Shown here piece by piece: positions 1 to 64,000 of a DNA stretch of 64,000 bases (position 1 is the stretch's first letter; each line of letters begins with the position of its first letter). Source of the stretch: an uncultured Candidatus Saccharibacteria bacterium (GTDB lineage: Bacteria > Patescibacteriota > Doudnabacteria > UBA920); assembly GCA_964561085.1 (NCBI GenBank), contig CAZLNP010000004.1, forward strand, positions 15,580 through 79,579. The letters are read 5' to 3'. The position numbers were made by a program, and so were the translations under genes. Under the pieces are notes generated by a model. It did not search any database. It was not told the DNA's origin and saw only the letters and a program-made list of their open reading frames with translations.

Positions 1-12
1 CTGTTTATCATT

Positions 13-2172
13 CTATTTTTTTAGCACCATTCCGACAAAGCTGTCTGCTAGTAAGTCTTGAGTGTATTTTAATTGAGTTCCTTCAACATATGCAGTATTA
101 GATTTCCATAGGCTACTCCTGCCATTGAAGCTTACATTATATTCTAAAGATCCCACTTGCGAACCTGGTTGCTTTTGAATTAATAGACTGTGTCTATCTA
201 TGTTCTCCAATTTAAAAGGTAAATTATAAGTGATAGTCACGGTGTTTGTCTGCCCTCCCGCTGTTTCAAGCCAATTTCCAAACCAAGTCTTACCCGCTTC
301 TGTTCCAGTGTATGTGCCAGTATTTATATCTTGAGATAAATCTTTCTGCCACTCCTGCACCTGCTCATCTAATATATATCCCTCAGATTCTAGACGCGGT
401 AATTGTACATCATTATTGAACCCTTCACTTGAAATGAGCGTGGAACCTTTCGGAACATATATCCTGACAAAGCTTTTATTTGTTAACCCTGGTGAATTTG
501 GGAGTGGGTTTTTAACTGTATAACTTAGAGTATTGATCATGCTACCATCTTCCGCGATAGCGGTAGAAAGTTTGGTGCTTCGTATAACAGAACGATCAGT
601 TTTAGTACCGCCTAAATTAGAATTTACAACACTTAAATAATCTCGTTCGGTTGAACGTAATTCCCCACCCCAGTTGAAAGCGCTTATCTTCTTTTGAATT
701 TCCGAGTCTCTAGAGTAAAGCAATATTTGTTTTTTATATAAATTCTGTTGGAATACTTCAAGGAATGGCATAACTCCTCCACCACTTTCTTTATCCCCTA
801 ACTTCTCCATCAATAACGGGAAAAAGTCTGCCAAAAATTGTTTTGGTTGATTAATAACTTTGTCGTAGTTAACAGATGTTTCTTCTTGAGTTTTCTCTAC
901 AAAATTTTCTTTAGTCAAAGTCACTCCATGTTGAGGTAGATTCACTGGGCCGGTCCGCTCAAGCATATCTAGAATTACATCAGGGGTCATGGTAATAATT
1001 AAATCAGGAGTTTCGCCGCCTTCCTTCTCGTAAAGAGCGCTAATTCTAGATGCTGATTGAGGGAAGCTGGCAAACCAATTACTGTCCCTTAAAAACCATT
1101 GGTTGTTGACTGAATACATGGGCTGAGGAGGAAGAATTTTTTCTTTCAACTGGCCATCCCAATCATACACACTTTTTATTTCCAAAGAAGCAATCCCACC
1201 ATCGGTTAATTTTGCATTTCCGATAGTGCCCATAAACCCTCCACTAGCGCGGAGTTCATTATTATTTTGAAACACTAACAAGATATTTTTAGAGCCTAGA
1301 AGTAAGTCAAAGACCAAGGAAGATACTTCTTTCAAAGTAGATGCGTTTTGTTGGAATAAACCTGCTGCGTCTCTTGCCGCCATGAATGACTGTTGATAGC
1401 TTTCAGGCAAGCTACTAATAGAAACCTCATTAATTAGCTTTGAAGCTGTATCTGCTAGCTCAACACTCTCACTTAGTAAAGTTTGGATTTCCCCTAAAGT
1501 CTGTTTGTTATTTTCATTTCCACTTAGTCCCACAGCGCTAAGCTTTAGATTTTCTGTAATTGTAATTAACTCAGTTCCTTTAATCCCCGCTTCTGTAATT
1601 AATTCCGCTGCAGTTAATAGTCGATCTGCGTCATGTTTTTGGGGAACCACGGAAAGCAATCCTTTTAATATAATACTAGTTGAATTCAAAGTCTCTTTGC
1701 TGTTTTTGAACTGCTCAAGAGCCTTTCCTAAGTTCGCTTGCGCTGCTTCGGTATTTTCAGATTCTAAAGATGTTTGTGCGTCTTGCAAGTAACCAATTGC
1801 CGTTGTGCTCGACCCAAGTACTTCTCCTTTTACATCTTGTCCTGCAGAAATTAAATTAAGCCCGTGAACTGTGCTCCCTGCTAATACAGCTAGAAGAGAA
1901 AAAACAGCAACAGTTTTTTGAAATTGCAGGTTCTTAAATTTCTTAAACACAGTGGACATGTGTGTTGGAGAGTCAGCCAATATTTTTGCAAGTGTCCAAG
2001 GCGACGTAATAATAGAAACTAGAGTAAGGCCAATCCCGTAGCAGACATTTACTATAATCTCAGCGAAGAAAGATGCAAGTTTTTTGATCAAGCCAAAAAA
2101 ACCAGTTTTCTTATTGTAGACTACTGGCTCATATTGAGCATGATGCAAATATAGCTTTATCTTTTTTTTCAT
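13..2172 (-). CDS. Large membrane-anchored protein with a DUF4012-like region (FQNNNELRASGGFMGTIG motif), 719 aa
   Basis: Complete ORF with an N-terminal hydrophobic segment followed by a long extracytoplasmic region. The NNxELRxxGG motif recalls the DUF4012 family seen near cell-wall loci. Its start overlaps the ftsW stop by 4 nt, suggesting an operon. Family assignment is from memory and not verified. Confidence 0.45.
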   Translation of the reverse strand: MKKKIKLYLHHAQYEPVVYNKKTGFFGLIKKLASFFAEIIVNVCYGIGLTLVSIITSPWTLAKILADSPTHMSTVFKKFKNLQFQKTVAVFSLLAVLAGSTVHGLNLISAGQDVKGEVLGSSTTAIGYLQDAQTSLESENTEAAQANLGKALEQFKNSKETLNSTSIILKGLLSVVPQKHDADRLLTAAELITEAGIKGTELITITENLKLSAVGLSGNENNKQTLGEIQTLLSESVELADTASKLINEVSISSLPESYQQSFMAARDAAGLFQQNASTLKEVSSLVFDLLLGSKNILLVFQNNNELRASGGFMGTIGNAKLTDGGIASLEIKSVYDWDGQLKEKILPPQPMYSVNNQWFLRDSNWFASFPQSASRISALYEKEGGETPDLIITMTPDVILDMLERTGPVNLPQHGVTLTKENFVEKTQEETSVNYDKVINQPKQFLADFFPLLMEKLGDKESGGGVMPFLEVFQQNLYKKQILLYSRDSEIQKKISAFNWGGELRSTERDYLSVVNSNLGGTKTDRSVIRSTKLSTAIAEDGSMINTLSYTVKNPLPNSPGLTNKSFVRIYVPKGSTLISSEGFNNDVQLPRLESEGYILDEQVQEWQKDLSQDINTGTYTGTEAGKTWFGNWLETAGGQTNTVTITYNLPFKLENIDRHSLLIQKQPGSQVGSLEYNVSFNGRSSLWKSNTAYVEGTQLKYTQDLLADSFVGMVLKK

Positions 2173-3266
2173 TTTGACTGCCTAGAAATATTTAAAACAA
2201 TCCCACAACCAGCTAAAGTCATAATCATAGCGCTACTACCATAGCTAAAGAATGGCAATGGAATCCCAGTAAGAGGTAATAGACCAGTAATCGCACTAAT
2301 ATTTACAACCGCAGCTGCTCCAATACTACCTATGACCCCCACTGTTAACATCTTACCAAACAAATCGGGTGCTTTGTAACTAATTTGGATACCTCTAACA
2401 ATAAACCATATAAATAAGAGCAAAATTAGGATAACCCTGATAAAACCAAGCTCCTCCGCCATGACAGCGAATATTGAATCGTTAATTGCTTCTGGGAGGT
2501 AGGAGTACTTTTGGCGAGAGTGGCCATAGCCATATCCGAACCATCCGCCACTGCCGATGGCAATTAAAGCTTGGTTTATCTGATACCCAATTCCCAGAGG
2601 GTCTACTGATCTGTTTAAGAAGGCGGTTATGCGCTTAACACGATACGGCTCAAGTTTAATTAAAACTAACATTATCGCAACTCCAGCAGTAGTTAGCCAA
2701 GCAAAGTATCGTAAACGAATACCGCCTACGAAGAGCATGATGCCTGCAGTTAGAACTAGTGAGATCATAGTTCCTAAGTCTGGTTGCCATAAAATTAGTA
2801 AACAATACAATCCAATTATTAACACAGGAGGAAGGACAGATTGAAAAAACCCTTTGATATGACCACGCGTGCTTATCCACCCTGCTAAATATATAATAAT
2901 GGCTAACTTAGCGGCCTCAGCGGGTTGGAAGAATAACGGGCCGATATCAATCCATCGAGTAGCTCCATTTGCTCCAAAACCAATTCCAGGAACTTTAACC
3001 AAAAGTAATGCGATCAAAGTCGCTGCAATACCGAACGGAATGAATTTCTTCCAAATATGGTAATCGATACGTGATAGAACATACATTGCGAGCAAACCAA
3101 TACCTATTCCGTACATCAACTGATGAGTAAAGTAGTAACTGGTGTTGCCAAAGTTTTGTTGCGATTCAACTGTTGAAGCAGACCAAAGCATGATTAAACC
3201 AATGACGATGAGTCCGCCTAATAATCCTAAGAATAAATAATCTACTGGTTTTTTTGTTGCTGCCAT
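2169..3266 (-). CDS. ftsW: SEDS-family peptidoglycan glycosyltransferase, FtsW-like
   Basis: Polytopic 365-aa protein with the conserved FtsW/RodA C-terminal motifs (GGSS-like, LPxTG[IL]PLPF[FI]SYGGSS). It sits immediately downstream of murD, the typical dcw position. Confidence 0.85.
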   Translation of the reverse strand: MAATKKPVDYLFLGLLGGLIVIGLIMLWSASTVESQQNFGNTSYYFTHQLMYGIGIGLLAMYVLSRIDYHIWKKFIPFGIAATLIALLLVKVPGIGFGANGATRWIDIGPLFFQPAEAAKLAIIIYLAGWISTRGHIKGFFQSVLPPVLIIGLYCLLILWQPDLGTMISLVLTAGIMLFVGGIRLRYFAWLTTAGVAIMLVLIKLEPYRVKRITAFLNRSVDPLGIGYQINQALIAIGSGGWFGYGYGHSRQKYSYLPEAINDSIFAVMAEELGFIRVILILLLFIWFIVRGIQISYKAPDLFGKMLTVGVIGSIGAAAVVNISAITGLLPLTGIPLPFFSYGSSAMIMTLAGCGIVLNISRQSK

Positions 3267-3267
3267 T

Positions 3268-4590
3268 TTATTTCACTAAATCAACGAACTGATTACCTCT
3301 ATCCGCATAGTTTTTAAACATATCAAAAGATGCAGAAGCAGGGCTTAGAAGCACAACCTCGCCTGGTTCGGACCTGGCCTTGATGTCACTTATCAGTTTG
3401 CTCAGATTTTCATATGGCCCAAAAACTTCTAGTGCAGAACCAGTACTTTCAAAAAGCTCTATCAACTTTAGAGCAACTTCACCTATTAGGTTTATGCTTG
3501 CAATGTTATTCTTCGCGTTTAAGTACTCCACTAATTCAGAATAGTCTAACCCTTTGTCAGACCCACCAAGGATTAAATGGATTGGTTCATTAAATGAATT
3601 AACTGCTGCAATGGTGGTTTCTGGTACAGTAGAAATACTGTCGTTATAGTAAGAGGTGCCATCTATGTTGCCTACCAGTTGTAATCTGTGCTCAAGCCCT
3701 GTAAATTCATTTACTGCTTTAGTAATAGTATCAATATCCACATTAAGGCAAAGCCCCGCTAGACTTGCCGCAGCAATATTCTCTAAATTATGAACACCTC
3801 TCAACTTTCTATCTTTACAATTAATCTCTGCTTCCACTTCACCTGTTAAAATAACTTTTTCACCATCAATGTAAGCCCCTCTTTGTGGTTTAGTCTTTGA
3901 AGAAATCGTTAGCTTCTCACCTTTTCCTAAAGTGCCAATCTTAGCAGTTGCTTCGTAGTCGATATTAGATATAGAAACATCATTAGAAGATTGGAACGCT
4001 GTAATAGCAGTTTTGGCTGAATGATATTCCTCTAAATCTTTATGATGATTCAGATGATCAGAAGTTGTCATTAGGCAAATCCCAATGTGAGGGCTTTGAG
4101 TTAAGTCTTGTAATTGGAAACTAGATAGTTCGTAAACTACGATAGAGCCTTCATTAGTTTCATCCAAAAATTCTAAAGGTTGAATTTTGCCAATATTGCC
4201 AGTAAGAAATAAATTTTTACCATCAACTTTTCCGGCAGCTTTCAGGACTTCAAAAATAAGGGAACTTGTTGTCCCTTTGCCTTTAGTCCCAGTAACACCA
4301 ATAATTGTTGATTTGGAATTCCCAAAGAACCACTTAGTCTGGCTAGTAATAGTAGACCCTTTTTGTTCAGCTTCTAAAATTTTAGGATGATGTCTCCATA
4401 TTCCTGGACTCCGAAAAAGTAGACTACAATCTGAGATTGAATCTAAATATCCCTCTCCATCTTTTTGATCATAGACCGTTGCATCTAACCCATGCTTCTT
4501 GAGGTATGCCAAAACAGCTTGCCCTTCCTGACCAAAGCCAAGTATTCCAATCTTATGATTTTTTAGCTCATCTATTCCGGAATTCATCAA
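3268..4590 (-). CDS. murD: UDP-N-acetylmuramoylalanine--D-glutamate ligase
   Basis: N-terminal Rossmann motif GILGFGQEG and the Mur ligase P-loop GVTGTKGKGTT. Length is 440 aa, in the dcw context. Confidence 0.9.
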   Translation of the reverse strand: MMNSGIDELKNHKIGILGFGQEGQAVLAYLKKHGLDATVYDQKDGEGYLDSISDCSLLFRSPGIWRHHPKILEAEQKGSTITSQTKWFFGNSKSTIIGVTGTKGKGTTSSLIFEVLKAAGKVDGKNLFLTGNIGKIQPLEFLDETNEGSIVVYELSSFQLQDLTQSPHIGICLMTTSDHLNHHKDLEEYHSAKTAITAFQSSNDVSISNIDYEATAKIGTLGKGEKLTISSKTKPQRGAYIDGEKVILTGEVEAEINCKDRKLRGVHNLENIAAASLAGLCLNVDIDTITKAVNEFTGLEHRLQLVGNIDGTSYYNDSISTVPETTIAAVNSFNEPIHLILGGSDKGLDYSELVEYLNAKNNIASINLIGEVALKLIELFESTGSALEVFGPYENLSKLISDIKARSEPGEVVLLSPASASFDMFKNYADRGNQFVDLVK

Positions 4591-4591
4591 T

Positions 4592-6154
4592 TTACTTCTT
4601 TAAGAATATTCCTGCTTTGTTTCCTGTAACAGAGCCAGCAGTAACGGCTTTCTCTCCATTAACCCAAACTTGTTCTATCCCATCTGCGTATTGGTATGGG
4701 TTTTCAACTGATGCTTTAGATCCAATCTTTTGTGGGTCAAACAATACTAGATCGGCTTTAGCATCTACGGCAATTACTCCGCGATCTTTTAAGCCAATTT
4801 TCTTTGCGGGACCAGAAGTTAGTTTTCTAATAGCTTCAGTTAAAGAAATTTCTTTTGATGTATTAACATTTTGTAAGAACTTTGCAGCTGTACCAAAACA
4901 TCTTGGATGAACTAATGTATTTGTGTCAGCTGAAGAGTATCCACTACCATTTGTGGCGATGAACGAAAGTGAATGATTGCAAAAATCATCTACAATTTTT
5001 TCGTCCAAGCTAGTATCAAAAACAAGGATTTCACTTCCACCATTTTCAATTAAATGCAGCAAAGCCTCCTCGCTGGTTGTTCCAAATCCAGCAGCTATTG
5101 TTGAGACAGTTTTACCTGTAACCATAAGCTTCGCTGATGTTGAAGCAATCATTAGCTGAGGAATATCTGTTTCAGAAGTGTTTAACGCGCTTAATATTTT
5201 AGCTCTTTGAGTTGGGTTTTTTAGAAGCGCTAATAATTCTAATCGCCCTCCCATTGTTGCCCACGAAGGGAGATATGTGTATATTGGTTGCCATGTTGAA
5301 GTGTACGGGTATACATCGAAATGAACATTTACGCCTCTATGCCATGCTGCTTCCAGCTCAGCTAAGACATCGGTGACTAACGGCCAATTTTCACGGTGCC
5401 GTATTTTCAAATGAGAAATTTTAACATTGGCTTTAGCTTGCTCTGCTGCTGCTATAACTTCGCGAACACTTTCAATAACACTCCCTGACTCATCTCGCAA
5501 ATGAACAGAAATGTAAGCGTCGTGGTTAGCAACAATCTGGGCAAGCTCGTATAGCTCAACATCAGAAATATTTGCTTCATGAGCGTAAGCGAATCCAGTT
5601 GAAACTCCAAAGGCACCTTCATTAATTGCGTCGTCTGCCATTCTCTTCAAAGTTTGTAATTCATCAACAGAAACAGGAGTTTGCTTATCGCCAATAAGCC
5701 CTCTACGCAAAGTAGAATATCCAACTAGGCTGGCTACATTTGCACCAAACCTCTGAGTACTCATAGATTCGGCAAACTCTTTAAAGCTTCGCCAGTTAAT
5801 ATTTACACCTTCCATGGTGTGCCACTTTTGCAAAGAAAGTAATGATTGCTCAGAAATTAATGGAGCTAAACTTGCTCCAGAATTTCCTACCATGATTGTT
5901 GTGTAGCCTTGCGTAATCATGCTTTCTAAATTTGGACCGTCGAATAAACGCCAATGACTGTCGCTATGGTTTTGAATATCGATGAACCCTGGAGCTAAAA
6001 CTTTTCCCTCAGCATGAATAACTTCTTGCGCTTGGGAGGTTATATCTTGAGATATATTAACAATTCTATCGCCATTAATAGCAACGTCAGCTGTAATTGG
6101 TGCTGACCCTGTTCCATCAATAACGGTAGCTTTTTTAATTAGCAATGAGTACAT
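4592..6154 (-). CDS. Amidohydrolase of the N-acyl-D-amino-acid deacylase (D-aminoacylase) family
   Basis: The N-terminus (ATVIDGTGSAPITADVAINGDRIV...VLAPGFIDIQNHSDSH) matches the D-aminoacylase / N-acyl-D-Glu deacylase pattern. Length is 520 aa. It is wedged between mraY and murD. Confidence 0.6.
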   Translation of the reverse strand: MYSLLIKKATVIDGTGSAPITADVAINGDRIVNISQDITSQAQEVIHAEGKVLAPGFIDIQNHSDSHWRLFDGPNLESMITQGYTTIMVGNSGASLAPLISEQSLLSLQKWHTMEGVNINWRSFKEFAESMSTQRFGANVASLVGYSTLRRGLIGDKQTPVSVDELQTLKRMADDAINEGAFGVSTGFAYAHEANISDVELYELAQIVANHDAYISVHLRDESGSVIESVREVIAAAEQAKANVKISHLKIRHRENWPLVTDVLAELEAAWHRGVNVHFDVYPYTSTWQPIYTYLPSWATMGGRLELLALLKNPTQRAKILSALNTSETDIPQLMIASTSAKLMVTGKTVSTIAAGFGTTSEEALLHLIENGGSEILVFDTSLDEKIVDDFCNHSLSFIATNGSGYSSADTNTLVHPRCFGTAAKFLQNVNTSKEISLTEAIRKLTSGPAKKIGLKDRGVIAVDAKADLVLFDPQKIGSKASVENPYQYADGIEQVWVNGEKAVTAGSVTGNKAGIFLKK

Positions 6155-6172
6155 TGAGATTTATGAGTTTAG

Positions 6173-7231
6173 TTATTTGTCTAAGAAGTAAACAATTACC
6201 CCGATTATTCCAGCTACGACAGATAGAATCCAAAAACGCATTGTGACTTTTGACTCTGGCCAACCCAAGGCTTCTAAGTGATGATGTATTGGTGCGGATA
6301 GAAAAAGTTTCTTTTTAAATACGCGTCTCCAAGTTATTTGTAACAAAAATGATCCTGCCTCGATAACGAAAATCAGTCCGATTAAAGGCAGTAGTAAGGT
6401 GGTATCTGTTAAAAATGCGACTATTGCGAGTAGCACCCCGAGACCCATCGAGCCTGTATCGCCCATGAAAAATCTGGCTGGGTGAACATTAAACCATAGG
6501 AAAGCGAGTAATCCTCCACAGACCACTCCACACAAAGCAGCTAGGTTTTCTCTGCCTTGCATGTACGAAATTATTGCAAAACAAAAGAACGCAATCGAAA
6601 GAGTTCCGCCAGCTAGTCCATCGAGCCCATCAGTTTGATTAACTGCAAAACTTGTACCGACTACTACTAGCAAGAAAAAAGGAATGAACAATAGCCCTAA
6701 ATAGATGTCTCCAAAAAATGGAACATGGATTGAATCAAATCCAATCTTTACATAAAACCACCAAGCGCCAATTAGAGCAACAAGTGTGTATAAAACAAAT
6801 TTAACTCTGAACCGGATCCCTCTTCCTTTATGACCACGTCCTCTAATATCTAAATAATCATCTAGGAATCCTACAAGGGCAGCACCGAACATGGCGCCGA
6901 TTGGTAAAAGAGTTTCTCTGCGAGTCAAAAAGTTTAATATATGGAACTGTTCAATTCCTGCAACGCGATCCAAAAACCAAAATACACTTGCTAGAACTAG
7001 GACACTTCCCCAAACCAAAATACCGCCCATTGTTGGAGTCCCTTTCTTCTTTGCATGCATCTCTGTATACAAAGGAGTGGATCCATCTGAGCGGATATTT
7101 TTTCCTAAACGGAAGTGATAAATAAATTTTGAAAACAGTGGGGTGACAGCAATCGCAAATAAAAAAGCGATTGTACTTAAACTGAAAATTTTAATCAATT
7201 CGTCTGTAGCCATGCTTATATTATACCACAT
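6173..7231 (-). CDS. mraY: Phospho-N-acetylmuramoyl-pentapeptide transferase
   Basis: Polytopic protein with the MraY motifs (NxxNxTDGLDGLA, DTGSMGLG, HHH[LF]E). The true start may be the internal Met at about 7213. Confidence 0.9.
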   Translation of the reverse strand: MWYNISMATDELIKIFSLSTIAFLFAIAVTPLFSKFIYHFRLGKNIRSDGSTPLYTEMHAKKKGTPTMGGILVWGSVLVLASVFWFLDRVAGIEQFHILNFLTRRETLLPIGAMFGAALVGFLDDYLDIRGRGHKGRGIRFRVKFVLYTLVALIGAWWFYVKIGFDSIHVPFFGDIYLGLLFIPFFLLVVVGTSFAVNQTDGLDGLAGGTLSIAFFCFAIISYMQGRENLAALCGVVCGGLLAFLWFNVHPARFFMGDTGSMGLGVLLAIVAFLTDTTLLLPLIGLIFVIEAGSFLLQITWRRVFKKKLFLSAPIHHHLEALGWPESKVTMRFWILSVVAGIIGVIVYFLDK

Positions 7232-7255
7232 ATGCTAGAAAAACGACTTATCAAC

Positions 7256-8266
7256 TTATTGAATCATGATATTTTCTGATTTGGATAGAACATTCTTCTT
7301 TAGAAGCTTGGTATCGCCTTCTCTATCTGTGCTTCCAAGGATGATTATGATGAATTTCAGGTCTTTACTATGGATCGCAGTGATCATCGCTCCTTTGGCT
7401 TCATCAGTAAAGCCTGTTTTAATGGCATGAATCTCCGGATCTTGAGCTAAAAGTGTATTCGTTGCTTTAACCGAGTAGGTTTTGCCCGTCTCGCTGATAA
7501 ATGTGTAGGACTGCTTTCTATCTATTTCAGAGAATAAAGTCATTGGCCTAACAACATCTAATAGTCTCTTTAAGTCGTTAGCTGTTGAGTAGTTTTGCTC
7601 GCTATCCCATCCAATTGGATTCTCGTAGTGAGTGGACTCCATGCCTAAAGCATCAGCCTCTTTGTTCATAAGGTCAATAATTGGTTTTTTAGATACCGAA
7701 CTTACGTAAGCACCTAATGTTGCTGCTGAATCGTTTGCTGAACCAATGAGCATTGCATCAACTAAATCTTTAACAATAACTTTGTCGCCTGGAGTTAAGC
7801 CTAGTATCGGTCTTATGTCGCTCAAGTTGGATGAACTAATTGCCCAGGTATCATTTAAGTTTCCATACTTCTGCGTAACATACGCAGTCATTAGCTTAGT
7901 AATGCTGGCAATCGCTACTGCAGCATCTGGATTTCGGGAAGATATAACCTCGCCAGTTTGTTCGTTATAAATTAAATAGCTATCAGCCTTAACACCTTCG
8001 CCTATTGCAGGATTAACATCTTCGGAACTACTCGCAGCAAAAGTGTCGCCTGAACTTAACCCAAAGATTTCACTTTCCACTTTAGGATTACCTTTGTCAG
8101 CTCCCGGAGCAAGCATTGGGCGCGTGAAGGCAAAGATTACTGTAGTGACGAATAGCGCTGCAATTAACAGGCCGCCAAGTCGCTTCCCACTTTTTACAGC
8201 GTGATGTTTTAATGTTTTTTTAGGCATATCTATAACAGTATAATGCATAAACGATTGACAATCCAC
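7256..8266 (-). CDS. D-alanyl-D-alanine carboxypeptidase (S11 peptidase, PBP5-like)
   Basis: SxxK active-site motif (ASITKLMT) and an SGN-like motif (IGSAND), with an N-terminal signal or anchor. The start is uncertain because there are several in-frame Met codons. Confidence 0.75.
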   Translation of the reverse strand: MDCQSFMHYTVIDMPKKTLKHHAVKSGKRLGGLLIAALFVTTVIFAFTRPMLAPGADKGNPKVESEIFGLSSGDTFAASSSEDVNPAIGEGVKADSYLIYNEQTGEVISSRNPDAAVAIASITKLMTAYVTQKYGNLNDTWAISSSNLSDIRPILGLTPGDKVIVKDLVDAMLIGSANDSAATLGAYVSSVSKKPIIDLMNKEADALGMESTHYENPIGWDSEQNYSTANDLKRLLDVVRPMTLFSEIDRKQSYTFISETGKTYSVKATNTLLAQDPEIHAIKTGFTDEAKGAMITAIHSKDLKFIIIILGSTDREGDTKLLKKNVLSKSENIMIQ

Positions 8267-8283
8267 TGCCCTCGGGATATGAT
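8255..8283 (+). promoter_or_regulatory. Sigma-70-type promoter for trxA: TTGACA, 17-nt spacer, TATGAT
   Basis: Direct read. The -35 is at 8255-8260 and the -10 at 8278-8283. The predicted start near 8290 favours the 8311 ATG as the trxA start. Confidence 0.55.
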
Positions 8284-8310
8284 TATTTGGTAATTATTAT
8301 CAAAAATTCT

Positions 8311-8634
8311 ATGAAAGAAGTTACGATTACTCAAGATAATTTCGAAGATGAGGTCATTAAGTCAAACATCCCTGTTTTAGTAGACTTTTGGGCTGAATGG
8401 TGTGGTCCATGTAAGATTGTAGGTCCAATTTTAGCTGAAATTGCTGATGAATACGACGGAAAGTTTAAAGTTGCTAAGCTTAATGTCGATGAGAACCCCG
8501 ATCTTACAAGTCGTTTTAACGTAATGAGCATTCCAACTATGAAGTTTTTCAAAGCTGGTGAGATCGTTGGTGAGTTAGTAGGCGCTGCTCCTAAAAACAT
8601 GATCGAAGCTGAAATCGCTAAACATTTAGCTTAA
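8311..8634 (+). CDS. trxA: Thioredoxin
   Basis: WAEWCGPCK active site, about 107 aa. The ORF-track start at 8287 lies upstream of the predicted transcription start, so the start is placed at the internal Met (MKEVTITQDNF...). Confidence 0.9.
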   Translation: MKEVTITQDNFEDEVIKSNIPVLVDFWAEWCGPCKIVGPILAEIADEYDGKFKVAKLNVDENPDLTSRFNVMSIPTMKFFKAGEIVGELVGAAPKNMIEAEIAKHLA

Positions 8635-8659
8635 ACTTACAGTTTAAAATTCACATTAA

Positions 8660-8692
8660 AAAAACTCCCGGTTGGGAGTTTTTTTAATTTAC
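8660..8692. terminator. Bidirectional intrinsic terminator (aaaaaactccc-ggtt-gggagttttttt)
   Basis: Perfect GC-containing hairpin flanked by an A-run and a T-run, between the convergent trxA (+) and ATPase (-) genes. Confidence 0.7.
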
Positions 8693-8696
8693 ATAG

Positions 8697-10466
8697 TTAC
8701 AACTTATAAGTTTCACCTGGCTGAATTCCTGCATTCGGTTGCGTTTGTATTTCTTCTTTAGGAACTTCTACCTTTGGAGCATCGATCTTTGGATTGGCAT
8801 GAGCAGTTTGAATGGCCTTAGCTACATTTTCTGCGATCTCATTTTGTTTACTTGATTGGATAGCTGCCGCTGTATCCCAAATTGCAGCAGATTTATTTGG
8901 TTTCTTAGGCTGATTCTTAGGTGCTGTTGCCATTGGTTTAACCTCAGGCTTAGCCATGGGTTTTGATGGTTGCCTCATTTGCTGCATTCTATCTTTGAAT
9001 GCTGAAGATATCTTAATTGGAGGAGGGGTAGCAGGCTTGCTTTGAACTGGAGTATTTGTAGAAGCGCTTGTAGGTGTAAATGCAGCCGGCTTTGGTGCAA
9101 CATCCGGAATATCATTCTCTCTAGACCGAGCTTTCTCTCCGCCACTAGCGGAGTCTGCGCTGGCCTCATGGAACTCAGCACCCATCCATCTGTTAATCTT
9201 ATCTTCTACTTCAGCACTTGGATTTGCATATCTTTCCCTAGAAACTTTAATGACTTTCTCTGAATTTCCAGTAAACCAATTTTCATCAACTTGCAAAGAA
9301 GTCGCTGTGAATGGATCACTTGCTACGCCATTAATCATTAACTTTAAAATAACATTATATTTTGGAATGTTTACAATATCCACCGGGGTAAATGATGGTT
9401 CGAACTCAGTTTCTAAAAACTCAGCATCAGCAGCACCGACACGGAACACAATCATTGAGCCAACGTTACCAAAAACCGCATCACGCATTTTTGTGTTGCC
9501 TTCAGGGACCAACTGTCCAATGTACTGATGGCCCATAGTCAAATTTAGGCGATACTTACGAGCTTCACTCAAAATAGTAGCAAAAGAGTCTGTTACGAAA
9601 TTTTGGAACTCATCTACATATAGGTAGAAGTCTTTACGCTCATGCTCAGGGATATCAACACGAGAAAGCGCCGCTAACTGTAATTTAGTAATGATCATAG
9701 CACCAAGCAAGGCGGAGTTATCTTCTCCTACTTTACCTTTTGAAAGATCAAGCAAAAGAATCTTCTGATTATCCATGATCTCTCTAAGATCGATCGTAGA
9801 CTTTGGCTGCCCTACAATATTACGAATTACGGAGCTAGATAAAAACTGACCAACTTTGTTTTGAATCGGTGCTACAGCTTCTGTTCTATATTTTTCTGCG
9901 TAGTTAGCAAACTCTTCTAGCCAGAAAGCTCTAACCATCGGGTCTTTAATTCCGTCGACAATTTTCTTACGGTACTTTTTATCTACGTACATACGAACAA
10001 TACCCATCATGGTATTACCGGGGCTATCTAGTAAAGCTAAAATAGTGTTGTTCAAAATGTATTCCATACGAGCCGACCACATGCTTGCCCAAATTTTTGT
10101 AAACACACCCATTAAACCTGAAGCTACTAAATGTTTATACTTACTATCTACTGCTTCAAGAATGTTAAATGCGATAGGGTGATCTAAGTCTGCAGGGTTA
10201 AAATAGACCACATCGTTAATCCGATCATTTGGAATGTAATCTAAAATTTTCTTTAGTGAGTCTCCATGAGGATCAATAAAACAAACCCCGTTACCATTGC
10301 GAATATCTTGAATAACCATGTTTTCCATCATGGTTGTTTTACCCATACCAGTCTTACCGATCATATACATATGACGGCGACGGTCATCGGTTTTAATACC
10401 AAATGGCACTTGCCGGTTACGGAAGTTGGTTTTCCCAAAAAAATTGATTACTTCTTTTTCAGCCAT
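8697..10466 (-). CDS. VirD4/TraD/TraG-like (type IV coupling protein family) P-loop ATPase with a disordered Pro/Ala/Lys-rich C-terminal tail
   Basis: Walker A (IGKTGMGKTT) near the N-terminus, a Walker B-like LYVDEFQNF, and a helical all-alpha insertion typical of TrwB/TraD-like hexameric ATPases. There is no N-terminal TM segment. The last ~170 aa are low-complexity. Family call is from pattern memory, not a search. Confidence 0.45.
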   Translation of the reverse strand: MAEKEVINFFGKTNFRNRQVPFGIKTDDRRRHMYMIGKTGMGKTTMMENMVIQDIRNGNGVCFIDPHGDSLKKILDYIPNDRINDVVYFNPADLDHPIAFNILEAVDSKYKHLVASGLMGVFTKIWASMWSARMEYILNNTILALLDSPGNTMMGIVRMYVDKKYRKKIVDGIKDPMVRAFWLEEFANYAEKYRTEAVAPIQNKVGQFLSSSVIRNIVGQPKSTIDLREIMDNQKILLLDLSKGKVGEDNSALLGAMIITKLQLAALSRVDIPEHERKDFYLYVDEFQNFVTDSFATILSEARKYRLNLTMGHQYIGQLVPEGNTKMRDAVFGNVGSMIVFRVGAADAEFLETEFEPSFTPVDIVNIPKYNVILKLMINGVASDPFTATSLQVDENWFTGNSEKVIKVSRERYANPSAEVEDKINRWMGAEFHEASADSASGGEKARSRENDIPDVAPKPAAFTPTSASTNTPVQSKPATPPPIKISSAFKDRMQQMRQPSKPMAKPEVKPMATAPKNQPKKPNKSAAIWDTAAAIQSSKQNEIAENVAKAIQTAHANPKIDAPKVEVPKEEIQTQPNAGIQPGETYKL

Positions 10467-10503
10467 ATTGTTATATCTATTCTGTTTATATTATATACGA
10501 AAA

Positions 10504-11667
10504 CTAGATAGGAAGGTCTGCAGGTGGTTGAATTTTCTTTGTACTAACAGTTTCAACCGAAGCGTTAACCTGGTCGGCTGTAATCGGGAAATGGAACAAA
10601 GTGGCCAATTCCTCCGCATTAAGAATGTACATAGGATTACCGATCCAAGTACTACGGCCTTTAAACGCTTTAAAAATATCGATCTTCTTTTGACGAACCC
10701 AATAATTAATGAAAGGAGCTTCCAAAGTCGGTGAAATGCGATAGTCTTTCTTTGGACCAAAAGCTAACTTAAAACTGTTAGAGTTGGCAGAGTTAAATAC
10801 CTTAAAAGGACTGAGCAGTAATTTTTTTGCATCTTTGTTAAAACTTTCCTTAACACCCATGTGCAATACGCGGATTTTTGTACTAAAACCAGGCTTACCT
10901 AATTTAGATTTAATTGATGCAATGCGTAATTTCGTTACATCATCAATCTGTTGGAAATCCTTTTCTCCTTGCAACTTCTCTACAGTTGCCTCAGCTTCTT
11001 TTCTCCATGAATCATCACCTACAGGCTTGATGATTATTTGCATAGCATAAAACTCTTTTGCGCTTAGGCGAGTAAAAACTTCCAAAAGTGGGCTAAGAGG
11101 ATCTACTACTTTCTCGCTAGCATCAGGCCCTTTTAAACTTATAAATTCTCTGTAAGTACGAATAGGAATAACTTCTGATTGAGTTAGCACCATCTCCCCG
11201 CCAAAAAGCTCATATTTTTCATTATCTGGATTATATTCAAAATGAGAAAGATAATCTTCTATCTCGTTCATTTCTATATGAGGGTAGTTAGCGTAAAAAG
11301 AGGCTTCAACAAGCTCTTTTTGCTTCTTTGGTACCCGAATGACGTATGAGATTTTACCACCCAGGCTGACGATTTCTAAAGAAAGCCAGAACACTAACTT
11401 CCCTTCAATGTATTTTTCTTGAAAGGTCCAGTTATCGAATAATTGATGAAGCTGTATAAAAATTTGCTCAGCATTGTAAAAACTAGAGATGTTTTCTTTC
11501 GGAGGTTTTATTTCGTAATAAACCCATTCCAAACTATTTTTATAGTTATCTTGGATTTCGTTTAAGTATATTTGAAAAAGTATGTAAACAAAAAGAATGG
11601 CAAAAACAACCCAACCGCCGTGGGAAAATAAATACCATACTATACTTAGAATTGAGCTATCAGTCAT
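10504..11667 (-). CDS. Hypothetical membrane-anchored protein (one N-terminal TM, large soluble domain), probably co-transcribed with the downstream ATPase
   Basis: Hydrophobic N-terminus ILSIVWYLFSHGGWVVFAILFVYILFQI. There is a 38-nt gap to the ATPase start on the same strand. No recognizable motifs. Confidence 0.5.
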   Translation of the reverse strand: MTDSSILSIVWYLFSHGGWVVFAILFVYILFQIYLNEIQDNYKNSLEWVYYEIKPPKENISSFYNAEQIFIQLHQLFDNWTFQEKYIEGKLVFWLSLEIVSLGGKISYVIRVPKKQKELVEASFYANYPHIEMNEIEDYLSHFEYNPDNEKYELFGGEMVLTQSEVIPIRTYREFISLKGPDASEKVVDPLSPLLEVFTRLSAKEFYAMQIIIKPVGDDSWRKEAEATVEKLQGEKDFQQIDDVTKLRIASIKSKLGKPGFSTKIRVLHMGVKESFNKDAKKLLLSPFKVFNSANSNSFKLAFGPKKDYRISPTLEAPFINYWVRQKKIDIFKAFKGRSTWIGNPMYILNAEELATLFHFPITADQVNASVETVSTKKIQPPADLPI

Positions 11668-11739
11668 GATTTGTTTTAATTTTTGTATCTAGAGTTTCAG
11701 GGCTTCGCTAATTAGTTTTCGTAACTAAGCAGTAACCGT

Positions 11740-12825
11740 TTAAGCTAAGTCGTAAAGATTTTTTCCAACTTTCTTAACTAGTTTCTTATTCGAAAGTCCA
11801 ACTAAAATAGTGTTGTTCTTAACCATGCGACGTTTCAAAACTTCTTCGATAATTTCTTCTCGTGACATTGGCTTACCAGCATCTTTTAGAACATTAACGA
11901 TGATATCTGATACTACACCTGGCTTATATCCCCATTCAGCTAAAGCATACATGCCGCGGCCCACAAGTACAAAGCGTTTATCTTTGATAAGTTTATTGTG
12001 CACTGTTTCTTTATAGGCAGTGCGTTTGTCTAAACCATGTTTGTTAATCAAATCAGTAATTACTGAGTAGTGCTCAGGTTTGTTGTGGTGTTTCATCACC
12101 AAATAGGCTTTATCGCCAACATCTTTAGGACGGATTTCATTCCAGTGGTGCATACCAAATTCACCAAATGGATTTTTATGAATCCCTGAGGTTGCTTGCA
12201 AATAGTTTATGATAACGCGTGGTGAAAGTTGTGGTTCATACTTTTTGAAGAAATCAGATTCAGCAAACTTTTCAATAAATTCTTCAGGTTGTAATGGTTT
12301 TCCGTGATTATCCAAAATGCCGCGAGTTGTGTTTACAAACTCTTTAATAAATTCTTTATCAAAGCCAATGCGAGACCAAGATTGCTTAATATGCTTATCT
12401 TCGGAATGTTCTTCAAGTTCAGCCATTAAGTTTAGTAAGAACTTCAAAGCGTTTGCTTCTTCATCAGTTTCTGCACCTAAATGACCCATTAATGTCTTTT
12501 CAGACATAATGCCGCCATGCTCTGTAATTGTTGTTAAAAGAAGATCGCGCGCGGCTAAAAAGGAGTCCAATTGTTGAACACCATTCTTTAGGTTCTTTAG
12601 TAAATCTTTTTCAATTTGACGAACACGCTCACGTGTTAATCCTTGCTCTTCCCCCACTGTTTTAAGGGTTTGCATTTCTTCACCACCAAGACCGTAACGC
12701 TTAGAAAGTATAGACTTTTCGCGTTCACGTAATGGATCTAAAATTTTGGTGATAATTAGATTTAATTCAAATTGTTGTAGAGATTCTTTTTGATGAGAAT
12801 CAATTATTGTATCTAAAATGCCCAT
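11740..12825 (-). CDS. Putative transcription factor with an N-terminal sigma-70 region-4-like HTH and a C-terminal HARE-HTH-like winged helix
   Basis: The N-terminal ~85 aa match sigma-70 region 4 (LSKRYGLGGEEMQTLKTVGEEQGLTRERVRQIEKDLLKNL). The C-terminus (...TAYKETVHNKLIKDKRFVLVGRGMYALAEWGY) resembles the HARE-HTH / RpoE-delta N-domain pattern FxRVGRGxYxLxEW. There are no sigma region 2/3 equivalents. Confidence 0.5.
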   Translation of the reverse strand: MGILDTIIDSHQKESLQQFELNLIITKILDPLREREKSILSKRYGLGGEEMQTLKTVGEEQGLTRERVRQIEKDLLKNLKNGVQQLDSFLAARDLLLTTITEHGGIMSEKTLMGHLGAETDEEANALKFLLNLMAELEEHSEDKHIKQSWSRIGFDKEFIKEFVNTTRGILDNHGKPLQPEEFIEKFAESDFFKKYEPQLSPRVIINYLQATSGIHKNPFGEFGMHHWNEIRPKDVGDKAYLVMKHHNKPEHYSVITDLINKHGLDKRTAYKETVHNKLIKDKRFVLVGRGMYALAEWGYKPGVVSDIIVNVLKDAGKPMSREEIIEEVLKRRMVKNNTILVGLSNKKLVKKVGKNLYDLA

Positions 12826-12957
12826 TTTCTTGAGGGTTTCTTGGCTAAAATAGCCTATTTATAACGATAAACCGATTATAACATATATTTCATAACGTGT
12901 CAAACAATGTGGGATAATAAAAAACACTGCAGAGGCAGTGTCTTTTGTAAGGCATAT

Positions 12958-13848
12958 TTAGCGCTTTCGGTTCTTCCAGTTCTGGAATAGTACTAGAATA
13001 GGTGCGGCTACGAAGATTGAGGAATATGTTCCTGCAGCGATACCAATAAACAGAGCTAGTACGAAGTATCGAATTGTTTCCCCACCGAACATAAGCATGG
13101 CAAGTAAAACAAATAGAACAGTTAAGCTAGTATTTAATGAACGGACTAGAGTTTGAGAGATACTGTGATTAACAATGAACTCTACTGACTGCCCGGCATA
13201 GACTTTTAAGTTTTCACGGATACGGTCAAATACAATGATTGTGTCATGAACAGAGAAACCTAACACAGTTAGAATCGCCGTAACGAATAGGCTATCTACT
13301 TCTACATTATAGAAGTGCCCAAGTAGTGAGAAGATTCCTAGAACGATCAATAAGTCATGAACAAGGGCAATAATAGCGGCTAATCCGAATTGCCATGGTG
13401 TGATTGGTCTAGCTACTTTTCGGAATGCATAAGCGATATACAATACAATACCAAGAGAAACTAATAGTAACTGGTATATAGCCTTTTTCTTTAGCTCTTC
13501 ACCTACAACTGGACCGAATGAATCAAAACGCTTTTCTGTAAATTCCCCTACTTGTGAGCGAATATCAGCATTCATTTTATCGTGTTGCTCTTTTTCCAAG
13601 CTCTCAGTACGGATAATTACACCTTTTTCACCAGTTAGCTGTAATTGGTAGTTTTGGATACCTCCAGCTTCAAGAACGCTGCGAAGTTTGCCTTGATCAA
13701 TCGTTTGTTGGAATTCTATTTCGCTAACAGTACCTCCTTTAAAGTCGATACCAAGTTTTAGACCAAAAACTGCTAGTGAGGCTATTCCCAAAATTAAAAT
13801 GATTCCAGAGATAGCGAATAAGTATTTGTAGTAGTTAAGTAATCTCAT
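12958..13848 (-). CDS. secF: Protein translocase subunit SecF
   Basis: Six-TM SecF architecture with conserved SecF motifs, immediately downstream of secD. Confidence 0.9.
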   Translation of the reverse strand: MRLLNYYKYLFAISGIILILGIASLAVFGLKLGIDFKGGTVSEIEFQQTIDQGKLRSVLEAGGIQNYQLQLTGEKGVIIRTESLEKEQHDKMNADIRSQVGEFTEKRFDSFGPVVGEELKKKAIYQLLLVSLGIVLYIAYAFRKVARPITPWQFGLAAIIALVHDLLIVLGIFSLLGHFYNVEVDSLFVTAILTVLGFSVHDTIIVFDRIRENLKVYAGQSVEFIVNHSISQTLVRSLNTSLTVLFVLLAMLMFGGETIRYFVLALFIGIAAGTYSSIFVAAPILVLFQNWKNRKR

Positions 13849-13849
13849 A

Positions 13850-15370
13850 TTAGTTTGCTGATGTATTAATTTGATCTTTTCTACGCATACTGACTCCGAA
13901 TAGCCATGGGTGCGACATTACTTTCCCAGTTACAAACAATTTTAAGAATGTTCGAGTAATAGTGATGGCTGTGAACATGGAAATTAAAATACCAATAGCC
14001 AAAGTTACAGCGAACCCTCTGATTGAAGGTGTGCCAAACATATAAAGAATCAATGTTGTAATAAGACTAGAGACGTTTGAGTCACGAATAGAAAGCCAGG
14101 CTCTAGCGAACCCATCATCAATCGCTTTATTAATGTCTTTACCTGCACGAATCTCTTCTTTAAGACGTTCAAAGATTAGGATGTTAGCATCTACGGCCAT
14201 TCCAATAGAAAGAATGAATCCCGCAATACCAGCTAAAGTTAGAGTTACTGGAGAAACACCATTTAAGAAGATTAAGGCCACATAGCTAATTAAAGCCAAG
14301 AATCCAAACCATCTGCTAACTGTGAGTCCGAGCAGGAAAAATACTCCAACTAAAATTACGGCAGTGATTGAAATTCCGATTTTAAATACTGCGATAGATA
14401 GTAATACGTAAACTAATAAGGCAAACACTGCTAGAACACCTGGGAAGCGATAGTTTGCAACCATAAAGATTACAATCAAGAGCATACCAATTAACCCGGC
14501 AATTATGGATTTATCAATTGATTCTTGGCCTAGAGTTGCACCAACGTTTTGCTGAGAAATTAGTTTAATAGGTACTGGCAAAGCTCCAGAGTTAAGGCGA
14601 GTAGCTAATTGTTTTGCTTCTTCTGCTGTAAAGCTACCAGTAATTACAGCCTCACCGTTAGTAATTGCGCTTTGTACGGTTGGGGCACTTAGTACTTCTC
14701 CGTCCAAGAAAATAGCAATTTGCTTACCAATGTTTGCTTGAGTTAGTTCGCTAAATAGCTTGGTTCCTTCTTCATCAAATTGCAAACGAACAACAACTTC
14801 GTTGCTTACGCTCCCCGCTCCTGCGGCTTGTATATCAGCAGTTGCTCTCTTTAATTGCTTTCCTGAAAGACCAGTTGTTTGCCACCCTGCAGCTGCGATT
14901 GGATCAATGGACCCAAGGTCAATTTGTCCATCAGCACCTACACCAGCCATGGTTGGAGTTGGTTCCCCTTCGGTGCGGAATTCCATCAATGGAGTTTGTC
15001 CGATTTGCTCAATAGCTTTATTTACATCATCAATGCCTGGAAGCTCAACTACAATTTGATCTCTTCCTTGAACTTGAACAAGGGGTTCAGATACCCCGAA
15101 ACTGTTAACTCGGCGTTCGATTGTATCGCGAACTGAAGTTAAAGCATCTTTTTGATCAGCATCTTCTACATCTTTAAAGTCTGCCTGGTAAACTAAGTGA
15201 GATCCACCCTGCAAATCCAAGCCTAAATGAGTAGTGAAGCTTTTTTGGAAGTTAATTCCAATTTTAGAAAGGTTGATTCGGCTTCCATTTGGCCAAACAA
15301 TCCACGCAGCAGCTAATGCAATAAGCATAATTCCTGCCAAAAGCGAGATTTTTGTTAATATTGATTTCAT
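13850..15370 (-). CDS. secD: Protein translocase subunit SecD
   Basis: N-terminal TM, a large periplasmic domain (LDLQGGSHLVYQAD) and a C-terminal six-TM bundle. Adjacent to secF. Confidence 0.9.
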   Translation of the reverse strand: MKSILTKISLLAGIMLIALAAAWIVWPNGSRINLSKIGINFQKSFTTHLGLDLQGGSHLVYQADFKDVEDADQKDALTSVRDTIERRVNSFGVSEPLVQVQGRDQIVVELPGIDDVNKAIEQIGQTPLMEFRTEGEPTPTMAGVGADGQIDLGSIDPIAAAGWQTTGLSGKQLKRATADIQAAGAGSVSNEVVVRLQFDEEGTKLFSELTQANIGKQIAIFLDGEVLSAPTVQSAITNGEAVITGSFTAEEAKQLATRLNSGALPVPIKLISQQNVGATLGQESIDKSIIAGLIGMLLIVIFMVANYRFPGVLAVFALLVYVLLSIAVFKIGISITAVILVGVFFLLGLTVSRWFGFLALISYVALIFLNGVSPVTLTLAGIAGFILSIGMAVDANILIFERLKEEIRAGKDINKAIDDGFARAWLSIRDSNVSSLITTLILYMFGTPSIRGFAVTLAIGILISMFTAITITRTFLKLFVTGKVMSHPWLFGVSMRRKDQINTSAN

Positions 15371-15422
15371 TCCGTAGATTAGTTAATTTTTCTATTGGGT
15401 TTCTTCTTATATTTCCCAGGTA

Positions 15423-18041
15423 TTATAACTCCAGGCCATTATTTATGCAATTGACCAGGTCCTTTTTGTCGCGATTGATCCATTCCGCTTTTAAGCTAAT
15501 TCTTTCTTTAACTTGTTTGACTGCTCTCTGAGCAGAGGGTGCCGGATTCTTCTTGAAGAAGACCTCTATCTCTTTTGCCTTCTGAGTAGTGTTGAAAGCT
15601 CCTAGTGACTTTACTATCCACACTATTAGGTGATCACCATGGTATCTCTCGTACAAAACTTTCCAATTTTTTTGTAGCCATTTCCAAGCTAAATCTTTAT
15701 TATCAGAATTCTGTAGGCTGATGTAGATTAAGATTGCCGCGTCTTGGCTACGCACATTCTTCGACAGAGCAAAGTCTAAACTTTTTACGAATAAACTCTT
15801 GTTAGAAAACATTGTTAGAGCTTTTCCAATTCTACGTTGTTCTTCATTAAGGGTTTCGCCGATATACATCTTTTCAAACGTTTTATGAGTTGATGAATCC
15901 CCGTTTAGAGCTACTAAGGAATAAACCGCAGCTCTTAGATCCGGATGAATCGGTTTACTGTTTCTCCTAGAAAACACTTTTTTAGCTTTTTCTATCGTTG
16001 CTTTATCCCCGTAAAAACCATATTGGGCTAGCACGGCAGATCTCAGCAATCCCTTTGTTTGAGATTCTTTATGATCTATTTCCCAACCAACTTTATTGGC
16101 CACTACTTTTAGAACCTTTAGATAGTACTTAGCTAATTTCTTTTGTAGTTGAGATTGGCCATCTAAAAGCTCATAAACCTCTCCCATGCCGGAGAGAATC
16201 TCGGTCCAAATTATATAACTATCCTCATTTTCATACGCTTTAATGAATTCTAAGAATGCGGATACTGGAATGTGCCCGGCTCTACTCATTGCAAATAAAT
16301 CTCGGACTACTCCAAATCTATCTATGGAGGAAAGTTCCTTGCTCTTAATTGGCTCATACAACTTTGCCAACAGGGATGGGCTATATAATGTTCTGTAGAA
16401 ACCCGTTTCCTGTGGATTTGCCTTTACGTACTTTGAAGAAGGAGAAATAGTTATTTGTTTTTTAACTTGAGAGAACAAATCTAAATCACTTAGGTGGCCT
16501 TTATCTAATTCAAATTGAAGTGGAATCTGCCATACTGTTTTGTCTTTATGCTTATCTTTCTTGGAACCTAGAACAAAACGCTTTTGAGAAATATGAAGCT
16601 GTCCAATTTTTGGCTCTACTAAAGTAACTATTGGGTAACCGGAATTACCGACCCACTTAGCCATAAACTTACTTACGGGCTTACCGGAGGCTTTTTCAAA
16701 TGCATCCCAAAGATGAATTGATTCAGTATTTTTGTAGCTGTGCTTTTTAAGATAATAAGAAAGACCATTGCGGAAATTCTCTGGCCCAATGTAATGCATC
16801 AACATTCTTAAAACACTCGCACCTTTGTCGTAGCTAATTGCATCAAAAATTTCGGAAATCTGATTTGGATGATGAACTTCTACTTCAATCGGGTGAGTAT
16901 TCTCTAAGCTGTCTAATTGGAGAGCATTAGCATGGTCGTTCATTACGAATCTGGTCCAAATGTGCCACTGAGGGAATAGGTCTTCCAAAACCAAATACGA
17001 CATAAAAGATGCGAAGCTTTCATTTAGCCATAGATGTGTCCACCATTCCATCGTCACTAAATTACCAAACCATTGATGAACTAACTCGTGAGCGATTGTT
17101 TCAGCGATTCGTTGTCTGTTCGCAAATGCAGTATGGTTCTCATCTGCTAATAATGCAGACTCTCTAAAAGTCACTGCACCCCAGTTTTCCATAGCCCCAG
17201 CAGAAAAATCTGGGATAGCAATGAGATCCAAAATTGGTAAAGGGTATGGAACTTTAAAGTAATCGTTTAAGAACTCTAAACTTTTTTTAGCTACCTCCAG
17301 GGCAAATTTAGCTTGGTGTTTTTTACCAGGTGTAGTGAAAATCCTTATAGTTACGCCATTTTGTCCCTTTGCTTTTGTCTTAGTTTCAATATATTCAAAT
17401 TCACCAATAATGTAGGCCAACAAGTAAGTCGACATTTTGGGGGTTGGGGCGAACTTTATAACTTTGTAGCCCGGCTTGTGATCCACTCCTTGTGGGGTAG
17501 CCGAATTCTCCGGCAACTCGATTGTGTTAGAAATAGCAGTAAGATGTTTTGGAATCACTAAGGAAACTTGAAAGACTGCTTTGTGAGAAGGTTCATCAAA
17601 ACACGGAAAAGCTCTGCGGGCATCTGTAGATTCAAATTGAGTAGTGGCAATTCGCATTGTCTTGCCTTTGTACTCATACTGACTGCGGTAGAATCCTCTT
17701 AGCTTGTCCGATATTATGCCTCGAAAATGTAAGTGCAGCTTTCCTTTTCCCTTTGGCAGAGATTCTGCAAACTGGAAAGTGGCTGTGTCAGACTTTTCGT
17801 TGTAAGAAGTTTTTAAAATATCAATCTTTTCTTTACCAACTTGCCACCAACCATCTGTAATTTCTAGTTCTTTGCTATGCAAAGTTATTTCCTTCACGCT
17901 CTTCTCTAAAAGAATATCAATCACTTCGTTTCCTATGAAAGTAGAGGCTTCAATATCTGGTTGAATTTGAAGGTTGTACTTTATAGGCATGATTGACTTA
18001 GGTAATCTAACTTTGGGTTTTGACTTCAGTCTTGTTGGCAT
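15423..18041 (-). CDS. pepN: Aminopeptidase N (M1 family zinc metallopeptidase)
   Basis: GAMENWG exopeptidase motif and HELVHQWFGNLVTMEWW...E zinc-binding HEXXH-(18)-E. Length is 872 aa. Confidence 0.85.
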   Translation of the reverse strand: MPTRLKSKPKVRLPKSIMPIKYNLQIQPDIEASTFIGNEVIDILLEKSVKEITLHSKELEITDGWWQVGKEKIDILKTSYNEKSDTATFQFAESLPKGKGKLHLHFRGIISDKLRGFYRSQYEYKGKTMRIATTQFESTDARRAFPCFDEPSHKAVFQVSLVIPKHLTAISNTIELPENSATPQGVDHKPGYKVIKFAPTPKMSTYLLAYIIGEFEYIETKTKAKGQNGVTIRIFTTPGKKHQAKFALEVAKKSLEFLNDYFKVPYPLPILDLIAIPDFSAGAMENWGAVTFRESALLADENHTAFANRQRIAETIAHELVHQWFGNLVTMEWWTHLWLNESFASFMSYLVLEDLFPQWHIWTRFVMNDHANALQLDSLENTHPIEVEVHHPNQISEIFDAISYDKGASVLRMLMHYIGPENFRNGLSYYLKKHSYKNTESIHLWDAFEKASGKPVSKFMAKWVGNSGYPIVTLVEPKIGQLHISQKRFVLGSKKDKHKDKTVWQIPLQFELDKGHLSDLDLFSQVKKQITISPSSKYVKANPQETGFYRTLYSPSLLAKLYEPIKSKELSSIDRFGVVRDLFAMSRAGHIPVSAFLEFIKAYENEDSYIIWTEILSGMGEVYELLDGQSQLQKKLAKYYLKVLKVVANKVGWEIDHKESQTKGLLRSAVLAQYGFYGDKATIEKAKKVFSRRNSKPIHPDLRAAVYSLVALNGDSSTHKTFEKMYIGETLNEEQRRIGKALTMFSNKSLFVKSLDFALSKNVRSQDAAILIYISLQNSDNKDLAWKWLQKNWKVLYERYHGDHLIVWIVKSLGAFNTTQKAKEIEVFFKKNPAPSAQRAVKQVKERISLKAEWINRDKKDLVNCINNGLEL

Positions 18042-18043
18042 GG

Positions 18044-18601
18044 TTATTTCTGTATTAATCTCTTTAGTTTCTTAAAATCTTTAAAAATCACTTCCCTTAG
18101 CTTAGGCGAGTAGAGTGGTGCCGCTGGATGGTAGCTAATGAAATATTTAATTCCATTTCTATCTAAGACGGTTCCGTGCACTTTACTGATTGAAAATTTT
18201 TCTTTTAGTATTGATAGCGCTGCAGTATTACCTAATATTACAACAACTTTGGGTTTTATTACATCTAATTGCTTGGTTAGATGAGTTTGACCATGCGCTA
18301 TATCTGAATCCTTTGGTGTAATGTATGTTTTTGGTAAATACTTAACTGCGCTAGTAATAAAAACGTCATCAGCTTTCAACCCCACACTTTCAATTAACTC
18401 TCTTAAAACTTTACCAGCCCTACCAATGAACGGGCGACCAGTTTTAATCTCTTCTTTCCCAGGCGCTTCACCCACAAAAACAATGTCCGCACTAGCGCTA
18501 CCTTCTCCTGGTACCAACTCACCTTTTTTGAGTCTGTTGCAAGTTTTGCATGATAGAATTTCTAGAGAAACTTCATTTAATAGTTTTTGCTTTTTAGTCA
18601 T
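18044..18601 (-). CDS. Uracil-DNA glycosylase, family 4
   Basis: GEAPGxxE and GRPFIGRAGKVL motifs are characteristic of family-4 UDGs. An N-terminal CxxC is also present. Confidence 0.8.
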   Translation of the reverse strand: MTKKQKLLNEVSLEILSCKTCNRLKKGELVPGEGSASADIVFVGEAPGKEEIKTGRPFIGRAGKVLRELIESVGLKADDVFITSAVKYLPKTYITPKDSDIAHGQTHLTKQLDVIKPKVVVILGNTAALSILKEKFSISKVHGTVLDRNGIKYFISYHPAAPLYSPKLREVIFKDFKKLKRLIQK

Positions 18602-19145
18602 TAGGGGTTAATACTTTGGCTACGCCTGCATTGATTTGTTGATCAGCAATATTTAGCAAAGAGCGAGTTGTAAATTTAACTTCCTGCCCCCACTCGTTTA
18701 CTTCAATAACTAGCGCGCTGTGTTCTTCATTGGCTTGTTCTTTGAATTCAACTTCCTTCCATTCAAGACTGTCTTTTATGACTTTCAAATCTGGAACAAT
18801 TAATTCGATATGATCTATAAGATCATACGTAGTTGCAATAGCATCTGGTTTTGGCTCCATTATTTCTAACAAGCTCACTTTGCCAAACGTGCCAGCATCT
18901 AAAGACTCTTTCAAGATAGATAAGGCAAGATTACGCTCCCCCACTTTTTCTTGAGAAATACGCGATGAAAGAGGCAAATACATCTTTATGTATTGCTCAT
19001 AGACTTCTTTATTGAGGCCTTTTATTGCAACATGATCAACTGGTAAGTCTATTACCAATTCAGCCAAGCCATATGAATAAAAGAATAGCTTAACTTCTTC
19101 TGCGTATGCAGGTAGTAATTGTTGAAGGCGTTCGGGAGTAATCAT
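18594..19145 (-). CDS. Hypothetical protein (183 aa)
   Basis: Clean ORF overlapping the UDG start by 8 nt and abutting the secA stop. No recognizable motifs. Confidence 0.4.
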   Translation of the reverse strand: MITPERLQQLLPAYAEEVKLFFYSYGLAELVIDLPVDHVAIKGLNKEVYEQYIKMYLPLSSRISQEKVGERNLALSILKESLDAGTFGKVSLLEIMEPKPDAIATTYDLIDHIELIVPDLKVIKDSLEWKEVEFKEQANEEHSALVIEVNEWGQEVKFTTRSLLNIADQQINAGVAKVLTPND

Positions 19146-21956
19146 TTACCCTCCAGTTACGGCGTGAGTGCTTGACCCGCCTGCTAAATTCTTTTTATGT
19201 TCAGGAGAATTAACCAAACCGCACTTCTTATATTTTGCCCCGCTACCACAGTAGCATTTATCGTTACGACCAATTCCTTGCGCTCGAGGATCAGTATCTG
19301 CATTTGCGTCAACTACTTGTTGTTTGGGAGCCGTACCGTTATTTGCACCATCACCTAAAGAGTTCGCAGCTGCATCACTGCCTGACAAGACGATGTTAGA
19401 CGGTCCACCAGCCTGAGCTTGAGGAGCTTCGTGAGTATGAACTTTTAAAATAGAATAGATTACTTGCTTGTCTATTTCTGCAAGTAAACGTTGGAATAAT
19501 TGGAAACCTTCACGCTTGTATTCCACCAAAGGATCTCGTTGGCCATAGCCACGCAAACGCACTGAATCTCGCAAATGATCCATGGTATCCAAGTGCTCCA
19601 TCCACAATGTATCGATTGCCTGCAGATTCATGTAGCACATGATGTCCCGATATTGCTCAACACCAATTTCAGCTTCTCTTTCATCCAAAACCTTAGCAGC
19701 GCTATTGTACAGCTCATCGATTAAAACAAACTCACGATTAGCAGCATTTGCCATCGCTTCTTGAGCAGTCTGTTTAACGGAGTCTGCGATTGGGAAAATA
19801 GTATTTACTGTCTCAAAGATTTCCTTTAAAGCTAATTCTTCGTTATCCTGAGCTTCAAAGTTACTTTCTACGATGTATTCAATTTCATCGCGAAGCATTT
19901 CTAGGATTTGAGATTTAACATCAAACTTTTCAGTTTGACCTGCAAGATACTGGCGGCGACGCTTGTATACAACGGTACGCTGGCTGTTCAAAACATCATC
20001 AAATTCAAGTACGTGTTTACGAGTATCAAAGTTCAGACCTTCAATTTTCTTCTGAGCAGATTCAATAGAACGAGAAACCAATTTGGCTTCAACTGGTTGG
20101 TCATCTGCAATGCGCAATGTAGTCATCATGCTTTGCATCTTTTCACCACCGAATAGGCGCATTAAGTCATCTCCCATAGATACGTAGAATTGACTGCTTC
20201 CTGGGTCACCCTGACGTCCTGCACGACCACGTAGCTGGTTATCGATGCGACGTGATTCGTGTCTTTCTGTACCAATTACGGCCAAACCACCAGCTTCACG
20301 CACTTTCTCAGCCTCTTCTTTGTTTACAGGGTTTCCACCCAAAAGAATGTCTACACCACGACCAGCAATGTTTGTCGCAAGTGTCACGGCTCCGTACTTA
20401 CCAGCTTGGGCTACAATTTGAGCTTCACGTTCATGGTTTTTTGCATTCAAAAGTTCAAATGGCACACCTTCTTTTTTCAAGTACTCAGCCAAAAGTTCGT
20501 TCTTAGCGATGCTAACAGTACCGATCAAAACTGGCTGACCATTTTTATGACGCTCTTTTACATCTTTAGCAATTGCTGCAAATTTACCTTCTTCATTTTT
20601 GTAAATTAAATCGGAAAGATCTTTACGGACCATTTCGTTATTAGTCGGGATTTGAACAACTTCCAACTGATAGATCTTAAAGAATTCTTCTTCTTCAGTC
20701 TTAGCTGTACCAGTCATACCAGAAAGGCGTCCGTACAAACGGAATAAGTTTTGAAAAGTGATGGTAGCCAAAGTTTTGCTTTCTTGCTGAATCTTCACAC
20801 CTTCTTTTGCTTCGATCGCTTGGTGCAAACCTTCTGAGTAACGACGACCAAACATTAAGCGACCAGTGAATTCATCTACAATAACAATTTCACCATCACG
20901 AGCAACATAGTCACGATCTTTCAAGTACAAAGTCTTTGCACGTAAGGCCTGCTCAATATGATGAAGAGTCGTCACACCTTTAGTAGTGTCGTAAATGTTA
21001 TCTATATTTAGAATCTTTTGGATTTTATCTATACCTTCGTCTGTAAGGTTGGCTGCTTTATGCTTTTCATCAACGTTATAATCTTCATTTTCTTGCAGGC
21101 GAAGAACCATCTTTGAAAACTCAACGTATTTATCTGTTGGGTCTGTATCTGGTTGAGAAATAATCAAAGGGGTGCGGGCTTCATCAATTAAGATACTGTC
21201 GACTTCGTCTACAATTACAAAGAACAGTTCGCGTTGACGGAGAGCTGATACTTGCTGGACCATGTTGTCGCGCAAGTAATCAAAACCATATTCATTATTG
21301 GTACCGTAAGTAATATCTGCCGCGTATGCTTCCTGGCGAGAAACTGGACGCATGTGCTTTACATCCAATACTAGTCCTTGAGTCTCACCTTCCAAGCGAT
21401 CAATTTCTTCTTGTTCAGGTTGATAGCTTGTGTCGTATTTGAAAGATGCTTCATGTTGAATGCTGGCAACTGTTAGACCAAGCTGATCGTAAACTTTACC
21501 CATATCACTTGCTTGCCAACGAGCCAAGTAGTCATTAACAGTTACAAGATGAGTGCCACGACCAGCTAAAGCGAAAAGTGCAATTGGCAAAGTCGCTGTT
21601 AAAGTTTTACCTTCACCAGTTTTCATTTCCGCAATCTTACCTTCTGCCAACGCAATGCCACCAGCAAGTTGCACTTCGTAGTGGAACTGGCCACGTGCTC
21701 TTTTGGAAGCTTCGCGAGTCAACGCAAAAACCCGAGGACGAAGCTCGGCAAGTTTCTTAAATATTTTATCCTGATGCTCTTCACCTGCTGGGATTTCAGC
21801 CAACTGAGCTTTGTATTTTTGAATTTCTTCTTTTATAGCTTCATCAGAAAGTGCTGCGATCTCTTCTTTATAGCTATTAATTTTAGCGATTTCGGATGCA
21901 TACTTAGCTAGAGGATCACCTTTGGCAGCTCGGAATAGGTTTGTAATGAATGACAT
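19146..21956 (-). CDS. secA: Preprotein translocase ATPase SecA
   Basis: Full DEAD-like motor motifs and a C-terminal zinc finger (CYCGSGAKYKKC). The start is placed at the internal Met (MSFITNLFR...), which matches the canonical SecA N-terminus. Confidence 0.95.
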   Translation of the reverse strand: MSFITNLFRAAKGDPLAKYASEIAKINSYKEEIAALSDEAIKEEIQKYKAQLAEIPAGEEHQDKIFKKLAELRPRVFALTREASKRARGQFHYEVQLAGGIALAEGKIAEMKTGEGKTLTATLPIALFALAGRGTHLVTVNDYLARWQASDMGKVYDQLGLTVASIQHEASFKYDTSYQPEQEEIDRLEGETQGLVLDVKHMRPVSRQEAYAADITYGTNNEYGFDYLRDNMVQQVSALRQRELFFVIVDEVDSILIDEARTPLIISQPDTDPTDKYVEFSKMVLRLQENEDYNVDEKHKAANLTDEGIDKIQKILNIDNIYDTTKGVTTLHHIEQALRAKTLYLKDRDYVARDGEIVIVDEFTGRLMFGRRYSEGLHQAIEAKEGVKIQQESKTLATITFQNLFRLYGRLSGMTGTAKTEEEEFFKIYQLEVVQIPTNNEMVRKDLSDLIYKNEEGKFAAIAKDVKERHKNGQPVLIGTVSIAKNELLAEYLKKEGVPFELLNAKNHEREAQIVAQAGKYGAVTLATNIAGRGVDILLGGNPVNKEEAEKVREAGGLAVIGTERHESRRIDNQLRGRAGRQGDPGSSQFYVSMGDDLMRLFGGEKMQSMMTTLRIADDQPVEAKLVSRSIESAQKKIEGLNFDTRKHVLEFDDVLNSQRTVVYKRRRQYLAGQTEKFDVKSQILEMLRDEIEYIVESNFEAQDNEELALKEIFETVNTIFPIADSVKQTAQEAMANAANREFVLIDELYNSAAKVLDEREAEIGVEQYRDIMCYMNLQAIDTLWMEHLDTMDHLRDSVRLRGYGQRDPLVEYKREGFQLFQRLLAEIDKQVIYSILKVHTHEAPQAQAGGPSNIVLSGSDAAANSLGDGANNGTAPKQQVVDANADTDPRAQGIGRNDKCYCGSGAKYKKCGLVNSPEHKKNLAGGSSTHAVTGG

Positions 21957-22107
21957 GTAAATATAAGTAATAATAGAGATATAAAAACCCAAGCATTCAT
22001 GGGAATTTCGATTAATTATAGCACTATTTGGCAGTGAGTCCTATTGACAATGACTCATTTTTGTGATTTAATAAATCTGGTTTTGAATGATTTTTCTGGA
22101 GGGAATT

Positions 22108-22380
22108 ATGATCGATAACACAAATGGTGGGAAAACTCACATTCAAGCTGGTGATTATGCAGAGTTTAAACCATCTTCAAGCAAGATAACTTTTCGTCGC
22201 CCATCCACAGTCCTAGATTTTGATGATGGTGAAAACGGAAAGGAATATCACACGTTCTACTTGATAAAGAAGCAGCGTGATTTCGTGGACTTGTGCAACT
22301 TCATAGCTGTAATGTATGGTCTAAAAACATCTGAAATTCGGGTTGGTTCATGCGACTATTGGTATATCGAGTTTCAGTAG
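22108..22380 (+). CDS. Hypothetical small protein (90 aa)
   Basis: A GGAGGG Shine-Dalgarno sits 5 nt upstream of the 22108 ATG. A TTGACA-17-TTTAAT promoter-like element lies at 22044-22072. The 3' end overlaps the convergent methyltransferase gene by about 33 nt. Confidence 0.4.
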   Translation: MIDNTNGGKTHIQAGDYAEFKPSSSKITFRRPSTVLDFDDGENGKEYHTFYLIKKQRDFVDLCNFIAVMYGLKTSEIRVGSCDYWYIEFQ

Positions 22381-23040
22381 CCAAAACTGGCGTTTGTATG
22401 GCTTGCCGTCGATGATGGTATAGCTGTGCTTGCGTTCTAACTCTTGTATGTTGAATTCGCTATACAGCGATTCAATGTCTTCTCTACTAAAGACACGTTC
22501 TGTGATTCCGGTCCCCGGCATTAAGTACGTGTCTTTTTCTTTGCCGGGAAAATGTTCCAGCATGTACTCTGCGTTCTTGTCGCCATCTTTGCATAAAGTT
22601 TTTATAAACATATGTCCACCTGGTTTTAGAACACGCAAACATTCGGAGATATACTTACTCCGCTCTTTTTCTGAAAGCGACATAGAAGAAACGACATCTA
22701 AAATTAGATCGAACTCATTATCTTTAAAATTAAGTTTGTTCCCAAAGCTTCCTTCGATGAATTCTGCGAACAGTCCGCGTTCTTCGGCACGCTGCTCCGC
22801 AATTTTTACAGCCGTTGTAGAGAGTTCAATTCCTACTACGTCACTTCCCCGCTCCGCAAGAAACAAACTGTTCTTTCCTGTACCGCTACCCAAATCCAAA
22901 ACACGCAAACCGTCTAGGTCTACGTGCTCTGTTTTGCGAAGCCACTTAATATAATGTTTAAAATCTAACTGGGGCTCATCTGAGTTAGTAATTAACTGTG
23001 GATTTCTGTATTCTTTTTCCCAAACATCAAATTGTGCCAC
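22348..23040 (-). CDS. Class I SAM-dependent methyltransferase
   Basis: Motif I VLDLGSGTGKNSLFLAERG and a post-I acidic residue (DVVGIE). Length is 230 aa. Confidence 0.7.
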   Translation of the reverse strand: MAQFDVWEKEYRNPQLITNSDEPQLDFKHYIKWLRKTEHVDLDGLRVLDLGSGTGKNSLFLAERGSDVVGIELSTTAVKIAEQRAEERGLFAEFIEGSFGNKLNFKDNEFDLILDVVSSMSLSEKERSKYISECLRVLKPGGHMFIKTLCKDGDKNAEYMLEHFPGKEKDTYLMPGTGITERVFSREDIESLYSEFNIQELERKHSYTIIDGKPYKRQFWLLKLDIPIVA

Positions 23041-23375
23041 TAGTTTTGACTACGTTTAAATAGGTTGCCCAATTTACGTCTCAAACTTAGGCGTTTATCT
23101 TTAGTTTTAGTCATTTGCTGCTTAATCTTTGGCAAAACTAAGTCGATTGCTTCGTAAAAGTCATTGCCATTTGCTTCTGCATAGTAGCCATGCGGTGCTA
23201 TCTGCACTTCTACTCGGCTAAATAATCCAGTTTTATGACGAGTATCTTCTTCAACTTCAACGTGAATCTTGTCTTCTGTCTTCAAAAAGCCTTCTAAGGA
23301 GCTCAATTTCTGTTCAATAGTACTTCGGATCGCATCCGTTAGCGTGGTATTCGTAGCTTTGATAGTAATATTCAT
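23040..23375 (-). CDS. hpf: Ribosome hibernation promoting factor (short HPF/RaiA)
   Basis: The sequence fits the RaiA/HPF family pattern (MNITIKATNTTLTDAIRSTIEQKL...VEVEED...FSRVEVQIAPHGYYAEANGNDFYEAIDLV). Length is 111 aa. Confidence 0.8.
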   Translation of the reverse strand: MNITIKATNTTLTDAIRSTIEQKLSSLEGFLKTEDKIHVEVEEDTRHKTGLFSRVEVQIAPHGYYAEANGNDFYEAIDLVLPKIKQQMTKTKDKRLSLRRKLGNLFKRSQN

Positions 23376-23417
23376 AGCTTTGCTCCTCTATTATTTAATT
23401 ACTTAATCTTAATCTAA

Positions 23418-24863
23418 TTATACCATCAGATCTTGGGCAAGGAGGTTAAAGTTGCCCACAGCCATCACAATAACTACATCACCTGGCTTTAATTCGCCCT
23501 TAAGTAAGGCTAAAGCTGCTTTTTTATCCTCAACTAAGCGAACATGTTCATGGCTTTTGCCAATAGCCTCTACCACTTGAGCGCCTGTAATACTTTCCGC
23601 GGTTTTCACTTCACGAGCAGGATAGATTTCTGCCAGAAGAACTTCATCTGCCGATCCAAAAGACTTTGCCAACTCTTCTAAAGTCGCAGATGTTCGACTG
23701 TAAGTATGAGGTTCGAATACAGCCCAGATTTTCTTGTCTGGAAACTTAGTGCGAGCGGCTTTAAGTGTTTCTAAAACAGCTGTTGGGTGATGCGCATAGT
23801 CATCATAGATTGTTACTCCATTGTTTTTTCCAATGAGTTCAAAACGACGCTTAACTCCATAGTAAGAAGAGATTCCATCTTGAACTTGCTCTTGAGAGAA
23901 TCCTAAAGTGCGTAGCAATGCGATTACTCCTAAAGCATTGTAAACGTTAATATCACCAAATAAATTTATCTGGTAGTTTTCAATAATTGGTTCGGTCTTT
24001 TCGGTTGTACCTGGTTTGATCTTTGTCCAAGCTACATCAAACGATGTACCTGTTTCATCTGCAACCAAATTGGTCGCTCGGAAGTCAGCCGGATTATTTA
24101 ATGCAAAGGAAACTTGACCGACATTATTTTCATGCATCAACATTGCAAGTGATATATCATCTGCGTTGTAGACAGCGACTCCATCACTTGGAAGAGCTGC
24201 AATCAGTTGGCGGAACTCATCTTGCATTTCTTCTAATGAAGAGAAAATATCTGGATGGTCAAACTCTAAATTGGTTAGAACTAAAATATCTGCTTTGTAC
24301 TGATGGAACTTAGGAATTGGATCATCATAAAGTGCTTTGTATTCATCGCCTTCGAACACAAAATAGTGTCCTTCTCCAACATGAAAGTTTGTTTCTTCGT
24401 GCTGAAGAACTGCACCAGTCATATATGAAGAGTCATCAATTTCTTGTAAAGTTTTCCCAAGCATTCCAGTTGTGGTTGACTTCCCATGAGTTCCCGCAAC
24501 AACAACGCGCAATTTTTCTTGAGAAAGAGCTGCTAAAAGTTCACTGAAAGAATGAACTTGAATTCCGCGCTCAACTAAGTAAGCCACTTCAGGGTTCGAT
24601 TCGCTTTCCCCAGAAGAAGCGATGTACAAATCTGCAGAGTTATCCTGAATGTTTTCTATCGCATAACCAGCAACGTATTCTATGCCGTTTGATTCTAAAA
24701 CTTGTTTTGCCGGGTCGTATAACTCTTTACTATCACTCCCACGCACCTCAAAGCCTAGTTGAGCGGCAATACCAGCAGCTGCTGACATTCCTACACCACC
24801 AATACCAATGAAATATATGGATTTAACTCCTTCTAGGAGATCTAGATTTTCTGAATATGTCAT
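23418..24863 (-). CDS. murC: UDP-N-acetylmuramate--L-alanine ligase
   Basis: N-terminal YFIGIGGVGMSAAA and the Mur ligase P-loop AGTHGKSTTTGML. Length is 481 aa. Confidence 0.85.
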   Translation of the reverse strand: MTYSENLDLLEGVKSIYFIGIGGVGMSAAAGIAAQLGFEVRGSDSKELYDPAKQVLESNGIEYVAGYAIENIQDNSADLYIASSGESESNPEVAYLVERGIQVHSFSELLAALSQEKLRVVVAGTHGKSTTTGMLGKTLQEIDDSSYMTGAVLQHEETNFHVGEGHYFVFEGDEYKALYDDPIPKFHQYKADILVLTNLEFDHPDIFSSLEEMQDEFRQLIAALPSDGVAVYNADDISLAMLMHENNVGQVSFALNNPADFRATNLVADETGTSFDVAWTKIKPGTTEKTEPIIENYQINLFGDINVYNALGVIALLRTLGFSQEQVQDGISSYYGVKRRFELIGKNNGVTIYDDYAHHPTAVLETLKAARTKFPDKKIWAVFEPHTYSRTSATLEELAKSFGSADEVLLAEIYPAREVKTAESITGAQVVEAIGKSHEHVRLVEDKKAALALLKGELKPGDVVIVMAVGNFNLLAQDLMV

Positions 24864-24865
24864 AC

Positions 24866-25942
24866 CTAATCATTAATTGTAGTTTTTAGTAAACTCTTCA
24901 CTTTTTCTTCGCGACTATTTAACTCACTCTCTTTATCGGACAGTAGCTGCCAAAGTCCGGGAAGGTTTTGTAATGCCACTCTTCTCCCTGCTTTATAGTA
25001 TTCTTCAGTGCTACTGAAATCTGTGAAATGTAAATATAGATAACGTTTCCAAAAAGTAGGTGGCGCAACATCTGGAGTAAGGATTATATCGCAATTATAA
25101 TTTTCATCTTTTTCTTGCTCTTTCTGAGCTTTAATAGCCAGACCAATGGCTTTATCTAAAACTGTAAAGATACCAGGATACAAAGTCTTATCGTGTAAGC
25201 GGTCTACATTTTCATAAGCACCTAGAGCATCTTCATAATCTAAAATGCCTTTAAAGTTTCTCCAAAGTTGATTAATCTGACTAGGCCACAATATCTGCTT
25301 AATTAAATCAAGACTCTTTTTCAGCATGATTTGCCACGAGCTAAATATGTGCCTAGTTGCACGCATATCTACACCAATTACAACATCCATGTTCGCCTCA
25401 CGCGCTACGTTTCCTGGCACTATGTTAATTATACCTCCATCAAGGAGTTGTTTATTCCCCCATTCAAAAGGCTGGAAAACTCCCGGCAATGTGCAAGATG
25501 CGCAAACAGCTTTGGCTATATCACCAACTTGTAAAGTCACCTCAGAGTTTTTAGGGTCTGTAGCAGAGATATCAGTTGTAACAAAACTTAATCTTGGGTT
25601 CACTTCTTCAAACTTTTTGTTCTTTGTATAAACTCGAAGCAAAGCTTCAACTTTATCTAAATGATATAAACCTCCACGGCCCTTGCTTCTTTCAATTAAA
25701 TTGAAAATTAGCTCTTTGTCCATTCCCAAAGCCATTTGTTTAAGAGCAGGCAAGGTACCGCAAGCAAAACTTGCAGCCACTACTGCGCCACCAGACATTG
25801 CTGAAATGTAATCAATTGGAAAACCATTCTCTTCAAGGACCTCTAAGAACCCAATGTAAAAGACGCTGCGTGAAGAAGCACCGCTGAAAGCAAATCCAAC
25901 CGTCGGTCTATTGTTTGAATGTGGAATACTGTTTCTATTCAT
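24866..25942 (-). CDS. Patatin-like phospholipase
   Basis: GxSxG-type nucleophile elbow (SAMSGGA) plus the DGG catalytic-dyad motif (LLDGGIINIVPG). Confidence 0.65.
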   Translation of the reverse strand: MNRNSIPHSNNRPTVGFAFSGASSRSVFYIGFLEVLEENGFPIDYISAMSGGAVVAASFACGTLPALKQMALGMDKELIFNLIERSKGRGGLYHLDKVEALLRVYTKNKKFEEVNPRLSFVTTDISATDPKNSEVTLQVGDIAKAVCASCTLPGVFQPFEWGNKQLLDGGIINIVPGNVAREANMDVVIGVDMRATRHIFSSWQIMLKKSLDLIKQILWPSQINQLWRNFKGILDYEDALGAYENVDRLHDKTLYPGIFTVLDKAIGLAIKAQKEQEKDENYNCDIILTPDVAPPTFWKRYLYLHFTDFSSTEEYYKAGRRVALQNLPGLWQLLSDKESELNSREEKVKSLLKTTIND

Positions 25943-27086
25943 GAATAACTTTCTTTATTACAGTTAACATTTTTTCTGTTGCATTAGGCGGCATTATTGA
26001 GTGGATATTCTTTTGCATTTCTTCCTGAAGCTCTTTGTCGAAGAGGATTTTACGAACACCTTTTGCTAAAGTATCTGGGGTTATATCCTTTTCATCTAAA
26101 ATAATGGCTGCGTTTTTATCGTATAAATACTGAGCGTTCCACTCTTGGTGAGTTTCTGGCATTGGCACAATAATACTAAGTTTTCGCAAAGCAGACAATG
26201 CCGTAATAGCCCCTATACCTGCCCGGCTAATTACAATGTCAGCTGCCATGTATGCCTGATCAACTTTGTTAATGAACTCGTATTGATGATACCTGTCGTG
26301 GCCATGCGCTATGTCTATGGCCGGATTAATCAACTTCCCTGGTCCAGTACTATGAATAACCTGGGCAACTTTCAAAAGCTCGGGCAAGTTATGCTCCAAT
26401 GCCGCATTTAATCCTCGGGCTCCGCTGCCACCACCAATTACTAATACTGTCGGCCAATCGTGATCGAGCTTAAATAAATTACGAGCGACATTTCTTTCTT
26501 CATCTGTTGGGGAAACGTTATTTAGTTCTGTTGGGTTACCGGTCCACTCAATTTTTGTATATTGTGAATAGTTTTTTTCAAAACCTGAACCTTGAGGAAA
26601 ATCCTTTAATGATTTTTCAAATGTTGTAGTTACTTTATTTGCAAAAGGGGTACAAATTCTATTTGAAAATGTGGGGACTATATCTTGTTGATGAATCACT
26701 CTCGGGATTCTTAGAAGCCATGCTGCGACTATAACTGGGACTTGAACATAACCGCCAGCACCAACAACTACCTTCGGCTTTAGAGCTAGCAACAAAATAA
26801 GCGACTGTATTAACCCAATTAAAGTTAAAAAGGGTGAAACAATATTTTTAAAAGACCAATAGCGCCGGAGTTTGCCTGAAGTGATTTTTTTAAATTTGTA
26901 GCCACGGGCTGGAACAATTCTAGCTGCTACTGAATTCTTTATATCCAAAAAGACTGGCTCAATCTTTGAGTCTTGTTTAATCCACGCATCAGCCAAAGCT
27001 AATAATGGCATTACAGGTCCAGCTGTTTCACCGCCAACAAAGATTACTTTTTTTGTTTTATTTATACTATTCATTTTCTGGTTCAA
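25935..27086 (-). CDS. murG: Undecaprenyldiphospho-muramoylpentapeptide beta-N-acetylglucosaminyltransferase
   Basis: GT28 N-terminal motif (VIFVGGETAGPVMPLLALA) and C-terminal GGSGARGLN. Confidence 0.8.
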   Translation of the reverse strand: MNQKMNSINKTKKVIFVGGETAGPVMPLLALADAWIKQDSKIEPVFLDIKNSVAARIVPARGYKFKKITSGKLRRYWSFKNIVSPFLTLIGLIQSLILLLALKPKVVVGAGGYVQVPVIVAAWLLRIPRVIHQQDIVPTFSNRICTPFANKVTTTFEKSLKDFPQGSGFEKNYSQYTKIEWTGNPTELNNVSPTDEERNVARNLFKLDHDWPTVLVIGGGSGARGLNAALEHNLPELLKVAQVIHSTGPGKLINPAIDIAHGHDRYHQYEFINKVDQAYMAADIVISRAGIGAITALSALRKLSIIVPMPETHQEWNAQYLYDKNAAIILDEKDITPDTLAKGVRKILFDKELQEEMQKNIHSIMPPNATEKMLTVIKKVIHE

Positions 27087-28227
27087 AATTTGTTTGTCTA
27101 GTTTGATTTTTACCTACTGCTTTATTGTACACTTCCAATGTTTGCTTAGCGGTTTCTGCCCAGTCGAAGTACCGTACCCGAGCAATACTCTTTTGTTGCA
27201 TTTGAGCATGGAACTGTGTGTCTTGCGAAACTAACTTCATATGCTCAGCAATATCCTCTGGATCTAATGGGTCAAAGTAAATAGCGCCGTTGTCGTAAAC
27301 CTCATTAAAGACTTCTGTGTTTGATGCCAGTACAGGTAGCCCATAACGCATAGCTTCAAGCCCTGGCAAGCCAAAGCCTTCGTGAAGCGAAGTTGTAATG
27401 AAAGCATAAGCACCCTGGTATAAAGCAGCTTGATCTTCATCTTCTACAAATCCCGTCAGAACCAAGCGGTTTCTGTGAGAGATATCCATAATCTGATCTT
27501 TAATTTCTGGATAGTGCGAATCAACTTTACCTGCGATCACCAAGTCCATATCGAACTTGTATTTGCTAAGGAACAAGTCGAAAGCTTTCGCAAGCATTGG
27601 AATGTTCTTTTTTCTTTCCAAAGTTCCCACGAATAGAAAATATGGTCGGCTTAGTAAATACTTTTCCTTAACTTTTTCTATATTAGCCGGCGCCACTTCT
27701 TGATCTGTCGGGGCTTCGTACGTAACAATAATCTTTTCTGGATCAACTTCTAAATACTTTACGATTTCTTTCTTAGCCGATTCAGTCACAGTGATTATGA
27801 CTTTTGCATTTTCTGCCGCTTTCTTAATTAAATATTGATACGCATAGAACTTCCAGACTCTAGACTTCTTATGACCGCTAATCTTGTGGTGTACCATGTC
27901 GTGAATTGTCACTACATATGGTTTTTTATATCTAAGCGGTACATTAAAATTTGGAAAATGCATTAAATCCAAATCGTACTTGTTTAAAATTTTAGGCAAG
28001 GATAATTGCTCGCCAAATGAATAGTGCCGTATATTAGTTTCGACTAATTCTGCTCCCAACTTTTTCAGAGCTTTTAAATCATTCGGGTTGTAATTTTTTT
28101 TGTTATAAAAAACAAAATATTGATTATCCGGATTTAGCTCGATCATGTGAGTGAGCAACTCAAAACTATACCGGCCTAAGCCCGCATTGATACTACCACC
28201 CATTCTAAAATCAAATCCGATTTTCAT
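27067..28227 (-). CDS. Glycosyltransferase family 4
   Basis: EX7E motif region EGFGLPGLEAMRYGLPVLASN. Confidence 0.8.
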   Translation of the reverse strand: MKIGFDFRMGGSINAGLGRYSFELLTHMIELNPDNQYFVFYNKKNYNPNDLKALKKLGAELVETNIRHYSFGEQLSLPKILNKYDLDLMHFPNFNVPLRYKKPYVVTIHDMVHHKISGHKKSRVWKFYAYQYLIKKAAENAKVIITVTESAKKEIVKYLEVDPEKIIVTYEAPTDQEVAPANIEKVKEKYLLSRPYFLFVGTLERKKNIPMLAKAFDLFLSKYKFDMDLVIAGKVDSHYPEIKDQIMDISHRNRLVLTGFVEDEDQAALYQGAYAFITTSLHEGFGLPGLEAMRYGLPVLASNTEVFNEVYDNGAIYFDPLDPEDIAEHMKLVSQDTQFHAQMQQKSIARVRYFDWAETAKQTLEVYNKAVGKNQTRQTNFEPENE

Positions 28228-28233
28228 CTTACT

Positions 28234-29415
28234 TTAGTGTATTACTGATTTAATAATTGCTGCGCACTTTGTCCAAGTAAAAAGTTTGCTACGCTCAATC
28301 CCCTTTGCTGAGTAATACTGGCGAAGCTGATCATCAAGATGCAAGCGGGTCAGCCCTTCAGCGATATCAGAAACATTGTATGGATTTATTAGCAAAGCAG
28401 AGTCACCGGCTACTTCTGGCAAACTTGAAACATTTGAAGTCAAAACTGGGGTACCTACGGCCATCGCCTCTAATACTGGTAATCCAAATCCTTCGTACAT
28501 ACTTGGATATGCAAATACTCGGGCCAACTTCATAATATATGGTTTATCTGCTTCAGGTACGTAACCCAACAGTTTAATGAAACGGCGCTTAGGACTTTGG
28601 TCGATCTGTCTTAATAATGCAGAATACTTCCAGCCAAGTCTCCCAGCAATCACCAATGAGATTGGTTCTTTCACCTGCTCCAAAGCTTCAATCAAACGGG
28701 ATAAGTTTTTCCTAGGCTCTACAGTCCCAACAAATAGTATGAAATCACCTGGTAATCCGTAACGATTCCGAACATCTCTTAGCTTATCAACACTTAAATT
28801 AGGTCGGTAGTTGTCATGGTCGACACCTAAAGGAGCAACAGTAATTTTGTGCTCAGGGATATTCAGCATCTCCATCATCGAAGTTTTAGTGAATTCGGAG
28901 ACTGCTACAAGGTTATTAGCTCGCGCTAAGAGTTTTGGAATGTTAATAAACCAATGCCAGATTCTTGCTTTCAAATTATAGAATTGCGGAACTGCTAATG
29001 GCGATAGGTCATGGACCGTTAATACAACTTTTGTACCGGGATCTACAGAAAGCATATTCCAATTTGGCATAAACAAAACATCACAAAGTCCAGTAAGCTT
29101 TTCTAACTTTGGGTAACTAAAAAACTTCAAAGATAGATTTAGTAACCTATTTGGTATGCGTGTCTGTTTGTACTGTGCATTAATGTAGTGAAAGTATTCA
29201 AACTTCTTAGGATTAAAGCCATTGTAAAACAATCGGTAAATAGTATCACGATCTTCTGCGAGCAATTCCTCTAAAACATTAACAGCGAAGCTTTCGACGC
29301 CACTAAATTCAGAAGCATGTAGGCTGCGCAAATCTACAGCAATGTTTTTTGCATTACCTGTTTTAGGAAGATGAGGAGCCACTTCAATATTTAGCTGGGT
29401 ACTGATTTCTGGCAT
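28234..29415 (-). CDS. Glycosyltransferase family 4
   Basis: EGFGLPVLEAMAVGTPVLTSN. Confidence 0.8.
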   Translation of the reverse strand: MPEISTQLNIEVAPHLPKTGNAKNIAVDLRSLHASEFSGVESFAVNVLEELLAEDRDTIYRLFYNGFNPKKFEYFHYINAQYKQTRIPNRLLNLSLKFFSYPKLEKLTGLCDVLFMPNWNMLSVDPGTKVVLTVHDLSPLAVPQFYNLKARIWHWFINIPKLLARANNLVAVSEFTKTSMMEMLNIPEHKITVAPLGVDHDNYRPNLSVDKLRDVRNRYGLPGDFILFVGTVEPRKNLSRLIEALEQVKEPISLVIAGRLGWKYSALLRQIDQSPKRRFIKLLGYVPEADKPYIMKLARVFAYPSMYEGFGLPVLEAMAVGTPVLTSNVSSLPEVAGDSALLINPYNVSDIAEGLTRLHLDDQLRQYYSAKGIERSKLFTWTKCAAIIKSVIH

Positions 29416-30494
29416 TACTTACTCATAAATTTATTTATGTACGAAGTTAGTTTTCGTTGAAATTCCTGCTTACTAAACTTCAGTGAGTGGGACTTTAGAT
29501 TTTCTTTACTATATTTATTTTCATCCCAAACATTTAAAGCAGTAATTAAATTTTCAACATCTACTTTTTCTAAGAGCTCACCAGTTTGACCTGGTATAAC
29601 TGTTTCTAAAGAACCACCCTTAGCTAATCCTAAGGTTGCTGTGCCACAACTCGCAGCCTCTAATGGCATCAAACCAAAGTCTTCTAGTTGAGGATAAATA
29701 AAACCTCTAGCGCCACTGTATTGATGTCTCAAAGATTCATCGTCTACTTTACCTAAGAAAATAATGTTTGAGCCTGCGATAGAGCGCAAATATTTTTCAT
29801 AACGACCAGTACCAATTACGTGCAGCGGCCAACCTAGTTTATTAAAAGCTAAAATAACTTTATCGTAATCTTTGTATGGGGTTAATCGACCAGCAATTAA
29901 AAAGTAATCTCCCTTTTCTCTAGTTGGAGACCAGAACTCAACATCGATGAACGGATGCAAAATTTCGCTATCGCGGTTGTAATACTTCTTCAATCTCGAT
30001 TGCACTTCTAAGCCGTTCACTAAAAAGTGATCTACTTTTTGAGCAGCATTGTAGTCCCACTTTTTTAACCACCACAAGTAAAGCTTTGCAATAGGTCTAA
30101 GCAAAGGAGTAACTTCGTGTAGAGCATATTCATAGTCTGTCCAAATGAATCTAGTCGGTGTGTGGCAATAATCAACATGAACCATGCCTTTAGTTTTTCG
30201 CAATCCTTTTAAGTATGCAGAACTTGAACTCAACAACAAATCAGCTTTCTCTAATTTCCAAAATGGCAGAATGAACGGAATGAGCCCGAATAAATGCTGC
30301 ATATTGCCATACACGTTGTAAATTTTTTGAAGTGGACTTGTGATTACATTCCAATCACTTATATGCCACTTCATTCTTTTATCGACAACTAAAGTGTAAA
30401 CCGGAGCATCTGGATACAAATCTTTCATACCTTCAAGAACGCGTTCGGCGCCGCCATATTGCGTGTATGAATCGTGAGCGAGAATAACTTTCAT
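29415..30494 (-). CDS. Glycosyltransferase family 4
   Basis: C-terminal EDFGLMPLEAASCGTATL GT4 motif. Start and stop overlap neighbours, suggesting an operon. Confidence 0.75.
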   Translation of the reverse strand: MKVILAHDSYTQYGGAERVLEGMKDLYPDAPVYTLVVDKRMKWHISDWNVITSPLQKIYNVYGNMQHLFGLIPFILPFWKLEKADLLLSSSSAYLKGLRKTKGMVHVDYCHTPTRFIWTDYEYALHEVTPLLRPIAKLYLWWLKKWDYNAAQKVDHFLVNGLEVQSRLKKYYNRDSEILHPFIDVEFWSPTREKGDYFLIAGRLTPYKDYDKVILAFNKLGWPLHVIGTGRYEKYLRSIAGSNIIFLGKVDDESLRHQYSGARGFIYPQLEDFGLMPLEAASCGTATLGLAKGGSLETVIPGQTGELLEKVDVENLITALNVWDENKYSKENLKSHSLKFSKQEFQRKLTSYINKFMSK

Positions 30495-30510
30495 AAATTA
30501 GTGAGATGCT

Positions 30511-31947
30511 TTAATAGTTATCTTTTGGTTTGCGAGTGAATAGCAACATATAGAATGACTTGATAATTATCTTTATGTCCCAAATCAAACTCCAATTTTC
30601 AATATAGTAAGTGTCTAGTCGGATTTCTTCCTCGAAAGGTAGATTCGGCCTAGAAAGCTGAGCAATCTGAGTTAGTCCAAAAATCCCTGGCTTGATACTA
30701 AACACACGACCATAGTGCTGTCTGTATTTTTCAACTTGCTCCGGCATATGAGGTCTTGGACCAATCATACTCATATCGCCAATTAGTACGTTCCAGAACT
30801 GTGGAATTTCATCTAACTTACTCTTACGCAAAAACTTTCCTATTGGGGTAATTCGAGGGTCATCTTTAATTTTCCACAAAGGCCCACTGCGATCATCATC
30901 TTTCACTTGCTCTAGAAGATCATGCAAAACTTTTTGCGCCTGCTCATCACCATAGCCCTTACCGGTACTCAAATGAGTATACATAGAACGGAACTTATAG
31001 AATTCAAACTCCCTTTTGTAACCGCTGCGAGTATGTTTGTAGATTCCCGGACCAGGACTAGTGACTCGAACTGCAATGTAAATAATTAAAGAGATTGGAG
31101 CTGTAATAATGAGACAAACTAAACTAGCGACTATATCCAATAGGCGCTTAATGACTTTCCCCCATCCTTCAAGAGGAGTATTTTTTAATTTGATGATTGG
31201 TATGCCTTTGAAGTTATCTAACTCAATTACATTGCGCTGGACTTCGAACAGGTTTGGAACGAAACTAAATTGCAAACCATGGCGGCGTACAAACTCTAAC
31301 AAGTTTAAATTTTGAGCGCTGGTTGCATGAGGGTTGGCCTGCATTATCTCATCTATGCCAGTGGTTTTTAGAAGTTCTTCTAACTTACTAATTACTTGAT
31401 CGTTGTTGTCTAATTCGCCTACTACTTTGTAGCCGTGAGATTTATTCGATAGAAACTGTTCAATTACACTGGCTTCACTACCACTTCCATCAACGACAAT
31501 TAATCTGTGAAGTCCATAACCACGTCGGAACATCGCTTCTTGAATTCTTTTTAAAACTATTCTTCCAAAAAGGATGAAAAGAATTCCCAACGCCCAAGCA
31601 GTTAATATAATGAAACGAGACGGGAAAATTGATTGATCAAAAAAGAAAAGTACTACTGCAAAAAGCATTCCTAAGGATGTGCCGACAAAAATTCTATTGA
31701 ACTCATGAATGAAACGTCTTGTTCCTCGAAGCTTGTAAAGACCAAGTAGTGCAAACACTAGCAGCAAGATAGGAATTACCTTAACCAAAACCAGCAAAAA
31801 GTCTTGGAGTTCTAAGGTGTACATAACCTTCCCAATATAATCCTCTGAGTATAAACGCAAGTAAAACGAAACTATGCCGGCGGCGGCCAGCATAAGAATA
31901 TCTACAGGGATGGAAATTAAATTAAAGAGTAGTTCTGTGCGCTTCAT
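30511..31947 (-). CDS. Polyprenyl-phosphate glycosyl-1-phosphate transferase (WbaP/CpsE-like initiating sugar transferase)
   Basis: N-terminal TM helices and a central CoA-binding-like domain. The C-terminal bacterial sugar transferase domain carries KRLLDIVASLVCLII...PGPGIYKHTRSGYKREFEFYKFRSM. Confidence 0.8.
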   Translation of the reverse strand: MKRTELLFNLISIPVDILMLAAAGIVSFYLRLYSEDYIGKVMYTLELQDFLLVLVKVIPILLLVFALLGLYKLRGTRRFIHEFNRIFVGTSLGMLFAVVLFFFDQSIFPSRFIILTAWALGILFILFGRIVLKRIQEAMFRRGYGLHRLIVVDGSGSEASVIEQFLSNKSHGYKVVGELDNNDQVISKLEELLKTTGIDEIMQANPHATSAQNLNLLEFVRRHGLQFSFVPNLFEVQRNVIELDNFKGIPIIKLKNTPLEGWGKVIKRLLDIVASLVCLIITAPISLIIYIAVRVTSPGPGIYKHTRSGYKREFEFYKFRSMYTHLSTGKGYGDEQAQKVLHDLLEQVKDDDRSGPLWKIKDDPRITPIGKFLRKSKLDEIPQFWNVLIGDMSMIGPRPHMPEQVEKYRQHYGRVFSIKPGIFGLTQIAQLSRPNLPFEEEIRLDTYYIENWSLIWDIKIIIKSFYMLLFTRKPKDNY

Positions 31948-32048
31948 GAATAACTGTTATATTTGCCATTATACCACTTTTAGACCTATTTTCCTAATGA
32001 CTTTCTAGCTTACAACACCCTTCAAATTATGTTAAAATACAGTAAATT

Positions 32049-33092
32049 ATGATGGAACCTAAATACAACACAGCCATTCTTTTCGGCGGAAATGGATTTA
32101 TTGGCAGCAACTTCGCCGCCTATTTACTAGATAACAACATTGCAAAAAAAGTTATTATTAGTGACCTCGGTACAATTACACCAGACCTTTGGCCAAAGAG
32201 TCTACAAAGACGCTTCGCAGCTGGTGAAATTGATTACGTAAAGATTGACGTACGCAAGCCTTTTCATGCTCAAGAAGAGTCGAATAAGCTACCAACACAA
32301 GTAGATTTAATTGTAAATTTAGCAGCAGTCCACAAAGAGCCCGGCCACGTGGCGGAAGAATATTTTAAAACAAACTTACCTGGCGCAGAGAATGTTTGCG
32401 ATTGGGCTAGCATTGTAGATTGTAAGAGCATCTTGTTCACAAGCTCCATCGCAACGTATGGTGGTGCTGAAAACACTAAAGATGAAGACTCATTAACAAT
32501 GCCAAACACTCCGTATGGGGTTTCAAAATTAACTGCTGAGAAAATTCATATTGCTTGGCAACAAGCTAAGCCAGGTCGCAAACTTTTAATTACGCGCCCA
32601 GGAGTTATTTTTGGTGCTAACGAACGTGGTAATGTAACTAGGATGGTTAAAGCGGTGCTGGGACATTATTTCTTTTTCACAGGGAATCAAAATGTTCGCA
32701 AAGCTGGCGGCTACGTAAAAGAGCTTTGTCGGGCAATGGCTTTTATGCTGAAGTGGCAAGATGAGCACAACGAAGGCCTAACCTTGTTTAACTTTACTAT
32801 GGACCCTGCGCCAAGCGTTGGAGAATACGCTGAAGGAATAAAAAAGATTGCTGGAGTTAAAAGAGCAACACCGAACGTCCCATTTAGAATTTTACTTTTA
32901 GGGTCCTACTTCGTTCACTTCTTAAACAAGATGCTCGGCAGAAAGCAGTCCATTAGTCCGGTCACTGTAAGAAAAGTCCTGAAATATAACAACATCAGTC
33001 CGAAGATTTTAAAGAATCTTGATTATAAGTATGAATATACTTTAGAAAGCGGCCTAGCTGATTGGTACAAAGAGCGTCCTCAGGACTGGTAA
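32049..33092 (+). CDS. NAD-dependent epimerase/dehydratase (SDR, extended)
   Basis: N-terminal GGNGFIGSNF Rossmann motif and a YxxxK region (TPYGVSKL). Divergent from the sugar-transferase operon. Confidence 0.8.
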   Translation: MMEPKYNTAILFGGNGFIGSNFAAYLLDNNIAKKVIISDLGTITPDLWPKSLQRRFAAGEIDYVKIDVRKPFHAQEESNKLPTQVDLIVNLAAVHKEPGHVAEEYFKTNLPGAENVCDWASIVDCKSILFTSSIATYGGAENTKDEDSLTMPNTPYGVSKLTAEKIHIAWQQAKPGRKLLITRPGVIFGANERGNVTRMVKAVLGHYFFFTGNQNVRKAGGYVKELCRAMAFMLKWQDEHNEGLTLFNFTMDPAPSVGEYAEGIKKIAGVKRATPNVPFRILLLGSYFVHFLNKMLGRKQSISPVTVRKVLKYNNISPKILKNLDYKYEYTLESGLADWYKERPQDW

Positions 33093-33114
33093 AGGGCTTA
33101 TTTTAGCGTATTTA

Positions 33115-33143
33115 TTGACAATACGCCCAAAATGTGGTAATCT
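33115..33143 (+). promoter_or_regulatory. Promoter for rnpB: TTGACA, 17-nt spacer, TAATCT
   Basis: Direct read of hexamers and spacing. The -10 is weaker than consensus. Confidence 0.45.
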
Positions 33144-33147
33144 TTTG

Positions 33148-33497
33148 AGGTTCCAAGCAAATCGAATGATCGCCCTAAGCGCGCGAAAGCTGCTGCTGGG
33201 GAGGAAAGTCCGAACACTTAGTTGATAGCCTCTATAGAGTTATTAACAATGGTAGCGGGTAACACCCGTCGAAGGTAACTTCAGAGATGCGAACAGAGAC
33301 GCGTTAATCAGAAATGATTGCGCACCCCACTAAGTTGGTTGGGTGAATCGATATGGAAACATATCGGGTGAAACGGCTAAATTCTTACTTGAGTGCAATG
33401 CCAAATTAGGTAGGCAGCAACGAGGTCGTTGGCAACAACGATCCCAGATAGATGATCATTTAGAAACAGAATTCGGCTTACGAGTTTGCTTGGGACA
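33148..33497 (+). ncRNA. rnpB: RNase P RNA, bacterial type A
   Basis: Conserved P4 5' strand GGAGGAAAGTCCGAAC, J11/12-like GGGTGAAACGG, and the 3' conserved ACAGAATTCGGCTTA. An 11-bp P1 pairs ttccaagcaaa (33151-33161) with tttgcttggga (33485-33495). Confidence 0.8.
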
Positions 33498-33502
33498 AAA
33501 CA

Positions 33503-33548
33503 AAAACACACAATTTGTTTTTTAAATAGTGTGTTTTTGTTTTGATTC
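33503..33548 (+). terminator. Intrinsic terminator after rnpB (caaaaacacac...gtgtgtttttg, then a T-run)
   Basis: Inverted repeat followed by ttttgtttt. Confidence 0.5.
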
Positions 33549-33574
33549 GAAGTACAGATTTTAGGAGGTGATAT

Positions 33575-33802
33575 ATGTCGAGTGAAAATTTGGATGTTAA
33601 AGTGTATTCAAAAATATTAAGTGCTGGCGCTGGGCTGGGTGGGATTGAATTCGTTTTTAACAACTGGGTTCAATCAGCGTCAAGAAAGTTAAACGAGTTC
33701 AATGAATTCGAAGTAATTAGCGCTAGTCACGCTATATTAGAAGGTCAAACTACAATCTTTGTGGTCTATAAAACAAGCTCGCCGGGACCACATCGCGTTT
33801 AG
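33575..33802 (+). CDS. Small protein, possibly dodecin-like (75 aa)
   Basis: Strong AGGAGG Shine-Dalgarno 6 nt upstream of the ATG. The pattern V.VY.KI....G......W..A.........EFEVI.....LEGQ...F.V.YKT resembles dodecin-family beta-alpha-beta-beta proteins. This is a weak similarity call. Confidence 0.35.
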   Translation: MSSENLDVKVYSKILSAGAGLGGIEFVFNNWVQSASRKLNEFNEFEVISASHAILEGQTTIFVVYKTSSPGPHRV

Positions 33803-33808
33803 TCGATG

Positions 33809-34504
33809 CTACTTCCCCAATCTTCTCTCACGGCGCTCGTAATCAACGAGTGCCTTTTTTAATTCTGGCTTCTTAAAATCTGGCCAAAGAATATCTGTAA
33901 AATAAAATTGACTGTTAGCTATTTGCCACATCATAAACCCTGCTGACCAATGCGGTTCTCCTCCTGTGCGAATAACTAAGTCTACATCTGGTAAATCTGC
34001 AGTCCACAAAGATGATCTAAGGCTCTTACTATTTACGCTATCGCCTTTCTTCACCAAAGAGTTGGCAGCTGCAATCATTTCACGCTGTCCATCGTAGCCA
34101 AATAAAATAGTTAAAGTATTCTTTTTGAAATGCTTGGTTTTATTTTGCAAATCTAAAACTGCTTCTACAACTTTTTTGTCTTTAACAAAGTCTGTCCACT
34201 CACCTAAAACTTTAAATTGCGCCTCATTTTGCAAACACTTATTTAATACATTCGGCTTAGCGATCTCATCTGACATAATCTTAAACAAATAGTTTACCTC
34301 AATGGCAGTTCTCTTTTTTAAGTTTGAATATGATCCACCCCAAAAAGTAACGTTTGGAATTCCTAGATCAAGACACGCAAGTGCTGTTTCCCAAAAACGT
34401 TTAGTCCCTTCTATATGTCCTTCCCACGGATTTAAAAGCCGGGATTCCGCCCAGCGTCTATTTCCATCAGGAATAATTGCAATGTGATTTGGTAAACTCA
34501 TCAA
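33809..34504 (-). CDS. uppS: Undecaprenyl diphosphate synthase (isoprenyl transferase)
   Basis: N-terminal HIAIIPDGNRRWA motif and a C-terminal RTGGE-like region (IRTGGEPHWS). Confidence 0.85.
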   Translation of the reverse strand: MMSLPNHIAIIPDGNRRWAESRLLNPWEGHIEGTKRFWETALACLDLGIPNVTFWGGSYSNLKKRTAIEVNYLFKIMSDEIAKPNVLNKCLQNEAQFKVLGEWTDFVKDKKVVEAVLDLQNKTKHFKKNTLTILFGYDGQREMIAAANSLVKKGDSVNSKSLRSSLWTADLPDVDLVIRTGGEPHWSAGFMMWQIANSQFYFTDILWPDFKKPELKKALVDYERRERRLGK

Positions 34505-34515
34505 ATAGTAAATAA

Positions 34516-35004
34516 TTAAGCTGTAGGATTTATTGGTTCATCAAAAGTTGGGCCATAAACAGATGGGACTTTACCATCCAATAAACGAATATACACAGTA
34601 AGTTGTCCACGGTGATGAATCATATCTCGTATAAGTCCGAGGATAACATCGGCTCGAGTACCATCCATGCCCCACAAAGAATACGGTTGCAGAAAATCTT
34701 CTTCGTGAGTTGATTCTAGAGTCGCCATAAACGCATCTTTCTTTTCATCATAAATTTTAACTGCTTCTGCCACAGTACTAAAATCTGGTACATCAGCCAT
34801 TGGATTAGTGACTTGGTCGCCTTTTAAAATTGTAGTGAACATTCCATGCTCAGCTATCATGTTTTTCAAAAGAGCCTCTACTGAGTTCGACTTAATCTCA
34901 TTCGGCTTATAGTCCATATGACCTTCCGGAACATTAGCAATGACTTTGGAGGTAGTGCTTAACTCCATGGTCAATAAAAAGATCAGGTCTTGTTTGGTAA
35001 TCAT
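34516..35004 (-). CDS. DinB/YfiT-like (DinB_2) metal-dependent hydrolase superfamily protein
   Basis: Four-helix DinB pattern with a conserved His triad including MIHHRGQL. Length is 162 aa. Confidence 0.65.
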   Translation of the reverse strand: MITKQDLIFLLTMELSTTSKVIANVPEGHMDYKPNEIKSNSVEALLKNMIAEHGMFTTILKGDQVTNPMADVPDFSTVAEAVKIYDEKKDAFMATLESTHEEDFLQPYSLWGMDGTRADVILGLIRDMIHHRGQLTVYIRLLDGKVPSVYGPTFDEPINPTA

Positions 35005-35068
35005 ATATTTATACGTTAATGGTCATTTAAAGGTAACAAATTTGGGCAATTCACACAATAAAAAAAGA

Positions 35069-35096
35069 ATACCCGTAAGGGTATTCTATCAGTTTT
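35069..35096 (-). terminator. Intrinsic terminator downstream of the surface-protein gene (gaataccc-ttac-gggtattc, then TTTTTTT on the minus strand)
   Basis: Direct read of a perfect 8-bp stem followed by a T-run, on the minus strand. Confidence 0.65.
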
Positions 35097-35876
35097 TTAG
35101 TTAAAGAGTAATTTTCGTTTTCTGACTATCAGGAATCCAGCGGTAAGTAATCCAGCAAATCCATATGGAGCCATTTTATCTACACCTGTGGTCGGGGCTA
35201 AATAGTAAGTTTCAGCACCACCGGAGATTTGAGGTTTAGACGCAGAGTCTGTGGTTGATGAGAATGAAGCTAAAGCTATATTACTAGAACTGCTAGATGA
35301 TGTGCCATACCAATCCCCGAACGAGTTGTTCGAACTTGTAGAATTACTAGCCTGATCAGAATTACTCACACCACTCCATGTTCCAAAGATATCTGAAGAG
35401 TTCGAAGATTGAGTTCCTATGTAGTCAGAGTTATTAACACCAGTCCAATCACCAAAAGGATTGTTTTGTAATGAAGTCTCATTAGAATTATTTACCCCCG
35501 TCCAAGATCCAAAAGTGCTGCTTGCAGAACTAGAAGAATTGCTTGGATTAGAGTTATCAACTCCAGTCCAACCTGCGAAAGGATTAGATGTTGAAGTAGA
35601 TCCTGTAGTAGTTAGATTATTAACGCCGGTCCATCCGCTGAATGGATTATTTGGGTTTGTAGTATTTGTAGTACTAGCAGAGTTATTTACTCCAGTCCAA
35701 CCTTCAAATGGGTTGCTGGAATTTGTTGAACTTAAATTATTTACGCCAGTCCAACCGTAAAAAGGGTCGCTAGAGCTAGAATAACTAGCATTTACTGATG
35801 ATGGCAAAGCAAAAACACCCATAATTATAAGGGTTGTTAGTGATGCGCCAATTTGTTTAAATAATTTTGAGCTCAT
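35097..35876 (-). CDS. Secreted cell-surface repeat protein with a C-terminal LAXTG-type sorting signal
   Basis: Signal peptide, then about nine tandem ~17-20-aa repeats with a core NPF[xG]WTGVNN in Ser/Thr/Asn-rich linkers. The C-terminus has LAPTTG, a hydrophobic stretch and RKRK, a sortase cell-wall sorting signal of the LAXTG (class E sortase) type. Confidence 0.7.
   Translation of the reverse strand: MSSKLFKQIGASLTTLIIMGVFALPSSVNASYSSSSDPFYGWTGVNNLSSTNSSNPFEGWTGVNNSASTTNTTNPNNPFSGWTGVNNLTTTGSTSTSNPFAGWTGVDNSNPSNSSSSASSTFGSWTGVNNSNETSLQNNPFGDWTGVNNSDYIGTQSSNSSDIFGTWSGVSNSDQASNSTSSNNSFGDWYGTSSSSSSNIALASFSSTTDSASKPQISGGAETYYLAPTTGVDKMAPYGFAGLLTAGFLIVRKRKLLFN
35301..35765 (-). repeat. Tandem coding repeats (~51-60 nt unit) encoding the NPFxGWTGVNN motif
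   Basis: Visible periodicity in the translated product. The antisense 99-aa ORF at 35461-35760 is a by-product of this repetition. Confidence 0.7.
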
Positions 35877-35898
35877 TGATGTACGTTATTGATTCGTT

Positions 35899-35927
35899 AT
35901 AATAGCACTTTTTTGCCATTTTGTCAA
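35899..35927 (-). promoter_or_regulatory. Promoter for the surface-protein gene: TTGACA, 17-nt spacer, TATTAT on the minus strand
   Basis: Direct read of the reverse complement of 35899-35927. Confidence 0.5.
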
Positions 35928-35992
35928 TACTCAGCCAATTTAAAAGGCCGCTCATCTAATATACGTGGAGAGCGGCCTTGGTTAGCGCTATA

Positions 35993-36256
35993 TTAAGCCG
36001 AGCGACCGTTTCCACGGAAGGCTTTGACTATTACGGTTAGAATCACCGCTCCTAGAATAGCGACCAATAGGCTGTATAGGTTAAAGCCTGAAACTCCGCC
36101 TTGGCCTAGCGCATTCATGATGAAGCCACCAATAATTGCACCAATAATTCCGACGACAATGTTCCCGATCCAACCTTGAGACATGTTAGTGCCCATGATC
36201 ATTGAAGTGATCCATCCGGCTAATGCACCGAATATTATCCAAATTATAATACCCAT
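35993..36256 (-). CDS. GlsB/YeaQ/YmgE family small membrane protein
   Basis: Family pattern MGIIIWIIFGALAGWI...GIIGAIIGGF. Length is 87 aa. Confidence 0.7.
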   Translation of the reverse strand: MGIIIWIIFGALAGWITSMIMGTNMSQGWIGNIVVGIIGAIIGGFIMNALGQGGVSGFNLYSLLVAILGAVILTVIVKAFRGNGRSA

Positions 36257-36331
36257 AACTTTTTCCTTATGTATTGTGAGCCAAAATTTAATGCTCGCAA
36301 TAGTTTAATTATTGATTAATTTCTAATTCAA

Positions 36332-36685
36332 TTAATCTTGTTGGTCAAGTTTAGCAGCAGCTTCTGGAGTAGATACTGCTTTACTCATTACAAATAGTTT
36401 GATAATTGCTAGTGCTATTAAGAAATAAACTAACATCGCTAGCAAAGTTGTCCACTCTAATACGCTACCTTCTACTCTTGGCAATTTGAATACACTTAAG
36501 AATGGTGCTGCAAATGGATATGTTACCCCATAAATGAAGCTTGTAAACCCTGCAGTCGGGTTAGCTGCCAACAACTTCAGAATAAATCTGAAAGCTAACA
36601 ACGCTTCTAATATGCCTACTACGTACCAAACAATTTGAGTACCACGGTACAGTGGCTTTGTGCGAGATGATACAGATGAATCCAT
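36332..36685 (-). CDS. YggT family membrane protein
   Basis: YggT signature with two TM segments (FRFIL.LL.ANP...F...IY..T.P...PF). Confidence 0.6.
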   Translation of the reverse strand: MDSSVSSRTKPLYRGTQIVWYVVGILEALLAFRFILKLLAANPTAGFTSFIYGVTYPFAAPFLSVFKLPRVEGSVLEWTTLLAMLVYFLIALAIIKLFVMSKAVSTPEAAAKLDQQD

Positions 36686-36794
36686 AAGACTTTTCTTTAT
36701 TTAATTATTTCACTTATAACTTTATTAGAGAGAAATGAAGAAGTTATGATGTAAATGAAACCAATAAAAAACACACAACTAAATGTGTGAATTT

Positions 36795-37175
36795 TTATAC
36801 AGCTTTAGGCACTCGGGGAACTTTAAGTTTGAAAATTGCGTGCTCTGCTATTTCTAATAGTTCTTTCAAATGAGCTATCTTAGCAAGGAAGAAATTACGA
36901 TTTTCATCTTCCAAGCGATCCCCTGTTTTTAAGACTTTAACTTTGTCTGTGAAGTCTGCTAATTCCTTTTTAAAATCAACAAAACCAAGTTTGCCATTTA
37001 CTAAGCTTAATAGCATGGTGACAATATCATCTTCGATGATTTGAAACTCTTCACGAAGTGCTTTCATTTCTTCATTCGCCAGCTTTTCTGGAAATTCTTC
37101 AGTATGATACTTTCGCAATTCTACGAAAATTTTCTCTTTGTCAATTGCGCTCATATCTATGCGTTTTTTAACCAA
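36795..37175 (-). CDS. Hypothetical helical protein (126 aa)
   Basis: Clean ORF followed by an intrinsic terminator at about 36745-36785 on the minus strand (cacaca...tgtgtg, then a T-run). Confidence 0.4.
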   Translation of the reverse strand: MVKKRIDMSAIDKEKIFVELRKYHTEEFPEKLANEEMKALREEFQIIEDDIVTMLLSLVNGKLGFVDFKKELADFTDKVKVLKTGDRLEDENRNFFLAKIAHLKELLEIAEHAIFKLKVPRVPKAV

Positions 37176-37235
37176 TAATACGTTAAGTATACTCCTTTTA
37201 TCGTAAAAAAGATAGGGTTAAAATTTGGCCTTGTT

Positions 37236-37778
37236 TTATAAACGCTGAGCTATAGTTGTATCGTCGAACTGCTCTAAGATCTTCCAAGTTTTACCATCTT
37301 CAAGCTCGGCAAAAAATTGATCACTTGTTTTACTCTTTAAATGATTATTCGCCAAGAAAAGTATTCCATCTTTTTTAAGCAGTCGCTTGTACTGAGGAAG
37401 AAATTCATAGTGAATCTGATATCCGTCAAAAAAGATAAAATCATACTGGATTTTAATCATTGGTAAAACTGTTTCGGCGAAGTCATTAATTACCGAGATT
37501 CTTTCCGCAACTTTTTTATCTTTAAAATACTTTTTAGCAGTTTGTGCATGCTTTAAATCTTTCTCCATTGTTTCGATGCGAGCGTTTGGATTTGCAAGCG
37601 CCATCAAAACCGCTGTATATCCAATGCCAGTACCTATTTCCAAGATTTTCTTAGGCTTACGCTCGGAAACATATTCAACAAGCTTTTCACCATATTTGTA
37701 TGGATGAGCGCTGCACTGATGGTCAACAATATGCTTCTCAGCTGATTTATATAATTTTTCTATGTCTAATTCTTCCAT
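37236..37778 (-). CDS. Class I SAM-dependent O-methyltransferase (family 3 / YrrM-like)
   Basis: Motif I ILEIGTGIGYTAVLMA with a downstream acidic residue (ETMEKD). Length is 180 aa. Confidence 0.65.
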   Translation of the reverse strand: MEELDIEKLYKSAEKHIVDHQCSAHPYKYGEKLVEYVSERKPKKILEIGTGIGYTAVLMALANPNARIETMEKDLKHAQTAKKYFKDKKVAERISVINDFAETVLPMIKIQYDFIFFDGYQIHYEFLPQYKRLLKKDGILFLANNHLKSKTSDQFFAELEDGKTWKILEQFDDTTIAQRL

Positions 37779-37779
37779 A

Positions 37780-38046
37780 CTAATTTGCCTGACTAAGGCT
37801 TAAGTTATATTTAAAGGTCTCCCCTTTTTGGAAATGTAGTTTAATAATTGATGAATTCTCAGGATAAAACTCATAACCAATTTTCCTAAATGGTCGCACG
37901 TAACTTTGGATGTACTCATCAGGAGTCACCATTACTACTATATCCAATGAATTTTCAGTTTCTTCCAACAGTTGAATTTCTACAATTTCTTCTGGTTCTA
38001 AGACTGTGCGTATTAGAAGTTCTTCGTGTTCAAATTTTTCTGACAT
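37780..38046 (-). CDS. Hypothetical acidic small protein (88 aa)
   Basis: ORF tightly packed between the HAD hydrolase and O-MT genes, overlapping both by 1 nt. Confidence 0.35.
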   Translation of the reverse strand: MSEKFEHEELLIRTVLEPEEIVEIQLLEETENSLDIVVMVTPDEYIQSYVRPFRKIGYEFYPENSSIIKLHFQKGETFKYNLSLSQAN

Positions 38047-38645
38047 TATTCTAATACTCCTAAAGAAATTAGCTCTTTTCTTAATTGATCATAGCTAGTG
38101 AATAATATAGGATGATAGCCAATTTCGCCAGCCAATCTTAAACTGCTAGGTGCGTCATCAATATAAGCTGATTCTTCAAAAGATGCGCCGAGACTGTCGA
38201 ATAAGACTTTAAATGCTTCCAACTCTGGTTTTTGATAGCCAATTTCTGCCGAAACAAAGAAAGAATCGAAATGATCTGCAAGGCCAACTTTCCTTAAAGC
38301 TTCACCATTGTAAGATGTATTGTTTGTTAACAATCCGACCCGAATTCCTTTGTCACGCAATTCATGGACAAGGTTTAGCACATCATCGTTTAAAACGATT
38401 GCATCATTAACGGCTAATAACTTATTCACGGTGTCTGAGAATTCTCCCCTGCCTAACTCGTCCAATACCATCTTCCACACTTCTTGATATGATCGCCCTC
38501 CCACATTTGCTAATCGATTATACTTTAAATAGACAGTACGAATTTCATCGACTGGTAAATTTATGGCAGCTGAAATATCTGGCATCACACTCTTGTGAAT
38601 TCCAACAACTCCTCCATAATCGAAACCTACTGCTTTTATATTCAT
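38046..38645 (-). CDS. HAD-superfamily hydrolase (subfamily IA)
   Basis: DxG motif I (VGFDYGGVV), a motif II Thr (LLTNNT) and a motif IV DD (YIDDAP). Confidence 0.7.
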   Translation of the reverse strand: MNIKAVGFDYGGVVGIHKSVMPDISAAINLPVDEIRTVYLKYNRLANVGGRSYQEVWKMVLDELGRGEFSDTVNKLLAVNDAIVLNDDVLNLVHELRDKGIRVGLLTNNTSYNGEALRKVGLADHFDSFFVSAEIGYQKPELEAFKVLFDSLGASFEESAYIDDAPSSLRLAGEIGYHPILFTSYDQLRKELISLGVLE

Positions 38646-39094
38646 GAGATCTTTATTATTAATTCAAATTCAAGTTTAGTCACTGGCGTGATAGAAAGCC
38701 TGCTTCCTTTTTGCAACAACTTCATTTCCATAAGTTCTGGGTGTTGCTTTACTTCTTTGAGCGGCAAAATTTCTTTGAACTTTTTAACAAACTTTATTTC
38801 ACAGCAATACCAAGTTGGACTAGCTTTTTTGCTCTTTGGGTCGAAGTGATGATCTTTCTGGTCAAAAGCAGTTGGATCTGGGATGGAAGTTTTAATTACC
38901 TCAGCCAAACCAACTATGCCAATATCCCCTGAGCTGCTGTGGTAAATGAGGGCCTTATCCCCTTTTGCAATATCATCTCGAAGCATGTTTCTAACCTGAT
39001 AGTTGCGTATTCCTGTCCAAAGAGTTTTCTTCTCTTTTTGAAGATCATCAATGCTATAACTATTCGGTTCTGTTTTAAATAACCAGTGTTTCAT
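38642..39094 (-). CDS. EVE-domain (PUA-like) protein
   Basis: Canonical EVE N-terminus MKHWLFKTEPNSYSIDDL...WTGIRNYQVRNMLRDDIAKGDKALIYHS. Length is 150 aa. Confidence 0.7.
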   Translation of the reverse strand: MKHWLFKTEPNSYSIDDLQKEKKTLWTGIRNYQVRNMLRDDIAKGDKALIYHSSSGDIGIVGLAEVIKTSIPDPTAFDQKDHHFDPKSKKASPTWYCCEIKFVKKFKEILPLKEVKQHPELMEMKLLQKGSRLSITPVTKLEFELIIKIS

Positions 39095-39144
39095 TTCCTA
39101 AGCATAACAAAAAACCGCCTTTACGGCGATTTTTTAAAGTTAAT

Positions 39145-39561
39145 TTAGAAAGCTTGGAGCATATAAGCAAGGATCATCATGCATCCCAATGAGCCAAAGG
39201 CCATAATCAAGATTTTTTGCATAAACCAATTTGGATCAGTCCCACCGAAGAGCACTGCAGAAACTTGGGTTGGAACGATAAACCCTAGCCAGAAGAATCC
39301 TGCTAGCCCATACACGTTCCAATCGCTTGGTAGGCCGTTCATTAACAGAGCGAAGACCACGGAAGTTATAATCGTAAAAACGAATTGAGCAACCAAAAGA
39401 GGTGCCATTTTCTTGGTCATCACTTTTTGCTCTTCTGGAGTTGCTTTATCGAAGCCATGGATTTTGCCCCACATTTTCCCAAATATAGGCATGTACCATA
39501 TTGCGCCAAAAATAAATTGCGCAACAGCGGCAACTAGTACCGCGACGAAGTTTATATTCAT
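39145..39561 (-). CDS. DUF1761-like membrane protein
   Basis: N-terminus MNINFVAVLVAAVAQFIFGAIWYMPIFGKMW is characteristic of the DUF1761 family. Four predicted TM segments. Confidence 0.55.
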   Translation of the reverse strand: MNINFVAVLVAAVAQFIFGAIWYMPIFGKMWGKIHGFDKATPEEQKVMTKKMAPLLVAQFVFTIITSVVFALLMNGLPSDWNVYGLAGFFWLGFIVPTQVSAVLFGGTDPNWFMQKILIMAFGSLGCMMILAYMLQAF

Positions 39562-39593
39562 ATAGTAATTATATCATTTATTCCAAAATAGAA

Positions 39594-42164
39594 TCAGGGC
39601 TTCTGATCATAAAGAGCCAAAAGTGCTTTTAACAATTCTGGATGGTAGTGCTCGGTTATCATGTTGGCGGCCTTGTAACTTTGAAACCACTCCGGATTCG
39701 TTGTCCTAAACTGCTCAGCATCACGAATAATAGTTTCCCGAGCATGCTTGTACTTAAGAGCTAAAGCATAAGGCGTTATCCAACCCTCAGGAGGGCTTGT
39801 AACACTTTTTCGCTCTGCATCCCAGTCCAAAATTTCTTTTACCAAATCTGGATGGTAATGCTCAGCAACCTTGCTTCGGGTTTTAAACTTTCCAAACCAA
39901 CCAGGATGCATAACTCTATAATTTTCAGCAAATCTTGCAGACCTCTCGTAATCAACACCATGCTCAGAATATAACTGGCTCGTAGTTTTCCATCCATCAG
40001 GTGGAGATGGAAATTCAATTTTTGAATATTCTTTTTCAATAAGAAGCACTAATTCAGGATGATAAAAATCCACTTGACCAGCCCTAGTATAGTACTGCTT
40101 AATCCAATCAGGGTGCTCTGTTCTATAGCGCTCAACAAATTTTTTGATAGTGACATCCGATGTTTTCACTTCTTTTCTTAGGGCACTTGCAGTTTTCCAA
40201 CCTTCTGGCGCCTTTCTGCTATCAAATTCAACTTTCAAAATAGCCATTAACTCAGGGGAGTAATGTTCAAGTATATGATTTTGAGTTTTATACTCTTTAA
40301 ACCAGTCTGGGTTTTGATCTCTATATTTATCAGCTTCAACTTCAATTATTCTCTGGGCAGAGCCTAAAATAGCCTGGGACCCCTTATGAGTAATCCACCC
40401 CTCTGGCGCCCAATTAGTTTCAGCTCTCGGTTTCAACTTATCTACTACTTGTTTAACTAAGTCTGGATGATAATGATCATACACTACACCTTTATCATTC
40501 TTAAACGTGCCTGCCAAATCTGGGTTACCTGCTGCGAGTGAACTAAGTAAAGAATATACAGCCATATAAGGCAAATTGTAATTCTTGCTAATTTGATTAG
40601 CATTAAGCCAGTTATCAGGAGCTAAACTTGCTTCTACTCTTTGCTCCTGAAAGTCTTTCGATATACTCATGATCTCCTTCGTATCAACAATAACTTTCAA
40701 CCCTTCAATATTTAAATCAGATAACTTATTAGCTATTTCATCCTTGTTTTTTTCTGCCGGATCAACACTTTCTGAGTTTCCCAGAAACCGTCGCTCTGAG
40801 CTGTCTACTTCTGCAGCATTAGCAACTTCAGAAAACAAAATCATTGGCCGAGCAGGGCTTTTATCTATAAAGTCTATGATGTACGCCCACTTTTCAGCAT
40901 TATCTGGATTCAATCTGAGTACTCGCCCCCCTCTTTGCTCAGCATCTACTTGAGACAGAGTTGGGTGTAAATTAAATGCAGCTGTAGCCCTTGGTTCATC
41001 GAAACCTTCGATAAGAACTCTAGCATTGCACAAAACTTTAATTTCGCCGCTATGGAATCGATCTAAGATTTCGTCTCTTTGTTCAGGTTTCGTGCTGCCC
41101 GAAATAACTGCACTTTTCACCCCAGATTCTTCAAACAACCGATTTATATCCCTTGCATGGTTAACCCCAGAGCAATACGCAACAACCCTTTCACCCTTAA
41201 AAGCTTTATTGTACAATTCGACTGCTGATAAATTACGAGCCTCATTATTAACAGCTTTTTCTAAATCGACACTATCATAGTTGTGATTAGTATTTAATTT
41301 AACACTAGAGAGATCAGTACTTGTATAAGCCAGGATAGATTTAAATCTATTAATTAAACCTTCTTGAACTCCTTCAATAATATTCATGTTATGGACCTCT
41401 GTATTCAGAAGCTCTTTTACATGCTTATTGTCTGAATATCGAGGAGTTGCTGTGAACCCTAGCTTAATGGCATCAAAACTTTGAATTGCTTCGATGGTCT
41501 TTTCTCCCAAAGCTTTATGGGCTTCATCTAGAATCAATAAGTCATAGTCGTTAGGATTAATGACGCCACTTGAAACAGCATTAATTAAAGATGGATATGT
41601 TATTACAGTCACATCTTGATCAAAATTCTTTTCTTCTTGGTAATATTTTCCAAAATCTATGTCGGTAAATTGTTCCAATTTTTCCCCAGTCTGATTGACT
41701 AAGATCTTAGAAGGGACCACAATCAATGATTTTAATCCCAGCGCTTCTGTTATCTGGGAAAACAGGACAGTTTTACCAACTCCAGTTGGTAATTTTACAT
41801 AACCCTCTTTATGTCCTTCCTCGAGAAACGTTCGCACATCTTCAAAAACAGTAAATTGTCTATCCCTAAGGACTCGCTCTTCAGGGTTCAATTGATGGTG
41901 AGAAATGTATTCATCTAGGTTATTCAAAGCTTGAATAGAAGTACGCAACTTAACTAACTCATGTTGGGAAATGTCAGATTCATTCCTACGGCTACGTAAC
42001 AGCTTTAAATAAGTATTATACCTTTCTGGGAATTTCGATTTGATATCTTCTATAGAAAGATTGCTGTCATTCACTCCGCGATCAATATCTAATCCCAAAA
42101 TCTCTGAAGTCGCATCTACTTGATTTTGGATATCATGCTCTGATTTATAGTTTCTATTTTCCAT
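39594..42164 (-). CDS. Superfamily-2 (DEAD/DEAH, ResIII-like) helicase with five C-terminal tandem ~67-aa repeats
   Basis: Walker A LPTGVGKT, DEAH-box ILDEAH, a helicase C-domain with motif VI-like QRGGRVLR, then (aa ~516-851) five repeats with consensus PEGW.T...........Y....P.WF..YK.......EHYHP[ED]L. No nuclease domain is recognizable. Confidence 0.75.
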   Translation of the reverse strand: MENRNYKSEHDIQNQVDATSEILGLDIDRGVNDSNLSIEDIKSKFPERYNTYLKLLRSRRNESDISQHELVKLRTSIQALNNLDEYISHHQLNPEERVLRDRQFTVFEDVRTFLEEGHKEGYVKLPTGVGKTVLFSQITEALGLKSLIVVPSKILVNQTGEKLEQFTDIDFGKYYQEEKNFDQDVTVITYPSLINAVSSGVINPNDYDLLILDEAHKALGEKTIEAIQSFDAIKLGFTATPRYSDNKHVKELLNTEVHNMNIIEGVQEGLINRFKSILAYTSTDLSSVKLNTNHNYDSVDLEKAVNNEARNLSAVELYNKAFKGERVVAYCSGVNHARDINRLFEESGVKSAVISGSTKPEQRDEILDRFHSGEIKVLCNARVLIEGFDEPRATAAFNLHPTLSQVDAEQRGGRVLRLNPDNAEKWAYIIDFIDKSPARPMILFSEVANAAEVDSSERRFLGNSESVDPAEKNKDEIANKLSDLNIEGLKVIVDTKEIMSISKDFQEQRVEASLAPDNWLNANQISKNYNLPYMAVYSLLSSLAAGNPDLAGTFKNDKGVVYDHYHPDLVKQVVDKLKPRAETNWAPEGWITHKGSQAILGSAQRIIEVEADKYRDQNPDWFKEYKTQNHILEHYSPELMAILKVEFDSRKAPEGWKTASALRKEVKTSDVTIKKFVERYRTEHPDWIKQYYTRAGQVDFYHPELVLLIEKEYSKIEFPSPPDGWKTTSQLYSEHGVDYERSARFAENYRVMHPGWFGKFKTRSKVAEHYHPDLVKEILDWDAERKSVTSPPEGWITPYALALKYKHARETIIRDAEQFRTTNPEWFQSYKAANMITEHYHPELLKALLALYDQKP
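39612..40619 (-). repeat. Five tandem ~200-nt coding repeats (PEGW...NPDWF...EHYHPEL module) in the helicase C-terminus
   Basis: Seen in the translation. Repeats are divergent at the nucleotide level, so they are ancient rather than recent. Confidence 0.65.
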
Positions 42165-42258
42165 CTACATATTTATGAAATACATATGTTAATTATACAC
42201 CAGTTCTAATATAACTAGCCCTTAAACAAAAACACCCACCATTCGGTGAGTGATTTTG

Positions 42259-42332
42259 TGGCACGGGCTGTAGGAATCGAACCTACGCAGCTGGTTTTGG
42301 AGACCAGCGTACTGCCACTATACGAAGCCCGC
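42259..42332 (-). tRNA. tRNA-Trp (anticodon CCA)
   Basis: Reverse complement reads GCGGGCT...CTCCAAA...GGTTCGATTCC...GCCA. The anticodon loop is CTCCAAA and CCA is encoded. A TATAAT box lies just upstream on the minus strand. Confidence 0.85.
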
Positions 42333-42371
42333 AAGTTGCACTACCTATTCAGTCTCATTATAGCAAACCCC

Positions 42372-42388
42372 GCTCGGGGCGGGGCAAT
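42372..42388 (-). terminator. Short GC-rich hairpin (ccccg...cgggg) downstream of rpmG
   Basis: Five-bp GC stem followed by TTTGC on the minus strand. Modest. Confidence 0.35.
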
Positions 42389-42389
42389 A

Positions 42390-42548
42390 CTACTTCTTAG
42401 TTTCTTTGTGAGCTGTCTGAACTTTACAGTGCTTACAAAACTTTTTAATTTCTAGTCTTGCCTGAGTGTTCTTCTTGTTCTTCGTTGTAGCGTAGTTCAA
42501 GTTGTGACACACAGTACATTCTAGATCGATGCGATTATCTTGTGACAT
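42390..42548 (-). CDS. rpmG: 50S ribosomal protein L33 (Zn-ribbon type, 52 aa)
   Basis: Not in the ORF track because it is under 60 aa. Hand-translated: [52 protein letters not shown], with the L33 CxxC...CxxC and TTKNKKNT motifs. Confidence 0.85.
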
Positions 42549-42589
42549 AAAAATTCTTAATTCTACTTAATCTGATAGATTAACTTTTC

Positions 42590-42665
42590 TGGAGCCGGCT
42601 GTCGGACTCGAACCGACCACCTACGGTTTACAAAACCGTTGCTCTACCGGATGAGCTAAGCCGGC
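42590..42665 (-). tRNA. tRNA-Thr (anticodon TGT)
   Basis: Reverse complement GCCGGCTTAGCTCATCCGGTAGAGCAACGGTTTTGTAAACCGT...GGTTCGAGTCC...CCA. The anticodon loop is TTTGTAA. Confidence 0.9.
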
Positions 42666-42765
42666 ATAGTGCTCCCCAAAGGGTGCTAATAGCCTTCTTA
42701 TCAGCTCCAAATTAACTTTAAAATTCTAACATAAACCCTTGTAAAAGTCCAGCCTGTGGATTAAA

Positions 42766-42789
42766 AAAAACACCTTTCGGTGTTTTTTC
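42766..42789 (-). terminator. Intrinsic terminator after tRNA-Tyr (aaaaaacacc-gaaa-ggtgtttttttt on the minus strand)
   Basis: Perfect 10-bp stem followed by a T-run. Confidence 0.7.
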
Positions 42790-42876
42790 TGGTGGGCCGG
42801 ACAGGATTCGAACCTGTGAAGGCATAAAGCCGGGAGATTTACAGTCTCCAGTGTTTGACCGCTCCACAACCGACCC
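42790..42876 (-). tRNA. tRNA-Tyr (anticodon GTA), type II with long variable arm
   Basis: Reverse complement GGGTCGG...GGAGACTGTAAATCTCC...GGCTTTATGCC...GGTTCGAATCC...CCGGCCCACCA. Confidence 0.9.
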
Positions 42877-42911
42877 AAATTCTCAATTAACAGTGCGCTC
42901 TAGCACTAAGC

Positions 42912-42987
42912 TGGAGCCGTTGTGCGGGATCGAACCGCAGACCTTCTCCTTACCATGGAGATGCTCTACCAACTGAGCTACAACGGC
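42912..42987 (-). tRNA. tRNA-Thr (anticodon GGT)
   Basis: Reverse complement GCCGTTGTAGCTCAGTTGGTAGAGCATCTCCATGGTAAGGAGA...GGTTCGATCCC...CCA. The anticodon loop is ATGGTAA. Confidence 0.9.
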
Positions 42988-43030
42988 GTAGTGAGCTGAT
43001 AGGCAGTAAGCCTTATGCAACTCAAATATT

Positions 43031-43798
43031 TTACTCTGTTTTATGAATATTTTCAACTGGTACAGTAGTCTTCCCTTTAGACTCTAACTCGAAACGCAAA
43101 TCGGCATACTTCTTATTATCATGATCCAGCTCTAACGCAGCATCCAAAGCCTTTACTGCTACTTTCCATTTCTTCTGTCCTTGAGCTGCAAGGGCTAAGT
43201 TGTAGAAACGATTTGGGTGACTGGCATCAAGTTTAACAGATTGTTCGTAAGCCGCTTGAGATTTATCAAACTGCTGATCGTGCAATTGAGATAAACCTAA
43301 CTTTGCAAAATAACCACTGTTAGTCGGAGCATGCTCAGTTAAGTATTCGTAAACATTCGCTGCGTCATCATACTTACGAGCTTCCAGATAGAATTGACCG
43401 AGTTGGTCATAATAAACCATTTCTTTCGGATGACGCTTGATTAACTCAATGTAGTAATCTTCGTTGCGTGCTATCGGTGGTTTAACCTCTGCTTCTTTAT
43501 CTTTCTTTAAGATCCGTTTAAAGTTGTAATTAATTTTTGGAGTATGCTTTAAGCCTTTAGCTTCCAAAACAAATTGCCAAACTTTATGTGATGCGACTTT
43601 ACCCAAGGAACGAATCCGGGAAGCAGTTTTGGTCGGCAAACCTTTTTCTGCCAAAACCTCTCCTACTTCCGGACCGCTATCTTGTTGTTGATCTTCTTTG
43701 TGCTCACCAACTGCCTGTGGCAATCTACGCATCACCAAAATAATGACTCCGAGTATCGATAGAATCAGTATTAAGTTTGCAGCTAGATTATAAGGCAT
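43031..43798 (-). CDS. Membrane-anchored tetratricopeptide-repeat protein
   Basis: N-terminal TM helix followed by at least four TPR-like 34-aa repeats (W..A..YY..G.....A...Y..A...). Confidence 0.6.
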   Translation of the reverse strand: MPYNLAANLILILSILGVIILVMRRLPQAVGEHKEDQQQDSGPEVGEVLAEKGLPTKTASRIRSLGKVASHKVWQFVLEAKGLKHTPKINYNFKRILKKDKEAEVKPPIARNEDYYIELIKRHPKEMVYYDQLGQFYLEARKYDDAANVYEYLTEHAPTNSGYFAKLGLSQLHDQQFDKSQAAYEQSVKLDASHPNRFYNLALAAQGQKKWKVAVKALDAALELDHDNKKYADLRFELESKGKTTVPVENIHKTE

Positions 43799-43822
43799 TG
43801 GCTAACTTAGTTTTAATTTCTA

Positions 43823-44407
43823 TTAGTTACCGAGCATGAAACGTGCGAAGCGACGAACTTGAACATTCTCACCCATTTTTGCAGTAGACTCTGCGATTAA
43901 ATCACTAATCTTTTTTGATGAATCTTTAACGAAAGGTTGTTCAAGCAAACATGATTCCTCAAAGTACTTTTCCATTTTACCTTCAATCATCTTTTGCATG
44001 ACATCTTCAGGTTTTCCGGCAGATTGTTCTTTGTAAATTTCTTGTTCTTTTGAAATAACTTCTTCTGGGACATCGTCACGGCTAACGTACAAAGGGTTAG
44101 CAGCTGCAATGTGTAATGCCAATTCCTTAGCTAGAGCTTTGAAGTCATCAGTACGGCCTACGAAGTCAGTTTCACAGTTTAGTTCAACTAGAGCGCCAAT
44201 ACGGCCACCAGAGTGGATATAGCTTTCTACAATACCTTCTTTAGCAACACGGTCAGCTTTCTTAGCCATTTTTGCCATCCCCTTCTTACGTAGAAGGTCC
44301 AATGCTTTATCGCGATCATCACCAGCTTCTGACAAAGCATCCTTTACATCCATAATGCCAGCGCCAGTTAATTCGCGAAGTTCTTTAATAAGATTGTTAT
44401 CAGACAT
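43823..44407 (-). CDS. tsf: Elongation factor Ts (short form)
   Basis: N-terminal UBA-like LIKELRELTGAGIMDVKDAL and the EF-Ts core. The start is set at the internal Met (MSDNNLIKELR...). Confidence 0.85.
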   Translation of the reverse strand: MSDNNLIKELRELTGAGIMDVKDALSEAGDDRDKALDLLRKKGMAKMAKKADRVAKEGIVESYIHSGGRIGALVELNCETDFVGRTDDFKALAKELALHIAAANPLYVSRDDVPEEVISKEQEIYKEQSAGKPEDVMQKMIEGKMEKYFEESCLLEQPFVKDSSKKISDLIAESTAKMGENVQVRRFARFMLGN

Positions 44408-44440
44408 AGTATTTTTCTTTATTACTTTTAATTTAAGCAA

Positions 44441-45166
44441 TTAAGCTTGAGCTGTCGGTGCAGTCGGAGTTGTTACAACTGCTGCAACGCGCTTTTCTTT
44501 TATAGATGCTGCAATAGTAGATGTGATTAACTCTACTGCTTGTGTTGCATCATCATTACAAGGGATTGGGTAATCAACACCTTCTGGATTTGAATTAGTA
44601 TCTACAATAGCAATTATAGGTACTTTCATTTTGCGAGCTTCAGCAAGAGCAATGTCATCGTAGTTAATATCTGCGATGAATACAGCTTGAGGAATACGCT
44701 TCATGTCTTTCATACCAACAAACAATTTATCTAGCTTTTCAATTTCACGTTCTACTAATAAACGTTCTTTCTTAGTGTAACGGCTTTCTAATTGACCACT
44801 AGCTTTTAGTTCTTGCAACTTTTCTAACTTACGAACTGTCTTTTGGATAGTTTTAAAGTTAGTGAATGTTCCACCTAACCAACGCACGTTAATATATGGT
44901 GAATTGATTTCTTCAGCGTTCTTTTGGATAACGCCGCGAGCTTGTCGCTTTGTACCAATGAACAAAATAGTACCACCGGCTTGCGCGATGCTACCTGCGA
45001 ACTCTGCAGCTTTAGTTAAAGCTTTGCGTGTCTTTTCGAGATCCAAAATATGGATATCGTTACGCACAGTAAAGATGTAAGGCTTCATTTTGGGATTCCA
45101 ACGGGAAGTCTTATGCCCAAAATGGGCGCCGCTTTGGAGCAACTCTAAAAGAGTAATATCTTTCAT
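44441..45166 (-). CDS. rpsB: 30S ribosomal protein S2
   Basis: LLQSGAHFGHKTSRWNPKMKPYIF. The start is set at the internal Met (MKDITLLELL...), which matches the canonical S2 N-terminus. Confidence 0.9.
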   Translation of the reverse strand: MKDITLLELLQSGAHFGHKTSRWNPKMKPYIFTVRNDIHILDLEKTRKALTKAAEFAGSIAQAGGTILFIGTKRQARGVIQKNAEEINSPYINVRWLGGTFTNFKTIQKTVRKLEKLQELKASGQLESRYTKKERLLVEREIEKLDKLFVGMKDMKRIPQAVFIADINYDDIALAEARKMKVPIIAIVDTNSNPEGVDYPIPCNDDATQAVELITSTIAASIKEKRVAAVVTTPTAPTAQA

Positions 45167-45274
45167 TGTTATCCTTTCACTTCTATTTCGACGATCGCTT
45201 CGGGTCCAGATGGCCACCGAGGACAGGATAACGTACGAAATATGTTAATTAATTACTCCCAAATTCTAACATCT

Positions 45275-45303
45275 ATTGACTATTTTGGCAAGTATAGGTA
45301 TAA
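45275..45303 (+). promoter_or_regulatory. Consensus-like promoter for rpmE: TTGACT, 17-nt spacer, TATAAT
   Basis: Direct read. It leaves a ~157-nt leader before the rpmE ATG, containing a 6-bp hairpin (gccttg...caaggc) immediately upstream of the ribosome-binding site. Confidence 0.6.
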
Positions 45304-45466
45304 TTCGTTAGATATTGGAAAAATACTCCATTCGCAGACACACTCTGTCTCGGCCCGCCTAAAGTAGCAAACCTCGCGCGTTCGCCAATAGTCTGCTCAT
45401 AGAGTATTTTTCCAATCAACTTAATTAAACCTGCCTTGTATTGAGCAAGGCGAAGAAAGGTTCCCT

Positions 45467-45751
45467 ATGAAAGACGGTATTCACCCAACATACCACAAAG
45501 ATGTGCAAGTAACTTGCTCATGTGGAAATAAGTTTTCGACTGGTTCCACATCTGAAGCAATCGATACTGAAATCTGTAGCAAATGCCACCCGTTCTATAC
45601 CGGTAAGCAGAAATTGCTAGATACTCGTGGTAACGTAGAACGCTTCAAGAAGCGTATCGAAGCTGGCGCTAAGGCTCAAGCTACTAAGGTAGAAAAGAAG
45701 CCTCGCAAAGCTCGCAGCACTACAACTACTGCAAAAATTGTTAAGAAATAA
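45467..45751 (+). CDS. rpmE: 50S ribosomal protein L31 (zinc-binding C+ type) with a Lys-rich C-terminal extension
   Basis: [11 protein letters not shown]...CSCGNKF...[10 protein letters not shown] has four Cys ligands. The extra ~25 aa are a basic tail. Confidence 0.9.
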
Positions 45752-45770
45752 TATTCAAAGCAAAAAAAGG

Positions 45771-45803
45771 AAGACCACCGAAATTTCGGTGGTCTTTTTT
45801 TAA
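45771..45803 (+). terminator. Intrinsic terminator after rpmE (aagaccaccg-aaatttc-ggtggtctt, then TTTTTTT)
   Basis: Direct read of the hairpin and T-run on the plus strand after the rpmE stop. Confidence 0.75.
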
Positions 45804-45815
45804 ACAATTTTTTTA

Positions 45816-45844
45816 TTGACAAACATCGACTTATGTGTTAGAAT
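45816..45844 (+). promoter_or_regulatory. Promoter: TTGACA, 17-nt spacer, TAGAAT, driving a non-coding transcript
   Basis: Direct read. No protein-coding ORF with a plausible start follows for about 390 nt. Confidence 0.55.
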
Positions 45845-45850
45845 CCATAA

Positions 45851-46197
45851 AACTGTTAGGGAAAGCCTCCCACACAGAGTGACTAAGTCACGCATGATGT
45901 TAGGTTAGCTAATGAAGATAATCCAGCGAAATCAGAACTGCTAATCAGTTTAGTTTATCAAAATTGATGCACAATGATCAGTCTACTGGTACATAAATAG
46001 ACGGACGTCGCACGTACAAACCATGCAACTTGTTAATTGCAGCTTGCGGAGAGCGTGCTTTAAAACGTCCACTGCTGTCTGCCACTAATGTTGACGAATA
46101 TTGGTTGCAAACGCAGAAAACACAATCATTTTTGAATTTATTCATATGATGGTGTGTGTCGGCGGGAGAATGACTTTTAATTCTCTCGCCTTTTTTT
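45851..46197 (+). ncRNA. Candidate ~345-nt structured non-coding RNA of unidentified family
   Basis: Bounded by the near-consensus promoter above and an intrinsic terminator (ggcgggagaa...ttctctcgcc, then TTTTTTT at 46162-46197). Contains several local hairpins (gggaaagcctccc, gtgactaagtcac). No tRNA-like 3' end was seen, so tmRNA is unlikely, and no SRP domain-IV motif was seen. Confidence 0.4.
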
Positions 46198-46200
46198 ATC

Positions 46201-46229
46201 TTGCTATTAATCAATAAAAATCATACAAT
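46201..46229 (+). promoter_or_regulatory. Promoter for prfA: TTGCTA, 17-nt spacer, TACAAT, placing the transcription start 1-3 nt before the ATG (leaderless)
   Basis: Direct read. The -10 ends 9 nt before the prfA ATG at 46239. No Shine-Dalgarno sequence is possible. Confidence 0.45.
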
Positions 46230-46238
46230 AACTGAGTT

Positions 46239-47318
46239 ATGAAACCAGGATTTATCAAAATATTAGAAGAGTACGATGCGCTAACCGAGCAGATGAGTTC
46301 GGGTGGCGATTTTGATATGGCTAAAGTTGGTCGCCGTCAGGTGGAACTTTTACCAACAGTTGAAAAAATCCAAAGTTTGCAATCAGCGGAAAAACAGATT
46401 GAAGAGAATAAACAGTTACTAGATAGCGATGATGAAATGATGCGCAACATGGCTGCGGAAGACATTGAAATGTTGGAGAGTAAAATCATTGAATTAACAG
46501 ATAAAATTGAAGTTGAACTGATTCCAAAAGATGAGCACGATGATAAAAATATTATCATTGAAATGCGTGCTGGTGCTGGTGGCGATGAATCAACTCTGTT
46601 CTCTGCAGAAATGTTCCGCGGTTATGGTAAATATGCAGAAGCAAATGGATGGACTGTCCACATTGTTTCTAGCTCCAAAAGTGAAGCTGGTGGATTCAAA
46701 GAAATTATCTTTGAAGTAAAAGGACGAGCTGGGTCAAATGGAACAACTGGTGGCCCATACAGCAAATTTAAATACGAATCTGGCGTGCACCGCGTCCAAC
46801 GTGTTCCAGAAACTGAAAAGCAAGGACGCGTGCACACATCAACAATTACAATTGCAGTAATGCCTGAGTTAGAAGAAAAAGATTATTCGATTGAAATGAA
46901 GGATTTGAAGATTGAAGCGACTACTAGCTCTGGTGCTGGCGGACAGAGTGTTAACACCACATATAGTGCTATCCGCATTGTACATATTCCTACTGGAATT
47001 GTTGCCACTTGTCAGGATGAACGTTCGCAAGCGCAGAATAAAGAAAAAGCTTTGGCTGTAATTCGTTCTCGTGTTGCTGCTCATTTCCGGGAAATTGAAG
47101 AAAAGAAAATTACCGATAACCGCCGCAGTCAAATTGGTACTGGTGACAGAAGCGAAAAAATTCGCACCTATAACTTCCCACAAGATCGTGTTACAGATCA
47201 TCGCATCAACCAAAACTTCAACCAGATTAACTTGATAATGGAAGGTCAGTTCGAACCTATCATTTCCGCGCTGCAAGTAGCTGATTTGGAAATGCGTCGA
47301 GCCGCGATTGCCGACTAA
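46239..47318 (+). CDS. prfA: Peptide chain release factor 1
   Basis: GGQ motif (SGAGGQSVNTTYSAIRIVHIPTGIV), a PxT-type tripeptide (PET) and the RF-1 domain organisation. Confidence 0.9.
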   Translation: MKPGFIKILEEYDALTEQMSSGGDFDMAKVGRRQVELLPTVEKIQSLQSAEKQIEENKQLLDSDDEMMRNMAAEDIEMLESKIIELTDKIEVELIPKDEHDDKNIIIEMRAGAGGDESTLFSAEMFRGYGKYAEANGWTVHIVSSSKSEAGGFKEIIFEVKGRAGSNGTTGGPYSKFKYESGVHRVQRVPETEKQGRVHTSTITIAVMPELEEKDYSIEMKDLKIEATTSSGAGGQSVNTTYSAIRIVHIPTGIVATCQDERSQAQNKEKALAVIRSRVAAHFREIEEKKITDNRRSQIGTGDRSEKIRTYNFPQDRVTDHRINQNFNQINLIMEGQFEPIISALQVADLEMRRAAIAD

Positions 47319-47331
47319 TCTAAATTTCTAA

Positions 47332-48165
47332 ATGACAATCTCAGAACTACTCAAAAAGTATTCTACCCATGAATTGGGCAATGAAATAGAAATTCTCCTT
47401 GGCCACGTTTTAGGACAATCCAAGGAGTTTTTGTATATGAATGGTGACTATGTTTTGACTGCAACAGAAGCAAAGAGAATTGAGGAATTAGCTGAAGAGC
47501 GCATTGAAAAAGAAACACCTATCGCCTATCTTACTGGTTATAAGAATTTTTACGGACTTAATTTTAAAGTTAATAAGAATGTTCTTATCCCGCGCCCGGA
47601 AACTGAGTGGATAGTAGATGAATCTCTGAGAATTCTAGCTAAGAAGCAAAAGGTATCTGGACGAAAAACCTTACGGGTGTTAGATGTTGGAACAGGCTCA
47701 GGAGCTATTGCTGTCAGCATTGCGTTTAACTCTGATGCTTCCAAAGTACAAGTCTTTGCCTCTGACATTTCTGACAAAGCACTAAGTGTTGCAAAGCGAA
47801 ATGCACTGGCAGCTAAAGCCAATATTACTTTCTATAAAGCTGGCTTACTTTCTGGACTAAAGGGAAAGTTCGATATAATTATTGCTAATCTACCTTATGT
47901 CCCAGAATCAGATTACAAAAAGTTATACGAAAATTTAAAACACGAACCCAAGCTCGCACTAAGTGATGGAACTGACGATTTTGTATTAATAAAAAAACTG
48001 GTTAATCAATTACGAACTCATCTAAACAAAGATGCGATAGTACTCTTAGAAATAGACCCTAAGGCAAGTGATATGAAAGCAAACGGTTTCAAAAAGACTG
48101 TAATTAAAGATTTCAAGGGGTTAGACAGATTCATAAAACTATCCTTGACTAAGCGAACAAAGTAA
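47332..48165 (+). CDS. prmC: Release factor glutamine N5-methyltransferase (PrmC/HemK)
   Basis: Motif I VLDVGTGSGAIAV and the NPPY-type motif (IIANLPYV). Immediately downstream of prfA. Confidence 0.85.
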   Translation: MTISELLKKYSTHELGNEIEILLGHVLGQSKEFLYMNGDYVLTATEAKRIEELAEERIEKETPIAYLTGYKNFYGLNFKVNKNVLIPRPETEWIVDESLRILAKKQKVSGRKTLRVLDVGTGSGAIAVSIAFNSDASKVQVFASDISDKALSVAKRNALAAKANITFYKAGLLSGLKGKFDIIIANLPYVPESDYKKLYENLKHEPKLALSDGTDDFVLIKKLVNQLRTHLNKDAIVLLEIDPKASDMKANGFKKTVIKDFKGLDRFIKLSLTKRTK

Positions 48166-48227
48166 ATTACAATTCGCTCAAAGTAGTACCGAGACTAAGT
48201 TTTCAAATGGAGGTAAAGGTAATCATG

Positions 48228-48626
48228 CCAAGATTCATCTTTGCGTTAATGTTCGTGATAGCTGGTGCAAACATTTTGAACCCTTCCTTTAAAGATCGAT
48301 ACCATATTGTTCTACCAGAGTTTTTGAACGATGGGACGACCCTTCTTTTCTTCGGAGGTTTCCTGTTCCTATACGGACTCAGAATTGCCATAAAAGGTTG
48401 GCCAGATATACAGAAGGGTTACCAACTGTTTATTCTAGGTCCACTGATTGTAATTTGCTGCGAGTTAGTAGTAATTATAGGAATTCTCTTAATCAAGGTG
48501 AATACAGGCTTCGCGCCACTGAACGCACTCTTTAGTGCTTTTGGCGTAAGCCTGTTTCTTGGAGGAATATCATACGCCGTTTTGCGTCGATGGAACGAAA
48601 GGACACAACTCCTATCAATCTACTAA
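48228..48626 (+). CDS. Hypothetical four-TM membrane protein
   Basis: A GGAGG Shine-Dalgarno sits 11 nt upstream of the 48228 ATG (MPRFIFALMF...). A hairpin terminator follows at about 48640-48700. Confidence 0.5.
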   Translation, partial: PRFIFALMFVIAGANILNPSFKDRYHIVLPEFLNDGTTLLFFGGFLFLYGLRIAIKGWPDIQKGYQLFILGPLIVICCELVVIIGILLIKVNTGFAPLNALFSAFGVSLFLGGISYAVLRRWNERTQLLSIY

Positions 48627-48702
48627 AGCAAAAAGGTGCTGAGCATACAAAAAGCCGATCGTCTGGAGGAACGATCGGCTTTTATCTTTTACTATGAGAA
48701 AG

Positions 48703-49368
48703 TTATTCTTTCTTATCTTCAGTTTTAGCTTCTGCTTCAGGTTCAGCACCAACAGCAGCAGCTACTGCAGCAGCTTCATCAACAACATTGTTAGCTTCTT
48801 CAGCTTCCATGTCGCGTGGAGGTTGTACAGCGGCGATCATTTCATCTGGTTCAGCTTTAATTTCAACTTTGTCAGAAACCACAATATCTTTAACTAGAAT
48901 TTGCTTATCAAAAGTATCAAGTACAGAGATATCGACTTCAAAGTGTGCTGGCAAGTCACCAGGCAAACATTCTACTTCAACTTCATTCAAAGCTTTTACA
49001 AGAGTTCCACCCAAAGCTTTAACAGCATGAGCTTCACCGATAAATTCGATTTGAACAGTTGCAGTCAATTTTTCTTTCAAGTTAACTTCGTAGAAGTCAA
49101 CGTGAATTGGTTGACTAGATAAATAGTGACGTTCTACGTCTTGGATCAAAACGTTGCGAACATCGCCACCAGGTAACTGTAGTTCGATAACTGTGCTTTC
49201 ACCAGCCTTACGAAGTACTTTTTCGAACTCAATTTGATTAACGCTCAAATGAGTATTCGCTACGCTATTACCATATAGTTCGACCGGGATCAAACCTTGG
49301 CGGTATAACGCTTTAGCAGTGCGAGTGTTAATCTCTCGTGCTTCAGATTTTAATTGAACTTTTTCCAT
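48703..49368 (-). CDS. rplY: 50S ribosomal protein L25 / general stress protein Ctc form
   Basis: N-terminal L25 beta-barrel region (LKSEAREINTRTAKALYRQGLIPVELYG) plus a Ctc-type C-terminal domain and an acidic tail. Confidence 0.85.
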   Translation of the reverse strand: MEKVQLKSEAREINTRTAKALYRQGLIPVELYGNSVANTHLSVNQIEFEKVLRKAGESTVIELQLPGGDVRNVLIQDVERHYLSSQPIHVDFYEVNLKEKLTATVQIEFIGEAHAVKALGGTLVKALNEVEVECLPGDLPAHFEVDISVLDTFDKQILVKDIVVSDKVEIKAEPDEMIAAVQPPRDMEAEEANNVVDEAAAVAAAVGAEPEAEAKTEDKKE

Positions 49369-49402
49369 ATCTAAATTCCATATCTAAAATTAATACCCTG
49401 AT

Positions 49403-49431
49403 ATTCTACCAAATAACCAGGAATTTTGCAA
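49403..49431 (-). promoter_or_regulatory. Promoter for rplY: TTGCAA, 17-nt spacer, TAGAAT on the minus strand
   Basis: Direct read of the reverse complement. Confidence 0.5.
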
Positions 49432-49446
49432 GGGCGCTAAAGCCCT

Positions 49447-49812
49447 CTACTTATGAGCTTTTAAAGCTTTAATAAAGTCTCCATTAAACGATTTTAAGCT
49501 CTTATGGACAGTTATACAGTCATCTACGCCTATAGCCTCAAGCTCGCTGAATTTATCGCTATCTTTACTAGTTAGGTCAGTTTTTGCAATTACTGTAAAT
49601 ATATCTGGCCCATTTATATCTATATTGAACATTACTGAACTTTTGCACTTTGCACAGTCAGAATGAATAAGCAGACGGGCATCAGCTGTTTCTGTGTCGG
49701 TATCACTGTCTAGAATTTTAATATTTGAAAAGTCGTATTTTGCATTACAAACTGGGCAATGCAGCATGAATCCTAACCATGATAGTACTTTTTTCAAATC
49801 GAATTTTTTCAT
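49447..49812 (-). CDS. Hypothetical protein with a CxxC...CxxC zinc-ribbon-like N-terminus (121 aa)
   Basis: CPVCNAKYD and CAKCKSS pairs. No other recognizable motif. Confidence 0.4.
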   Translation of the reverse strand: MKKFDLKKVLSWLGFMLHCPVCNAKYDFSNIKILDSDTDTETADARLLIHSDCAKCKSSVMFNIDINGPDIFTVIAKTDLTSKDSDKFSELEAIGVDDCITVHKSLKSFNGDFIKALKAHK

Positions 49813-49853
49813 ATATTTTGTGCTATTTCTTAACTTGATTATACACCGCTAAA

Positions 49854-50966
49854 TTAGAAACGCAAAGCTTTGGACTGGCGCGCTACGTTTTGGGCAATCC
49901 CCAATGCAATACAAGTCACCATTAACGAGCTTCCACCGTAAGAAATGAATAGAAGTGGGATCCCGGTCACTGGTAAAAGTCCTAAATTAATACCGATGTT
50001 GGCGCACACCTGGATGACAAAAAGGAAAAATATACCACCAGTTATGTACATGGCGAGGTCATCACGGGCGTAACGCATTATGCGAATTAGTCTTGTAAAG
50101 AGCACGAAGAACAAAGTTAAAATTACACTCGTCCCTGCGAAACCGATTTCTTCGGCTGCCGACGCGAAAATAAAGTCAGTTTGTCTTTCGGGTAAGAACT
50201 TTAACTGACTCTGCAAACCTCGACCTAACCCACGCCCAAACATTTCCCCGCTTCCAACTGCAATAATAGCTTGGCGAACATTGTAACCTTTTCCTTTTGG
50301 ATCTTTATCCGGATTCAAAAATACTTCAACACGATTCTTCTGGTAGTCTTTGAGCAAAAATTGCCAGGATGCTCCAGCAAAAACCAACGCAAAGATTACA
50401 AAAATTACTATATAATACTTTTTCAAAGGGCTAATTAGCATCATTCCAAACCAAATTCCCATTACGATAACTGCGGAACCAAGGTCTGGTTCTAAGAAAA
50501 TTAAAGTTGCGGGAATTGCTGTGTATAAAAAAGTAGTGCCGAAATTCTTCCAGGTGTTAATCTGTCCACGATTTAAATACAACCAACGAGCTAATCCAAG
50601 AATAATAATTATTTTTGCTAACTCAGCTGGTTGCAAGTTAAAGAAACCTAATTCAATCCAACCACTAGCACCACGGATTGGATCTCCAAAAACTAATAGG
50701 TATATAAGAGAAAGAATCAAAATTATATATGCAATACGATTTAATTTCGCTAGTTTGTGGTAGTTGTAAGAAGCAAAAAGCAAAAATAAAATTATTCCAC
50801 CAATAGAAAAGATAAGCTGACGATAGAAAATCTCCATGGTATCACCCGATACAGAAACAGCATATTGCAATGCCAAACCAATCAAAAGCAATAAGCCGCT
50901 GACGATAAGCAGCGGCACATCAAAATATTTTAGTTTTTGGAAAAAGGGTACTGTAGCCTGAGGCAT
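49854..50966 (-). CDS. Second SEDS-family protein (RodA/FtsW-like)
   Basis: Ten-TM protein with SEDS motifs (GASGWIELG, PLLFISYGGSS). A paralog of the ftsW at 2169-3266. Confidence 0.8.
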   Translation of the reverse strand: MPQATVPFFQKLKYFDVPLLIVSGLLLLIGLALQYAVSVSGDTMEIFYRQLIFSIGGIILFLLFASYNYHKLAKLNRIAYIILILSLIYLLVFGDPIRGASGWIELGFFNLQPAELAKIIIILGLARWLYLNRGQINTWKNFGTTFLYTAIPATLIFLEPDLGSAVIVMGIWFGMMLISPLKKYYIVIFVIFALVFAGASWQFLLKDYQKNRVEVFLNPDKDPKGKGYNVRQAIIAVGSGEMFGRGLGRGLQSQLKFLPERQTDFIFASAAEEIGFAGTSVILTLFFVLFTRLIRIMRYARDDLAMYITGGIFFLFVIQVCANIGINLGLLPVTGIPLLFISYGGSSLMVTCIALGIAQNVARQSKALRF

Positions 50967-50976
50967 AAAATTTTAT

Positions 50977-51870
50977 TTAAAATCCAAATCCGTCGTTACT
51001 ATTCGTGTTGTTGTTTACTGGAACATTAGTATCGACTGTTATGTTCAATGGGTCCATCGCATTAGTCACTGGAATTACTTGGACTTTCTTTACCTGAGTG
51101 CGATACAACCCTGGCCATAATTGTTTGTAAGCCCTACGGCCATACGGCACAAGCCTAGATTCATCTCTTTGGCTGACGCCTATAATCTTATCGTTATCAC
51201 CGTACAACAAGAATACTATTCTTGCGGTAGAAATTTGATAAGGACTGTCGTTAATTATTGACCCTTCAGCGATGAAAGTTAGAGGGTTTGATTCATCATA
51301 CAAAAGCGGTTCAGAAGCACGCAACTTTACTTCGGGAATATTAATTTTCTTTTGCCACTTCACGTTGTCTAAAGTAACACTGCCGGAAGCTACGGCACTA
51401 GAACCGCTTTCTATTCTGGCGAAGACTAAATATTTTTTTTCATTTGCAGATAAATATAGTGTCCCGTTTGTTGAATAAATGGTTTTCTTAGAGGCATCTT
51501 GGAAAGTTGCAGTGTAAGTAATCCCTGTCGCTCCTAAATCTAGATTAGGATTACTAACCAAAACTACTCCACTGTAAGTGTTGTTAGGGTTTTTAATTAT
51601 AGTCATATCGCCCACCACTGGCGCCTGAGATGTTTGAAAAGCCGCCTGAGCAGAAAGAGCTTCACGACCATACTTCTGAGCCAAAAACTGCTCAGTGCCA
51701 AACCTTGCAATCAAAAAAGTAGGAATAATTGCTATCGCAAGAGACAGGACTAAAATTCTTTTCCAGTTTGGTAAATTATTTAACTGGGTGACAAAGGAAA
51801 AACCGCCTTCTTGGGCGCCTAATATAGCGCCTTCCACGTTAACTTGAATTGTCTCTTTTATGCCTGACAT
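50977..51870 (-). CDS. Hypothetical bitopic membrane protein (N-in, large extracytoplasmic domain)
   Basis: Single TM (ILVLSLAIAIIPTFLIA) after a ~35-aa cytoplasmic N-terminus. An 11-nt gap to the SEDS gene suggests an operon. Confidence 0.45.
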   Translation of the reverse strand: MSGIKETIQVNVEGAILGAQEGGFSFVTQLNNLPNWKRILVLSLAIAIIPTFLIARFGTEQFLAQKYGREALSAQAAFQTSQAPVVGDMTIIKNPNNTYSGVVLVSNPNLDLGATGITYTATFQDASKKTIYSTNGTLYLSANEKKYLVFARIESGSSAVASGSVTLDNVKWQKKINIPEVKLRASEPLLYDESNPLTFIAEGSIINDSPYQISTARIVFLLYGDNDKIIGVSQRDESRLVPYGRRAYKQLWPGLYRTQVKKVQVIPVTNAMDPLNITVDTNVPVNNNTNSNDGFGF

Positions 51871-51932
51871 ATGGTTGTGTTATGATAAATTCAGATTACT
51901 CTAATTATACCAAAAATACAGCTCTATTCATA

Positions 51933-54900
51933 ATGTTTACCCACCTCCACTGCCATTCTCATTATTCACTTTTAGACGGTCTTTCGAAAGTACCGGATTT
52001 AGTTGCGGCCGCAAAGGCAGACGGTCAGACAAGCATAGCCATTACTGACCATGGCGTTATGTACGGTGCGGTCGACTTCTTTAACGAGTGTAATGCTGCT
52101 GAAATAAAACCAATAATTGGTGTTGAGGCATACATTGCACCACGCTTAATGACCGACAAAGATGGCAAAAGCGATGCAGACTACTTTCACATGACCCTGT
52201 TAGCTGAAAACTACGAGGGCTATTTGAACTTAATGAAGCTGACTACAATAGCGCACGTAGAAGGCTATTACTACAAACCTAGAATTGACCTACCTACTTT
52301 AAAAAAGCATGCAAAAGGATTAATAGCTCTTTCGGGTTGTCCACGAGGACATATTCCCCGAGCGTTCGAGAAAAGCGCCAAAGATGATAGCAGTGCTGCC
52401 GAAGAGCAGTTAAAGATCATGCTCGATATTTTTGGAAAAGATAATTTCTTTTTGGAACTACAACGAAATTCAAATCATGGTGAAGAACTACAACCAAACG
52501 ATAAATTAATTGCGTTAGGTAAAAAGTTTGGCGTCCCTGTAGTTGCAACTCAAGATTGCCACTACATAAATAAAGATGATGCCGAAGCTCAAGACATAAT
52601 GGTTTGTATAGGCACAGGCCGAACTCAGCAAGAAGAAAAAAGGCTAGACATGCGTGGGCATGACTTGAGTCTAAGCACCACCAAGGAAATGGAAGAAAAG
52701 TTTGCAGACATTCCAGAAGCAATTTCTAACACCCAAGTTATTGCGAATAGATGCGATGTAAAGATCCCAATTGGTCAAAGGTTGTTTCCAGAAGTTAAAT
52801 TACCAGCAGGAAAAACTTCCGAAGAACACTTAAGAGATGTTGTGTATGAACTATCCCCGCCTCTCTACGCCGCAGAAGATGGAAAGATTCCAACTGAAAT
52901 TCAAGAACGAATCGATTACGAATTAGATATTATTAACTCTAAAGGATTTGCTCCTTACTTTTTAATGGTGGCTAATATTGTTCGAGGTGCTCACAAATTA
53001 GGGGCAGTAACCAATACTAGAGGGAGTGCTGCGGGCTCCATTGTTGGGAAAATCCTTGCGATTACAAACGTAGACCCACTTTACTATGAATTGCCTTTCG
53101 AGCGCTTCTTAACCAAGCATCGCCCAACCCCTCCAGATATTGACCTGGATATTGCTGATGACAGACGCGATGAAGTTATTGCCTGGATGACCAATGAATA
53201 CGGGCACGACAAAGTCGCTCAGATTATTACTTTTGGAACGATGAAAGCGCGTGCGGTAGTTCGAGATGTAGGAAGAGCGCTAGCGATTCCATATGGTAAA
53301 TGTGATCGTATTGCCAAAATGATTCCACTCGGTAAGCAAGGTTTTGAAATGACTTTAGACAAAGCGATTGGGTTGAGCGAGGAACTTAAAACCATTTATG
53401 AAACCGATGAAGAAACAAGACGGATAATTGATATTGCCAAGAAGCTAGAAGGTTGTGTTCGCCATGCTTCAATTCATGCTGCAGGAATCATCATTACTCC
53501 AACTCCACTAATAGACAACATTCCACTGCAGAAAGAATCAGATGGGGAACGTCTCATTACGCAGTACGACATGTATGCTCTTGATGAAAACATGCAGAGC
53601 AATGCCATCGGTGCTATTAAATTGGATTTACTGGGAATTCGCAATCTTTCTATTTTAGAAAAAGCGGTGAAGTTAATTAAGCTTCGTCACGGCATCGACA
53701 TTGATATTGGCAATCTCCCCCATCCTGATCCAAAAACTTTTGAAATGCTTTCTAAGGGTCTGACTTTTGGAGTTTTTCAACTTGGTTCATCTGGCATGAC
53801 ACGCTACTTAAAAGAACTAAGACCTAGCACTATTTTCGATATTTCAGCGATGGTTGCTTTGTATCGTCCAGGGCCAATGCAATTTATTCCAGACTATATT
53901 GCGCGTAAACATAATGCCAAACTTATTTCCTACTTGGATCCTGAATTAGAAAGAATCCTTAGTCGTACATATGGTATTTTGGTTTATCAAGATGACCTTT
54001 TGATAATCGCTCACGACCTTGCTGGATACACCTGGGAAGAAGTCGACAAATTCCGTAAAGCGGTAGGTAAAAAAATCCCAGAAGAGATGGCTAAGCAAAA
54101 GGAGAAGTTTATTCAAGGATGCGTTAAAACTTCTGGTTGGAGCGAAGCAAAAGCCACTCAAATTTGGACATGGATCGAACCTTTTGCTGCCTATGGATTC
54201 AACAAATCTCACTCTGCTAGCTATGCGCTTGTGGGCTATCAAACCGCTTATTTAAAAGCTAATTACGCCGTTGAGTTTATGGCTGCTGTGATGACTGCAG
54301 AGAGTGGAGATGAAGAAAAAATCTATGCAGCCGTTGAAGAATGTAAAAAAATGGGTATCGCTGTTTTGCCGCCAGACGTAACTGAAAGCTACGGCGACTT
54401 TACAGTAATTGATGAGTATACGATCCGTTTTGGCTTGCGTGCAATTAAGAATTTGAGCTCAGAAGTTGTTAGGAAAATTATTGATTGTCACAAAGAAGGA
54501 ATTAAGTTTGAAAGCTTAGAACATTTTCTTACAGAGAGCTACACAAAAAGTTTCAACAAGCGCTCCTGGGAAGCACTGGCTAAAGCGGGTGCTCTAGATA
54601 GATATGGCGACCGTGCTCAGTTGTTAGCCAACACTGAACGGGTATTAGATTTTCTTCGCGAACATTTTAGGCAAGATAACATTGGTCAAAGTTCTTTGTT
54701 TGGAGCAAGCATGCAAATTGGCAAACTTCAGTTGAAAAACGATGCTCAGCCTGCCAGTACAGAAGAAAAATTAGGTTGGGAAAAAGAGCATCTTGGGTTG
54801 TTTGTATCCGCTCATCCTTTAGATGCCTATCGAAATGTGCTAAAGGGATTTACACCAATAATTAATGTTCCCAACATTAACGACGGCCAAGCTGTATTAA

Positions 54901-55409
54901 TCGGTGGAATCATTTGTAAATACAAAAGAACTCTGACTAAGAAAAATGATCCGATGGCATTTTTCTCAATTCAAGACTTATCTGGAACTACAGAAGTTTT
55001 AGTTTTCCCTAAAGTTATGTTGCAGGCTCTCCCTTTCTTAGATATGGATAGAATTGTACAAGTGAAAGGTAGGATCTCGGACAAAGACGGTGAAAGAAAG
55101 ATTATTGCAGAGGAAATTAAAGATATTGTTAGTGATGAACTTTACACCATGGCTCTTTCTGAAATGGAAAAGAACAAACAAATTGTTATTCACATGCATA
55201 ACATTCACAACACTGAGGCATTGAATCAAATTAAGGATTTACTGATTGCCAATCCTGGTAATGCGCAGGTCTATTTAAGTGTAGGAAGTGCGGGGGCAAG
55301 CAAAACCATAAAAACTCAATCGCAAATTAGAGTAAGTAAAGAGCTACTGCAGAAGCTTCGTGATGTCCCTGACGTTGTTACTATTACAGATTCAATTTCC
55401 GATTCTTAG
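51933..55409 (+). CDS. dnaE: DNA polymerase III alpha subunit
   Basis: PHP domain start (MFTHLHCHSHYSLLDG), the pol-beta-like catalytic core and a C-terminal OB fold. The start is set at the internal Met to match the canonical N-terminus and avoid the upstream gene. Confidence 0.95.
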   Translation: MFTHLHCHSHYSLLDGLSKVPDLVAAAKADGQTSIAITDHGVMYGAVDFFNECNAAEIKPIIGVEAYIAPRLMTDKDGKSDADYFHMTLLAENYEGYLNLMKLTTIAHVEGYYYKPRIDLPTLKKHAKGLIALSGCPRGHIPRAFEKSAKDDSSAAEEQLKIMLDIFGKDNFFLELQRNSNHGEELQPNDKLIALGKKFGVPVVATQDCHYINKDDAEAQDIMVCIGTGRTQQEEKRLDMRGHDLSLSTTKEMEEKFADIPEAISNTQVIANRCDVKIPIGQRLFPEVKLPAGKTSEEHLRDVVYELSPPLYAAEDGKIPTEIQERIDYELDIINSKGFAPYFLMVANIVRGAHKLGAVTNTRGSAAGSIVGKILAITNVDPLYYELPFERFLTKHRPTPPDIDLDIADDRRDEVIAWMTNEYGHDKVAQIITFGTMKARAVVRDVGRALAIPYGKCDRIAKMIPLGKQGFEMTLDKAIGLSEELKTIYETDEETRRIIDIAKKLEGCVRHASIHAAGIIITPTPLIDNIPLQKESDGERLITQYDMYALDENMQSNAIGAIKLDLLGIRNLSILEKAVKLIKLRHGIDIDIGNLPHPDPKTFEMLSKGLTFGVFQLGSSGMTRYLKELRPSTIFDISAMVALYRPGPMQFIPDYIARKHNAKLISYLDPELERILSRTYGILVYQDDLLIIAHDLAGYTWEEVDKFRKAVGKKIPEEMAKQKEKFIQGCVKTSGWSEAKATQIWTWIEPFAAYGFNKSHSASYALVGYQTAYLKANYAVEFMAAVMTAESGDEEKIYAAVEECKKMGIAVLPPDVTESYGDFTVIDEYTIRFGLRAIKNLSSEVVRKIIDCHKEGIKFESLEHFLTESYTKSFNKRSWEALAKAGALDRYGDRAQLLANTERVLDFLREHFRQDNIGQSSLFGASMQIGKLQLKNDAQPASTEEKLGWEKEHLGLFVSAHPLDAYRNVLKGFTPIINVPNINDGQAVLIGGIICKYKRTLTKKNDPMAFFSIQDLSGTTEVLVFPKVMLQALPFLDMDRIVQVKGRISDKDGERKIIAEEIKDIVSDELYTMALSEMEKNKQIVIHMHNIHNTEALNQIKDLLIANPGNAQVYLSVGSAGASKTIKTQSQIRVSKELLQKLRDVPDVVTITDSISDS

Positions 55410-55447
55410 CGCAACTGGCAAAATTAACCACTGCAACTATTTGAATT

Positions 55448-55475
55448 TTGACCTTTTTTAGGATTGCGCTATAAT
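55448..55475 (+). promoter_or_regulatory. Promoter: TTGACC, 16-nt spacer, TATAAT (a second TATAAT follows 5 nt later)
   Basis: Direct read. Faces thrS but is separated from it by a terminator and about 300 nt. Confidence 0.5.
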
Positions 55476-55482
55476 TAAAGTA

Positions 55483-55659
55483 TAATATCGAGTGTCGATG
55501 CGACTACCAACCGCGGAGCTTGAGTGAACTAAATAAAAAAGTCCCCATTCCAATAGTTGGAATCGGGAGAACCGGGACGGAATCGCCTAACTAAAATGGC
55601 CCTGGAAATCGCTACTTGAATTAAAACTCAAGTGTTGATTTCCAGGGCTATATTTTTTT
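55483..55659 (+). ncRNA. Candidate ~175-nt structured RNA or leader element of unidentified family
   Basis: Runs from the promoter to an intrinsic terminator (gccctggaaatc...gatttccagggc, then TATATTTTTTT at 55599-55659). There is a nested hairpin (gtcccc...attccaa-tag-ttggaat...gggac). The 5' segment cttgagtg can alternatively pair with actcaag inside the terminator loop, giving a possible antiterminator alternative. Confidence 0.35.
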
Positions 55660-55669
55660 CTAGCGCTAG

Positions 55670-55909
55670 CTAAAAAATTGTGACCGCTCTCCGAGCAAGA
55701 CGGTTTTGCTTCTTGCTATCAAAAATGTCGTCTGATCGGTTTGATGACTTCCAGGACATCGGTTGAACTGATCCGTCTCCACGACAGCTACTGCAACCAA
55801 AATGATTATCTCTATCTTGTGGACATCGGGATAGAACCCCGATAGGGTAATCATCACCAAAAACTAAACTTTTTTGCATTTCCGTTCCGGAAGCACCTGC
55901 ATCTGCCAT
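55670..55909 (-). CDS. Possible small Cys-containing protein (79 aa from the ATG; the ORF track extends to a TTG at 55915)
   Basis: ORF MADAGASGTEMQKSLVFGDDYPIGVLSRCPQDRDNHFGCSSCRGDGS... with GAAGGAG about 13 nt upstream of the ATG. The bidirectional terminator at 55599-55659 lies just downstream. No family recognized; it could be a spurious ORF inside the thrS 5' region. Confidence 0.25.
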   Translation of the reverse strand: MADAGASGTEMQKSLVFGDDYPIGVLSRCPQDRDNHFGCSSCRGDGSVQPMSWKSSNRSDDIFDSKKQNRLARRAVTIF

Positions 55910-55970
55910 AAGCAATTAACCACTCCTTCAATAAATTTACGAGTAATCATATTAACGAATTTTAACCAAT

Positions 55971-57776
55971 ATGTCAACACCTAACGAAAAACTACATAAC
56001 GTCCGTCATTCACTAGCTCATCTTTTAGCTAGCTCTGTCTTGGAAATGTTTCCAGATGCAAAGCTTGGAGTTGGTCCTGTAATTGAAACAGGATTCTACT
56101 ACGACTTTCTTTTGTCTCGCCCATTGACTCTTGAGGATTTGCCTAAGCTCCAAAAAAGAATGCGTGAGCTTGCAAAATCTAAGCTTGCCTTTGAACGCGA
56201 AGAACTATCTTTTGCTGATGCTTCAAAGTTCTTTTCTGAAAAAGATCAACCTTTCAAAGTCGAGCTGATTTCTGATATTGAAAAGTTTGGCACTTCTAAA
56301 GCTGGAGCTACCGATGCACAAAGTGACGAATTAGGTGCGGAAGCAAATCCGAACGGAACTGTTAGTCTTTACAAAACCGGTGAATTCATAGATCTATGCC
56401 GTGGTGGTCATGTGGAGAATACTTCTGAAATTGATCCAGATAGTTTTGTGTTAGATAAAATTTCAGGAGCATACTGGCGCGGAGATCAAGCAAACCCTCA
56501 AATGCAACGCATTTACGGATTAGCTTTCGAATCAAAAGATGAATTAGTTGCTCACATAGAATTGCGAGCTGAGCTAGAAAAACGAGATCATCGAATTGTA
56601 GGACCACAATTAGGACTTTTCTTATTCCATGAATATGCCCCAGGAATTCCTTTCTACCAGCCTAAAGGAACAGTAGTGCGAAATGAGTTAGAGAAGTTTG
56701 TCCGAGAAGTTTCTTACGGCGAAGGCTACAGCGAAGTGCGTTTACCTCAACTCTTTGACTCAGAACTATTTAAAACTTCTGGTCATTGGGAACACTACAA
56801 AGACGATATGTTTACTTTAGAATCCGAAAATAAAACTTTTGGATTAAAGCCAATGAACTGTCCTGGTCACATGTTGTATTTCAAACAAGGACTCTATTCA
56901 TACAAAGACCTACCGCTAAGGCTTTCTGAAATGACTACTTTGTACAGAAACGAACTATCCGGAACACTGTCCGGCTTAACTCGAGTTAGAGCATTTGCAC
57001 AAGATGACTCACATATCTTTGCAACTCAAGACCAAGTTAAAGATGAAGTTGCTGCTTTGCTTAAAAAAGTAACTGAAGTATATAGTGTGTTCGGAATGCA
57101 AATCGAACAAGTCACAATAGGCACCAAACCTGAGCAATCTTTAGGTACTAAAGAAGAATGGGCTCCCGCTGAGACAGCTTTGAAAGATGCTTTAGACGAA
57201 GTGGGCTGGAAGTATGAAATTGAAGAGGGCGACGGAGCTTTTTACGGACCGAAAATTGATATGCGTATAAAGGATGTGCTTGGTCGCTACTGGCAACTTG
57301 CTACTATACAGTTAGATTTCCAAATGCCTCAACGATTTGGTTTAGAGTATGTCTCCAACGATGGCACACGTAAAACTCCAATAGTTATCCACAGAGCTAT
57401 TTTAGGCTCATTTGAGCGCTTTATGGCTATTATCATCGAGCAATACGCAGGCGCGCTACCTACTTGGTTAGCGCCAGTACAAGCAACCATCGTCCCAGTT
57501 TCTGAAAAGCAGAATGAGTTTGCTGAAAAAGTTTTGGCAGAAATTAAATCCTCAATTCCATTAGCGCGCGTTGATCTAGATGTTCGCAGCGAATCAATGG
57601 GTAAAAGAATTCGCGAAGCTTCTAAGCAAAAGGTTCCTTACATCTTAGTTGTCGGCGATAAAGAAATAGAAGCAAATTCTGTCTCTGTTCGTGGCCGAAA
57701 CGATGAAGACCTTGGCACAATGGAAATTTCTGCGTTCATTGAAAAGATGAAAGAAGAAATCACCAACCGCAAGTAG
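55971..57776 (+). CDS. thrS: Threonine--tRNA ligase (without the N-terminal TGS domain)
   Basis: Begins at the editing-domain motif (RHSLAHLLA...GPVIETGFYYDF). Class II motifs 1-3 and a C-terminal anticodon-binding domain follow. At 601 aa it is shorter than the ~640-aa canonical protein. Confidence 0.95.
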   Translation: MSTPNEKLHNVRHSLAHLLASSVLEMFPDAKLGVGPVIETGFYYDFLLSRPLTLEDLPKLQKRMRELAKSKLAFEREELSFADASKFFSEKDQPFKVELISDIEKFGTSKAGATDAQSDELGAEANPNGTVSLYKTGEFIDLCRGGHVENTSEIDPDSFVLDKISGAYWRGDQANPQMQRIYGLAFESKDELVAHIELRAELEKRDHRIVGPQLGLFLFHEYAPGIPFYQPKGTVVRNELEKFVREVSYGEGYSEVRLPQLFDSELFKTSGHWEHYKDDMFTLESENKTFGLKPMNCPGHMLYFKQGLYSYKDLPLRLSEMTTLYRNELSGTLSGLTRVRAFAQDDSHIFATQDQVKDEVAALLKKVTEVYSVFGMQIEQVTIGTKPEQSLGTKEEWAPAETALKDALDEVGWKYEIEEGDGAFYGPKIDMRIKDVLGRYWQLATIQLDFQMPQRFGLEYVSNDGTRKTPIVIHRAILGSFERFMAIIIEQYAGALPTWLAPVQATIVPVSEKQNEFAEKVLAEIKSSIPLARVDLDVRSESMGKRIREASKQKVPYILVVGDKEIEANSVSVRGRNDEDLGTMEISAFIEKMKEEITNRK

Positions 57777-57798
57777 CACTAAAAATTTAGACAAATTA

Positions 57799-57836
57799 AA
57801 AGATCCTTTTGTAAAAATTACTGAGGATCTTTTTTA
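57799..57836. terminator. Bidirectional intrinsic terminator between thrS (+) and rarA (-) (aaagatcc...ggatcttttttt)
   Basis: Eight-bp stem with a 17-nt loop and a T-run on the plus strand. It overlaps the last codons of rarA. Confidence 0.6.
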
Positions 57837-59047
57837 GTTCCTGATTTAGATTTAGGAATATAGTAAGTTGTATTTTTAAGTTTCTCTGGTAGCAAATCTT
57901 CTTTGGTGTACTTTTCATAGCCCTCGCCATAGCCCATATTCTTCATCAACTTTGTGGGAGCGTTTCTAAGTTTCATAGGAATTGGAAGATTGCCATGCTG
58001 TTGTACATCTGCCAAAGCTGCAAAATAACCTTCATAGCTAGCCTTATCTTTGGGAGCTAAACTTAGGTAAACAACACCATGCGCTAAGTTAATCGCCGCT
58101 TCCGGCAAACCAATAGTCTCTACGGCCTTGAACACCTCATTGGCTACGACCAGAGCAGTTGGTTGAGCCATACCAATATCTTCTGATGCAAAAATAACCA
58201 TGCGCCGCGCTATGAACTTTGGATCTTCCCCACTGTCTACCATTCGAGCTAAATAGTACAGAGCAGCATCGGGCTGACTTGCTCGCATGCTTTTAATAAA
58301 GGCGCTAATGGTATTGTAATGCTCCTCCCCTTTTTTATCGTATCTGAGAAATTTATTCTGCAAAGTATTTTTCAACTCTTCTGTAGTAATTTCGTCTTTT
58401 GAGTTCTTACTATGAATCTGAGCAGTATTCTCAATCATGGTAATAGCTTGGCGCGCATCACCATTCGCCATTTGCACTAACCAATCACGCGCCTCTTTCT
58501 TCAACTTAAAGCCAGTCGTTTCAATTACTTTTACCATTTCTGCATCGCCTAATTCATGCAGTGTAAACACGCGCATTCTAGAAAGAAGTGCAGGAATAAC
58601 CTCAAAGCTAGGGTTTTCAGTAGTGGCCCCAACTAGAATTAATCTCCCACTTTCAACATAAGGAAGAAGGAAATCTTGCTGAGCTTTATTGAAGCGATGA
58701 ATTTCATCTAAAAATAGAAGTTTAGGCTTAAGGGCTGGCTGTTTGTCATCAACAATCTTCCGGATATCATCTTTACCTGCAGATACAGCTGATAACTCAA
58801 AATACTCAGCCTTAATTGCCTGCGCGTAAATACGAGCCAGTGTAGTTTTACCTACTCCTGGAGGTCCCCACAAAACAAAGGAAAAGATGTGTCCTTGTTC
58901 AATAGCCAAGCGCAACGGCTTTCCTTTTCCCACCAGATGTTCCTGACCAACATAGTCTTCTAGAGATTTGGGTCTAATTTTTGAGGCTAATGGTTCCATA
59001 ACTTTTATTATAGCCATGTTCCTGATTTTATGATAATTAAAAAGCAC
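57818..59047 (-). CDS. rarA: Replication-associated recombination protein A (AAA+ ATPase, MgsA/RarA family)
   Basis: Walker A WGPPGVGKTT, Walker B LLFLDEIHRF, sensor and arginine-finger regions, and a MgsA C-terminal domain. The start may be the internal Met (MAIIKV...). Confidence 0.85.
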   Translation of the reverse strand: MLFNYHKIRNMAIIKVMEPLASKIRPKSLEDYVGQEHLVGKGKPLRLAIEQGHIFSFVLWGPPGVGKTTLARIYAQAIKAEYFELSAVSAGKDDIRKIVDDKQPALKPKLLFLDEIHRFNKAQQDFLLPYVESGRLILVGATTENPSFEVIPALLSRMRVFTLHELGDAEMVKVIETTGFKLKKEARDWLVQMANGDARQAITMIENTAQIHSKNSKDEITTEELKNTLQNKFLRYDKKGEEHYNTISAFIKSMRASQPDAALYYLARMVDSGEDPKFIARRMVIFASEDIGMAQPTALVVANEVFKAVETIGLPEAAINLAHGVVYLSLAPKDKASYEGYFAALADVQQHGNLPIPMKLRNAPTKLMKNMGYGEGYEKYTKEDLLPEKLKNTTYYIPKSKSGTKKDPQ

Positions 59048-59062
59048 TCGACTAGCGAGTGC
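59036..59062 (-). terminator. Intrinsic terminator (gcactcg-acta-cgagtgc, then TTTTT on the minus strand)
   Basis: Lies between the membrane-protein gene and rarA. Confidence 0.6.
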
Positions 59063-59079
59063 TTTTTGGAAAGTCGTAA

Positions 59080-59835
59080 CTAAACTGCTGGAGTAGCGGT
59101 GTGGTCAACAGGAGCTTGAGGGGCAGGCATTGGAGCTGCACCGCTCTTAGCGCGTTTTACATCAAGATACAAAGAGTATTGATACAAAATTGCTAATGGG
59201 GTGAGAACCAATCCGGAAATATTTTGCAGTAGCATTCCTAGTTGTTTACCAAGAACTGCGCCGCCAACTGTTCCCACTATGCTGGAGATAACTCCTATAA
59301 TTAAAGCGATTACAATTAAACGACCAAATACAGCCCACCAATATCCAGATACATAAGCCTTACTCGCCTTTAGTGCATCAACTGCGGATTTATTTTCATT
59401 TACCACAATGAATAGTGCAAAGCTCAAGTAAACACCTACAATAATTCCAGGAATTACTATCAGTATCAAACCGATTATAGTTAGGATCGCAGATAGAAGA
59501 CCTGTTAGAAACAAAGGCCAAATTAATGGCTTTGCGTTTGTGTAAGCTTGTTTCAAAGTCATTGGCTGATCTAGCTTATGAACTTTATTCAAAAGTGCAC
59601 TTAAACCCCAGATCATACCGACAATGTAAACCACTGATGATACTAAAGCTAACAAAGCCAAAGTAGCATTCATTGTTAGACCGTCCCCTGCCATAAACAG
59701 GAAGATTGTTTGCAGGTACAATCCAATACCTGCTACTAACATGATAGGCACTAATGATTCATAGTGCTTTTTGTACTGCTCCCAAGATCCTTTTAATAGA
59801 TCAGAAACAGCTTTAAGACGAGCTTGTTCGTTCAT
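59080..59835 (-). CDS. Hypothetical polytopic membrane protein (about 6 TM)
   Basis: Hydropathy pattern only. The C-terminus is a Pro/Ala-rich tail. Confidence 0.45.
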   Translation of the reverse strand: MNEQARLKAVSDLLKGSWEQYKKHYESLVPIMLVAGIGLYLQTIFLFMAGDGLTMNATLALLALVSSVVYIVGMIWGLSALLNKVHKLDQPMTLKQAYTNAKPLIWPLFLTGLLSAILTIIGLILIVIPGIIVGVYLSFALFIVVNENKSAVDALKASKAYVSGYWWAVFGRLIVIALIIGVISSIVGTVGGAVLGKQLGMLLQNISGLVLTPLAILYQYSLYLDVKRAKSGAAPMPAPQAPVDHTATPAV

Positions 59836-59888
59836 GTGTTCTAAATTAATTGTTTTAATTATAACAAATTTTTATAAAGTACAATAGT

Positions 59889-60653
59889 TTAAGTCAGAAT
59901 TCTAACACCAGTCTTTGTCACTGCAATAGTATGCTCGAAATGAGCGGCTAAACCACCATCATGAGTACGAATTGTCCAACCGTCAGTATCGAAGAAGATT
60001 TGCGGCTTATTCTCACAAACCATTGGTTCAATTGCTAAAACCATATCTTCTACTAAAACGATTCCCTTTCCAGGTTTCCCATAACAAGGTACGGCAGGAT
60101 CTTCATGAACAGCATAGCCTACACCGTGACCAACCAAGTCACGAACTACGGAATACCCTGCACCCTCAACTGTAGACTGAATCGCATGGCCAATATCTCC
60201 AATAGTATTTCCTGGCTTCACTTGTTTCAAAGCATTATCTAGCGAAAGCTTGGTTACTTCCATTAATTTAATGGCAACATCAGAAACTTTACCAACAGCA
60301 ACTGTAATAGCAGTGTCAGTGTAAAGTTTTTTATATTCCATTCCAATATCTAAACCAAGTATGTCGCCTTCTTGAAGAATATCTTTCGAAGATGGCACGC
60401 CATGAACAACCGCATCATTAATAGAAGTGCATAGTCCATAGAGGAATGGATTCTTCCGGCTACCATAACCAATAAAGCTTGGGCGACCACCGGCCTTGAT
60501 CATCTCTTCTTCTGCAAAATCGTTAATTTCTAGAGTGGAGATGCCTGGCTTTGCCATTGCAGCTGCACGATGAAGAATGTCGCGCAAAATTTTTCCGCCT
60601 TCATCGATTATTTCAATCTCTTCTTTAGTCTTAGTGTATCTAGCTTTTGCCAT
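59889..60653 (-). CDS. map: Methionine aminopeptidase, type I
   Basis: Metal ligands in conserved context (D...DIGM...HGVGY...EPM...E). Confidence 0.9.
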   Translation of the reverse strand: MAKARYTKTKEEIEIIDEGGKILRDILHRAAAMAKPGISTLEINDFAEEEMIKAGGRPSFIGYGSRKNPFLYGLCTSINDAVVHGVPSSKDILQEGDILGLDIGMEYKKLYTDTAITVAVGKVSDVAIKLMEVTKLSLDNALKQVKPGNTIGDIGHAIQSTVEGAGYSVVRDLVGHGVGYAVHEDPAVPCYGKPGKGIVLVEDMVLAIEPMVCENKPQIFFDTDGWTIRTHDGGLAAHFEHTIAVTKTGVRILT

Positions 60654-61299
60654 TGTTATTCTCTTTATATATCTCTTGATAATTCTTTAAGTAAAAATTG
60701 ATCGCTTTCTGAATTCGCGCTCGAACTTGAGTGCGAGTCCCCATGCCATCAATGTTTGCAAAAGTATAAGTGGATTTGAAAAATTCCACAACCTCAGCAA
60801 TATTCTTCCGATAGTACTTAGCGCGATTTTTTAGAGCTGCCGCGCTATCATCTGCGCGTTTGCTGAATTTAGTATTGAAGTATCCTTGGCGCTGTTGGAT
60901 TCTACTAACAACTTCCTGTTGAGGAATTCTGATGTAGAGCACTAAAGGTTTAGTCCTGTTTGTTTCCTTTAACAATTTAGCAATAATTCTTGCTTCACCC
61001 ACCATTTTTGGATGACCATCAAATAAAATTCCTGTTTTGATAGGCGTACGCAGAATAGTATCGTTGTTCAGTTTTCGAACTATAGCCGTTGGTGTTAGTA
61101 GGCCTTTATCATTTTTTTGCTGAAGTACAGCATCAATTTTCTTATCTTTTTGACGCAATAAAGTCAGTTCACGCCCCATGTCATAATCGAACATTTTGTA
61201 CTTCTTAGCAAAATATTCAGCTTGAGTAGCCTTTCCTGCACCAGGATCACCTAAAAGCACTAAATTTAATGGAGGGGTTTTAACAGTCTTGCTTGGCAT
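60640..61299 (-). CDS. Divergent adenylate-kinase-family (NMP kinase) paralog with a long basic C-terminal extension
   Basis: P-loop LVLLGDPGAGKATQAEYFAKKY, an NMP-binding LLR and ILFDGHPK in place of ILDGFPR, and a LID-like RADDS. The start is placed at the internal Met (MPSKTV...), giving an 8-nt gap to the upstream adk rather than a 59-nt overlap. Confidence 0.55.
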   Translation of the reverse strand: MPSKTVKTPPLNLVLLGDPGAGKATQAEYFAKKYKMFDYDMGRELTLLRQKDKKIDAVLQQKNDKGLLTPTAIVRKLNNDTILRTPIKTGILFDGHPKMVGEARIIAKLLKETNRTKPLVLYIRIPQQEVVSRIQQRQGYFNTKFSKRADDSAAALKNRAKYYRKNIAEVVEFFKSTYTFANIDGMGTRTQVRARIQKAINFYLKNYQEIYKENNNGKS

Positions 61300-61306
61300 C
61301 TTATTA

Positions 61307-61921
61307 TTATTCCAATGCTTTATTAATGCGCTCGGTAATTTCTTCGATTGTGCCAACGCCATCAATAGTATGCAGATCCCCTATGCCTTGCATAAATTTC
61401 AAAACTGGCTTCGTCTCTTTGTCGTAAGTTGCTAAGCGGAAGCTGATCTTTTCTGGAGTATCATCAACACGGAACTCGTGATGAGCTCGTTCAAGTAAAC
61501 GCTTTACCGATTCCTCGTTAGGTACATCAATATGAATTGCTCCAAAACTAGTAAAACCGTTCTGCTGTAAATAGTGGATAAGATGCACGGCTTGAGGAAC
61601 TGTTCTTGGGACACCATCAAAAAGCAATCGCTTGTGTTTGATTACTTCTGGTAGTTCTGTTTGAAGAACGCGGAATAACTCGTCATCTTCGAGCAGTTTC
61701 CCTGCATCAATTAAATCTTTAACTTTTATTCCGAACGGGGTGCTCTTCTTTGCTTCTTCGCGAAGAATGCCACCCATTTCCCAATAAAAATAGCCGAGCT
61801 TAGCAGCTAAGGTTTTACCTTGCGTACCTTTACCCGACCCTTGGGGTCCAATCATGAATATAGCGTCGTATTTTGGGATTTCCATTACTTTAATTATACA
61901 TTTAGCCTTGATTTTAAGCAA
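61307..61921 (-). CDS. adk: Adenylate kinase
   Basis: P-loop IFMIGPQGSGKGTQ, GGILREE, LFDGVPRT and a LID (RVDDTPE). Confidence 0.85.
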   Translation of the reverse strand: MLKIKAKCIIKVMEIPKYDAIFMIGPQGSGKGTQGKTLAAKLGYFYWEMGGILREEAKKSTPFGIKVKDLIDAGKLLEDDELFRVLQTELPEVIKHKRLLFDGVPRTVPQAVHLIHYLQQNGFTSFGAIHIDVPNEESVKRLLERAHHEFRVDDTPEKISFRLATYDKETKPVLKFMQGIGDLHTIDGVGTIEEITERINKALE

Positions 61922-61984
61922 CTTTGAGTATTTTTATGGTATAATTATTTTAATAAAAGGCAAAATCAAGAAACAAAAAGTAAA

Positions 61985-63697
61985 ATGGATCATATCTTCC
62001 TGGAACTTACAGGCATATTAATAGTTGCTGGTGTAATTGCATACATACTGCATTTTTTAAAGCAGCCCAGTATTATTGCTTACATCATTACAGGCCTTTT
62101 GATTGGTCCTTTTGCATTATACAGACTAGCTCACGGAGAAATTCTACACAGCCTTTCAGAAATTGGTGTAACTTTGCTTCTCTTTATGGTTGGATTGGAT
62201 CTTGATATATCCCAACTAAAACGCATTGGGAAAAATGCCATAATCGCCGGTGTTGCACAAATTATTTTTACCTGTGGCGCTGCATTTGGAATTGTCACCT
62301 TACTTGGATTCGGATTAATACCTGCAATATATATTTCATTAGCGGTTACATTCTCTTCTACAATTATTGTTGTAAAAATTCTTTCCGAGCGAAAAGATCT
62401 CAATAGCTTATATGGAAAACTTGCCTTGGGAATATTCTTAGTGCAGGATTTCGCCGCTATTTTAGTTTTGATTTTAATCGCCGGCGCAAATACAAATAGC
62501 ACTTTTCTTGATACAGGTACCGTCTCTGGGAATTTAATTCTTACCCTGGCCAAAGCATTTATGGTATTAGTAGTTGTGTTGTTCTTGAGCCGCAAAGTAT
62601 TTCCAAAGCTAATGCACTCTTTGGTTAAATCTGACGAAATGCTTCTTTTGTTTTCGCTTGGATGGGCACTTGGCCTTGCTGCGTTTCTTAGTTCACCACT
62701 TGTGGGATTCAACTCAGCAATCGGCGGTTTTATTGCTGGACTAGCATTGGCTAACACCGGAGCTCACTATCAGGTAAGCGGTCGAATTAAATCTTTACGA
62801 GACTTTTTCATCATCATTTTCTTTATAGTTCTGGGTACAAACTTGGTGTTTAATAACATTGGTGCGGCATTGGTGCCAGGAATTATTCTGATTCTGTTTG
62901 TGTTAATAGTTAAACCGTTAATCGTTACTTTAATTTTAACTTTCTCTGGTTACAAAATTCGTACCGGATTTATGACAGGCATTACCCTAGCACAGATTTC
63001 TGAGTTCAGCTTAAAGTTAATGGCGCTTGGCTTACTATCTGGTCACTTAGACCAATCAGCCATGACAATAATTACTTTAGTAGCAATTAGCACTATTGCG
63101 CTTTCATCTTATGGAATGCTGTTCTCAGATAAAATTTATGCAAAGTTCTTAGCCAAGTTTGCTCACCGATTTGAACGCAAAGCTGCGAATGCAGATAGAG
63201 ATTTACTGACTAAGACTTTCAAAAAGCATGTGATAATTGTTGGAGCGCACCGCTTAGGTTCTCACCTTATTGCAAACTATCAGAAAACTAAAGAAGAATT
63301 TTTATTAATTGATTTCAACCCAGACGTAGTTAGTCGCTTTAGACATCAGGGTGTACAGGCTGTGTGTGGTGACATTACTGACCCATACATTCAAGAAGTT
63401 GCTTCTTTAGCTGATGCAAAACTGATAGTTTGTACCGTTCCCGATTTTCATGACACACTCGCCTTATTAGAAACTGTAAGAACTACACTAAATAAACGCA
63501 CACGAATAATAGTTGCTGCGGCAGACGAGCAAGAGGCATTAGAGCTCTATCAAAAAGGTGCAGATTATGTTCTACTTCCCCACTTTGTTGGCGGCATGCA
63601 CTTACTAGATGTAGTGGAACATAATTCTGATCCGAAAAAGTTACATAAGCTTCGCGATAAGCATTTAAAAACCCTTCACAAAGCGTTGGCAGCATAG
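61985..63697 (+). CDS. CPA2-family monovalent cation:proton antiporter (Kef-type) with a C-terminal TrkA-N (RCK) domain
   Basis: About 12 TM in the Na+/H+ exchanger fold, followed by a Rossmann GxGxxG (IIVGAHRLGSHL) RCK domain. An extended -10 TGgTATAAT lies at about 61955-61970. Confidence 0.8.
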   Translation: MDHIFLELTGILIVAGVIAYILHFLKQPSIIAYIITGLLIGPFALYRLAHGEILHSLSEIGVTLLLFMVGLDLDISQLKRIGKNAIIAGVAQIIFTCGAAFGIVTLLGFGLIPAIYISLAVTFSSTIIVVKILSERKDLNSLYGKLALGIFLVQDFAAILVLILIAGANTNSTFLDTGTVSGNLILTLAKAFMVLVVVLFLSRKVFPKLMHSLVKSDEMLLLFSLGWALGLAAFLSSPLVGFNSAIGGFIAGLALANTGAHYQVSGRIKSLRDFFIIIFFIVLGTNLVFNNIGAALVPGIILILFVLIVKPLIVTLILTFSGYKIRTGFMTGITLAQISEFSLKLMALGLLSGHLDQSAMTIITLVAISTIALSSYGMLFSDKIYAKFLAKFAHRFERKAANADRDLLTKTFKKHVIIVGAHRLGSHLIANYQKTKEEFLLIDFNPDVVSRFRHQGVQAVCGDITDPYIQEVASLADAKLIVCTVPDFHDTLALLETVRTTLNKRTRIIVAAADEQEALELYQKGADYVLLPHFVGGMHLLDVVEHNSDPKKLHKLRDKHLKTLHKALAA

Positions 63698-63721
63698 CCA
63701 CCCTTCTGATACAATCCATCT

Positions 63722-64000
63722 ATGATACTTAACCTATACAACACTTTATCTCGCAAGATCGAGCCCATTTCCCCAGCTGACGGCAAAACTATTCGCCTGT
63801 ACACTTGTGGCCCAACTGTATATAACTACGCTCATATCGGGAACCTTCGCTCATACATAATGGCGGACGTCCTTTACCGCACCCTTAAATTTGATGGTTA
63901 CAAAGTTGAGTACGTAATGAACATCACAGATGTAGACGATAAAACTATCGCTAGTACAGTTGCAGAGTTTGGCGAATCTGCGAGCGTTGCAGATTTAAAC
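63722..64000 (+). CDS. cysS: Cysteine--tRNA ligase, N-terminal fragment (continues past the window end)
   Basis: [16 protein letters not shown] (class I HIGH motif) and the canonical CysRS start. Confidence 0.85.

Follow-up and report, generated by a model that had tools for sequence, protein, structure and literature searches.

A predicted catalytically inactive D-aminoacylase homologue encoded between mraY and murD in Patescibacteria

Several amidohydrolase-superfamily proteins are known to have outlived their catalytic function. PyrC', a subunit of the Pseudomonas aspartate transcarbamoylase, is an inactive dihydroorotase-like protein, and the CRMP/DPYSL proteins are non-catalytic members of the same superfamily. 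Like the protein described here (designated X), they have kept the amidohydrolase fold, have lost metal-binding and catalytic residues, and persist as structural or binding partners, the partner of PyrC' being an enzyme of the adjacent pathway step. They differ from X in subfamily and pathway, and the partner of X is so far only a proposed one. A second group of comparable systems is formed by other lineage-restricted genes beside murD, which handle the identity or stereochemistry of stem-peptide residues and co-occur with X in some CPR loci; in contrast to X, these genes encode active enzymes with known reactions, and their folds are unrelated to that of X (PMC8788868). The relevant catalytic residues have been characterized in the D-aminoacylases. 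In PpOngB, where the Cys/His/His beta-site metal ligands were defined, the substitutions H68A and H70A abolish activity, and replacement of Cys97, His222, His252, or Asp368 by alanine leaves extremely low activity or none (PMC12017989). Asp366 is the proposed general base, described as "fully conserved" in the D-acylases studied, and the lid region sets their specificity (PMC12149444). Among the structure entries, 1RJQ is titled as the D366A mutant and 9KB3 as an "inactive mutant".

The gene for X was found in a 64-kb stretch of DNA (hereafter, the window), in whose ORF listing it appears as an ATG-start frame of 520 aa at positions 4592..6154 of the minus strand. All its neighbors lie on the same strand. 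The mraY gene (6173..7231; TIGR00445, 224 bits) ends 18 nt upstream of the X start, and murD (3268..4590; TIGR01087, 338 bits) starts 1-4 nt past its stop, so that the insertion between mraY and murD proposed in the initial annotation is borne out by profile matches on either side. Further downstream, ftsW (2169..3266; TIGR02614, 365 bits) follows 1 nt after the murD stop, and the start of a DUF4012 gene (13..2172) overlaps the ftsW stop (ATGA), while a gene for an S11 D-Ala-D-Ala carboxypeptidase-like protein (7256..8266) is a conserved upstream member of the block. The resulting order S11-mraY-X-murD-ftsW-DUF4012 is tightly packed, and inspection of the junctions between these genes revealed no convincing terminator. 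This same-strand, tight placement among mur and fts genes, which is kept across species, marks X as a component of the dcw cluster.

By sequence and by predicted structure, X is a real member of the D-aminoacylase branch of the subtype-V amidohydrolase superfamily, as the initial annotation had suggested. In a single-sequence phmmer search, its best match among PDB sequences is the D-aminoacylase 1M7J (E=9.5e-58), followed by PpOngB, the Klebsiella D-acylase, and the N-acyl-D-Glu deacylase 3GIP; homology to the D-aminoacylases is significant over the full length (profile E=4.5e-77), at about 28% identity. The AF2 model (pLDDT 85, pTM 0.88) has the same predicted fold and domain plan, comprising a beta-sandwich, a (beta/alpha)8 barrel, and a mobile inserted alpha/beta domain, and Foldseek aligns it with 9GV8, 3GIP, 9KB3, and 1M7J at TM 0.81-0.90, compared with TM 0.5-0.6 for allantoinase and hydantoinase; CRMPs are among the distant fold matches. 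A different subfamily such as dihydroorotase was ruled out, since dihydroorotases and hydantoinases align by phmmer to only the N-terminal ~90 residues of X (E~1e-7). At the same time, X scores 156.1 bits with the NCBIfam model NF006560/PRK09061, below the cutoff of 340. It is ~40 residues longer than the D-aminoacylases, and no alignment with the solved D-acylases was obtained for its inserted lid (about residues 285-345), which is highly conserved within the X family. The long members of this family owe their size to a tandem duplication of the amidohydrolase or to a CxxC extension; none of them is a fusion of X to a peptidoglycan enzyme (MurD, MurI, or MraY).

Residues of X were mapped onto 1M7J, 9G5M, and PpOngB by profile alignment (codon positions are given for the minus strand). 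The degenerate HxH motif reported previously is indeed present: within DIQNHSDSH, the first His (His67 of 1M7J, His68 of PpOngB) is replaced by Gln61 (codon CAA, 5972..5974), giving Q-N-H, and the second His, the equivalent of His69, is retained as His63 (5966..5968). Gln occupies the first-His position in all 120 homologues that cover it. The degeneracy goes beyond what had been claimed. Of the Cys/His/His beta-site ligands Cys96, His220, and His250, the latter two are retained as His218 (5501..5503) and His248 (5411..5413), whereas the zinc-ligand Cys is replaced by Ser92 (codon TCT, 5879..5881). Asn402 (codon AAT, 4949..4951) stands in place of the general base Asp366 where strand beta-8 ends on its C-terminal side, an assignment given by the profile alignment of "IGSDG" with "ATD/NG" and by a strand at residues 397-399 of the AF2 model; the nearby Asp410 is not conserved. 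Thus alignment with the characterized D-aminoacylases, the check proposed for the suspected change in metal site or activity, indicates that the first His, the zinc-ligand Cys, and the general-base Asp have all been replaced, and the predicted outcome is inactivity. Two of these substitutions, Cys to Ser and Asp to Asn, are near-isosteric. In contrast, all other pocket residues are still in place, among them the invariant ones expected to hold an N-acyl-D-amino acid by its acyl and free-carboxylate ends, namely the acyl-site Tyr190 (5585..5587; Tyr188 of KleDacyl) and the carboxylate-site Tyr282 of the YPY motif (5309..5311; Tyr279 of KleDacyl) and Arg418 of the HPR motif (4901..4903; Arg373 of KleDacyl) (PMC12149444). 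Tyr190, Tyr282/Tyr284, Arg418, Lys250, and Glu222 are each retained in 157-169 of 171 sequences.

The history of these substitutions was traced in the homologues. In a set of 121, the Cys and Asp positions co-vary perfectly, with 47 sequences having Cys and Asp and 74 having Ser or Ala and Asn. Only two of the 520 columns, 92 and 402, are fixed differently between the Cys/Asp and Ser/Asn classes. Elsewhere the two classes have almost the same entropy profile, and no compensating residues were found in the Ser/Asn class. This class is a single clade nested among intact forms (the "dead" clade, with 26 species-level loci plus the window sequence), and one of its subclades later lost the His220 position as well, with Ser, Ala, or Gly instead. 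Across 142 representatives, at least about 10 changes are counted at the Asp and about 8 at the Cys, and in different lineages the strand-8 Asp is replaced by N, A, G, S, E, Q, or H.

Loss of catalytic residues could mean that X is a functionless relic on its way to becoming a pseudogene. This is hardly credible and is effectively refuted by the conservation data: X is under strong purifying selection (dN/dS = 0.023 against its closest relative L005, at dS 0.35), its 520-aa frame is intact in dozens of species, and 107 positions of the family are at least 98% invariant down to ~52% identity. The combination of lost essential residues with subsequent purifying selection and long retention is that expected of a pseudoenzyme.

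The gene context in relatives is similarly stable. Among 170 loci, which were gathered by similarity and not sampled at random, a peptidoglycan-precursor gene adjoins X in 115 of the 119 assessable on both sides (97%), and the orthologues in relatives, whose placement the initial annotation had proposed to check, thus generally lie within dcw clusters. The gene immediately downstream is murD in 104 of 141 loci, and the upstream one is mraY in 84 and murI in 8 of 140; the order mraY-X-murD is seen in 80 genome loci, with murI-X-murD, mraY-murL-murD2-X-ftsW, and X-ftsW-murG as other architectures. The repeated loss of the general base, at least about 10 times, was not accompanied by loss of the cell-wall gene context, which is preserved even in loci whose X has lost the full set of six ligands, and members with almost none of the six active-site residues (NENQHQ, KRFNEE) keep it too. 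It could be argued that the synteny is historical baggage and that X has a role unrelated to peptidoglycan, given that a place in an operon is by itself no proof of function and that some family members (P0132/L094, L142, L148, L171) are found outside dcw contexts. We regard this as quite unlikely, because X swaps partners within the same step (MurI, MurL, MurD, MraY, FtsW), in several gene orders and in lineages only 35-50% identical, which argues for selection on the association rather than inertia.

In particular, the flanking of X by murI and murD or by murL and murD2 in other CPR lineages supports the functional link to the D-Glu step that the initial annotation had postulated. The MurD of the window carries Asp178 and Lys346, which by alignment to E. 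coli MurD is the canonical D-Glu signature, validated against MurL-adjacent and MurI-adjacent MurDs; this MurD thus needs free D-Glu. At the Asp182 position, the MurDs of the dead clade are all Asp/Lys, and most partners of QHCHHD forms are Glu/Lys. A causal link between the MurD state and the intact or dead state of X was considered and rejected, since the MurD state flips repeatedly and the sisters of the dead clade are already Asp/Lys.

The absence of a glutamate racemase from the window, noted previously, was confirmed. The window ORFs scanned (most of those of at least 100 aa) showed neither an Asp/Glu racemase nor a class-IV aminotransferase domain, and tblastn with CPR MurI and MurL queries gave no match in the 64 kb. 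In motif and tblastn scans for MurI, MurL, and PgeF over the window and ~1 Mb of loci, neither the window nor the loci of its first-His-to-Gln group gave a match. A glutamate racemase of Ca. Saccharimonas aalborgensis is reportedly the subject of a 2024 paper. From such an absence one initial proposal had been that X takes the place of the racemase, as an active N-acyl-D-glutamate deacylase (or L-Ala-D-Glu hydrolase) freeing D-Glu for MurD. This proposal draws on the family membership, with 3GIP among the best matches, on the D-Glu-type MurD, and on the negative searches in the window; such a D-Glu-releasing role may have been that of the ancestors, whose ligands were intact. For X itself we find it very improbable. 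The equivalents of Cys96, Asp366, and His67 are replaced, and alanine mutants at these positions of PpOngB have little or no activity (PMC12017989); in one subclade the His220 equivalent is missing in addition. Moreover, murI or murL/murD2 lies directly beside X in relatives, including those with degenerate active sites (LHFHHG, LHCHHA), so that X would add to a D-Glu source and not replace it.

Another explanation is that X is still an enzyme with altered chemistry, for example a hydrolase that works without a metal or with a different metallation and corrects mis-built UDP-MurNAc-dipeptides in the manner of PgeF, or a non-hydrolytic enzyme acting on the Glu terminus. With His63, His218, and His248 retained, X may hold a metal or use an alternative base, and the pocket as a whole, including also His192 and His416, is extremely conserved. 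The conserved lid, which could not be aligned with the solved enzymes, suggests a distinct ligand, and in L087 a PgeF-like gene is located between X and murD. However, the catalytic strand-8 Asp of the subtype has been exchanged for too varied a set of residues to fit easily with one new mechanism, and the NENQHQ and KRFNEE members remain in the same context with hardly any of the six residues left. We therefore consider altered chemistry unlikely, if less so than the explanations weighed above.

The reading that we favor, and think somewhat probable, is that X is a pseudoenzyme retained for binding a ligand, in an accessory role at the MurD/D-Glu step. The catalytic residues are lost, yet X is strongly conserved beside this step across many CPR, and it is thus probably a non-enzymatic helper. 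According to this scenario, a D-aminoacylase descendant would have become embedded in the dcw cluster of Patescibacteria/CPR, its intact ancestral form probably being a real deacylase that already worked beside MurI and MurD. The present-day X, judging from homology, would no longer hydrolyze anything; it would still bind a ligand with an N-acyl-D-amino-acid end and would act at the MurD step without catalysis, by binding, hand-off, scaffolding, or as a regulatory subunit. The identity of the ligand and the contact between X and MurD are inferred from the gene neighborhood and the retained pocket residues. A bolder form of the same idea, which we put forward only tentatively and would not expect to hold in full, is that Patescibacteria own an unrecognized component of peptidoglycan-precursor synthesis: a former enzyme with its origin beside MurI and MurD, repeatedly turned into a protein that reads the N-acyl-D-Glu terminus without catalysis and is an obligatory partner of MurD. 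Its place would be between the D-Glu source (MurI or MurD2/MurL) on one side and the downstream ligases and MraY on the other, as a subunit for hand-off or for a stereochemical checkpoint.

A literature search joining CPR/Patescibacteria, dcw, amidohydrolase or D-aminoacylase, and pseudoenzyme found nothing relevant, and a dead D-aminoacylase homologue beside MurD in CPR appears to be undescribed. The database label "N-acyl-D-amino-acid deacylase" is probably misleading for the clade of X. This clade offers a clean natural conversion of an enzyme into a pseudoenzyme by two isosteric swaps of the kind used experimentally to make substrate traps. It is poorly understood how a cell wall is assembled from the minimal gene sets of CPR/Patescibacteria. 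A strongly conserved extra gene of the mraY-murD block, linked to the D-Glu step in many lineages and time and again stripped of residues needed for catalysis, suggests that this otherwise textbook pathway has an accessory function as yet unrecognized.

The gene at 4592..6154 (-), which opens with ATG and encodes 520 aa in the ORF listing as in the initial annotation, had been placed in the D-aminoacylase subfamily. Its best phmmer match among PDB sequences is the D-aminoacylase 1M7J (9.5e-58), followed by PpOngB, a Klebsiella D-acylase, and the N-acyl-D-Glu deacylase 3GIP; dihydroorotase, hydantoinase, and allantoinase match the N-terminal beta-sandwich alone (~1e-7). In a structure search, the AF2 model of the protein (pLDDT 85.1, pTM 0.88) gave TM 0.81-0.90 with D-acylase structures versus 0.5-0.6 with other amidohydrolases. 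The sequence ranking and the structural matches thus bear out the subfamily assignment and exclude a dihydroorotase. The nearest NCBIfam model, NF006560, gives 156 bits, far under its cutoff of 340, and homologues are labeled 'N-acyl-D-amino-acid deacylase' or 'amidohydrolase family protein' in databases.

D-aminoacylases are amidohydrolases of subtype V, whose hallmarks are a catalytic Asp and a Cys/His/His zinc site; in PpOngB, Ala at Cys97, His222, His252, or Asp368 leaves activity that is extremely low or absent, and none remains in the H68A or H70A mutants (PMC12017989). Asp366 of the A. faecalis enzyme is proposed as the general base and is invariant across the D-acylases examined (PMC12149444). 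Aligned to 1M7J, 9G5M, and 9KB1, both as a single sequence and by profile, the protein has Gln61 at the first His of the HxH motif (His67 of 1M7J), Ser92 at the zinc ligand Cys96, and Asn402 at Asp366; His63, His218, and His248 match the second His of HxH (His69) and the zinc ligands His220 and His250. Asn402 lies immediately past predicted strand 8 (E397-399 in the AF2 model), the expected place of the Asp, and it is at the equivalent residue that 9KB3, deposited as an 'inactive mutant', differs from 9KB1 (GSAG versus GSDG). Mapping and mutant data therefore confirm the degenerate HxH motif observed initially and extend the loss beyond it, to three residues that are essential in a characterized relative. 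From these replacements the protein is probably catalytically inactive. The presumed substrate-holding residues are invariant: Y282 (YPY) and R418 (HPR) of the carboxylate site, Y190 of the acyl site, and E222 and K250 of the polar side-chain site, with roles known from D-acylases (PMC12149444).

Searching for homologues gave 3,144 proteins, the best 120 of them about 520 aa long (one 444-aa fragment) and all from Patescibacteria. The two positions co-vary in all 121 sequences, as Cys+Asp in 47 and Ser/Ala+Asn in 74, and 92 and 402 are the only columns of 520 fixed differently between the two classes; where Asn is present, the His220 equivalent is also replaced in nine sequences and the His250 equivalent in one. 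Per-block entropy is otherwise nearly identical, with 107 positions at least 98% invariant. Below, six letters give the residues at His67, His69, Cys96, His220, His250, and Asp366, in that order. A tree built from species-level representatives gathers the Ser/Asn proteins into a single clade within QHCHHD proteins; the tree's outgroup, HHCHHD, keeps the full canonical set of six, and one subclade inside the Ser/Asn clade is without His220. Between the window gene and a 98%-identical relative, dN/dS is 0.023 at dS 0.35; in more distant pairs synonymous sites are saturated and pN is only 0.10-0.26. Together, the co-varying losses, the conservation, and the dN/dS thus form the signature of a selected pseudoenzyme rather than of a gene in decay. 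A functionless relic is contradicted by the conservation data and hardly conceivable.

In other lineages, too, the loss is seen when the 150 nearest representatives of 50%-identity clusters are compared: the first His is replaced by Q, L, T, S, N, or V, and the Asp by N, A, G, S, E, Q, or H; of the six residues, almost none survive in the NENQHQ, NQNTHQ, and KRFNEE members. Fitch parsimony on a neighbor-joining tree gives at least about 10 changes of the Asp, about 8 of the Cys, and only about 2 of the first His. An enzyme with altered chemistry, for instance one editing mis-built dipeptide precursors, is unlikely, the variety of Asp replacements speaking against one new mechanism. Two homologues (P0125, 1077 aa; P0127, 955 aa) carry two complete copies fused in tandem within a single polypeptide, a possible pointer to dimeric function. 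Another, P0203, has an N-terminal CxxC...CxxC extension (residues 1-175) joined to the amidohydrolase domain, and a small zinc-finger protein (zf_Tbcl_2, weak match) lies directly upstream of a fully degenerate homologue (L085 165-392 / L086 218-409).

In the window the gene belongs to a block on the minus strand, running from an S11 D,D-carboxypeptidase (7256-8266) through MraY (6173-7231; TIGR00445, 224 bits), the homologue, MurD (3268-4590; TIGR01087, 338 bits), and FtsW (2169-3266; TIGR02614, 365 bits) to a last, DUF4012 gene (13-2172). It is separated from mraY by 18 nt and from murD by 1-4 nt; murD and ftsW are 1 nt apart, and ftsW and the DUF4012 gene overlap by ATGA. Inspection of these junctions found no convincing terminator, and G+C is uniform along the block, so there is no sign of a recent insertion. 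The same order, with the homologue between mraY and murD, is kept wherever the contig permits at 80 loci of species-representative genomes.

Upstream (8697-12825) are SecD/SecF, a sigma70_r4 + HARE-HTH protein, a DUF8128-type protein (the window copy without a Pfam match), a TrwB/DUF87-like coupling ATPase, and a divergent thioredoxin; this block is common to L001, L003, and L004 and has the same order in relatives down to 53% identity. A second FtsW/RodA-family gene with murC, murG, and uppS (49854-50966; 23418-27086; 33809-34504) lies apart from the mraY-murD block, so cell-wall genes are dispersed across several sites. Adjacent, slightly overlapping ORFs at 60640-61365 and 61307-61921 both match ADK (adenylate kinase family; 81 and 107 bits) and may be a tandem duplication or reflect a wrong start call for one. 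A class A bacterial RNase P RNA (33154-33496 (+), 114.6 bits) and four clustered tRNAs (Trp, Thr, Tyr, Thr; 42259-42987 (-)) are ordinary features.

More distant members, reached by individual look-ups and a metagenome scan, show several gene orders (X, the homologue), all centered on the D-Glu step: GAPDH-MurI-X-MurD (HHCHHD; MurI TIGR00067, 224 bits versus cutoff 147); S11-MraY-MurI-X-MurD-FtsW-MurG(-MurC) (NHCHHD, LHCHHD, LHCHHA); MurI-X-PgeF-like-MurD-FtsW-MurG (LHFHHG); S11-MraY-MurL-MurD-X-FtsW-MurG and X-MurL-MurD (LHCHHD, SHTYHN; MurL NF041275, E = 5e-79); S11-MraY-X-FtsW-MurG (NHCHHD, LHCHHD); X-FtsW-MurG (NENQHQ); and X-MurD (NHCHHN, 37 loci). In 170 non-redundant loci, gathered by similarity and hence describing the family rather than sampling it without bias, MurD is the next gene downstream in 104/141 and FtsW in 19/141, MraY the next upstream in 84/140 and MurI in 8/140, and at least one peptidoglycan-precursor gene adjoins in 115 of the 119 assessable on both sides. 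A few members lie elsewhere (L094, L142, L148, L171). The PgeF-like gene (peptidoglycan editing factor; L087 2216-2929, TIGR00726, 133.7 bits, just below the 141 cutoff) separates a degenerate homologue from murD, with murI upstream.

Its recurrent neighbors MurI, MurL/MurD2, and MurD connect the family with the D-Glu step, and this part of the initial interpretation stands. The other part, a D-Glu route in place of a racemase, is not supported: in relatives, some with degenerate sites among them, the gene is found alongside a D-Glu source and does not stand in for it, and an active deacylase releasing D-Glu is very improbable. D-Glu is specified by Asp182 and Lys348 in E. coli MurD, versus Glu197 and Arg358 in the L-Glu-adding MurD2 (PMC8788868). 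In the window's MurD, Asp178 and Lys346 (4057-4059 and 3553-3555) align with the D-Glu pair, so the organism would need free D-Glu from somewhere; as validation, MurL-adjacent MurDs are Glu/Arg in 5/5, and MurI-adjacent ones Asp/Lys, with one Asn/Lys. As first noticed for glutamate racemase, no murI appeared in the 64-kb window, nor a murL or class-IV aminotransferase gene, in domain scans of most ORFs of 100 aa or more and, for MurI and MurL, in tblastn. Glutamate racemase activity in a Saccharibacterium is reportedly, by its title, the subject of a 2024 paper cited in PMC11974145.

Where the partner is the QHCHHD form, many MurDs are mixed, Glu/Lys, at the two positions that decide chirality (L001, L020, L023, L028-L031, and others; 33 loci), and all partners of the Ser/Asn clade, the window's included, are Asp/Lys; because this state changes several times along the tree, we do not take it as causally linked to that of the homologue. 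The MurD2/MurL module (L-Glu ligase and ATP-dependent epimerase) lies inside CPR dcw clusters (L090/L091 3019-5728; L095-L097; L157). MurL has 5,647 matches, the best 120 at 59% identity or more, with Paceibacteria, Nealsonbacteria, and Patescibacteria as named sources; a 2021 review names only some Gamma- and Alphaproteobacteria and rare actinobacteria as having the pathway (PMC8788868).

What is established is the near-isosteric loss of catalytic and metal residues with ligand-holding residues kept, strong purifying selection, tight packing with murD, and a link to the D-Glu step that recurs and tolerates rearrangement. A function in peptidoglycan-precursor synthesis is probable, and an unrelated role, with the gene just a passenger of the operon, quite unlikely. 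More tentatively, from sequence and gene context, the protein would have lost hydrolysis, would still bind an N-acyl-D-amino-acid-type terminus, and might serve MurD as a non-catalytic partner. The nearest known functional precedent is PyrC', the inactive, dihydroorotase-like subunit of Pseudomonas aspartate transcarbamoylase. Our literature search turned up no account from CPR of a D-aminoacylase homologue or pseudoenzyme embedded in the dcw cluster. Overall, the pattern is surprising and well supported, the hypothesis is directly testable, and the protein appears to be a non-catalytic form, linked to the cell wall and so far undescribed, of a known fold and family.

Follow-up and report, generated by a model that had tools for sequence, protein, structure and literature searches.

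A sigma-70 region 4 protein with four tandem winged helices is conserved across Patescibacteria and encoded upstream of a coupling-protein-like ATPase

The minus-strand gene at positions 11740-12825 of the window (the whole 64-kb stretch of DNA that was analyzed, from contig CAZLNP010000004.1 of an uncultured Candidatus Saccharibacteria bacterium) encodes a 361-aa protein that is neither a sigma factor nor the remnant of one. It is an intact housekeeping gene belonging to a Patescibacteria-wide family. The protein joins the C-terminal part of a group-1/2 sigma factor, made up of a region 3.2 stub and region 4, to four tandem winged helices (WH1-WH4), three of them HARE-type. The best reading of its function, which we put forward tentatively, is a stand-alone general transcription factor that would bind -35-type promoter DNA.

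Domain architecture

Pfam search of the 361-aa protein detected Sigma70_r4 (PF04545; E 4.7e-12, 45.7 bits vs a cut-off of 24.1) at the N-terminus, in agreement with structural matches, and HARE-HTH (PF05066; E 1.2e-12, 48.5 bits vs a gathering cut-off of 25.9) in the C-terminal part. WH3 on its own scored 30.9 bits against the same PF05066 cut-off of 25.9. The domain make-up proposed by an earlier sequence-only reading, which had also seen no equivalents of regions 2 and 3, was therefore confirmed. Region 2 (PF04542) gave no match at E <= 1 in the protein, and alignment to sigma factors placed its beginning inside region 3.2, with regions 1.1-3.1 absent. Lacking region 2, the protein has no means of binding the beta' clamp helices or of melting the -10 element. 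An alpha-CTD/HhH module was found in the 361-aa protein neither by Pfam nor in the AlphaFold model.

Over its first 85 aa, the protein was closest in sequence to RpoS and RpoD. All of the curated sigma models scored below their cut-offs, namely TIGR02937 (sigma70-ECF; 35.7 bits vs 42.9), the RpoS model (60.7 vs 378.7) and the RpoD_Cterm model (52.2 vs 354), so that among the sigma-70 family signatures the protein carries region 4 and lacks both region 2 and a full-length match.

In the AlphaFold model (pLDDT 86), sigma region 4 leads into four winged helices, of which WH2-WH4 were HARE-related (Table 1). About 10 residues of region 3.2 are kept at the N-terminus, where the MGILDTIID stretch (aa 1-15) has a pLDDT below 50, and the winged helices add about 275 aa. 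Neither WH1 nor WH2 on its own had a Pfam match; hhalign gave probabilities of 74% for WH1 vs WH2, 94.7% for WH2 vs WH3 and 93.8% for WH4 vs WH3. WH4 reached 21.8 bits with PF05066, which is under the cut-off, and is folded (pLDDT 75-92). The charge is split along the chain: sigma region 4, WH3 and WH4 are basic (pI 9.7-10; WH3 9.7, WH4 9.8-10) and WH1 is acidic (family median pI 5.2). Among the 42 close homologs, the cores DVGDKAY...KETVHN.LIKD.RF.L.GRG.YAL.EWG of WH3 and V..R.VK.NT.LVGLSN of WH4 were invariant. By sequence, the winged-helix array matched solved structures only at the level of noise, and Foldseek recovered no whole-chain structural analogs, only tandem-WH proteins at poor rmsd and single WH domains. 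Long Foldseek alignments to sigma4/flap-tip chimeras hinted that the helix after region 4 may perhaps occupy the flap-tip pocket intramolecularly.

Table 1. Positions of the gene, its protein modules and its operon in the window
Feature	Position	Strand	Remarks
Sigma-region-4/four-winged-helix gene	11740..12825	-	361 aa, span including stop codon
N-terminal MGILDTIID motif, region 3.2 stub, aa 1-15	12781..12825	-	Aligns to RpoS 'LLDTLTDD'
Sigma-70 region 4 (4.1 + 4.2), aa 16-86	12568..12780	-	
Recognition helix LTRERVRQIEK	12607-12639	-	Inside sigma-70 region 4
WH1, divergent acidic winged-helix module, aa 87-155	12361..12567	-	Model secondary structure
WH2, HARE-related winged helix, roughly neutral charge, aa 156-232	12130..12360	-	hhalign
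WH3, HARE-HTH proper, basic, aa 233-302	11920..12129	-	PF05066 match
WH4, HARE-like winged helix, basic, aa 303-361	11743..11919	-	hhalign and PF05066 sub-threshold
Operon promoter: TTGACA, 17-nt spacer, TG-extended TATAAT	12875..12903	-	12/12 consensus matches
GC-rich hairpin then T-run, just after secF; divides secDF from the operon	12924..12941	.	
Second gene: 387-aa protein, N-terminal hydrophobic (membrane) segment and ~330-aa domain	10504..11667	-	
Third gene: 589-aa TrwB/TraD/VirD4-like (type IV coupling protein family) P-loop ATPase	8697..10466	-	Pfam
Intrinsic-terminator-like hairpin, 15-bp stem then T-run, closing the three-gene operon	8655..8688	-	

Conservation and intactness of the family

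A total of 451 cluster representatives were detected at E <= 1e-30. Matches were seen in at least 416 species-level genomes, and 79 of the best 80 were labelled CPR or unclassified. Both PF04545 and PF05066 were present in all of the 120 best homologs. The 80 CPR homologs examined all measured 320-396 aa, and the window protein follows the family pattern (about 320-400 aa, PF04545 N-terminal, PF05066 at about aa 225-300). Upstream of the gene start the reading frame stays open for just 11 codons, and the 132 bp that separate the gene from the end of secF contain a terminator hairpin. M1-G-I-L-D5, the native N-terminus, was invariant in 42/42 close homologs. The MGILDTIID stub was invariant in Doudnabacteria-type homologs and was missing from many Saccharibacteria-type and Parcubacteria-type forms in an alignment of 82 CPR sequences. 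Neither the window nor the roughly 0.9 Mb of sequence flanking the 80 loci contained an ORF resembling region 2, and no RpoD gene was found within the window or the 80 CPR loci compared.

The family carries the name 'sigma factor-like helix-turn-helix DNA-binding protein' at NCBI and is also catalogued in a published data set (PMC10633639), and our literature search found no functional study of the sigma4-HARE family. The suggestion that this domain combination is undescribed is therefore only partly right, since the family is catalogued yet uncharacterised.

Conservation was high in the helix that would face the -35 element. In the alignment, query residue i corresponds to E. coli sigma70 residue i+519, so that R65/E66/R67/R69/Q70 align with R584/E585/R586/R588/Q589, which are the established contacts to the -35 element. 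These five residues were invariant in the 42 close homologs and at least 95% conserved in the 82 CPR sequences. The helix TRERVRQIEK as a whole was likewise at least 95% conserved in these sequences from many CPR phyla, a conservation that is a sign of constraint and does not in itself identify the target sequence. The recognition helix is the same as in primary sigmas (TRERVRQIE here vs TRERIRQIE in E. coli), and the 4.1 motif R-[FY]-G-[IL] was conserved. Judging from these residues, the region-4 module would be expected to bind TTGACA.

Operon structure and partner genes

The three genes are enclosed by a perfect TTGACA-17-TATAAT promoter and a terminator-like hairpin. This promoter is the only perfect TTGACA-N16-18-TATAAT in the window, and near-consensus promoters were located upstream of the homolog in nearly all of 69 non-redundant CPR loci, so that a strong promoter of its own precedes the gene both here and across CPR. 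The 387-aa protein encoded by the second gene has its hydrophobic segment at about aa 6-40 and had no Pfam, NCBIfam or PDB match, even with a 26-sequence profile. In about 17 CPR loci its counterpart is fused to the ATPase and makes up the N-terminal half of the resulting protein. The 589-aa ATPase scored above the cut-offs of PF10412, PF02534 and PF12696, had partial NCBIfam matches (TraD, VirD4-like, CedD), and matched TrwB in the PDB. It carries a TraG-D_C 'TraM recognition' region and a disordered Pro/Ala/Lys-rich tail of about 170 aa. The ATPase core was 51-88% identical across CPR loci and was more conserved than SecD/SecF.

The ATPase pair to which the sequence-only reading had drawn attention was also found beside orthologs in related genomes. 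The membrane protein and the TrwB/VirD4-like ATPase lay directly downstream on the same strand in 58 of 80 CPR loci from many phyla, with gaps of -40 to about +110 nt after the gene, and several of the exceptions were truncated contigs. The window shows the split form of this arrangement. A clade of oral/gut Saccharibacteria-labelled loci kept the gene without an adjacent ATPase, and none of the 150 best representatives was a fusion of the sigma4-WH protein with the ATPase. A purely transcriptional role does not account for an operon link this tight and this deeply conserved (58/80 loci), which speaks against a transcription-factor reading.

Patescibacterial VirD4-like ATPases are mostly orphans, with 148 of 5,713 located near virB4, and their role is an acknowledged open question (PMC12102498). 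A defence-system component was rejected: PADLOC returned only generic partial matches (MzaA sigma region 4, mad8 ATPase at 9e-14, HerA P-loop) and no match for the 387-aa membrane protein, and the family is carried on the chromosome throughout CPR and is apparently essential.

The apparent ortholog in Southlakia epibionticum

SEML1_0294 of S. epibionticum, a cultivated relative, is the apparent ortholog of the window protein by architecture, length and synteny. Its 349 aa contain PF04545 (aa 27-72) and PF05066 (aa 225-283), and it is listed as core, Patescibacteria-enriched and essential (Tables S1/S2 in PMC10633639). The Tn-seq call was ES/ES/ES, with 24 insertions in the input DNA and 1, 1 and 2 after selection, in the single CPR organism tested (PMC10633639). 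This call could be confounded if insertions change expression of the downstream ATPase. SEML1_0293, the fused ATPase directly downstream, was scored NE, and a full RpoD (regions 1.2-4) is present and essential (PMC10633639). Since SEML1_0294 is essential and SEML1_0293 is not, the essential role cannot be exerted through the ATPase. By architecture and synteny, essentiality and independence from the ATPase apparently extend to the window gene.

Possible functions

As a stand-alone transcription factor, the protein would read -35-type TTGACA hexamers through its region-4 module, with the contact residues that primary sigma uses. Its two basic C-terminal winged helices would grip the DNA on either side, and WH1-WH2, being acidic or neutral, would serve as a spacer or a protein-contact surface. 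By occupying or pre-marking -35 elements, it may modulate the access of RpoD holoenzyme at many promoters. The predicted targets include its own perfect-consensus promoter, which also drives the co-transcribed, membrane-anchored, coupling-protein-like ATPase. What the protein does to RNA polymerase and what each winged helix contributes are presumed here. The earlier proposal of a free region 4 on the -35 element fits the near-invariance of R65, E66, R67, R69 and Q70 and is kept as a plausible mode of binding; the 'anti-sigma decoy' variant found no specific support.

The invariant region-3.2 stub of Doudnabacteria-type proteins points to contact with RNA polymerase itself, beyond free DNA. 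Region 4 and the stub might sit on the core beta-flap tip and RNA-exit channel, in the place of RpoD region 4, and make the protein an RNA-polymerase-bound accessory subunit. Docking could follow the release of sigma or take place in a mixed complex, with the HARE helices acting like Gram-positive delta (a CPR-specific delta-like or sigma-appropriation-like factor). We consider such a subunit unlikely, because many CPR lineages lack the stub, among them those with Saccharibacteria-type and Parcubacteria-type forms. Furthermore, the conserved hydrophobic residues also belong to the core of the fold and are therefore no proof of flap binding. RpoD of S. epibionticum retains its own region 4, and both proteins would therefore compete for one site. 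The comparison with Firmicutes delta (RpoE) also argues against it. HARE-HTH occurs in both, and some JGI annotations name homologs 'delta subunit'. However, the window protein scored 30.9 bits vs the TIGR04567 cut-off of 42, and its HARE domain is internal (aa 238-298) and triplicated, whereas that of delta is N-terminal. Delta ends in a polyanionic disordered tail, whereas the window protein ends in a folded basic winged helix, and delta has no sigma region 4. Neither an N-terminal HARE domain above cut-off nor an acidic disordered C-terminal tail was thus found in the window protein.

By analogy with translocase systems, the protein might instead be a DNA-recognition adaptor of the co-encoded membrane ATPase, which would mark specific sites on the DNA for the loading or orientation of a VirD4/TrwB-like translocase. 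The downstream position of the membrane protein and ATPase in the 58 loci, the promoter and terminator common to the three genes here, the 'TraM recognition' region and long disordered tail of the ATPase, a core more conserved than SecD/SecF and the orphan state of most patescibacterial VirD4-like ATPases all favor this role. It is nevertheless rather improbable, as the gene is essential in S. epibionticum and the adjacent ATPase is not, the oral/gut Saccharibacteria-labelled clade has the gene without the ATPase, no fusion occurred among the 150 best representatives, and neither a clustered TTGACA array nor any other repeat resembling a loading site is present in the window. A role that joins both sides, which we regard as doubtful, is a lineage-specific essential general transcription factor that would place its own region 4 on the RNAP beta-flap, instead of that of RpoD, or pre-mark -35 elements, and in addition connect promoters or chromosomal DNA physically to the highly conserved membrane VirD4-like translocase.

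A local repressor or activator acting only on its own three-gene operon would agree with the position of the gene as first in the operon and with the perfect -35 hexamer of its promoter, which could take the region-4 module. We regard it as very unlikely: the gene is essential and the regulated partner dispensable, the recognition helix is the same as in primary sigmas and many genomic targets are therefore predicted, and the size and five-module complexity exceed the usual needs of a local repressor. Finally, two further readings, of the gene as what is left of the 3' end of a disrupted rpoD/rpoS or as one of the two subunits of a split sigma, are suggested by the RpoS- and RpoD-like N-terminal 85 aa and by the PROKKA label 'RpoS' of SEML1_0294 and are hardly credible: the 11 open codons, the distance to secF behind its hairpin, the conserved N-terminus and the uniform homolog length rule out the remnant, which the sequence-only reading had itself raised, and the lack of a region-2-like ORF in the window and the flanks of the 80 loci, together with the complete (regions 1.2, 2, 3 and 4) and essential RpoD of S. 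epibionticum, rules out the split sigma.

Patescibacteria represent a large share of bacterial diversity and have very few recognisable transcription regulators, and their transcription control is almost unstudied. A family that occurs in many CPR lineages, has an apparent ortholog essential by Tn-seq and carries the -35-reading part of sigma with near-invariant reading residues is notable in this context, and the genetic tractability of S. epibionticum makes a concrete hypothesis testable now. Were the protein to compete with RpoD at -35 elements or to assist it there, promoters would be globally controlled in a new way; were it to serve the ATPase instead, it would be a DNA-recognition adaptor of a new kind. 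For the role of the orphan VirD4-like ATPases, the operon link may provide a first useful clue. If promoters and translocase were indeed linked by one protein, this would define a new class of RNAP-associated factor and a function for the orphan coupling proteins, which occur about twice per CPR genome.

TTGACA frequency

TTGACA was strongly depleted in the window and less so in its five closest relatives. The pooled CPR loci carrying the gene showed no depletion. TTGACA depletion was therefore rejected as a family-wide mark of a free -35 binder and lends the promoter-binding reading no support across the family.

Comparison with known systems

The aligned segment was 23-47% identical to region 4 of group 1/2 sigma-70 factors (RpoD/SigA, RpoS) and had the same fold (Foldseek TM 0.7-0.8). 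It differs from them in that winged helices are appended and regions 1.1-3.1 are absent. Fusions of HARE-HTH to sigma region 3/4 HTH domains are reportedly mentioned in the Pfam text for PF05066. Aravind and Iyer reportedly described in 2012 such fusions and others to the alpha-CTD helix-hairpin-helix, and are said to have predicted that the HARE-sigma HTH fusions inhibit RNAP binding at start sites, like delta. The window protein has the same pairing without the alpha-CTD/HhH part; to our knowledge, four WH modules, a coupling-protein operon and Tn-seq essentiality do not belong to that account.

In B. subtilis SigO-RsoA and phage T4 gp55/gp33, sigma functions are split among polypeptides, one of them on the beta-flap/-35 side. 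In contrast, no partner with region 2 is encoded near the window gene, and the genome of the apparent ortholog also has a complete RpoD. DNA recognition by translocases is known from the FtsK gamma winged helix with KOPS and Streptomyces TraB with clt, and TraM and TrwA are coupling-protein partners. As in these cases, an HTH/WH DNA-binding unit is genetically coupled to an FtsK/TrwB-superfamily ATPase, but the window protein is a separate polypeptide whose essentiality, in the apparent ortholog, is independent of the ATPase. The likeness to TraM/TrwA is one of functional analogy, as the window protein had no Pfam or PDB match to them. Region 4 without region 2 was also detected in three Sigma70_r4 proteins of uncultured phages (BFVD A0A6J5LKM7, A0A6J5S254 and A0A6J5SLI7; TM 0.49-0.65 per target). 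In contrast to the window protein, these are viral, uncharacterised proteins of 94-136 aa without the winged-helix array.

Domain architecture and sigma-derived residues

The sequence-only reading had assigned a sigma-70 region 4 and a HARE-HTH domain to the sigma4-WH protein (sigma region 4 plus four winged helices), and both assignments are correct and well beyond chance. Pfam detected PF04545 (Sigma70_r4) at aa 29-80 (E 4.7e-12, 45.7 bits, cut-off 24.1) and PF05066 (HARE-HTH) at aa 239-298 (E 1.2e-12, 48.5 bits, cut-off 25.9). In NCBIfam, aa 3-85 aligned with the extreme C-terminal parts of the RpoS and RpoD models, and the protein scored far under every full-length sigma cut-off. Its top PDB sequence matches were region 4 of RpoS, RpoD and SigA.

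The AlphaFold2 model, based on a 42-sequence alignment, was confident (mean pLDDT 86.4, pTM 0.69) and contained four winged helices, WH1-WH4 (Table). Profile-profile comparison indicated mutual homology of WH2, WH3 and WH4 (hhalign 89-95%), with WH1 more divergent (74% to WH2). Analyzed alone, WH3 exceeded the HARE-HTH threshold with 30.9 bits, and WH4 stayed just under it at 21.8 bits. Therefore, the HARE-HTH is module three of four (WH3) and not, as first placed, the C-terminus. Family-wide, sigma4, WH3 and WH4 were basic (median pI 9.7-10), WH1 acidic (median pI 5.2) and WH2 neutral.

Pairwise alignment related residue i of the protein to residue i + 519 of E. coli sigma70. R65, E66, R67, R69 and Q70 corresponded to sigma70 R584, E585, R586, R588 and Q589, which are known from sigma70/sigmaA-DNA structures as the recognition-helix residues reading the -35 element, and R43-Y44-G45-L46 to R562-F563-G564-I565 of region 4.1. 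The segment LTRERVRQIEK displayed no variation among 42 close homologs, and conservation of TRERVRQIEK was 95% or higher over 82 distinct sequences drawn from many CPR (Patescibacteria) lineages, whose overall identity is just 31-38%. The N-terminal ILDTIID aligned with the C-terminal limb of region 3.2, 'LLDTLTD' in RpoS. This stub was invariant in Doudnabacteria-type proteins and missing from many Saccharibacteria-type and Parcubacteria-type members of the 82 sequences.

Features of the sigma4-WH operon and protein and TTGACA copies in the window
Feature	Position	Strand	Remarks
sigma4-WH ORF	11740..12825	-	361 aa, ATG start
N-terminal stretch	aa 1-15		low confidence in AlphaFold2 model
Sigma region 4 helices	aa 18-85		AlphaFold2 model
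WH1	aa 87-155		winged helix, AlphaFold2 model
WH2	aa 156-232		winged helix, AlphaFold2 model
WH3	aa 233-302		winged helix, AlphaFold2 model
WH4	aa 303-361		winged helix, AlphaFold2 model
Perfect promoter	12903 to 12875	-	TTGACA, 17 nt, TG-extended TATAAT
Membrane partner	10504-11667	-	72 nt past sigma4-WH gene; 387 aa, N-terminal hydrophobic segment
TrwB/TraD/VirD4-like ATPase	8697-10466	-	37-nt gap from membrane partner; 589 aa
Strong terminator	8688 to 8655	-	3' of ATPase gene
TTGACA copies	8255, 22044, 33115, 45816	+
TTGACA copies	55977, 37144, 35927, 12903	-

The refuting case put forward in the sequence-only reading, an rpoD gene disrupted so that just its 3' end is left, could be ruled out. 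The frame 5' of the ATG is open for 11 codons only, the upstream secF ends 132 bp from the gene with a terminator-like hairpin between, the N-terminal M-G-I-L-D was identical in 42/42 aligned homologs, and the 80 homologs taken from genome assemblies were without exception 320-396 aa long. No likeness to sigma region 2, 3 or 4 was found in any other ORF of the window.

The protein has a region 4, as sigma factors do, but does not show the features that define their family. It shares the HARE-HTH with the delta subunit, but was under the TIGR04567 cut-off and carries a basic winged helix where delta has its acidic tail. Stand-alone Sigma70_r4 proteins of uncultured phages lack the winged-helix array. 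The original HARE-HTH paper reportedly described bacterial fusions of this domain to HTH domains of sigma region 3/4 and to alpha-CTD, and is said to have predicted that they inhibit RNA polymerase binding; the Pfam text likewise mentions such fusions. No alpha-CTD-like module is present in the sigma4-WH protein.

Operon organization

The sigma4-WH gene is the first of three minus-strand genes in the window, followed by genes for the membrane partner and an ATPase in which PF10412, PF02534 and PF12696 were all over cut-offs. As the sequence-only reading had proposed to check, the ATPase pair accompanies the orthologs: both downstream homologs were on the same strand in 58 of 80 genome loci, with gaps of -40 to ~+110 nt. 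The upstream SecDF was kept in only 32/80. Among 69 non-redundant loci, nearly every gene had its own near-consensus promoter directly 5', with TTGACA matching 6/6 in 45 and a spacer of almost always 17 nt.

In ~17 CPR loci membrane partner and ATPase were fused into one protein of 830-1034 aa (for example L046:6986-10048 and L023:7052-10036), showing that they form one unit. The membrane partner had no relatives in Pfam, NCBIfam or PDB-profile searches and, given these fusions, appears to be an N-terminal module, hitherto uncharacterised, of these coupling-protein-like ATPases.

Neither partner was found within the flanks of 18 loci; at least three of these end within ~1 kb of the gene, and 11 more are near-identical and labelled Saccharibacteria. 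A set of near-identical loci with this label (L059, L061-L069, L071, L073, L080) kept the sigma4-WH gene, while the 6 kb downstream of it contained no pair of membrane protein and ATPase. In the Peribacteria loci L045, L050 and L053 an ATPase homolog was located 3-5 kb off on the opposite strand, not directly downstream. These three and L077, also labelled Peribacteria, carried, within the flanks covered, a second sigma4-WH copy ~3.3-5.4 kb from the first.

Across loci, the ATPase core had a mean identity of 64% to the window protein (87-88% in the closest relatives, L001-L005), a striking conservation given that SecD/SecF reached ~53%, the sigma4-WH protein 41-46% and the membrane partner 31%. 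Across CPR phyla the core was thus more conserved than SecD/SecF of the same loci, although the Southlakia epibionticum homolog scored non-essential in co-culture. The ATPase tail (aa 416-589, window 8697-9218) is a low-complexity, Pro/Ala/Lys-rich stretch of ~170 aa (22 P, 27 A, 24 K+R, 20 D+E) reminiscent of the C-terminal extensions with which conjugative TraD proteins bind their partners.

A survey of type IV secretion in Patescibacteria counted 5,713 VirD4-like coupling proteins in 2,918 genomes, just 148 of them near virB4, described their role as unknown and mentioned no sigma-like neighbour (PMC12102498). We found no literature report of an operon link between the sigma4-WH gene and the orphan coupling-protein-like ATPase.

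Distribution and annotation

A word-indexed search with the sigma4-WH protein gave 5831 matches, the best 120 of which were all ~360 aa with PF04545 and PF05066. Searching exhaustively with aa 86-361, the portion outside the sigma region, gave 451 cluster representatives at E <= 1e-30; in all of the best 150, fragments apart, the winged-helix array begins at about residue 80-130 of ~340-400-aa proteins. A genome scan detected at least 416 relatives in species-representative genomes. Among the best 80, 79 were MAGs labelled Patescibacteria/CPR or unclassified 'bacterium', the labels including Doudna-, Sacchari-, Kuenen-, Uhr-, Nealson-, Falkow-, Peri- and Berkelbacteria, Paceibacterota and Minisyncoccales. 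The one exception, contig L020 (CAYNCE010000047.1), labelled 'uncultured Gammaproteobacteria bacterium', carried the full CPR-type cassette of sigma4-WH, membrane protein and ATPase and was probably mislabelled through an error of binning or taxonomy. The window itself consists of ordinary chromosomal DNA (secA, secDF, pepN, dnaE, thrS, map, adk, prfA-like and others).

Calling the family undescribed was an overstatement: it is catalogued under an NCBI name, in CPR-enriched family lists and in Tn-seq tables, and what holds is that it is functionally uncharacterised. Source names include 'sigma factor-like helix-turn-helix DNA-binding protein [Candidatus Doudnabacteria]' and 'sigma-70-like protein'. 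Public annotations are inconsistent and in part wrong (homologs P0022, P0049 and P0071; SEML1_0294), among them 'hypothetical protein', the mistaken 'DNA-directed RNA polymerase delta subunit' (JGI) and 'RNA polymerase sigma factor RpoS' (PROKKA). The family gets no discussion in Méheust et al. 2019 (PMC6744442).

Putative function

In S. epibionticum ML1, SEML1_0294 was named 'RpoS' by PROKKA (Wang et al. 2023, Tables S1/S2, PMC10633639). It has 349 aa, PF04545 at 27-72, PF05066 at 225-283 and the structure-based domains 'tri-helical, winged, winged, winged', and was flagged as a core, Patescibacteria-enriched family; the main text does not discuss it (PMC10633639). From architecture, length and synteny we infer that it is orthologous to the window protein. 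In Tn-seq it scored ES/ES/ES, 24 insertions in input DNA falling to 1, 1 and 2 after selection, while SEML1_0293 directly downstream, a fused protein of the TrwB type with 921 aa, was called NE/NE/NE, with 82 insertions in the input and 87, 120 and 110 afterwards (PMC10633639). The same genome has a complete, essential RpoD with regions 1.2, 2, 3 and 4, SEML1_0063 (PMC10633639). Lacking region 2, the sigma4-WH protein cannot be a sigma factor, and the complete RpoD that coexists with its apparent ortholog rules out half of a split sigma.

A general role independent of the ATPase, played at promoter DNA or on RNA polymerase, is suggested by the near-invariant -35-reading residues, by the basic sigma4, WH3 and WH4 modules and by the fact that the apparent ortholog is essential. 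The most likely mechanism, tentatively preferred, is a stand-alone general transcription factor binding promoter DNA in the -35 manner. Region 4 would bind TTGACA and might thereby affect the RpoD holoenzyme; competition at the -35 element, proposed from sequence, is plausible. An accessory subunit of RNA polymerase, docking on the beta flap by region 4 and the region-3.2 stub, is a serious rival, if rather unlikely: the invariant yet disordered MGILD motif speaks for it, and the lack of this motif in many lineages tells against it. A second serious but similarly improbable rival is a DNA-recognition adaptor for the co-encoded translocase; the deep conservation of the operon speaks for it, and an essential sigma4-WH ortholog beside a non-essential ATPase makes it less convincing. 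The promoter factor, accessory subunit and adaptor do not preclude one another, and an autoregulator with a purely local role is less likely than any of these and quite doubtful.

Sigma-derived, superphylum-wide and essential-looking, the protein suggests a clear mechanism that can be tested, and has a conserved, unexplained link to a membrane DNA-translocase-like ATPase.

TTGACA depletion and other genes of the window

TTGACA/TGTCAA occurred 8 times in the 64-kb window against ~45 expected (ratio 0.18, ~5.6-fold depleted), the second most depleted of 2080 hexamer classes. A -10-like TAnnnT was located 16-18 nt downstream of 8/8 copies, which together with the depletion supports the earlier remark on near-perfect TTGACA -35 boxes in this genome. 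Depletion was weaker in the five closest relatives (L001-L005; 22 observed, 41.6 expected) and absent from the remaining CPR loci with a sigma4-WH gene, pooled; across the family, depletion does not go along with the protein. The depletion and the promoter placement of all copies suggest that selection against spurious -35 hexamers is unusually strong in the window lineage.

Two adjoining, slightly overlapping ORFs (60640-61365 and 61307-61921, both minus strand) matched adenylate kinase (PF00406), suggesting a tandem duplication of adk, which would be uncommon in a reduced genome. An EVE-domain protein (PF01878; 38642-39094, minus strand) is encoded near an 856-aa ResIII/helicase protein (39594-42164, minus strand), the two genes being separated by one small gene (DUF1761, 39145-39561).

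Follow-up and report, generated by a model that had tools for sequence, protein, structure and literature searches.

The window, a 64-kb stretch of DNA from a Candidatus Saccharibacteria genome, contains on its reverse strand a gene encoding a 259-residue protein formed by a signal peptide, a repeat body and a predicted C-terminal sorting signal (Table 1). The lineage agrees with the episymbiont assumed in the original prediction for this DNA. The protein shows 30 homologs, all of them in Saccharibacteria or Patescibacteria assemblies. One of them, the ortholog of locus L006, shares 94% identity with the window gene, and the codon differences between both (27 synonymous and 16 non-synonymous) show that the gene is under purifying selection; the open reading frame is a real gene. 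Its position is fixed, just upstream of uppS or, as in the window, one small gene away, and the same gene order is found around it in five different lineages, where the repeat-protein gene and uppS are followed by Bac_transf, three GT4 genes, GT28, a patatin gene and murC.

The promoter ends 22 nt from the ATG, with no obvious Shine-Dalgarno sequence in between, and is 100% conserved in L006. In all eight orthologs examined, which are diverse, an upstream promoter TTGAC[AC]-17-TATxxT/TAGAAT with 10-11 of 12 matches was found (TTGACA in seven of the eight), and a hairpin followed by a T-run is located downstream of the gene, also in eight of eight. The hairpin that ends the upstream gene, whose stem is conserved and whose loop is variable in L006, shields the repeat-protein promoter; since the upstream gene is terminated there, the repeat-protein gene forms a transcription unit alone. 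The own strong promoter and terminator attributed to this gene in the original prediction were thus both found, and from these signals its expression is probably strong.

Table 1. Features of the repeat-protein locus, listed in the direction of transcription (positions of the window)
Feature	Position	Strand	Basis or remarks
Terminator hairpin of the upstream 87-aa membrane-protein gene	35944..35979	-	-21.9 kcal/mol, z = -3.4
Sigma-70-type promoter, TTGACA-17 nt-TATTAT, extended -10 TG	35899..35927	-	11/12 matches
Repeat-protein CDS, 259 aa, ATG start	35097..35876	-	signal peptide, repeat body and predicted C-terminal sorting signal
Predicted Sec signal peptide, aa 1-30	35787..35876	-	read from sequence
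Repeat body, aa 37-195, eight [ND]-P-F-x-G/x-W-T-G-V-N-N copies	35292..35768	-	Ser/Thr/Asn-rich linkers, period 18-23 aa
Predicted sorting motif A227-P228-T229-T230-G231 (APxTG), preceded by Y-Y-L	35184..35198	-	family alignment
Membrane-spanning hydrophobic helix of the predicted sorting signal, aa 236-252, PYGFAGLLTAGFLIV	35121..35171	-	AlphaFold2, pLDDT 83-95
Basic stop-transfer tail RKRK and conserved LLFN end, aa 253-259	35100..35120	-	R254 invariant
Intrinsic terminator, 9-bp stem, 4-nt loop, T-runs on both strands (bidirectional)	35066..35087	.	fold -13.5 kcal/mol, z = -3.7

The N-terminus shows the Sec signal peptide expected in a substrate of LPXTG-type sortases, as indicated by direct reading of the sequence, family conservation and an AlphaFold2 helix at residues 3-22. 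Its n-region is basic (K4 and K7), the h-region is ASLTTLIIMGVFAL and the c-region is PSSVNA, with a cleavage site, read directly from the sequence, predicted at VNA|SY after residue 30; P25 and A30 hardly vary across the family alignment. The signal peptide contains no lipobox Cys, and a lipoprotein was rejected for this reason. In the window protein the signal peptide leads directly into the repeats, while most orthologs contain an N-terminal DUF11-like domain in between. Two orthologs match TIGR01451 at E = 1e-5, and a profile (A1) recovered hundreds of DUF11 proteins. The window protein has no Pfam match and shows none of the beta-sandwich domains, at least one, that define DUF11/CLIPPER proteins (PF01345 / TIGR01451); the N-terminal domain was either lost from it or never gained, and the protein consists of stalk and anchor only.

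F-x-x-W-[TSY]-G occurs eight times in the repeat body, at intervals of 18-23 residues: seven copies are clean F-x-x-W-[TS]-G-V-[NDS]-N and one, FGDWYGT, is degenerate. Two or more matches were found in just 5 of 20000 shuffled versions of the protein. The mature body (residues 31-222) contains 27% Ser, 15% Asn, 12.5% Thr, 10% Gly and a single Lys. Composition and motif scan agree with the Ser/Thr/Asn-rich body of short aromatic-Gly repeats described originally, and the array itself holds, with eight copies, one of them degenerate, in place of the "about nine" that had been counted. In the best-aligned copy, F, G, W and G are invariant. The AlphaFold2 model is confident only at the two terminal helices, with pLDDT below 50 throughout the repeat body and a mean of 54 for the protein, and the repeat body is predicted to be largely disordered. 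No family matching the window protein was found in Pfam, no repeat family similar to the repeat body in NCBIfam and no relative in the PDB. An NCBIfam match of the repeats to a MazE antitoxin model (22 bits, with a cutoff of 65) is a coincidental short-motif match, and wall-binding repeats of the GW or choline-binding type were rejected, with no Pfam match. A sortase-assembled pilin was also rejected: the protein shows neither a YPKN-like Lys motif nor CnaB/CnaA Ig-like domains, and its mature region has the single Lys, which is not conserved, and no predicted folded domain.

The number of copies ranges from 2 to 14 among family members. Between the close relatives compared, the variation that the original prediction expected between strains was not seen: the 94%-identical ortholog has the same length as the window protein, and two Logan contigs contain a gene identical to that of the window. 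TRF finds no tandem array at the DNA level, so the copies are too diverged for slippage, and variation driven by slippage is unsupported.

The C-terminus (...YYLAPTTGVDKMAPYGFAGLLTAGFLIVRKRKLLFN*) shows LAPTTG, a hydrophobic helix and RKRK, that is, the tripartite layout of a sorting signal, with APTTG at residues 227-231, the helix at 236-252, RKRK at 253-256 and the stop codon after residue 259. The exported surface protein with a sortase-type C-terminal signal of the original prediction is in this way recovered, at the level of sequence prediction. That prediction also depended on the hydrophobic and positively charged tail being kept in orthologs, and it is conserved in 41 family members. 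The A, P, T and G of the motif are invariant in these 41 proteins, and the position before them, L in the window protein, is V in 90% and I in 10% of them; at this place the 94%-identical ortholog has YYVAPTTG. This defines the motif as [FY]-[VI]-A-P-x-T-G, in the register (L->A)-P-x-T-G, where Ala invariably occupies the place of the Leu at motif position 1. The tail helix holds the family-conserved F-A-G-L-L-T-x-G-F of the position-frequency table, and A, P, T, G, F240, A241 and R254 are invariant although overall identity is only 40-50%; judged from this alignment, the predicted sorting signal is under selection. The TIGR01167 LPXTG_anchor model aligns from the Pro onward and gives 11.7 bits for the window protein, below its cutoff of 15.9, which two sister APKTG proteins pass (P0134 with 17.6 bits and P0073 with 16.2). 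Matches to this model are weak in eight of 29 family members (best E-value 0.026), as are those of ten of the 29 to NF033846, "NPXTG-anchored protein". From these sequence features we infer that the tail is a cell-wall anchoring signal of the sortase type, a lineage-typical variant of LPXTG with Leu replaced by Ala.

An APxTG motif followed by a transmembrane segment and a basic tail was also found on proteins of different architecture, with 59 or more representatives. These are mostly DUF11/CLIPPER proteins of 500-1800 residues, together with PKD and isopeptide-domain proteins, and one of the APxTG proteins, P0081 (APTTG), is encoded on a complete genome of 943 kb whose gene order is of the Saccharibacteria type. 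A few relatives end in SPxTG or PPxTG. By its distribution, the APxTG tail is a putative signal common to many surface proteins of the candidate phyla radiation (CPR), beyond one family. A profile of the 48-residue tail alone retrieved nothing at E <= 1 from a database of 5.8 billion proteins, because it is too short for a database of this size. No account of a natural APxTG signal was found in the literature, where APxTG appears only for engineered sortases; a natural APxTG variant of LPXTG has apparently not been described so far.

The 64-kb window was searched for a sortase with Pfam, covering practically every ORF of 100 aa or longer, with a motif scan and with a local CPR-sortase HMM, and none was found. 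The Saccharibacteria flanks L001-L022, about 250 kb in total and also searched with the local HMM, gave none either, nor did the 10-kb regions flanking the gene at 13 Saccharibacteria loci or the surroundings of the large Saccharibacteria APxTG proteins P0155, P0081 and P0134. The neighbourhood of these three proteins shows a LexA / big protein / epimerase arrangement. A metagenome search with a hand-made degenerate DNA pattern of the tail gave 120 matches, about 110 of them by chance, and the rest led to sortase loci. Five CPR contigs (L076, L143/L144, L145, L055 and L031) contain a PF04203 sortase beside APxTG proteins, directly upstream of their genes or, in L055, one gene away, and the adjacent proteins end in APKTG, APTTG or APPTG. 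PF04203 scores are 69.7 bits in L076 and 76.3 bits in L055 (cutoff 26.6), and the local HMM finds the sortase of all five with E-values between 1e-48 and 1e-93. By their nearest named matches these contigs are Doudnabacteria-like, and the adjacency was seen only there, not in Saccharibacteria. The CPR sortase with APxTG neighbours fits none of the NCBIfam classes C-F, the sole models that register, and shows no match to the class A or B models; among the best 120 of 418 homologs, the named ones belong to Doudnabacteria or the Patescibacteria group. Sortases together with predicted sorted proteins have been reported for a complete TM7 genome (PMC3812714), and a sortase family has been reported for more than half of CPR genomes, with sortase only "patchily detected" in groups other than Microgenomates (PMC6744442). 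The presumed presence of a sortase in the genome of the window rests, by analogy, on the report for that one complete TM7 genome.

The window sequence happens to spell L-A-P-T-T-G, and the original prediction took it for an LAXTG signal handled by a class E sortase, the housekeeping type of Actinobacteria. This reading has to be abandoned as extremely improbable. LAPTTG is six residues long, one more than L-A-x-T-G allows, and orthologs conserve [VI]-A-P-x-T-G in its place: L226 is replaced by V in the 94%-identical ortholog and by V or I throughout the 41 family members, while Pro228 is invariant. Class E motifs swap Pro for Ala, whereas here Pro is kept and Leu is swapped. In addition, the CPR sortases adjoining APxTG substrates that were scored with the class E model (NF033747) reach only 34.7 and 41.7 bits against a cutoff of 160.

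Two further explanations give the tail a function outside sortase sorting. In one of them the protein is a plain tail-anchored surface protein with a C-terminal transmembrane segment, in which APxTG, a conserved juxtamembrane element, always stays uncut. We consider it unlikely, but it is the stronger of the two: it agrees with the lack of a sortase in any Saccharibacteria sequence searched here, with the patchy detection of sortases in CPR outside Microgenomates and with the conserved sequence of the transmembrane segment, which classical sortase signals do not need. Several observations speak against it: invariance falls precisely on the P, T and G known from sortase motifs, the tripartite layout stands at the extreme C-terminus, unrelated architectures share this tail, which in other CPR is also found beside sortase genes, and sortases have been reported for a complete TM7 genome. 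In the other, a membrane enzyme different from sortase would recognise APxTG plus the conserved FAGLLTAGF helix, by analogy with exosortase/PEP-CTERM, rhombosortase/GlyGly-CTERM and myxosortase/MYXO-CTERM. Conservation of the helix across architectures and the absence of a sortase near any Saccharibacteria substrate examined are in its favour, but no candidate enzyme is consistently linked to APxTG genes, the gene that is linked to them in other CPR encodes a canonical sortase-domain protein, and the motif, which differs from LPXTG by a single substitution, matches TIGR01167, all of which makes this explanation quite improbable.

The reading that we favour, and regard as reasonably probable, is a Saccharibacteria-specific cell-surface protein, exported by Sec and anchored by a sortase via APxTG, with a disordered Ser/Asn/Thr-rich stalk. 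The gene is, by its sequence signals, transcribed alone from its near-consensus promoter up to the intrinsic terminator, and the product would be exported by Sec, with the signal peptide cut after VNA30. The mature body, of about 190 residues, is predicted to be an extended, uncharged, largely disordered Ser/Asn/Thr-rich chain, punctuated about every 20 residues by the eight aromatic NPFxGWTGVNN "stickers". The C-terminal helix and RKRK would hold the precursor in the membrane until the motif [FYL]-[VIL]-A-P-x-T-G is recognised by a sortase-family transpeptidase, which would cleave the T-G bond and attach the Thr to peptidoglycan. The anchored chain might then contribute to a dense brush or stalk on the cell surface, possibly glycosylated, which in most orthologs would carry an N-terminal DUF11/CLIPPER-like beta-sandwich domain. 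The glycosylated fibril, the adhesin and the host-attachment factor of the original prediction are speculative roles for it. The conservation of FAGLLTAGF is unusual for a classical LPXTG signal and might reflect another partner embedded in the membrane.

Saccharibacteria live attached to other bacteria and, to our knowledge, very little is known of their surface decoration beyond type IV pili. Since the repeat-protein gene is conserved, fixed beside a cell-envelope glycan cluster and provided with unusually strong expression signals, its product may reasonably be proposed as a major component of the envelope, amenable to work in genetically tractable Saccharibacteria strains. A broader proposal, which we hold only tentatively and with somewhat less than even confidence, is that Patescibacteria, including Saccharibacteria, use a distinct, undescribed sortase clade, which would show a long N-terminal extension, the motifs ISGHSS and LSTCWP and [FY]-[VI]-A-P-x-T-G as native recognition motif, and that the repeat protein is one of few conserved, highly expressed Saccharibacteria substrates, forming a disordered, possibly glycosylated brush at the host interface. 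With the APxTG tail as a simple criterion, the wall-anchored proteome of CPR could be predicted, including the members of this type that LPXTG pattern searches miss.

The signal shares with the LPXTG signal of Gram-positive sortases (TIGR01167) the P-x-T-G box, about 20 hydrophobic residues, an Arg/Lys cluster at the C-terminus and an N-terminal Sec signal, and differs from it in the invariant Ala at position 1, the conserved aromatic residue followed by V/I before it, and the conservation of the transmembrane helix sequence and of the C-terminal LLFN. The NPXTG-anchored proteins of Ruminococcus (NF033846) follow the same principle, with P-x-T-G kept and the first residue changed, and (S/P)PXTG of Clostridioides difficile is another variant at position 1 of the sortase motif; the window family differs from both in the residue (Ala), the lineage (Patescibacteria) and the cargo. 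The LAXTG signal of class E in Actinobacteria is also an Ala-containing variant of LPXTG, with Ala in place of Pro there and of Leu in the window family. The long, uncharged, Ser/Thr/Asn-rich region of predicted disorder between head and wall anchor recalls the serine-rich stalks of Gram-positive LPXTG adhesins and FG-repeat low-complexity domains, and the window protein shows aromatic-Gly motifs every ~20 residues; this is a resemblance only, with no sequence similarity. The same APxTG target is recognised by the Staphylococcus aureus SrtA variants F40 and A1-22, laboratory mutants selected for APxTG substrates that show reduced activity (PMC8248031), whereas the window case would be a natural system, and APxTG tails point to natural sortases with the specificity that engineers evolved in SrtA at a cost in activity.

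The window protein, the 259-aa repeat protein of the Saccharibacteria stretch, ends in YYLAPTTGVDKMAPYGFAGLLTAGFLIVRKRKLLFN, which the original prediction had taken as an LAXTG signal for class E sortases. The L-A-x-T-G register was rejected: LAPTTG is one residue too long for it, and Leu at position -1 is unique to the window protein, its 94%-identical ortholog in the related locus L006 showing YYVAPTTG. Among 41 tail-bearing members of the repeat family, that is, orthologs sharing the NPFxGWTGVNN repeats, the motif reads A-P-x-T-G, with A, P, T and G (positions 0, 1, 3 and 4) each at 100%, V (90%) or I (10%) at position -1 and F or Y at position -2; the V/I at -1 and the invariant Pro contradict a class E signal. 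In the class E motif it is the Pro that is replaced, whereas the window family keeps Pro and replaces Leu, and the register read from the alignments is an LPXTG-type box with Leu changed to Ala. Within the tail, P228, T230, G231, F240, A241 and R254 are invariant in a 29-sequence alignment.

An exhaustive HMMER search with the family profile gave 431 matches among 1.84 billion database representatives. Among the 138 new representatives listed, at least 65 show the strict tail pattern (A-P-x-T-G, hydrophobic stretch and basic tail), just four end in LPxTG and five in IPxTG. A looser tail count that includes the first-search homologs gives at least 41 repeat-family proteins and at least 59 of unrelated architecture, the latter of 500-1800 aa with many DUF11/CLIPPER, PKD-like and isopeptide-forming (TIGR04226) domains. 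APKTG is the commonest form in the non-repeat proteins among the matches listed, which also show APTTG, APPTG, APRTG, APQTG and APETG. By its sequence distribution, APxTG is a predicted sorting signal common to unrelated architectures. One such protein, P0081, is encoded on a complete 943-kb genome (CP064996.1). This genome and two further assemblies show a second Saccharibacteria APxTG locus with conserved gene order: LexA, a small ORF, a big APxTG protein, and then one or more sugar-nucleotide epimerases or a Bac_transf gene. The big proteins have 1000-1300 aa and multiple DUF11/CLIPPER plus PKD-like or isopeptide domains, and end in APTTG or APKTG; no sortase was found within 10 kb of the locus in these three cases. 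In another locus (L020), the 205-aa product of the gene that directly follows that of an APKTG protein has YKAPSSG near its end, then a TM segment and a weak basic tail; Ser may be tolerated at the Thr position, or the signal may have decayed.

No sortase gene was found in the 64-kb window or in the readable Saccharibacteria flanks. When metagenome contigs were scanned, 120 loci matched a back-translated G-x-F-[VI]-A-P-K-T-G pattern; about nine of them have a genuine C-terminal signal, and in three of these nine (L076, L055 and L031) a sortase-domain protein adjoins the substrate. The same adjacency is present in two long contigs found via the sortase, L143 (868 kb) and L145 (1.21 Mb). The sortase gene is directly upstream of the substrate in L076, L143, L145 and L031, and one gene lies between them in L055. 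The sortases of L076 and L055 score 69.7 and 76.3 bits with PF04203 (cutoff 26.6), and all five give local HMM E-values of 1e-48 to 1e-93. They have 380-460 aa, carry ISGHSS, LSTCWP and R-[LY]-V-[VI] motifs and a single TM segment, and begin with a long extension (~300 aa) at the N-terminus; their nearest named relatives, among the best 120 matches, are "sortase [Candidatus Doudnabacteria bacterium]". NCBIfam class models give 45-50 bits (C), 45 (D), 35-42 (E) and 17-26 (F) against cutoffs of 160-166, and these predicted sortases thus fit none of the class models matched (C-F). Their substrates are large DUF11/CLIPPER proteins of 600-1400 aa ending in FIAPKTG, FTAPTTG, FVAPKTG or VVAPPTG. Since sortase genes adjoin APxTG substrates in five contigs, APxTG substrates in the candidate phyla radiation (CPR) have a physical link to an unclassified sortase; for Saccharibacteria we infer the same link. 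Sortases and predicted sorted proteins were reported for a complete TM7 genome (PMC3812714), and a sortase family is present in more than half of CPR genomes (PMC6744442). A CAP-domain gene is divergent to the sortase locus in L076, L143 and L145.

Features of the window and of related loci (coordinates are those of the window or of the locus named)
Feature	Location	Strand	Remarks
Repeat-protein CDS	window 35097..35876	minus	sole ORF here; ATG start; 259 aa
Promoter	window 35927..35899	minus	TTGACA-17-TATTAT; extended -10 TG; 11/12 positions match
Terminator of repeat gene	window 35066..35087		9-bp hairpin + T-run downstream; -13.5 kcal/mol, z = -3.7
Hairpin ending upstream gene	window 35944..35979		87-aa membrane-protein gene; strong; -21.9 kcal/mol, z = -3.4
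Envelope-glycan cluster	window 23418..34504		adjoins repeat gene; uppS to murC order; by synteny with L003, L012, L013
RNase P RNA, class A	window 33154..33496	plus	
ADK-like pair	window 60640..61365; 61307..61921	minus	
Coupling protein and 387-aa ORF	window 8697..11667	minus	
tRNA cluster	window 42259..42987	minus	Trp(cca), Thr(tgt), Tyr(gta), Thr(ggt)
DUF4012 protein	window 13..2172	minus	
139-aa ORF	window 48207..48626	plus	
297-aa ORF	window 50977..51870	minus	
Second APxTG locus	L015 (CP064996.1) 10001..13990; L014 9377..12634; L016 10001..12961		conserved gene order
205-aa APxSG protein	L020 1790..2407		
CPR (Doudnabacteria-like) sortases	L076 5180..6565; L143 10001..11329; L145 10001..11368; L055 4975..5454; L031 7193..8326		

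The window protein shows a Sec signal peptide of typical form (MSSKLFKQIGASLTTLIIMGVFALPSSVNA before the predicted cut, SY after it) and a body of ~190 aa; mature residues 31-222 contain 27% Ser, 15% Asn, 12.5% Thr, 10% Gly and one Lys. The repeat F-x-x-W-[TSY]-G-[VT] occurs eight times, not about nine as predicted, with a period of 18-23 residues and the consensus N-P-F-x-G/D-W-T-G-V-N-N; when the protein was shuffled 20000 times, two or more matches came up only 5 times. Tandem Repeats Finder detected no DNA-level tandem array in the gene, the DNA copies having diverged. The AlphaFold2 model built on the family alignment has a mean pLDDT of 54; values stay below 50 all along the repeat body, and only two helices, one in the signal peptide (3-22) and one at the C-terminus (236-252), are confident. 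The protein has no Pfam match and no PDB relative. NCBIfam NF050106 ("MazE antitoxin, Deinococcus type") matches repeat residues 67-87 below threshold (22 bits, cutoff 65); the match recurs on the NPFxGWTGV repeat in 12 of 29 homologs and, though consistent, is probably a coincidence of short motif.

The large protein database contains 30 homologs (E = 1e-41 to 1e-10), and all named homologs and genome loci belong to Candidatus Saccharibacteria or "Patescibacteria group" MAGs. Most orthologs have ~400 aa, with a ~170-aa domain (GDIKxxKEVR...VEVxIEVKNTS...VCG...) between signal peptide and repeats. By sequence this domain is DUF11/CLIPPER-like: two family members reach TIGR01451 at E = 1e-5, and multi-DUF11 surface proteins number in the hundreds among the matches of the family-profile search. 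The domain is missing from the window protein, from its 94% ortholog and from a few further members (P0016, P0029, P0050), which show only repeats and anchor. Repeat copies range from 2 to 14 across the family and are constant among the close relatives available. The window gene and that of L006 differ by 27 synonymous and 16 non-synonymous codons, indicating purifying selection; an identical copy of the gene is present on two Logan contigs.

The predicted promoter and strong terminator of the repeat gene were both confirmed. The hairpin closing the upstream gene makes the repeat gene an insulated monocistronic unit. No Shine-Dalgarno was found in the 22 nt from the -10 hexamer to the ATG. Eight diverse orthologs show promoters with 10-11 of 12 matches, TTGAC[AC] (TTGACA in seven) and a 17-nt spacer, and all eight a hairpin and T-run 3' of the gene; the signals are thus no local accident. 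L006 shares promoter, leader and terminator with the window at 100% identity; its coding region differs.

Synteny around the repeat gene is strikingly fixed in five lineages: an optional small gene, uppS, an epimerase (missing in L012), a Bac_transf priming transferase, three GT4, GT28, patatin and murC follow it, and an O-methyltransferase gene is found upstream, at a distance of a few genes in all lineages but one, where the two adjoin. In the window the epimerase is NAD-dependent and on the plus strand, and the GT28 is MurG-like. The constant adjacency of this cluster to a Ser/Thr-rich surface protein could reflect glycosylation or merely conserved core gene order. The remaining window is core chromosome: murD, mraY, ftsW, secA, secDF, dnaE, rpsB, tsf, prfA, thrS, RNase P RNA and four tRNAs. 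The RNase P RNA, which matches the Rfam model RF00010 over its full length (114.6 bits), sits between uppS and the epimerase gene, and several short ORFs called there are therefore spurious. The window also contains a slightly overlapping tandem ADK-like pair, both ORFs of which match adenylate kinase (PF00406, E = 1e-22 and 1e-30), a 719-aa DUF4012 protein at its edge, and a type IV coupling protein of TrwB/VirD4-like kind (PF10412) beside a 387-aa ORF that matches no Pfam family, in surroundings of otherwise cell-wall and secretion genes. Two further ORFs, of 139 and 297 aa, likewise match no Pfam family, the latter lying directly downstream of a second ftsW/rodA paralog.

Judging by its signals, the gene is transcribed alone and probably at a high level. 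The product would be exported by Sec, cut by signal peptidase after A30 and retained by the C-terminal helix and RKRK tail, and a sortase would recognise [FY]-[VI]-A-P-x-T-G, cut after Thr230 and join the protein to peptidoglycan; conservation of the motif, its sharing across architectures and sortase adjacency in sister lineages point to this anchoring step. The mature ~200-aa chain is predicted to be extended, uncharged and of low complexity, a stalk or brush in which aromatic motifs recur at regular intervals. Every functional statement on this body is one that we infer, and it is speculation that the neighbouring polyprenol-dependent glycan cluster glycosylates it, that its Phe/Trp motifs bind wall polymers or that the protein contacts the host.

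The APxTG finding is of moderate relevance to CPR envelope biology and possibly to sortase engineering. In the searchable literature, APxTG was seen only as a motif that S. aureus SrtA variants had been engineered to target (PMC8248031), and neither a natural APxTG signal nor the NPFxGWTGVNN repeat family was found to be described. The window protein would work like LPXTG proteins but lacks the Leu at position 1 and, at 11.7 bits, is below the curated cutoff (15.9) of TIGR01167 (LPXTG_anchor), a model that aligns with APxTG tails starting at Pro and whose cutoff is passed by two APKTG proteins (17.6 and 16.2 bits). Position-1 variants of the motif include (S/P)PXTG in C. difficile. Another known one is NPXTG in Ruminococcus (NCBIfam NF033846), whose anchor model also matches ten family members. 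The APxTG system is not categorically new, but would be a variant of LPXTG-type anchoring.
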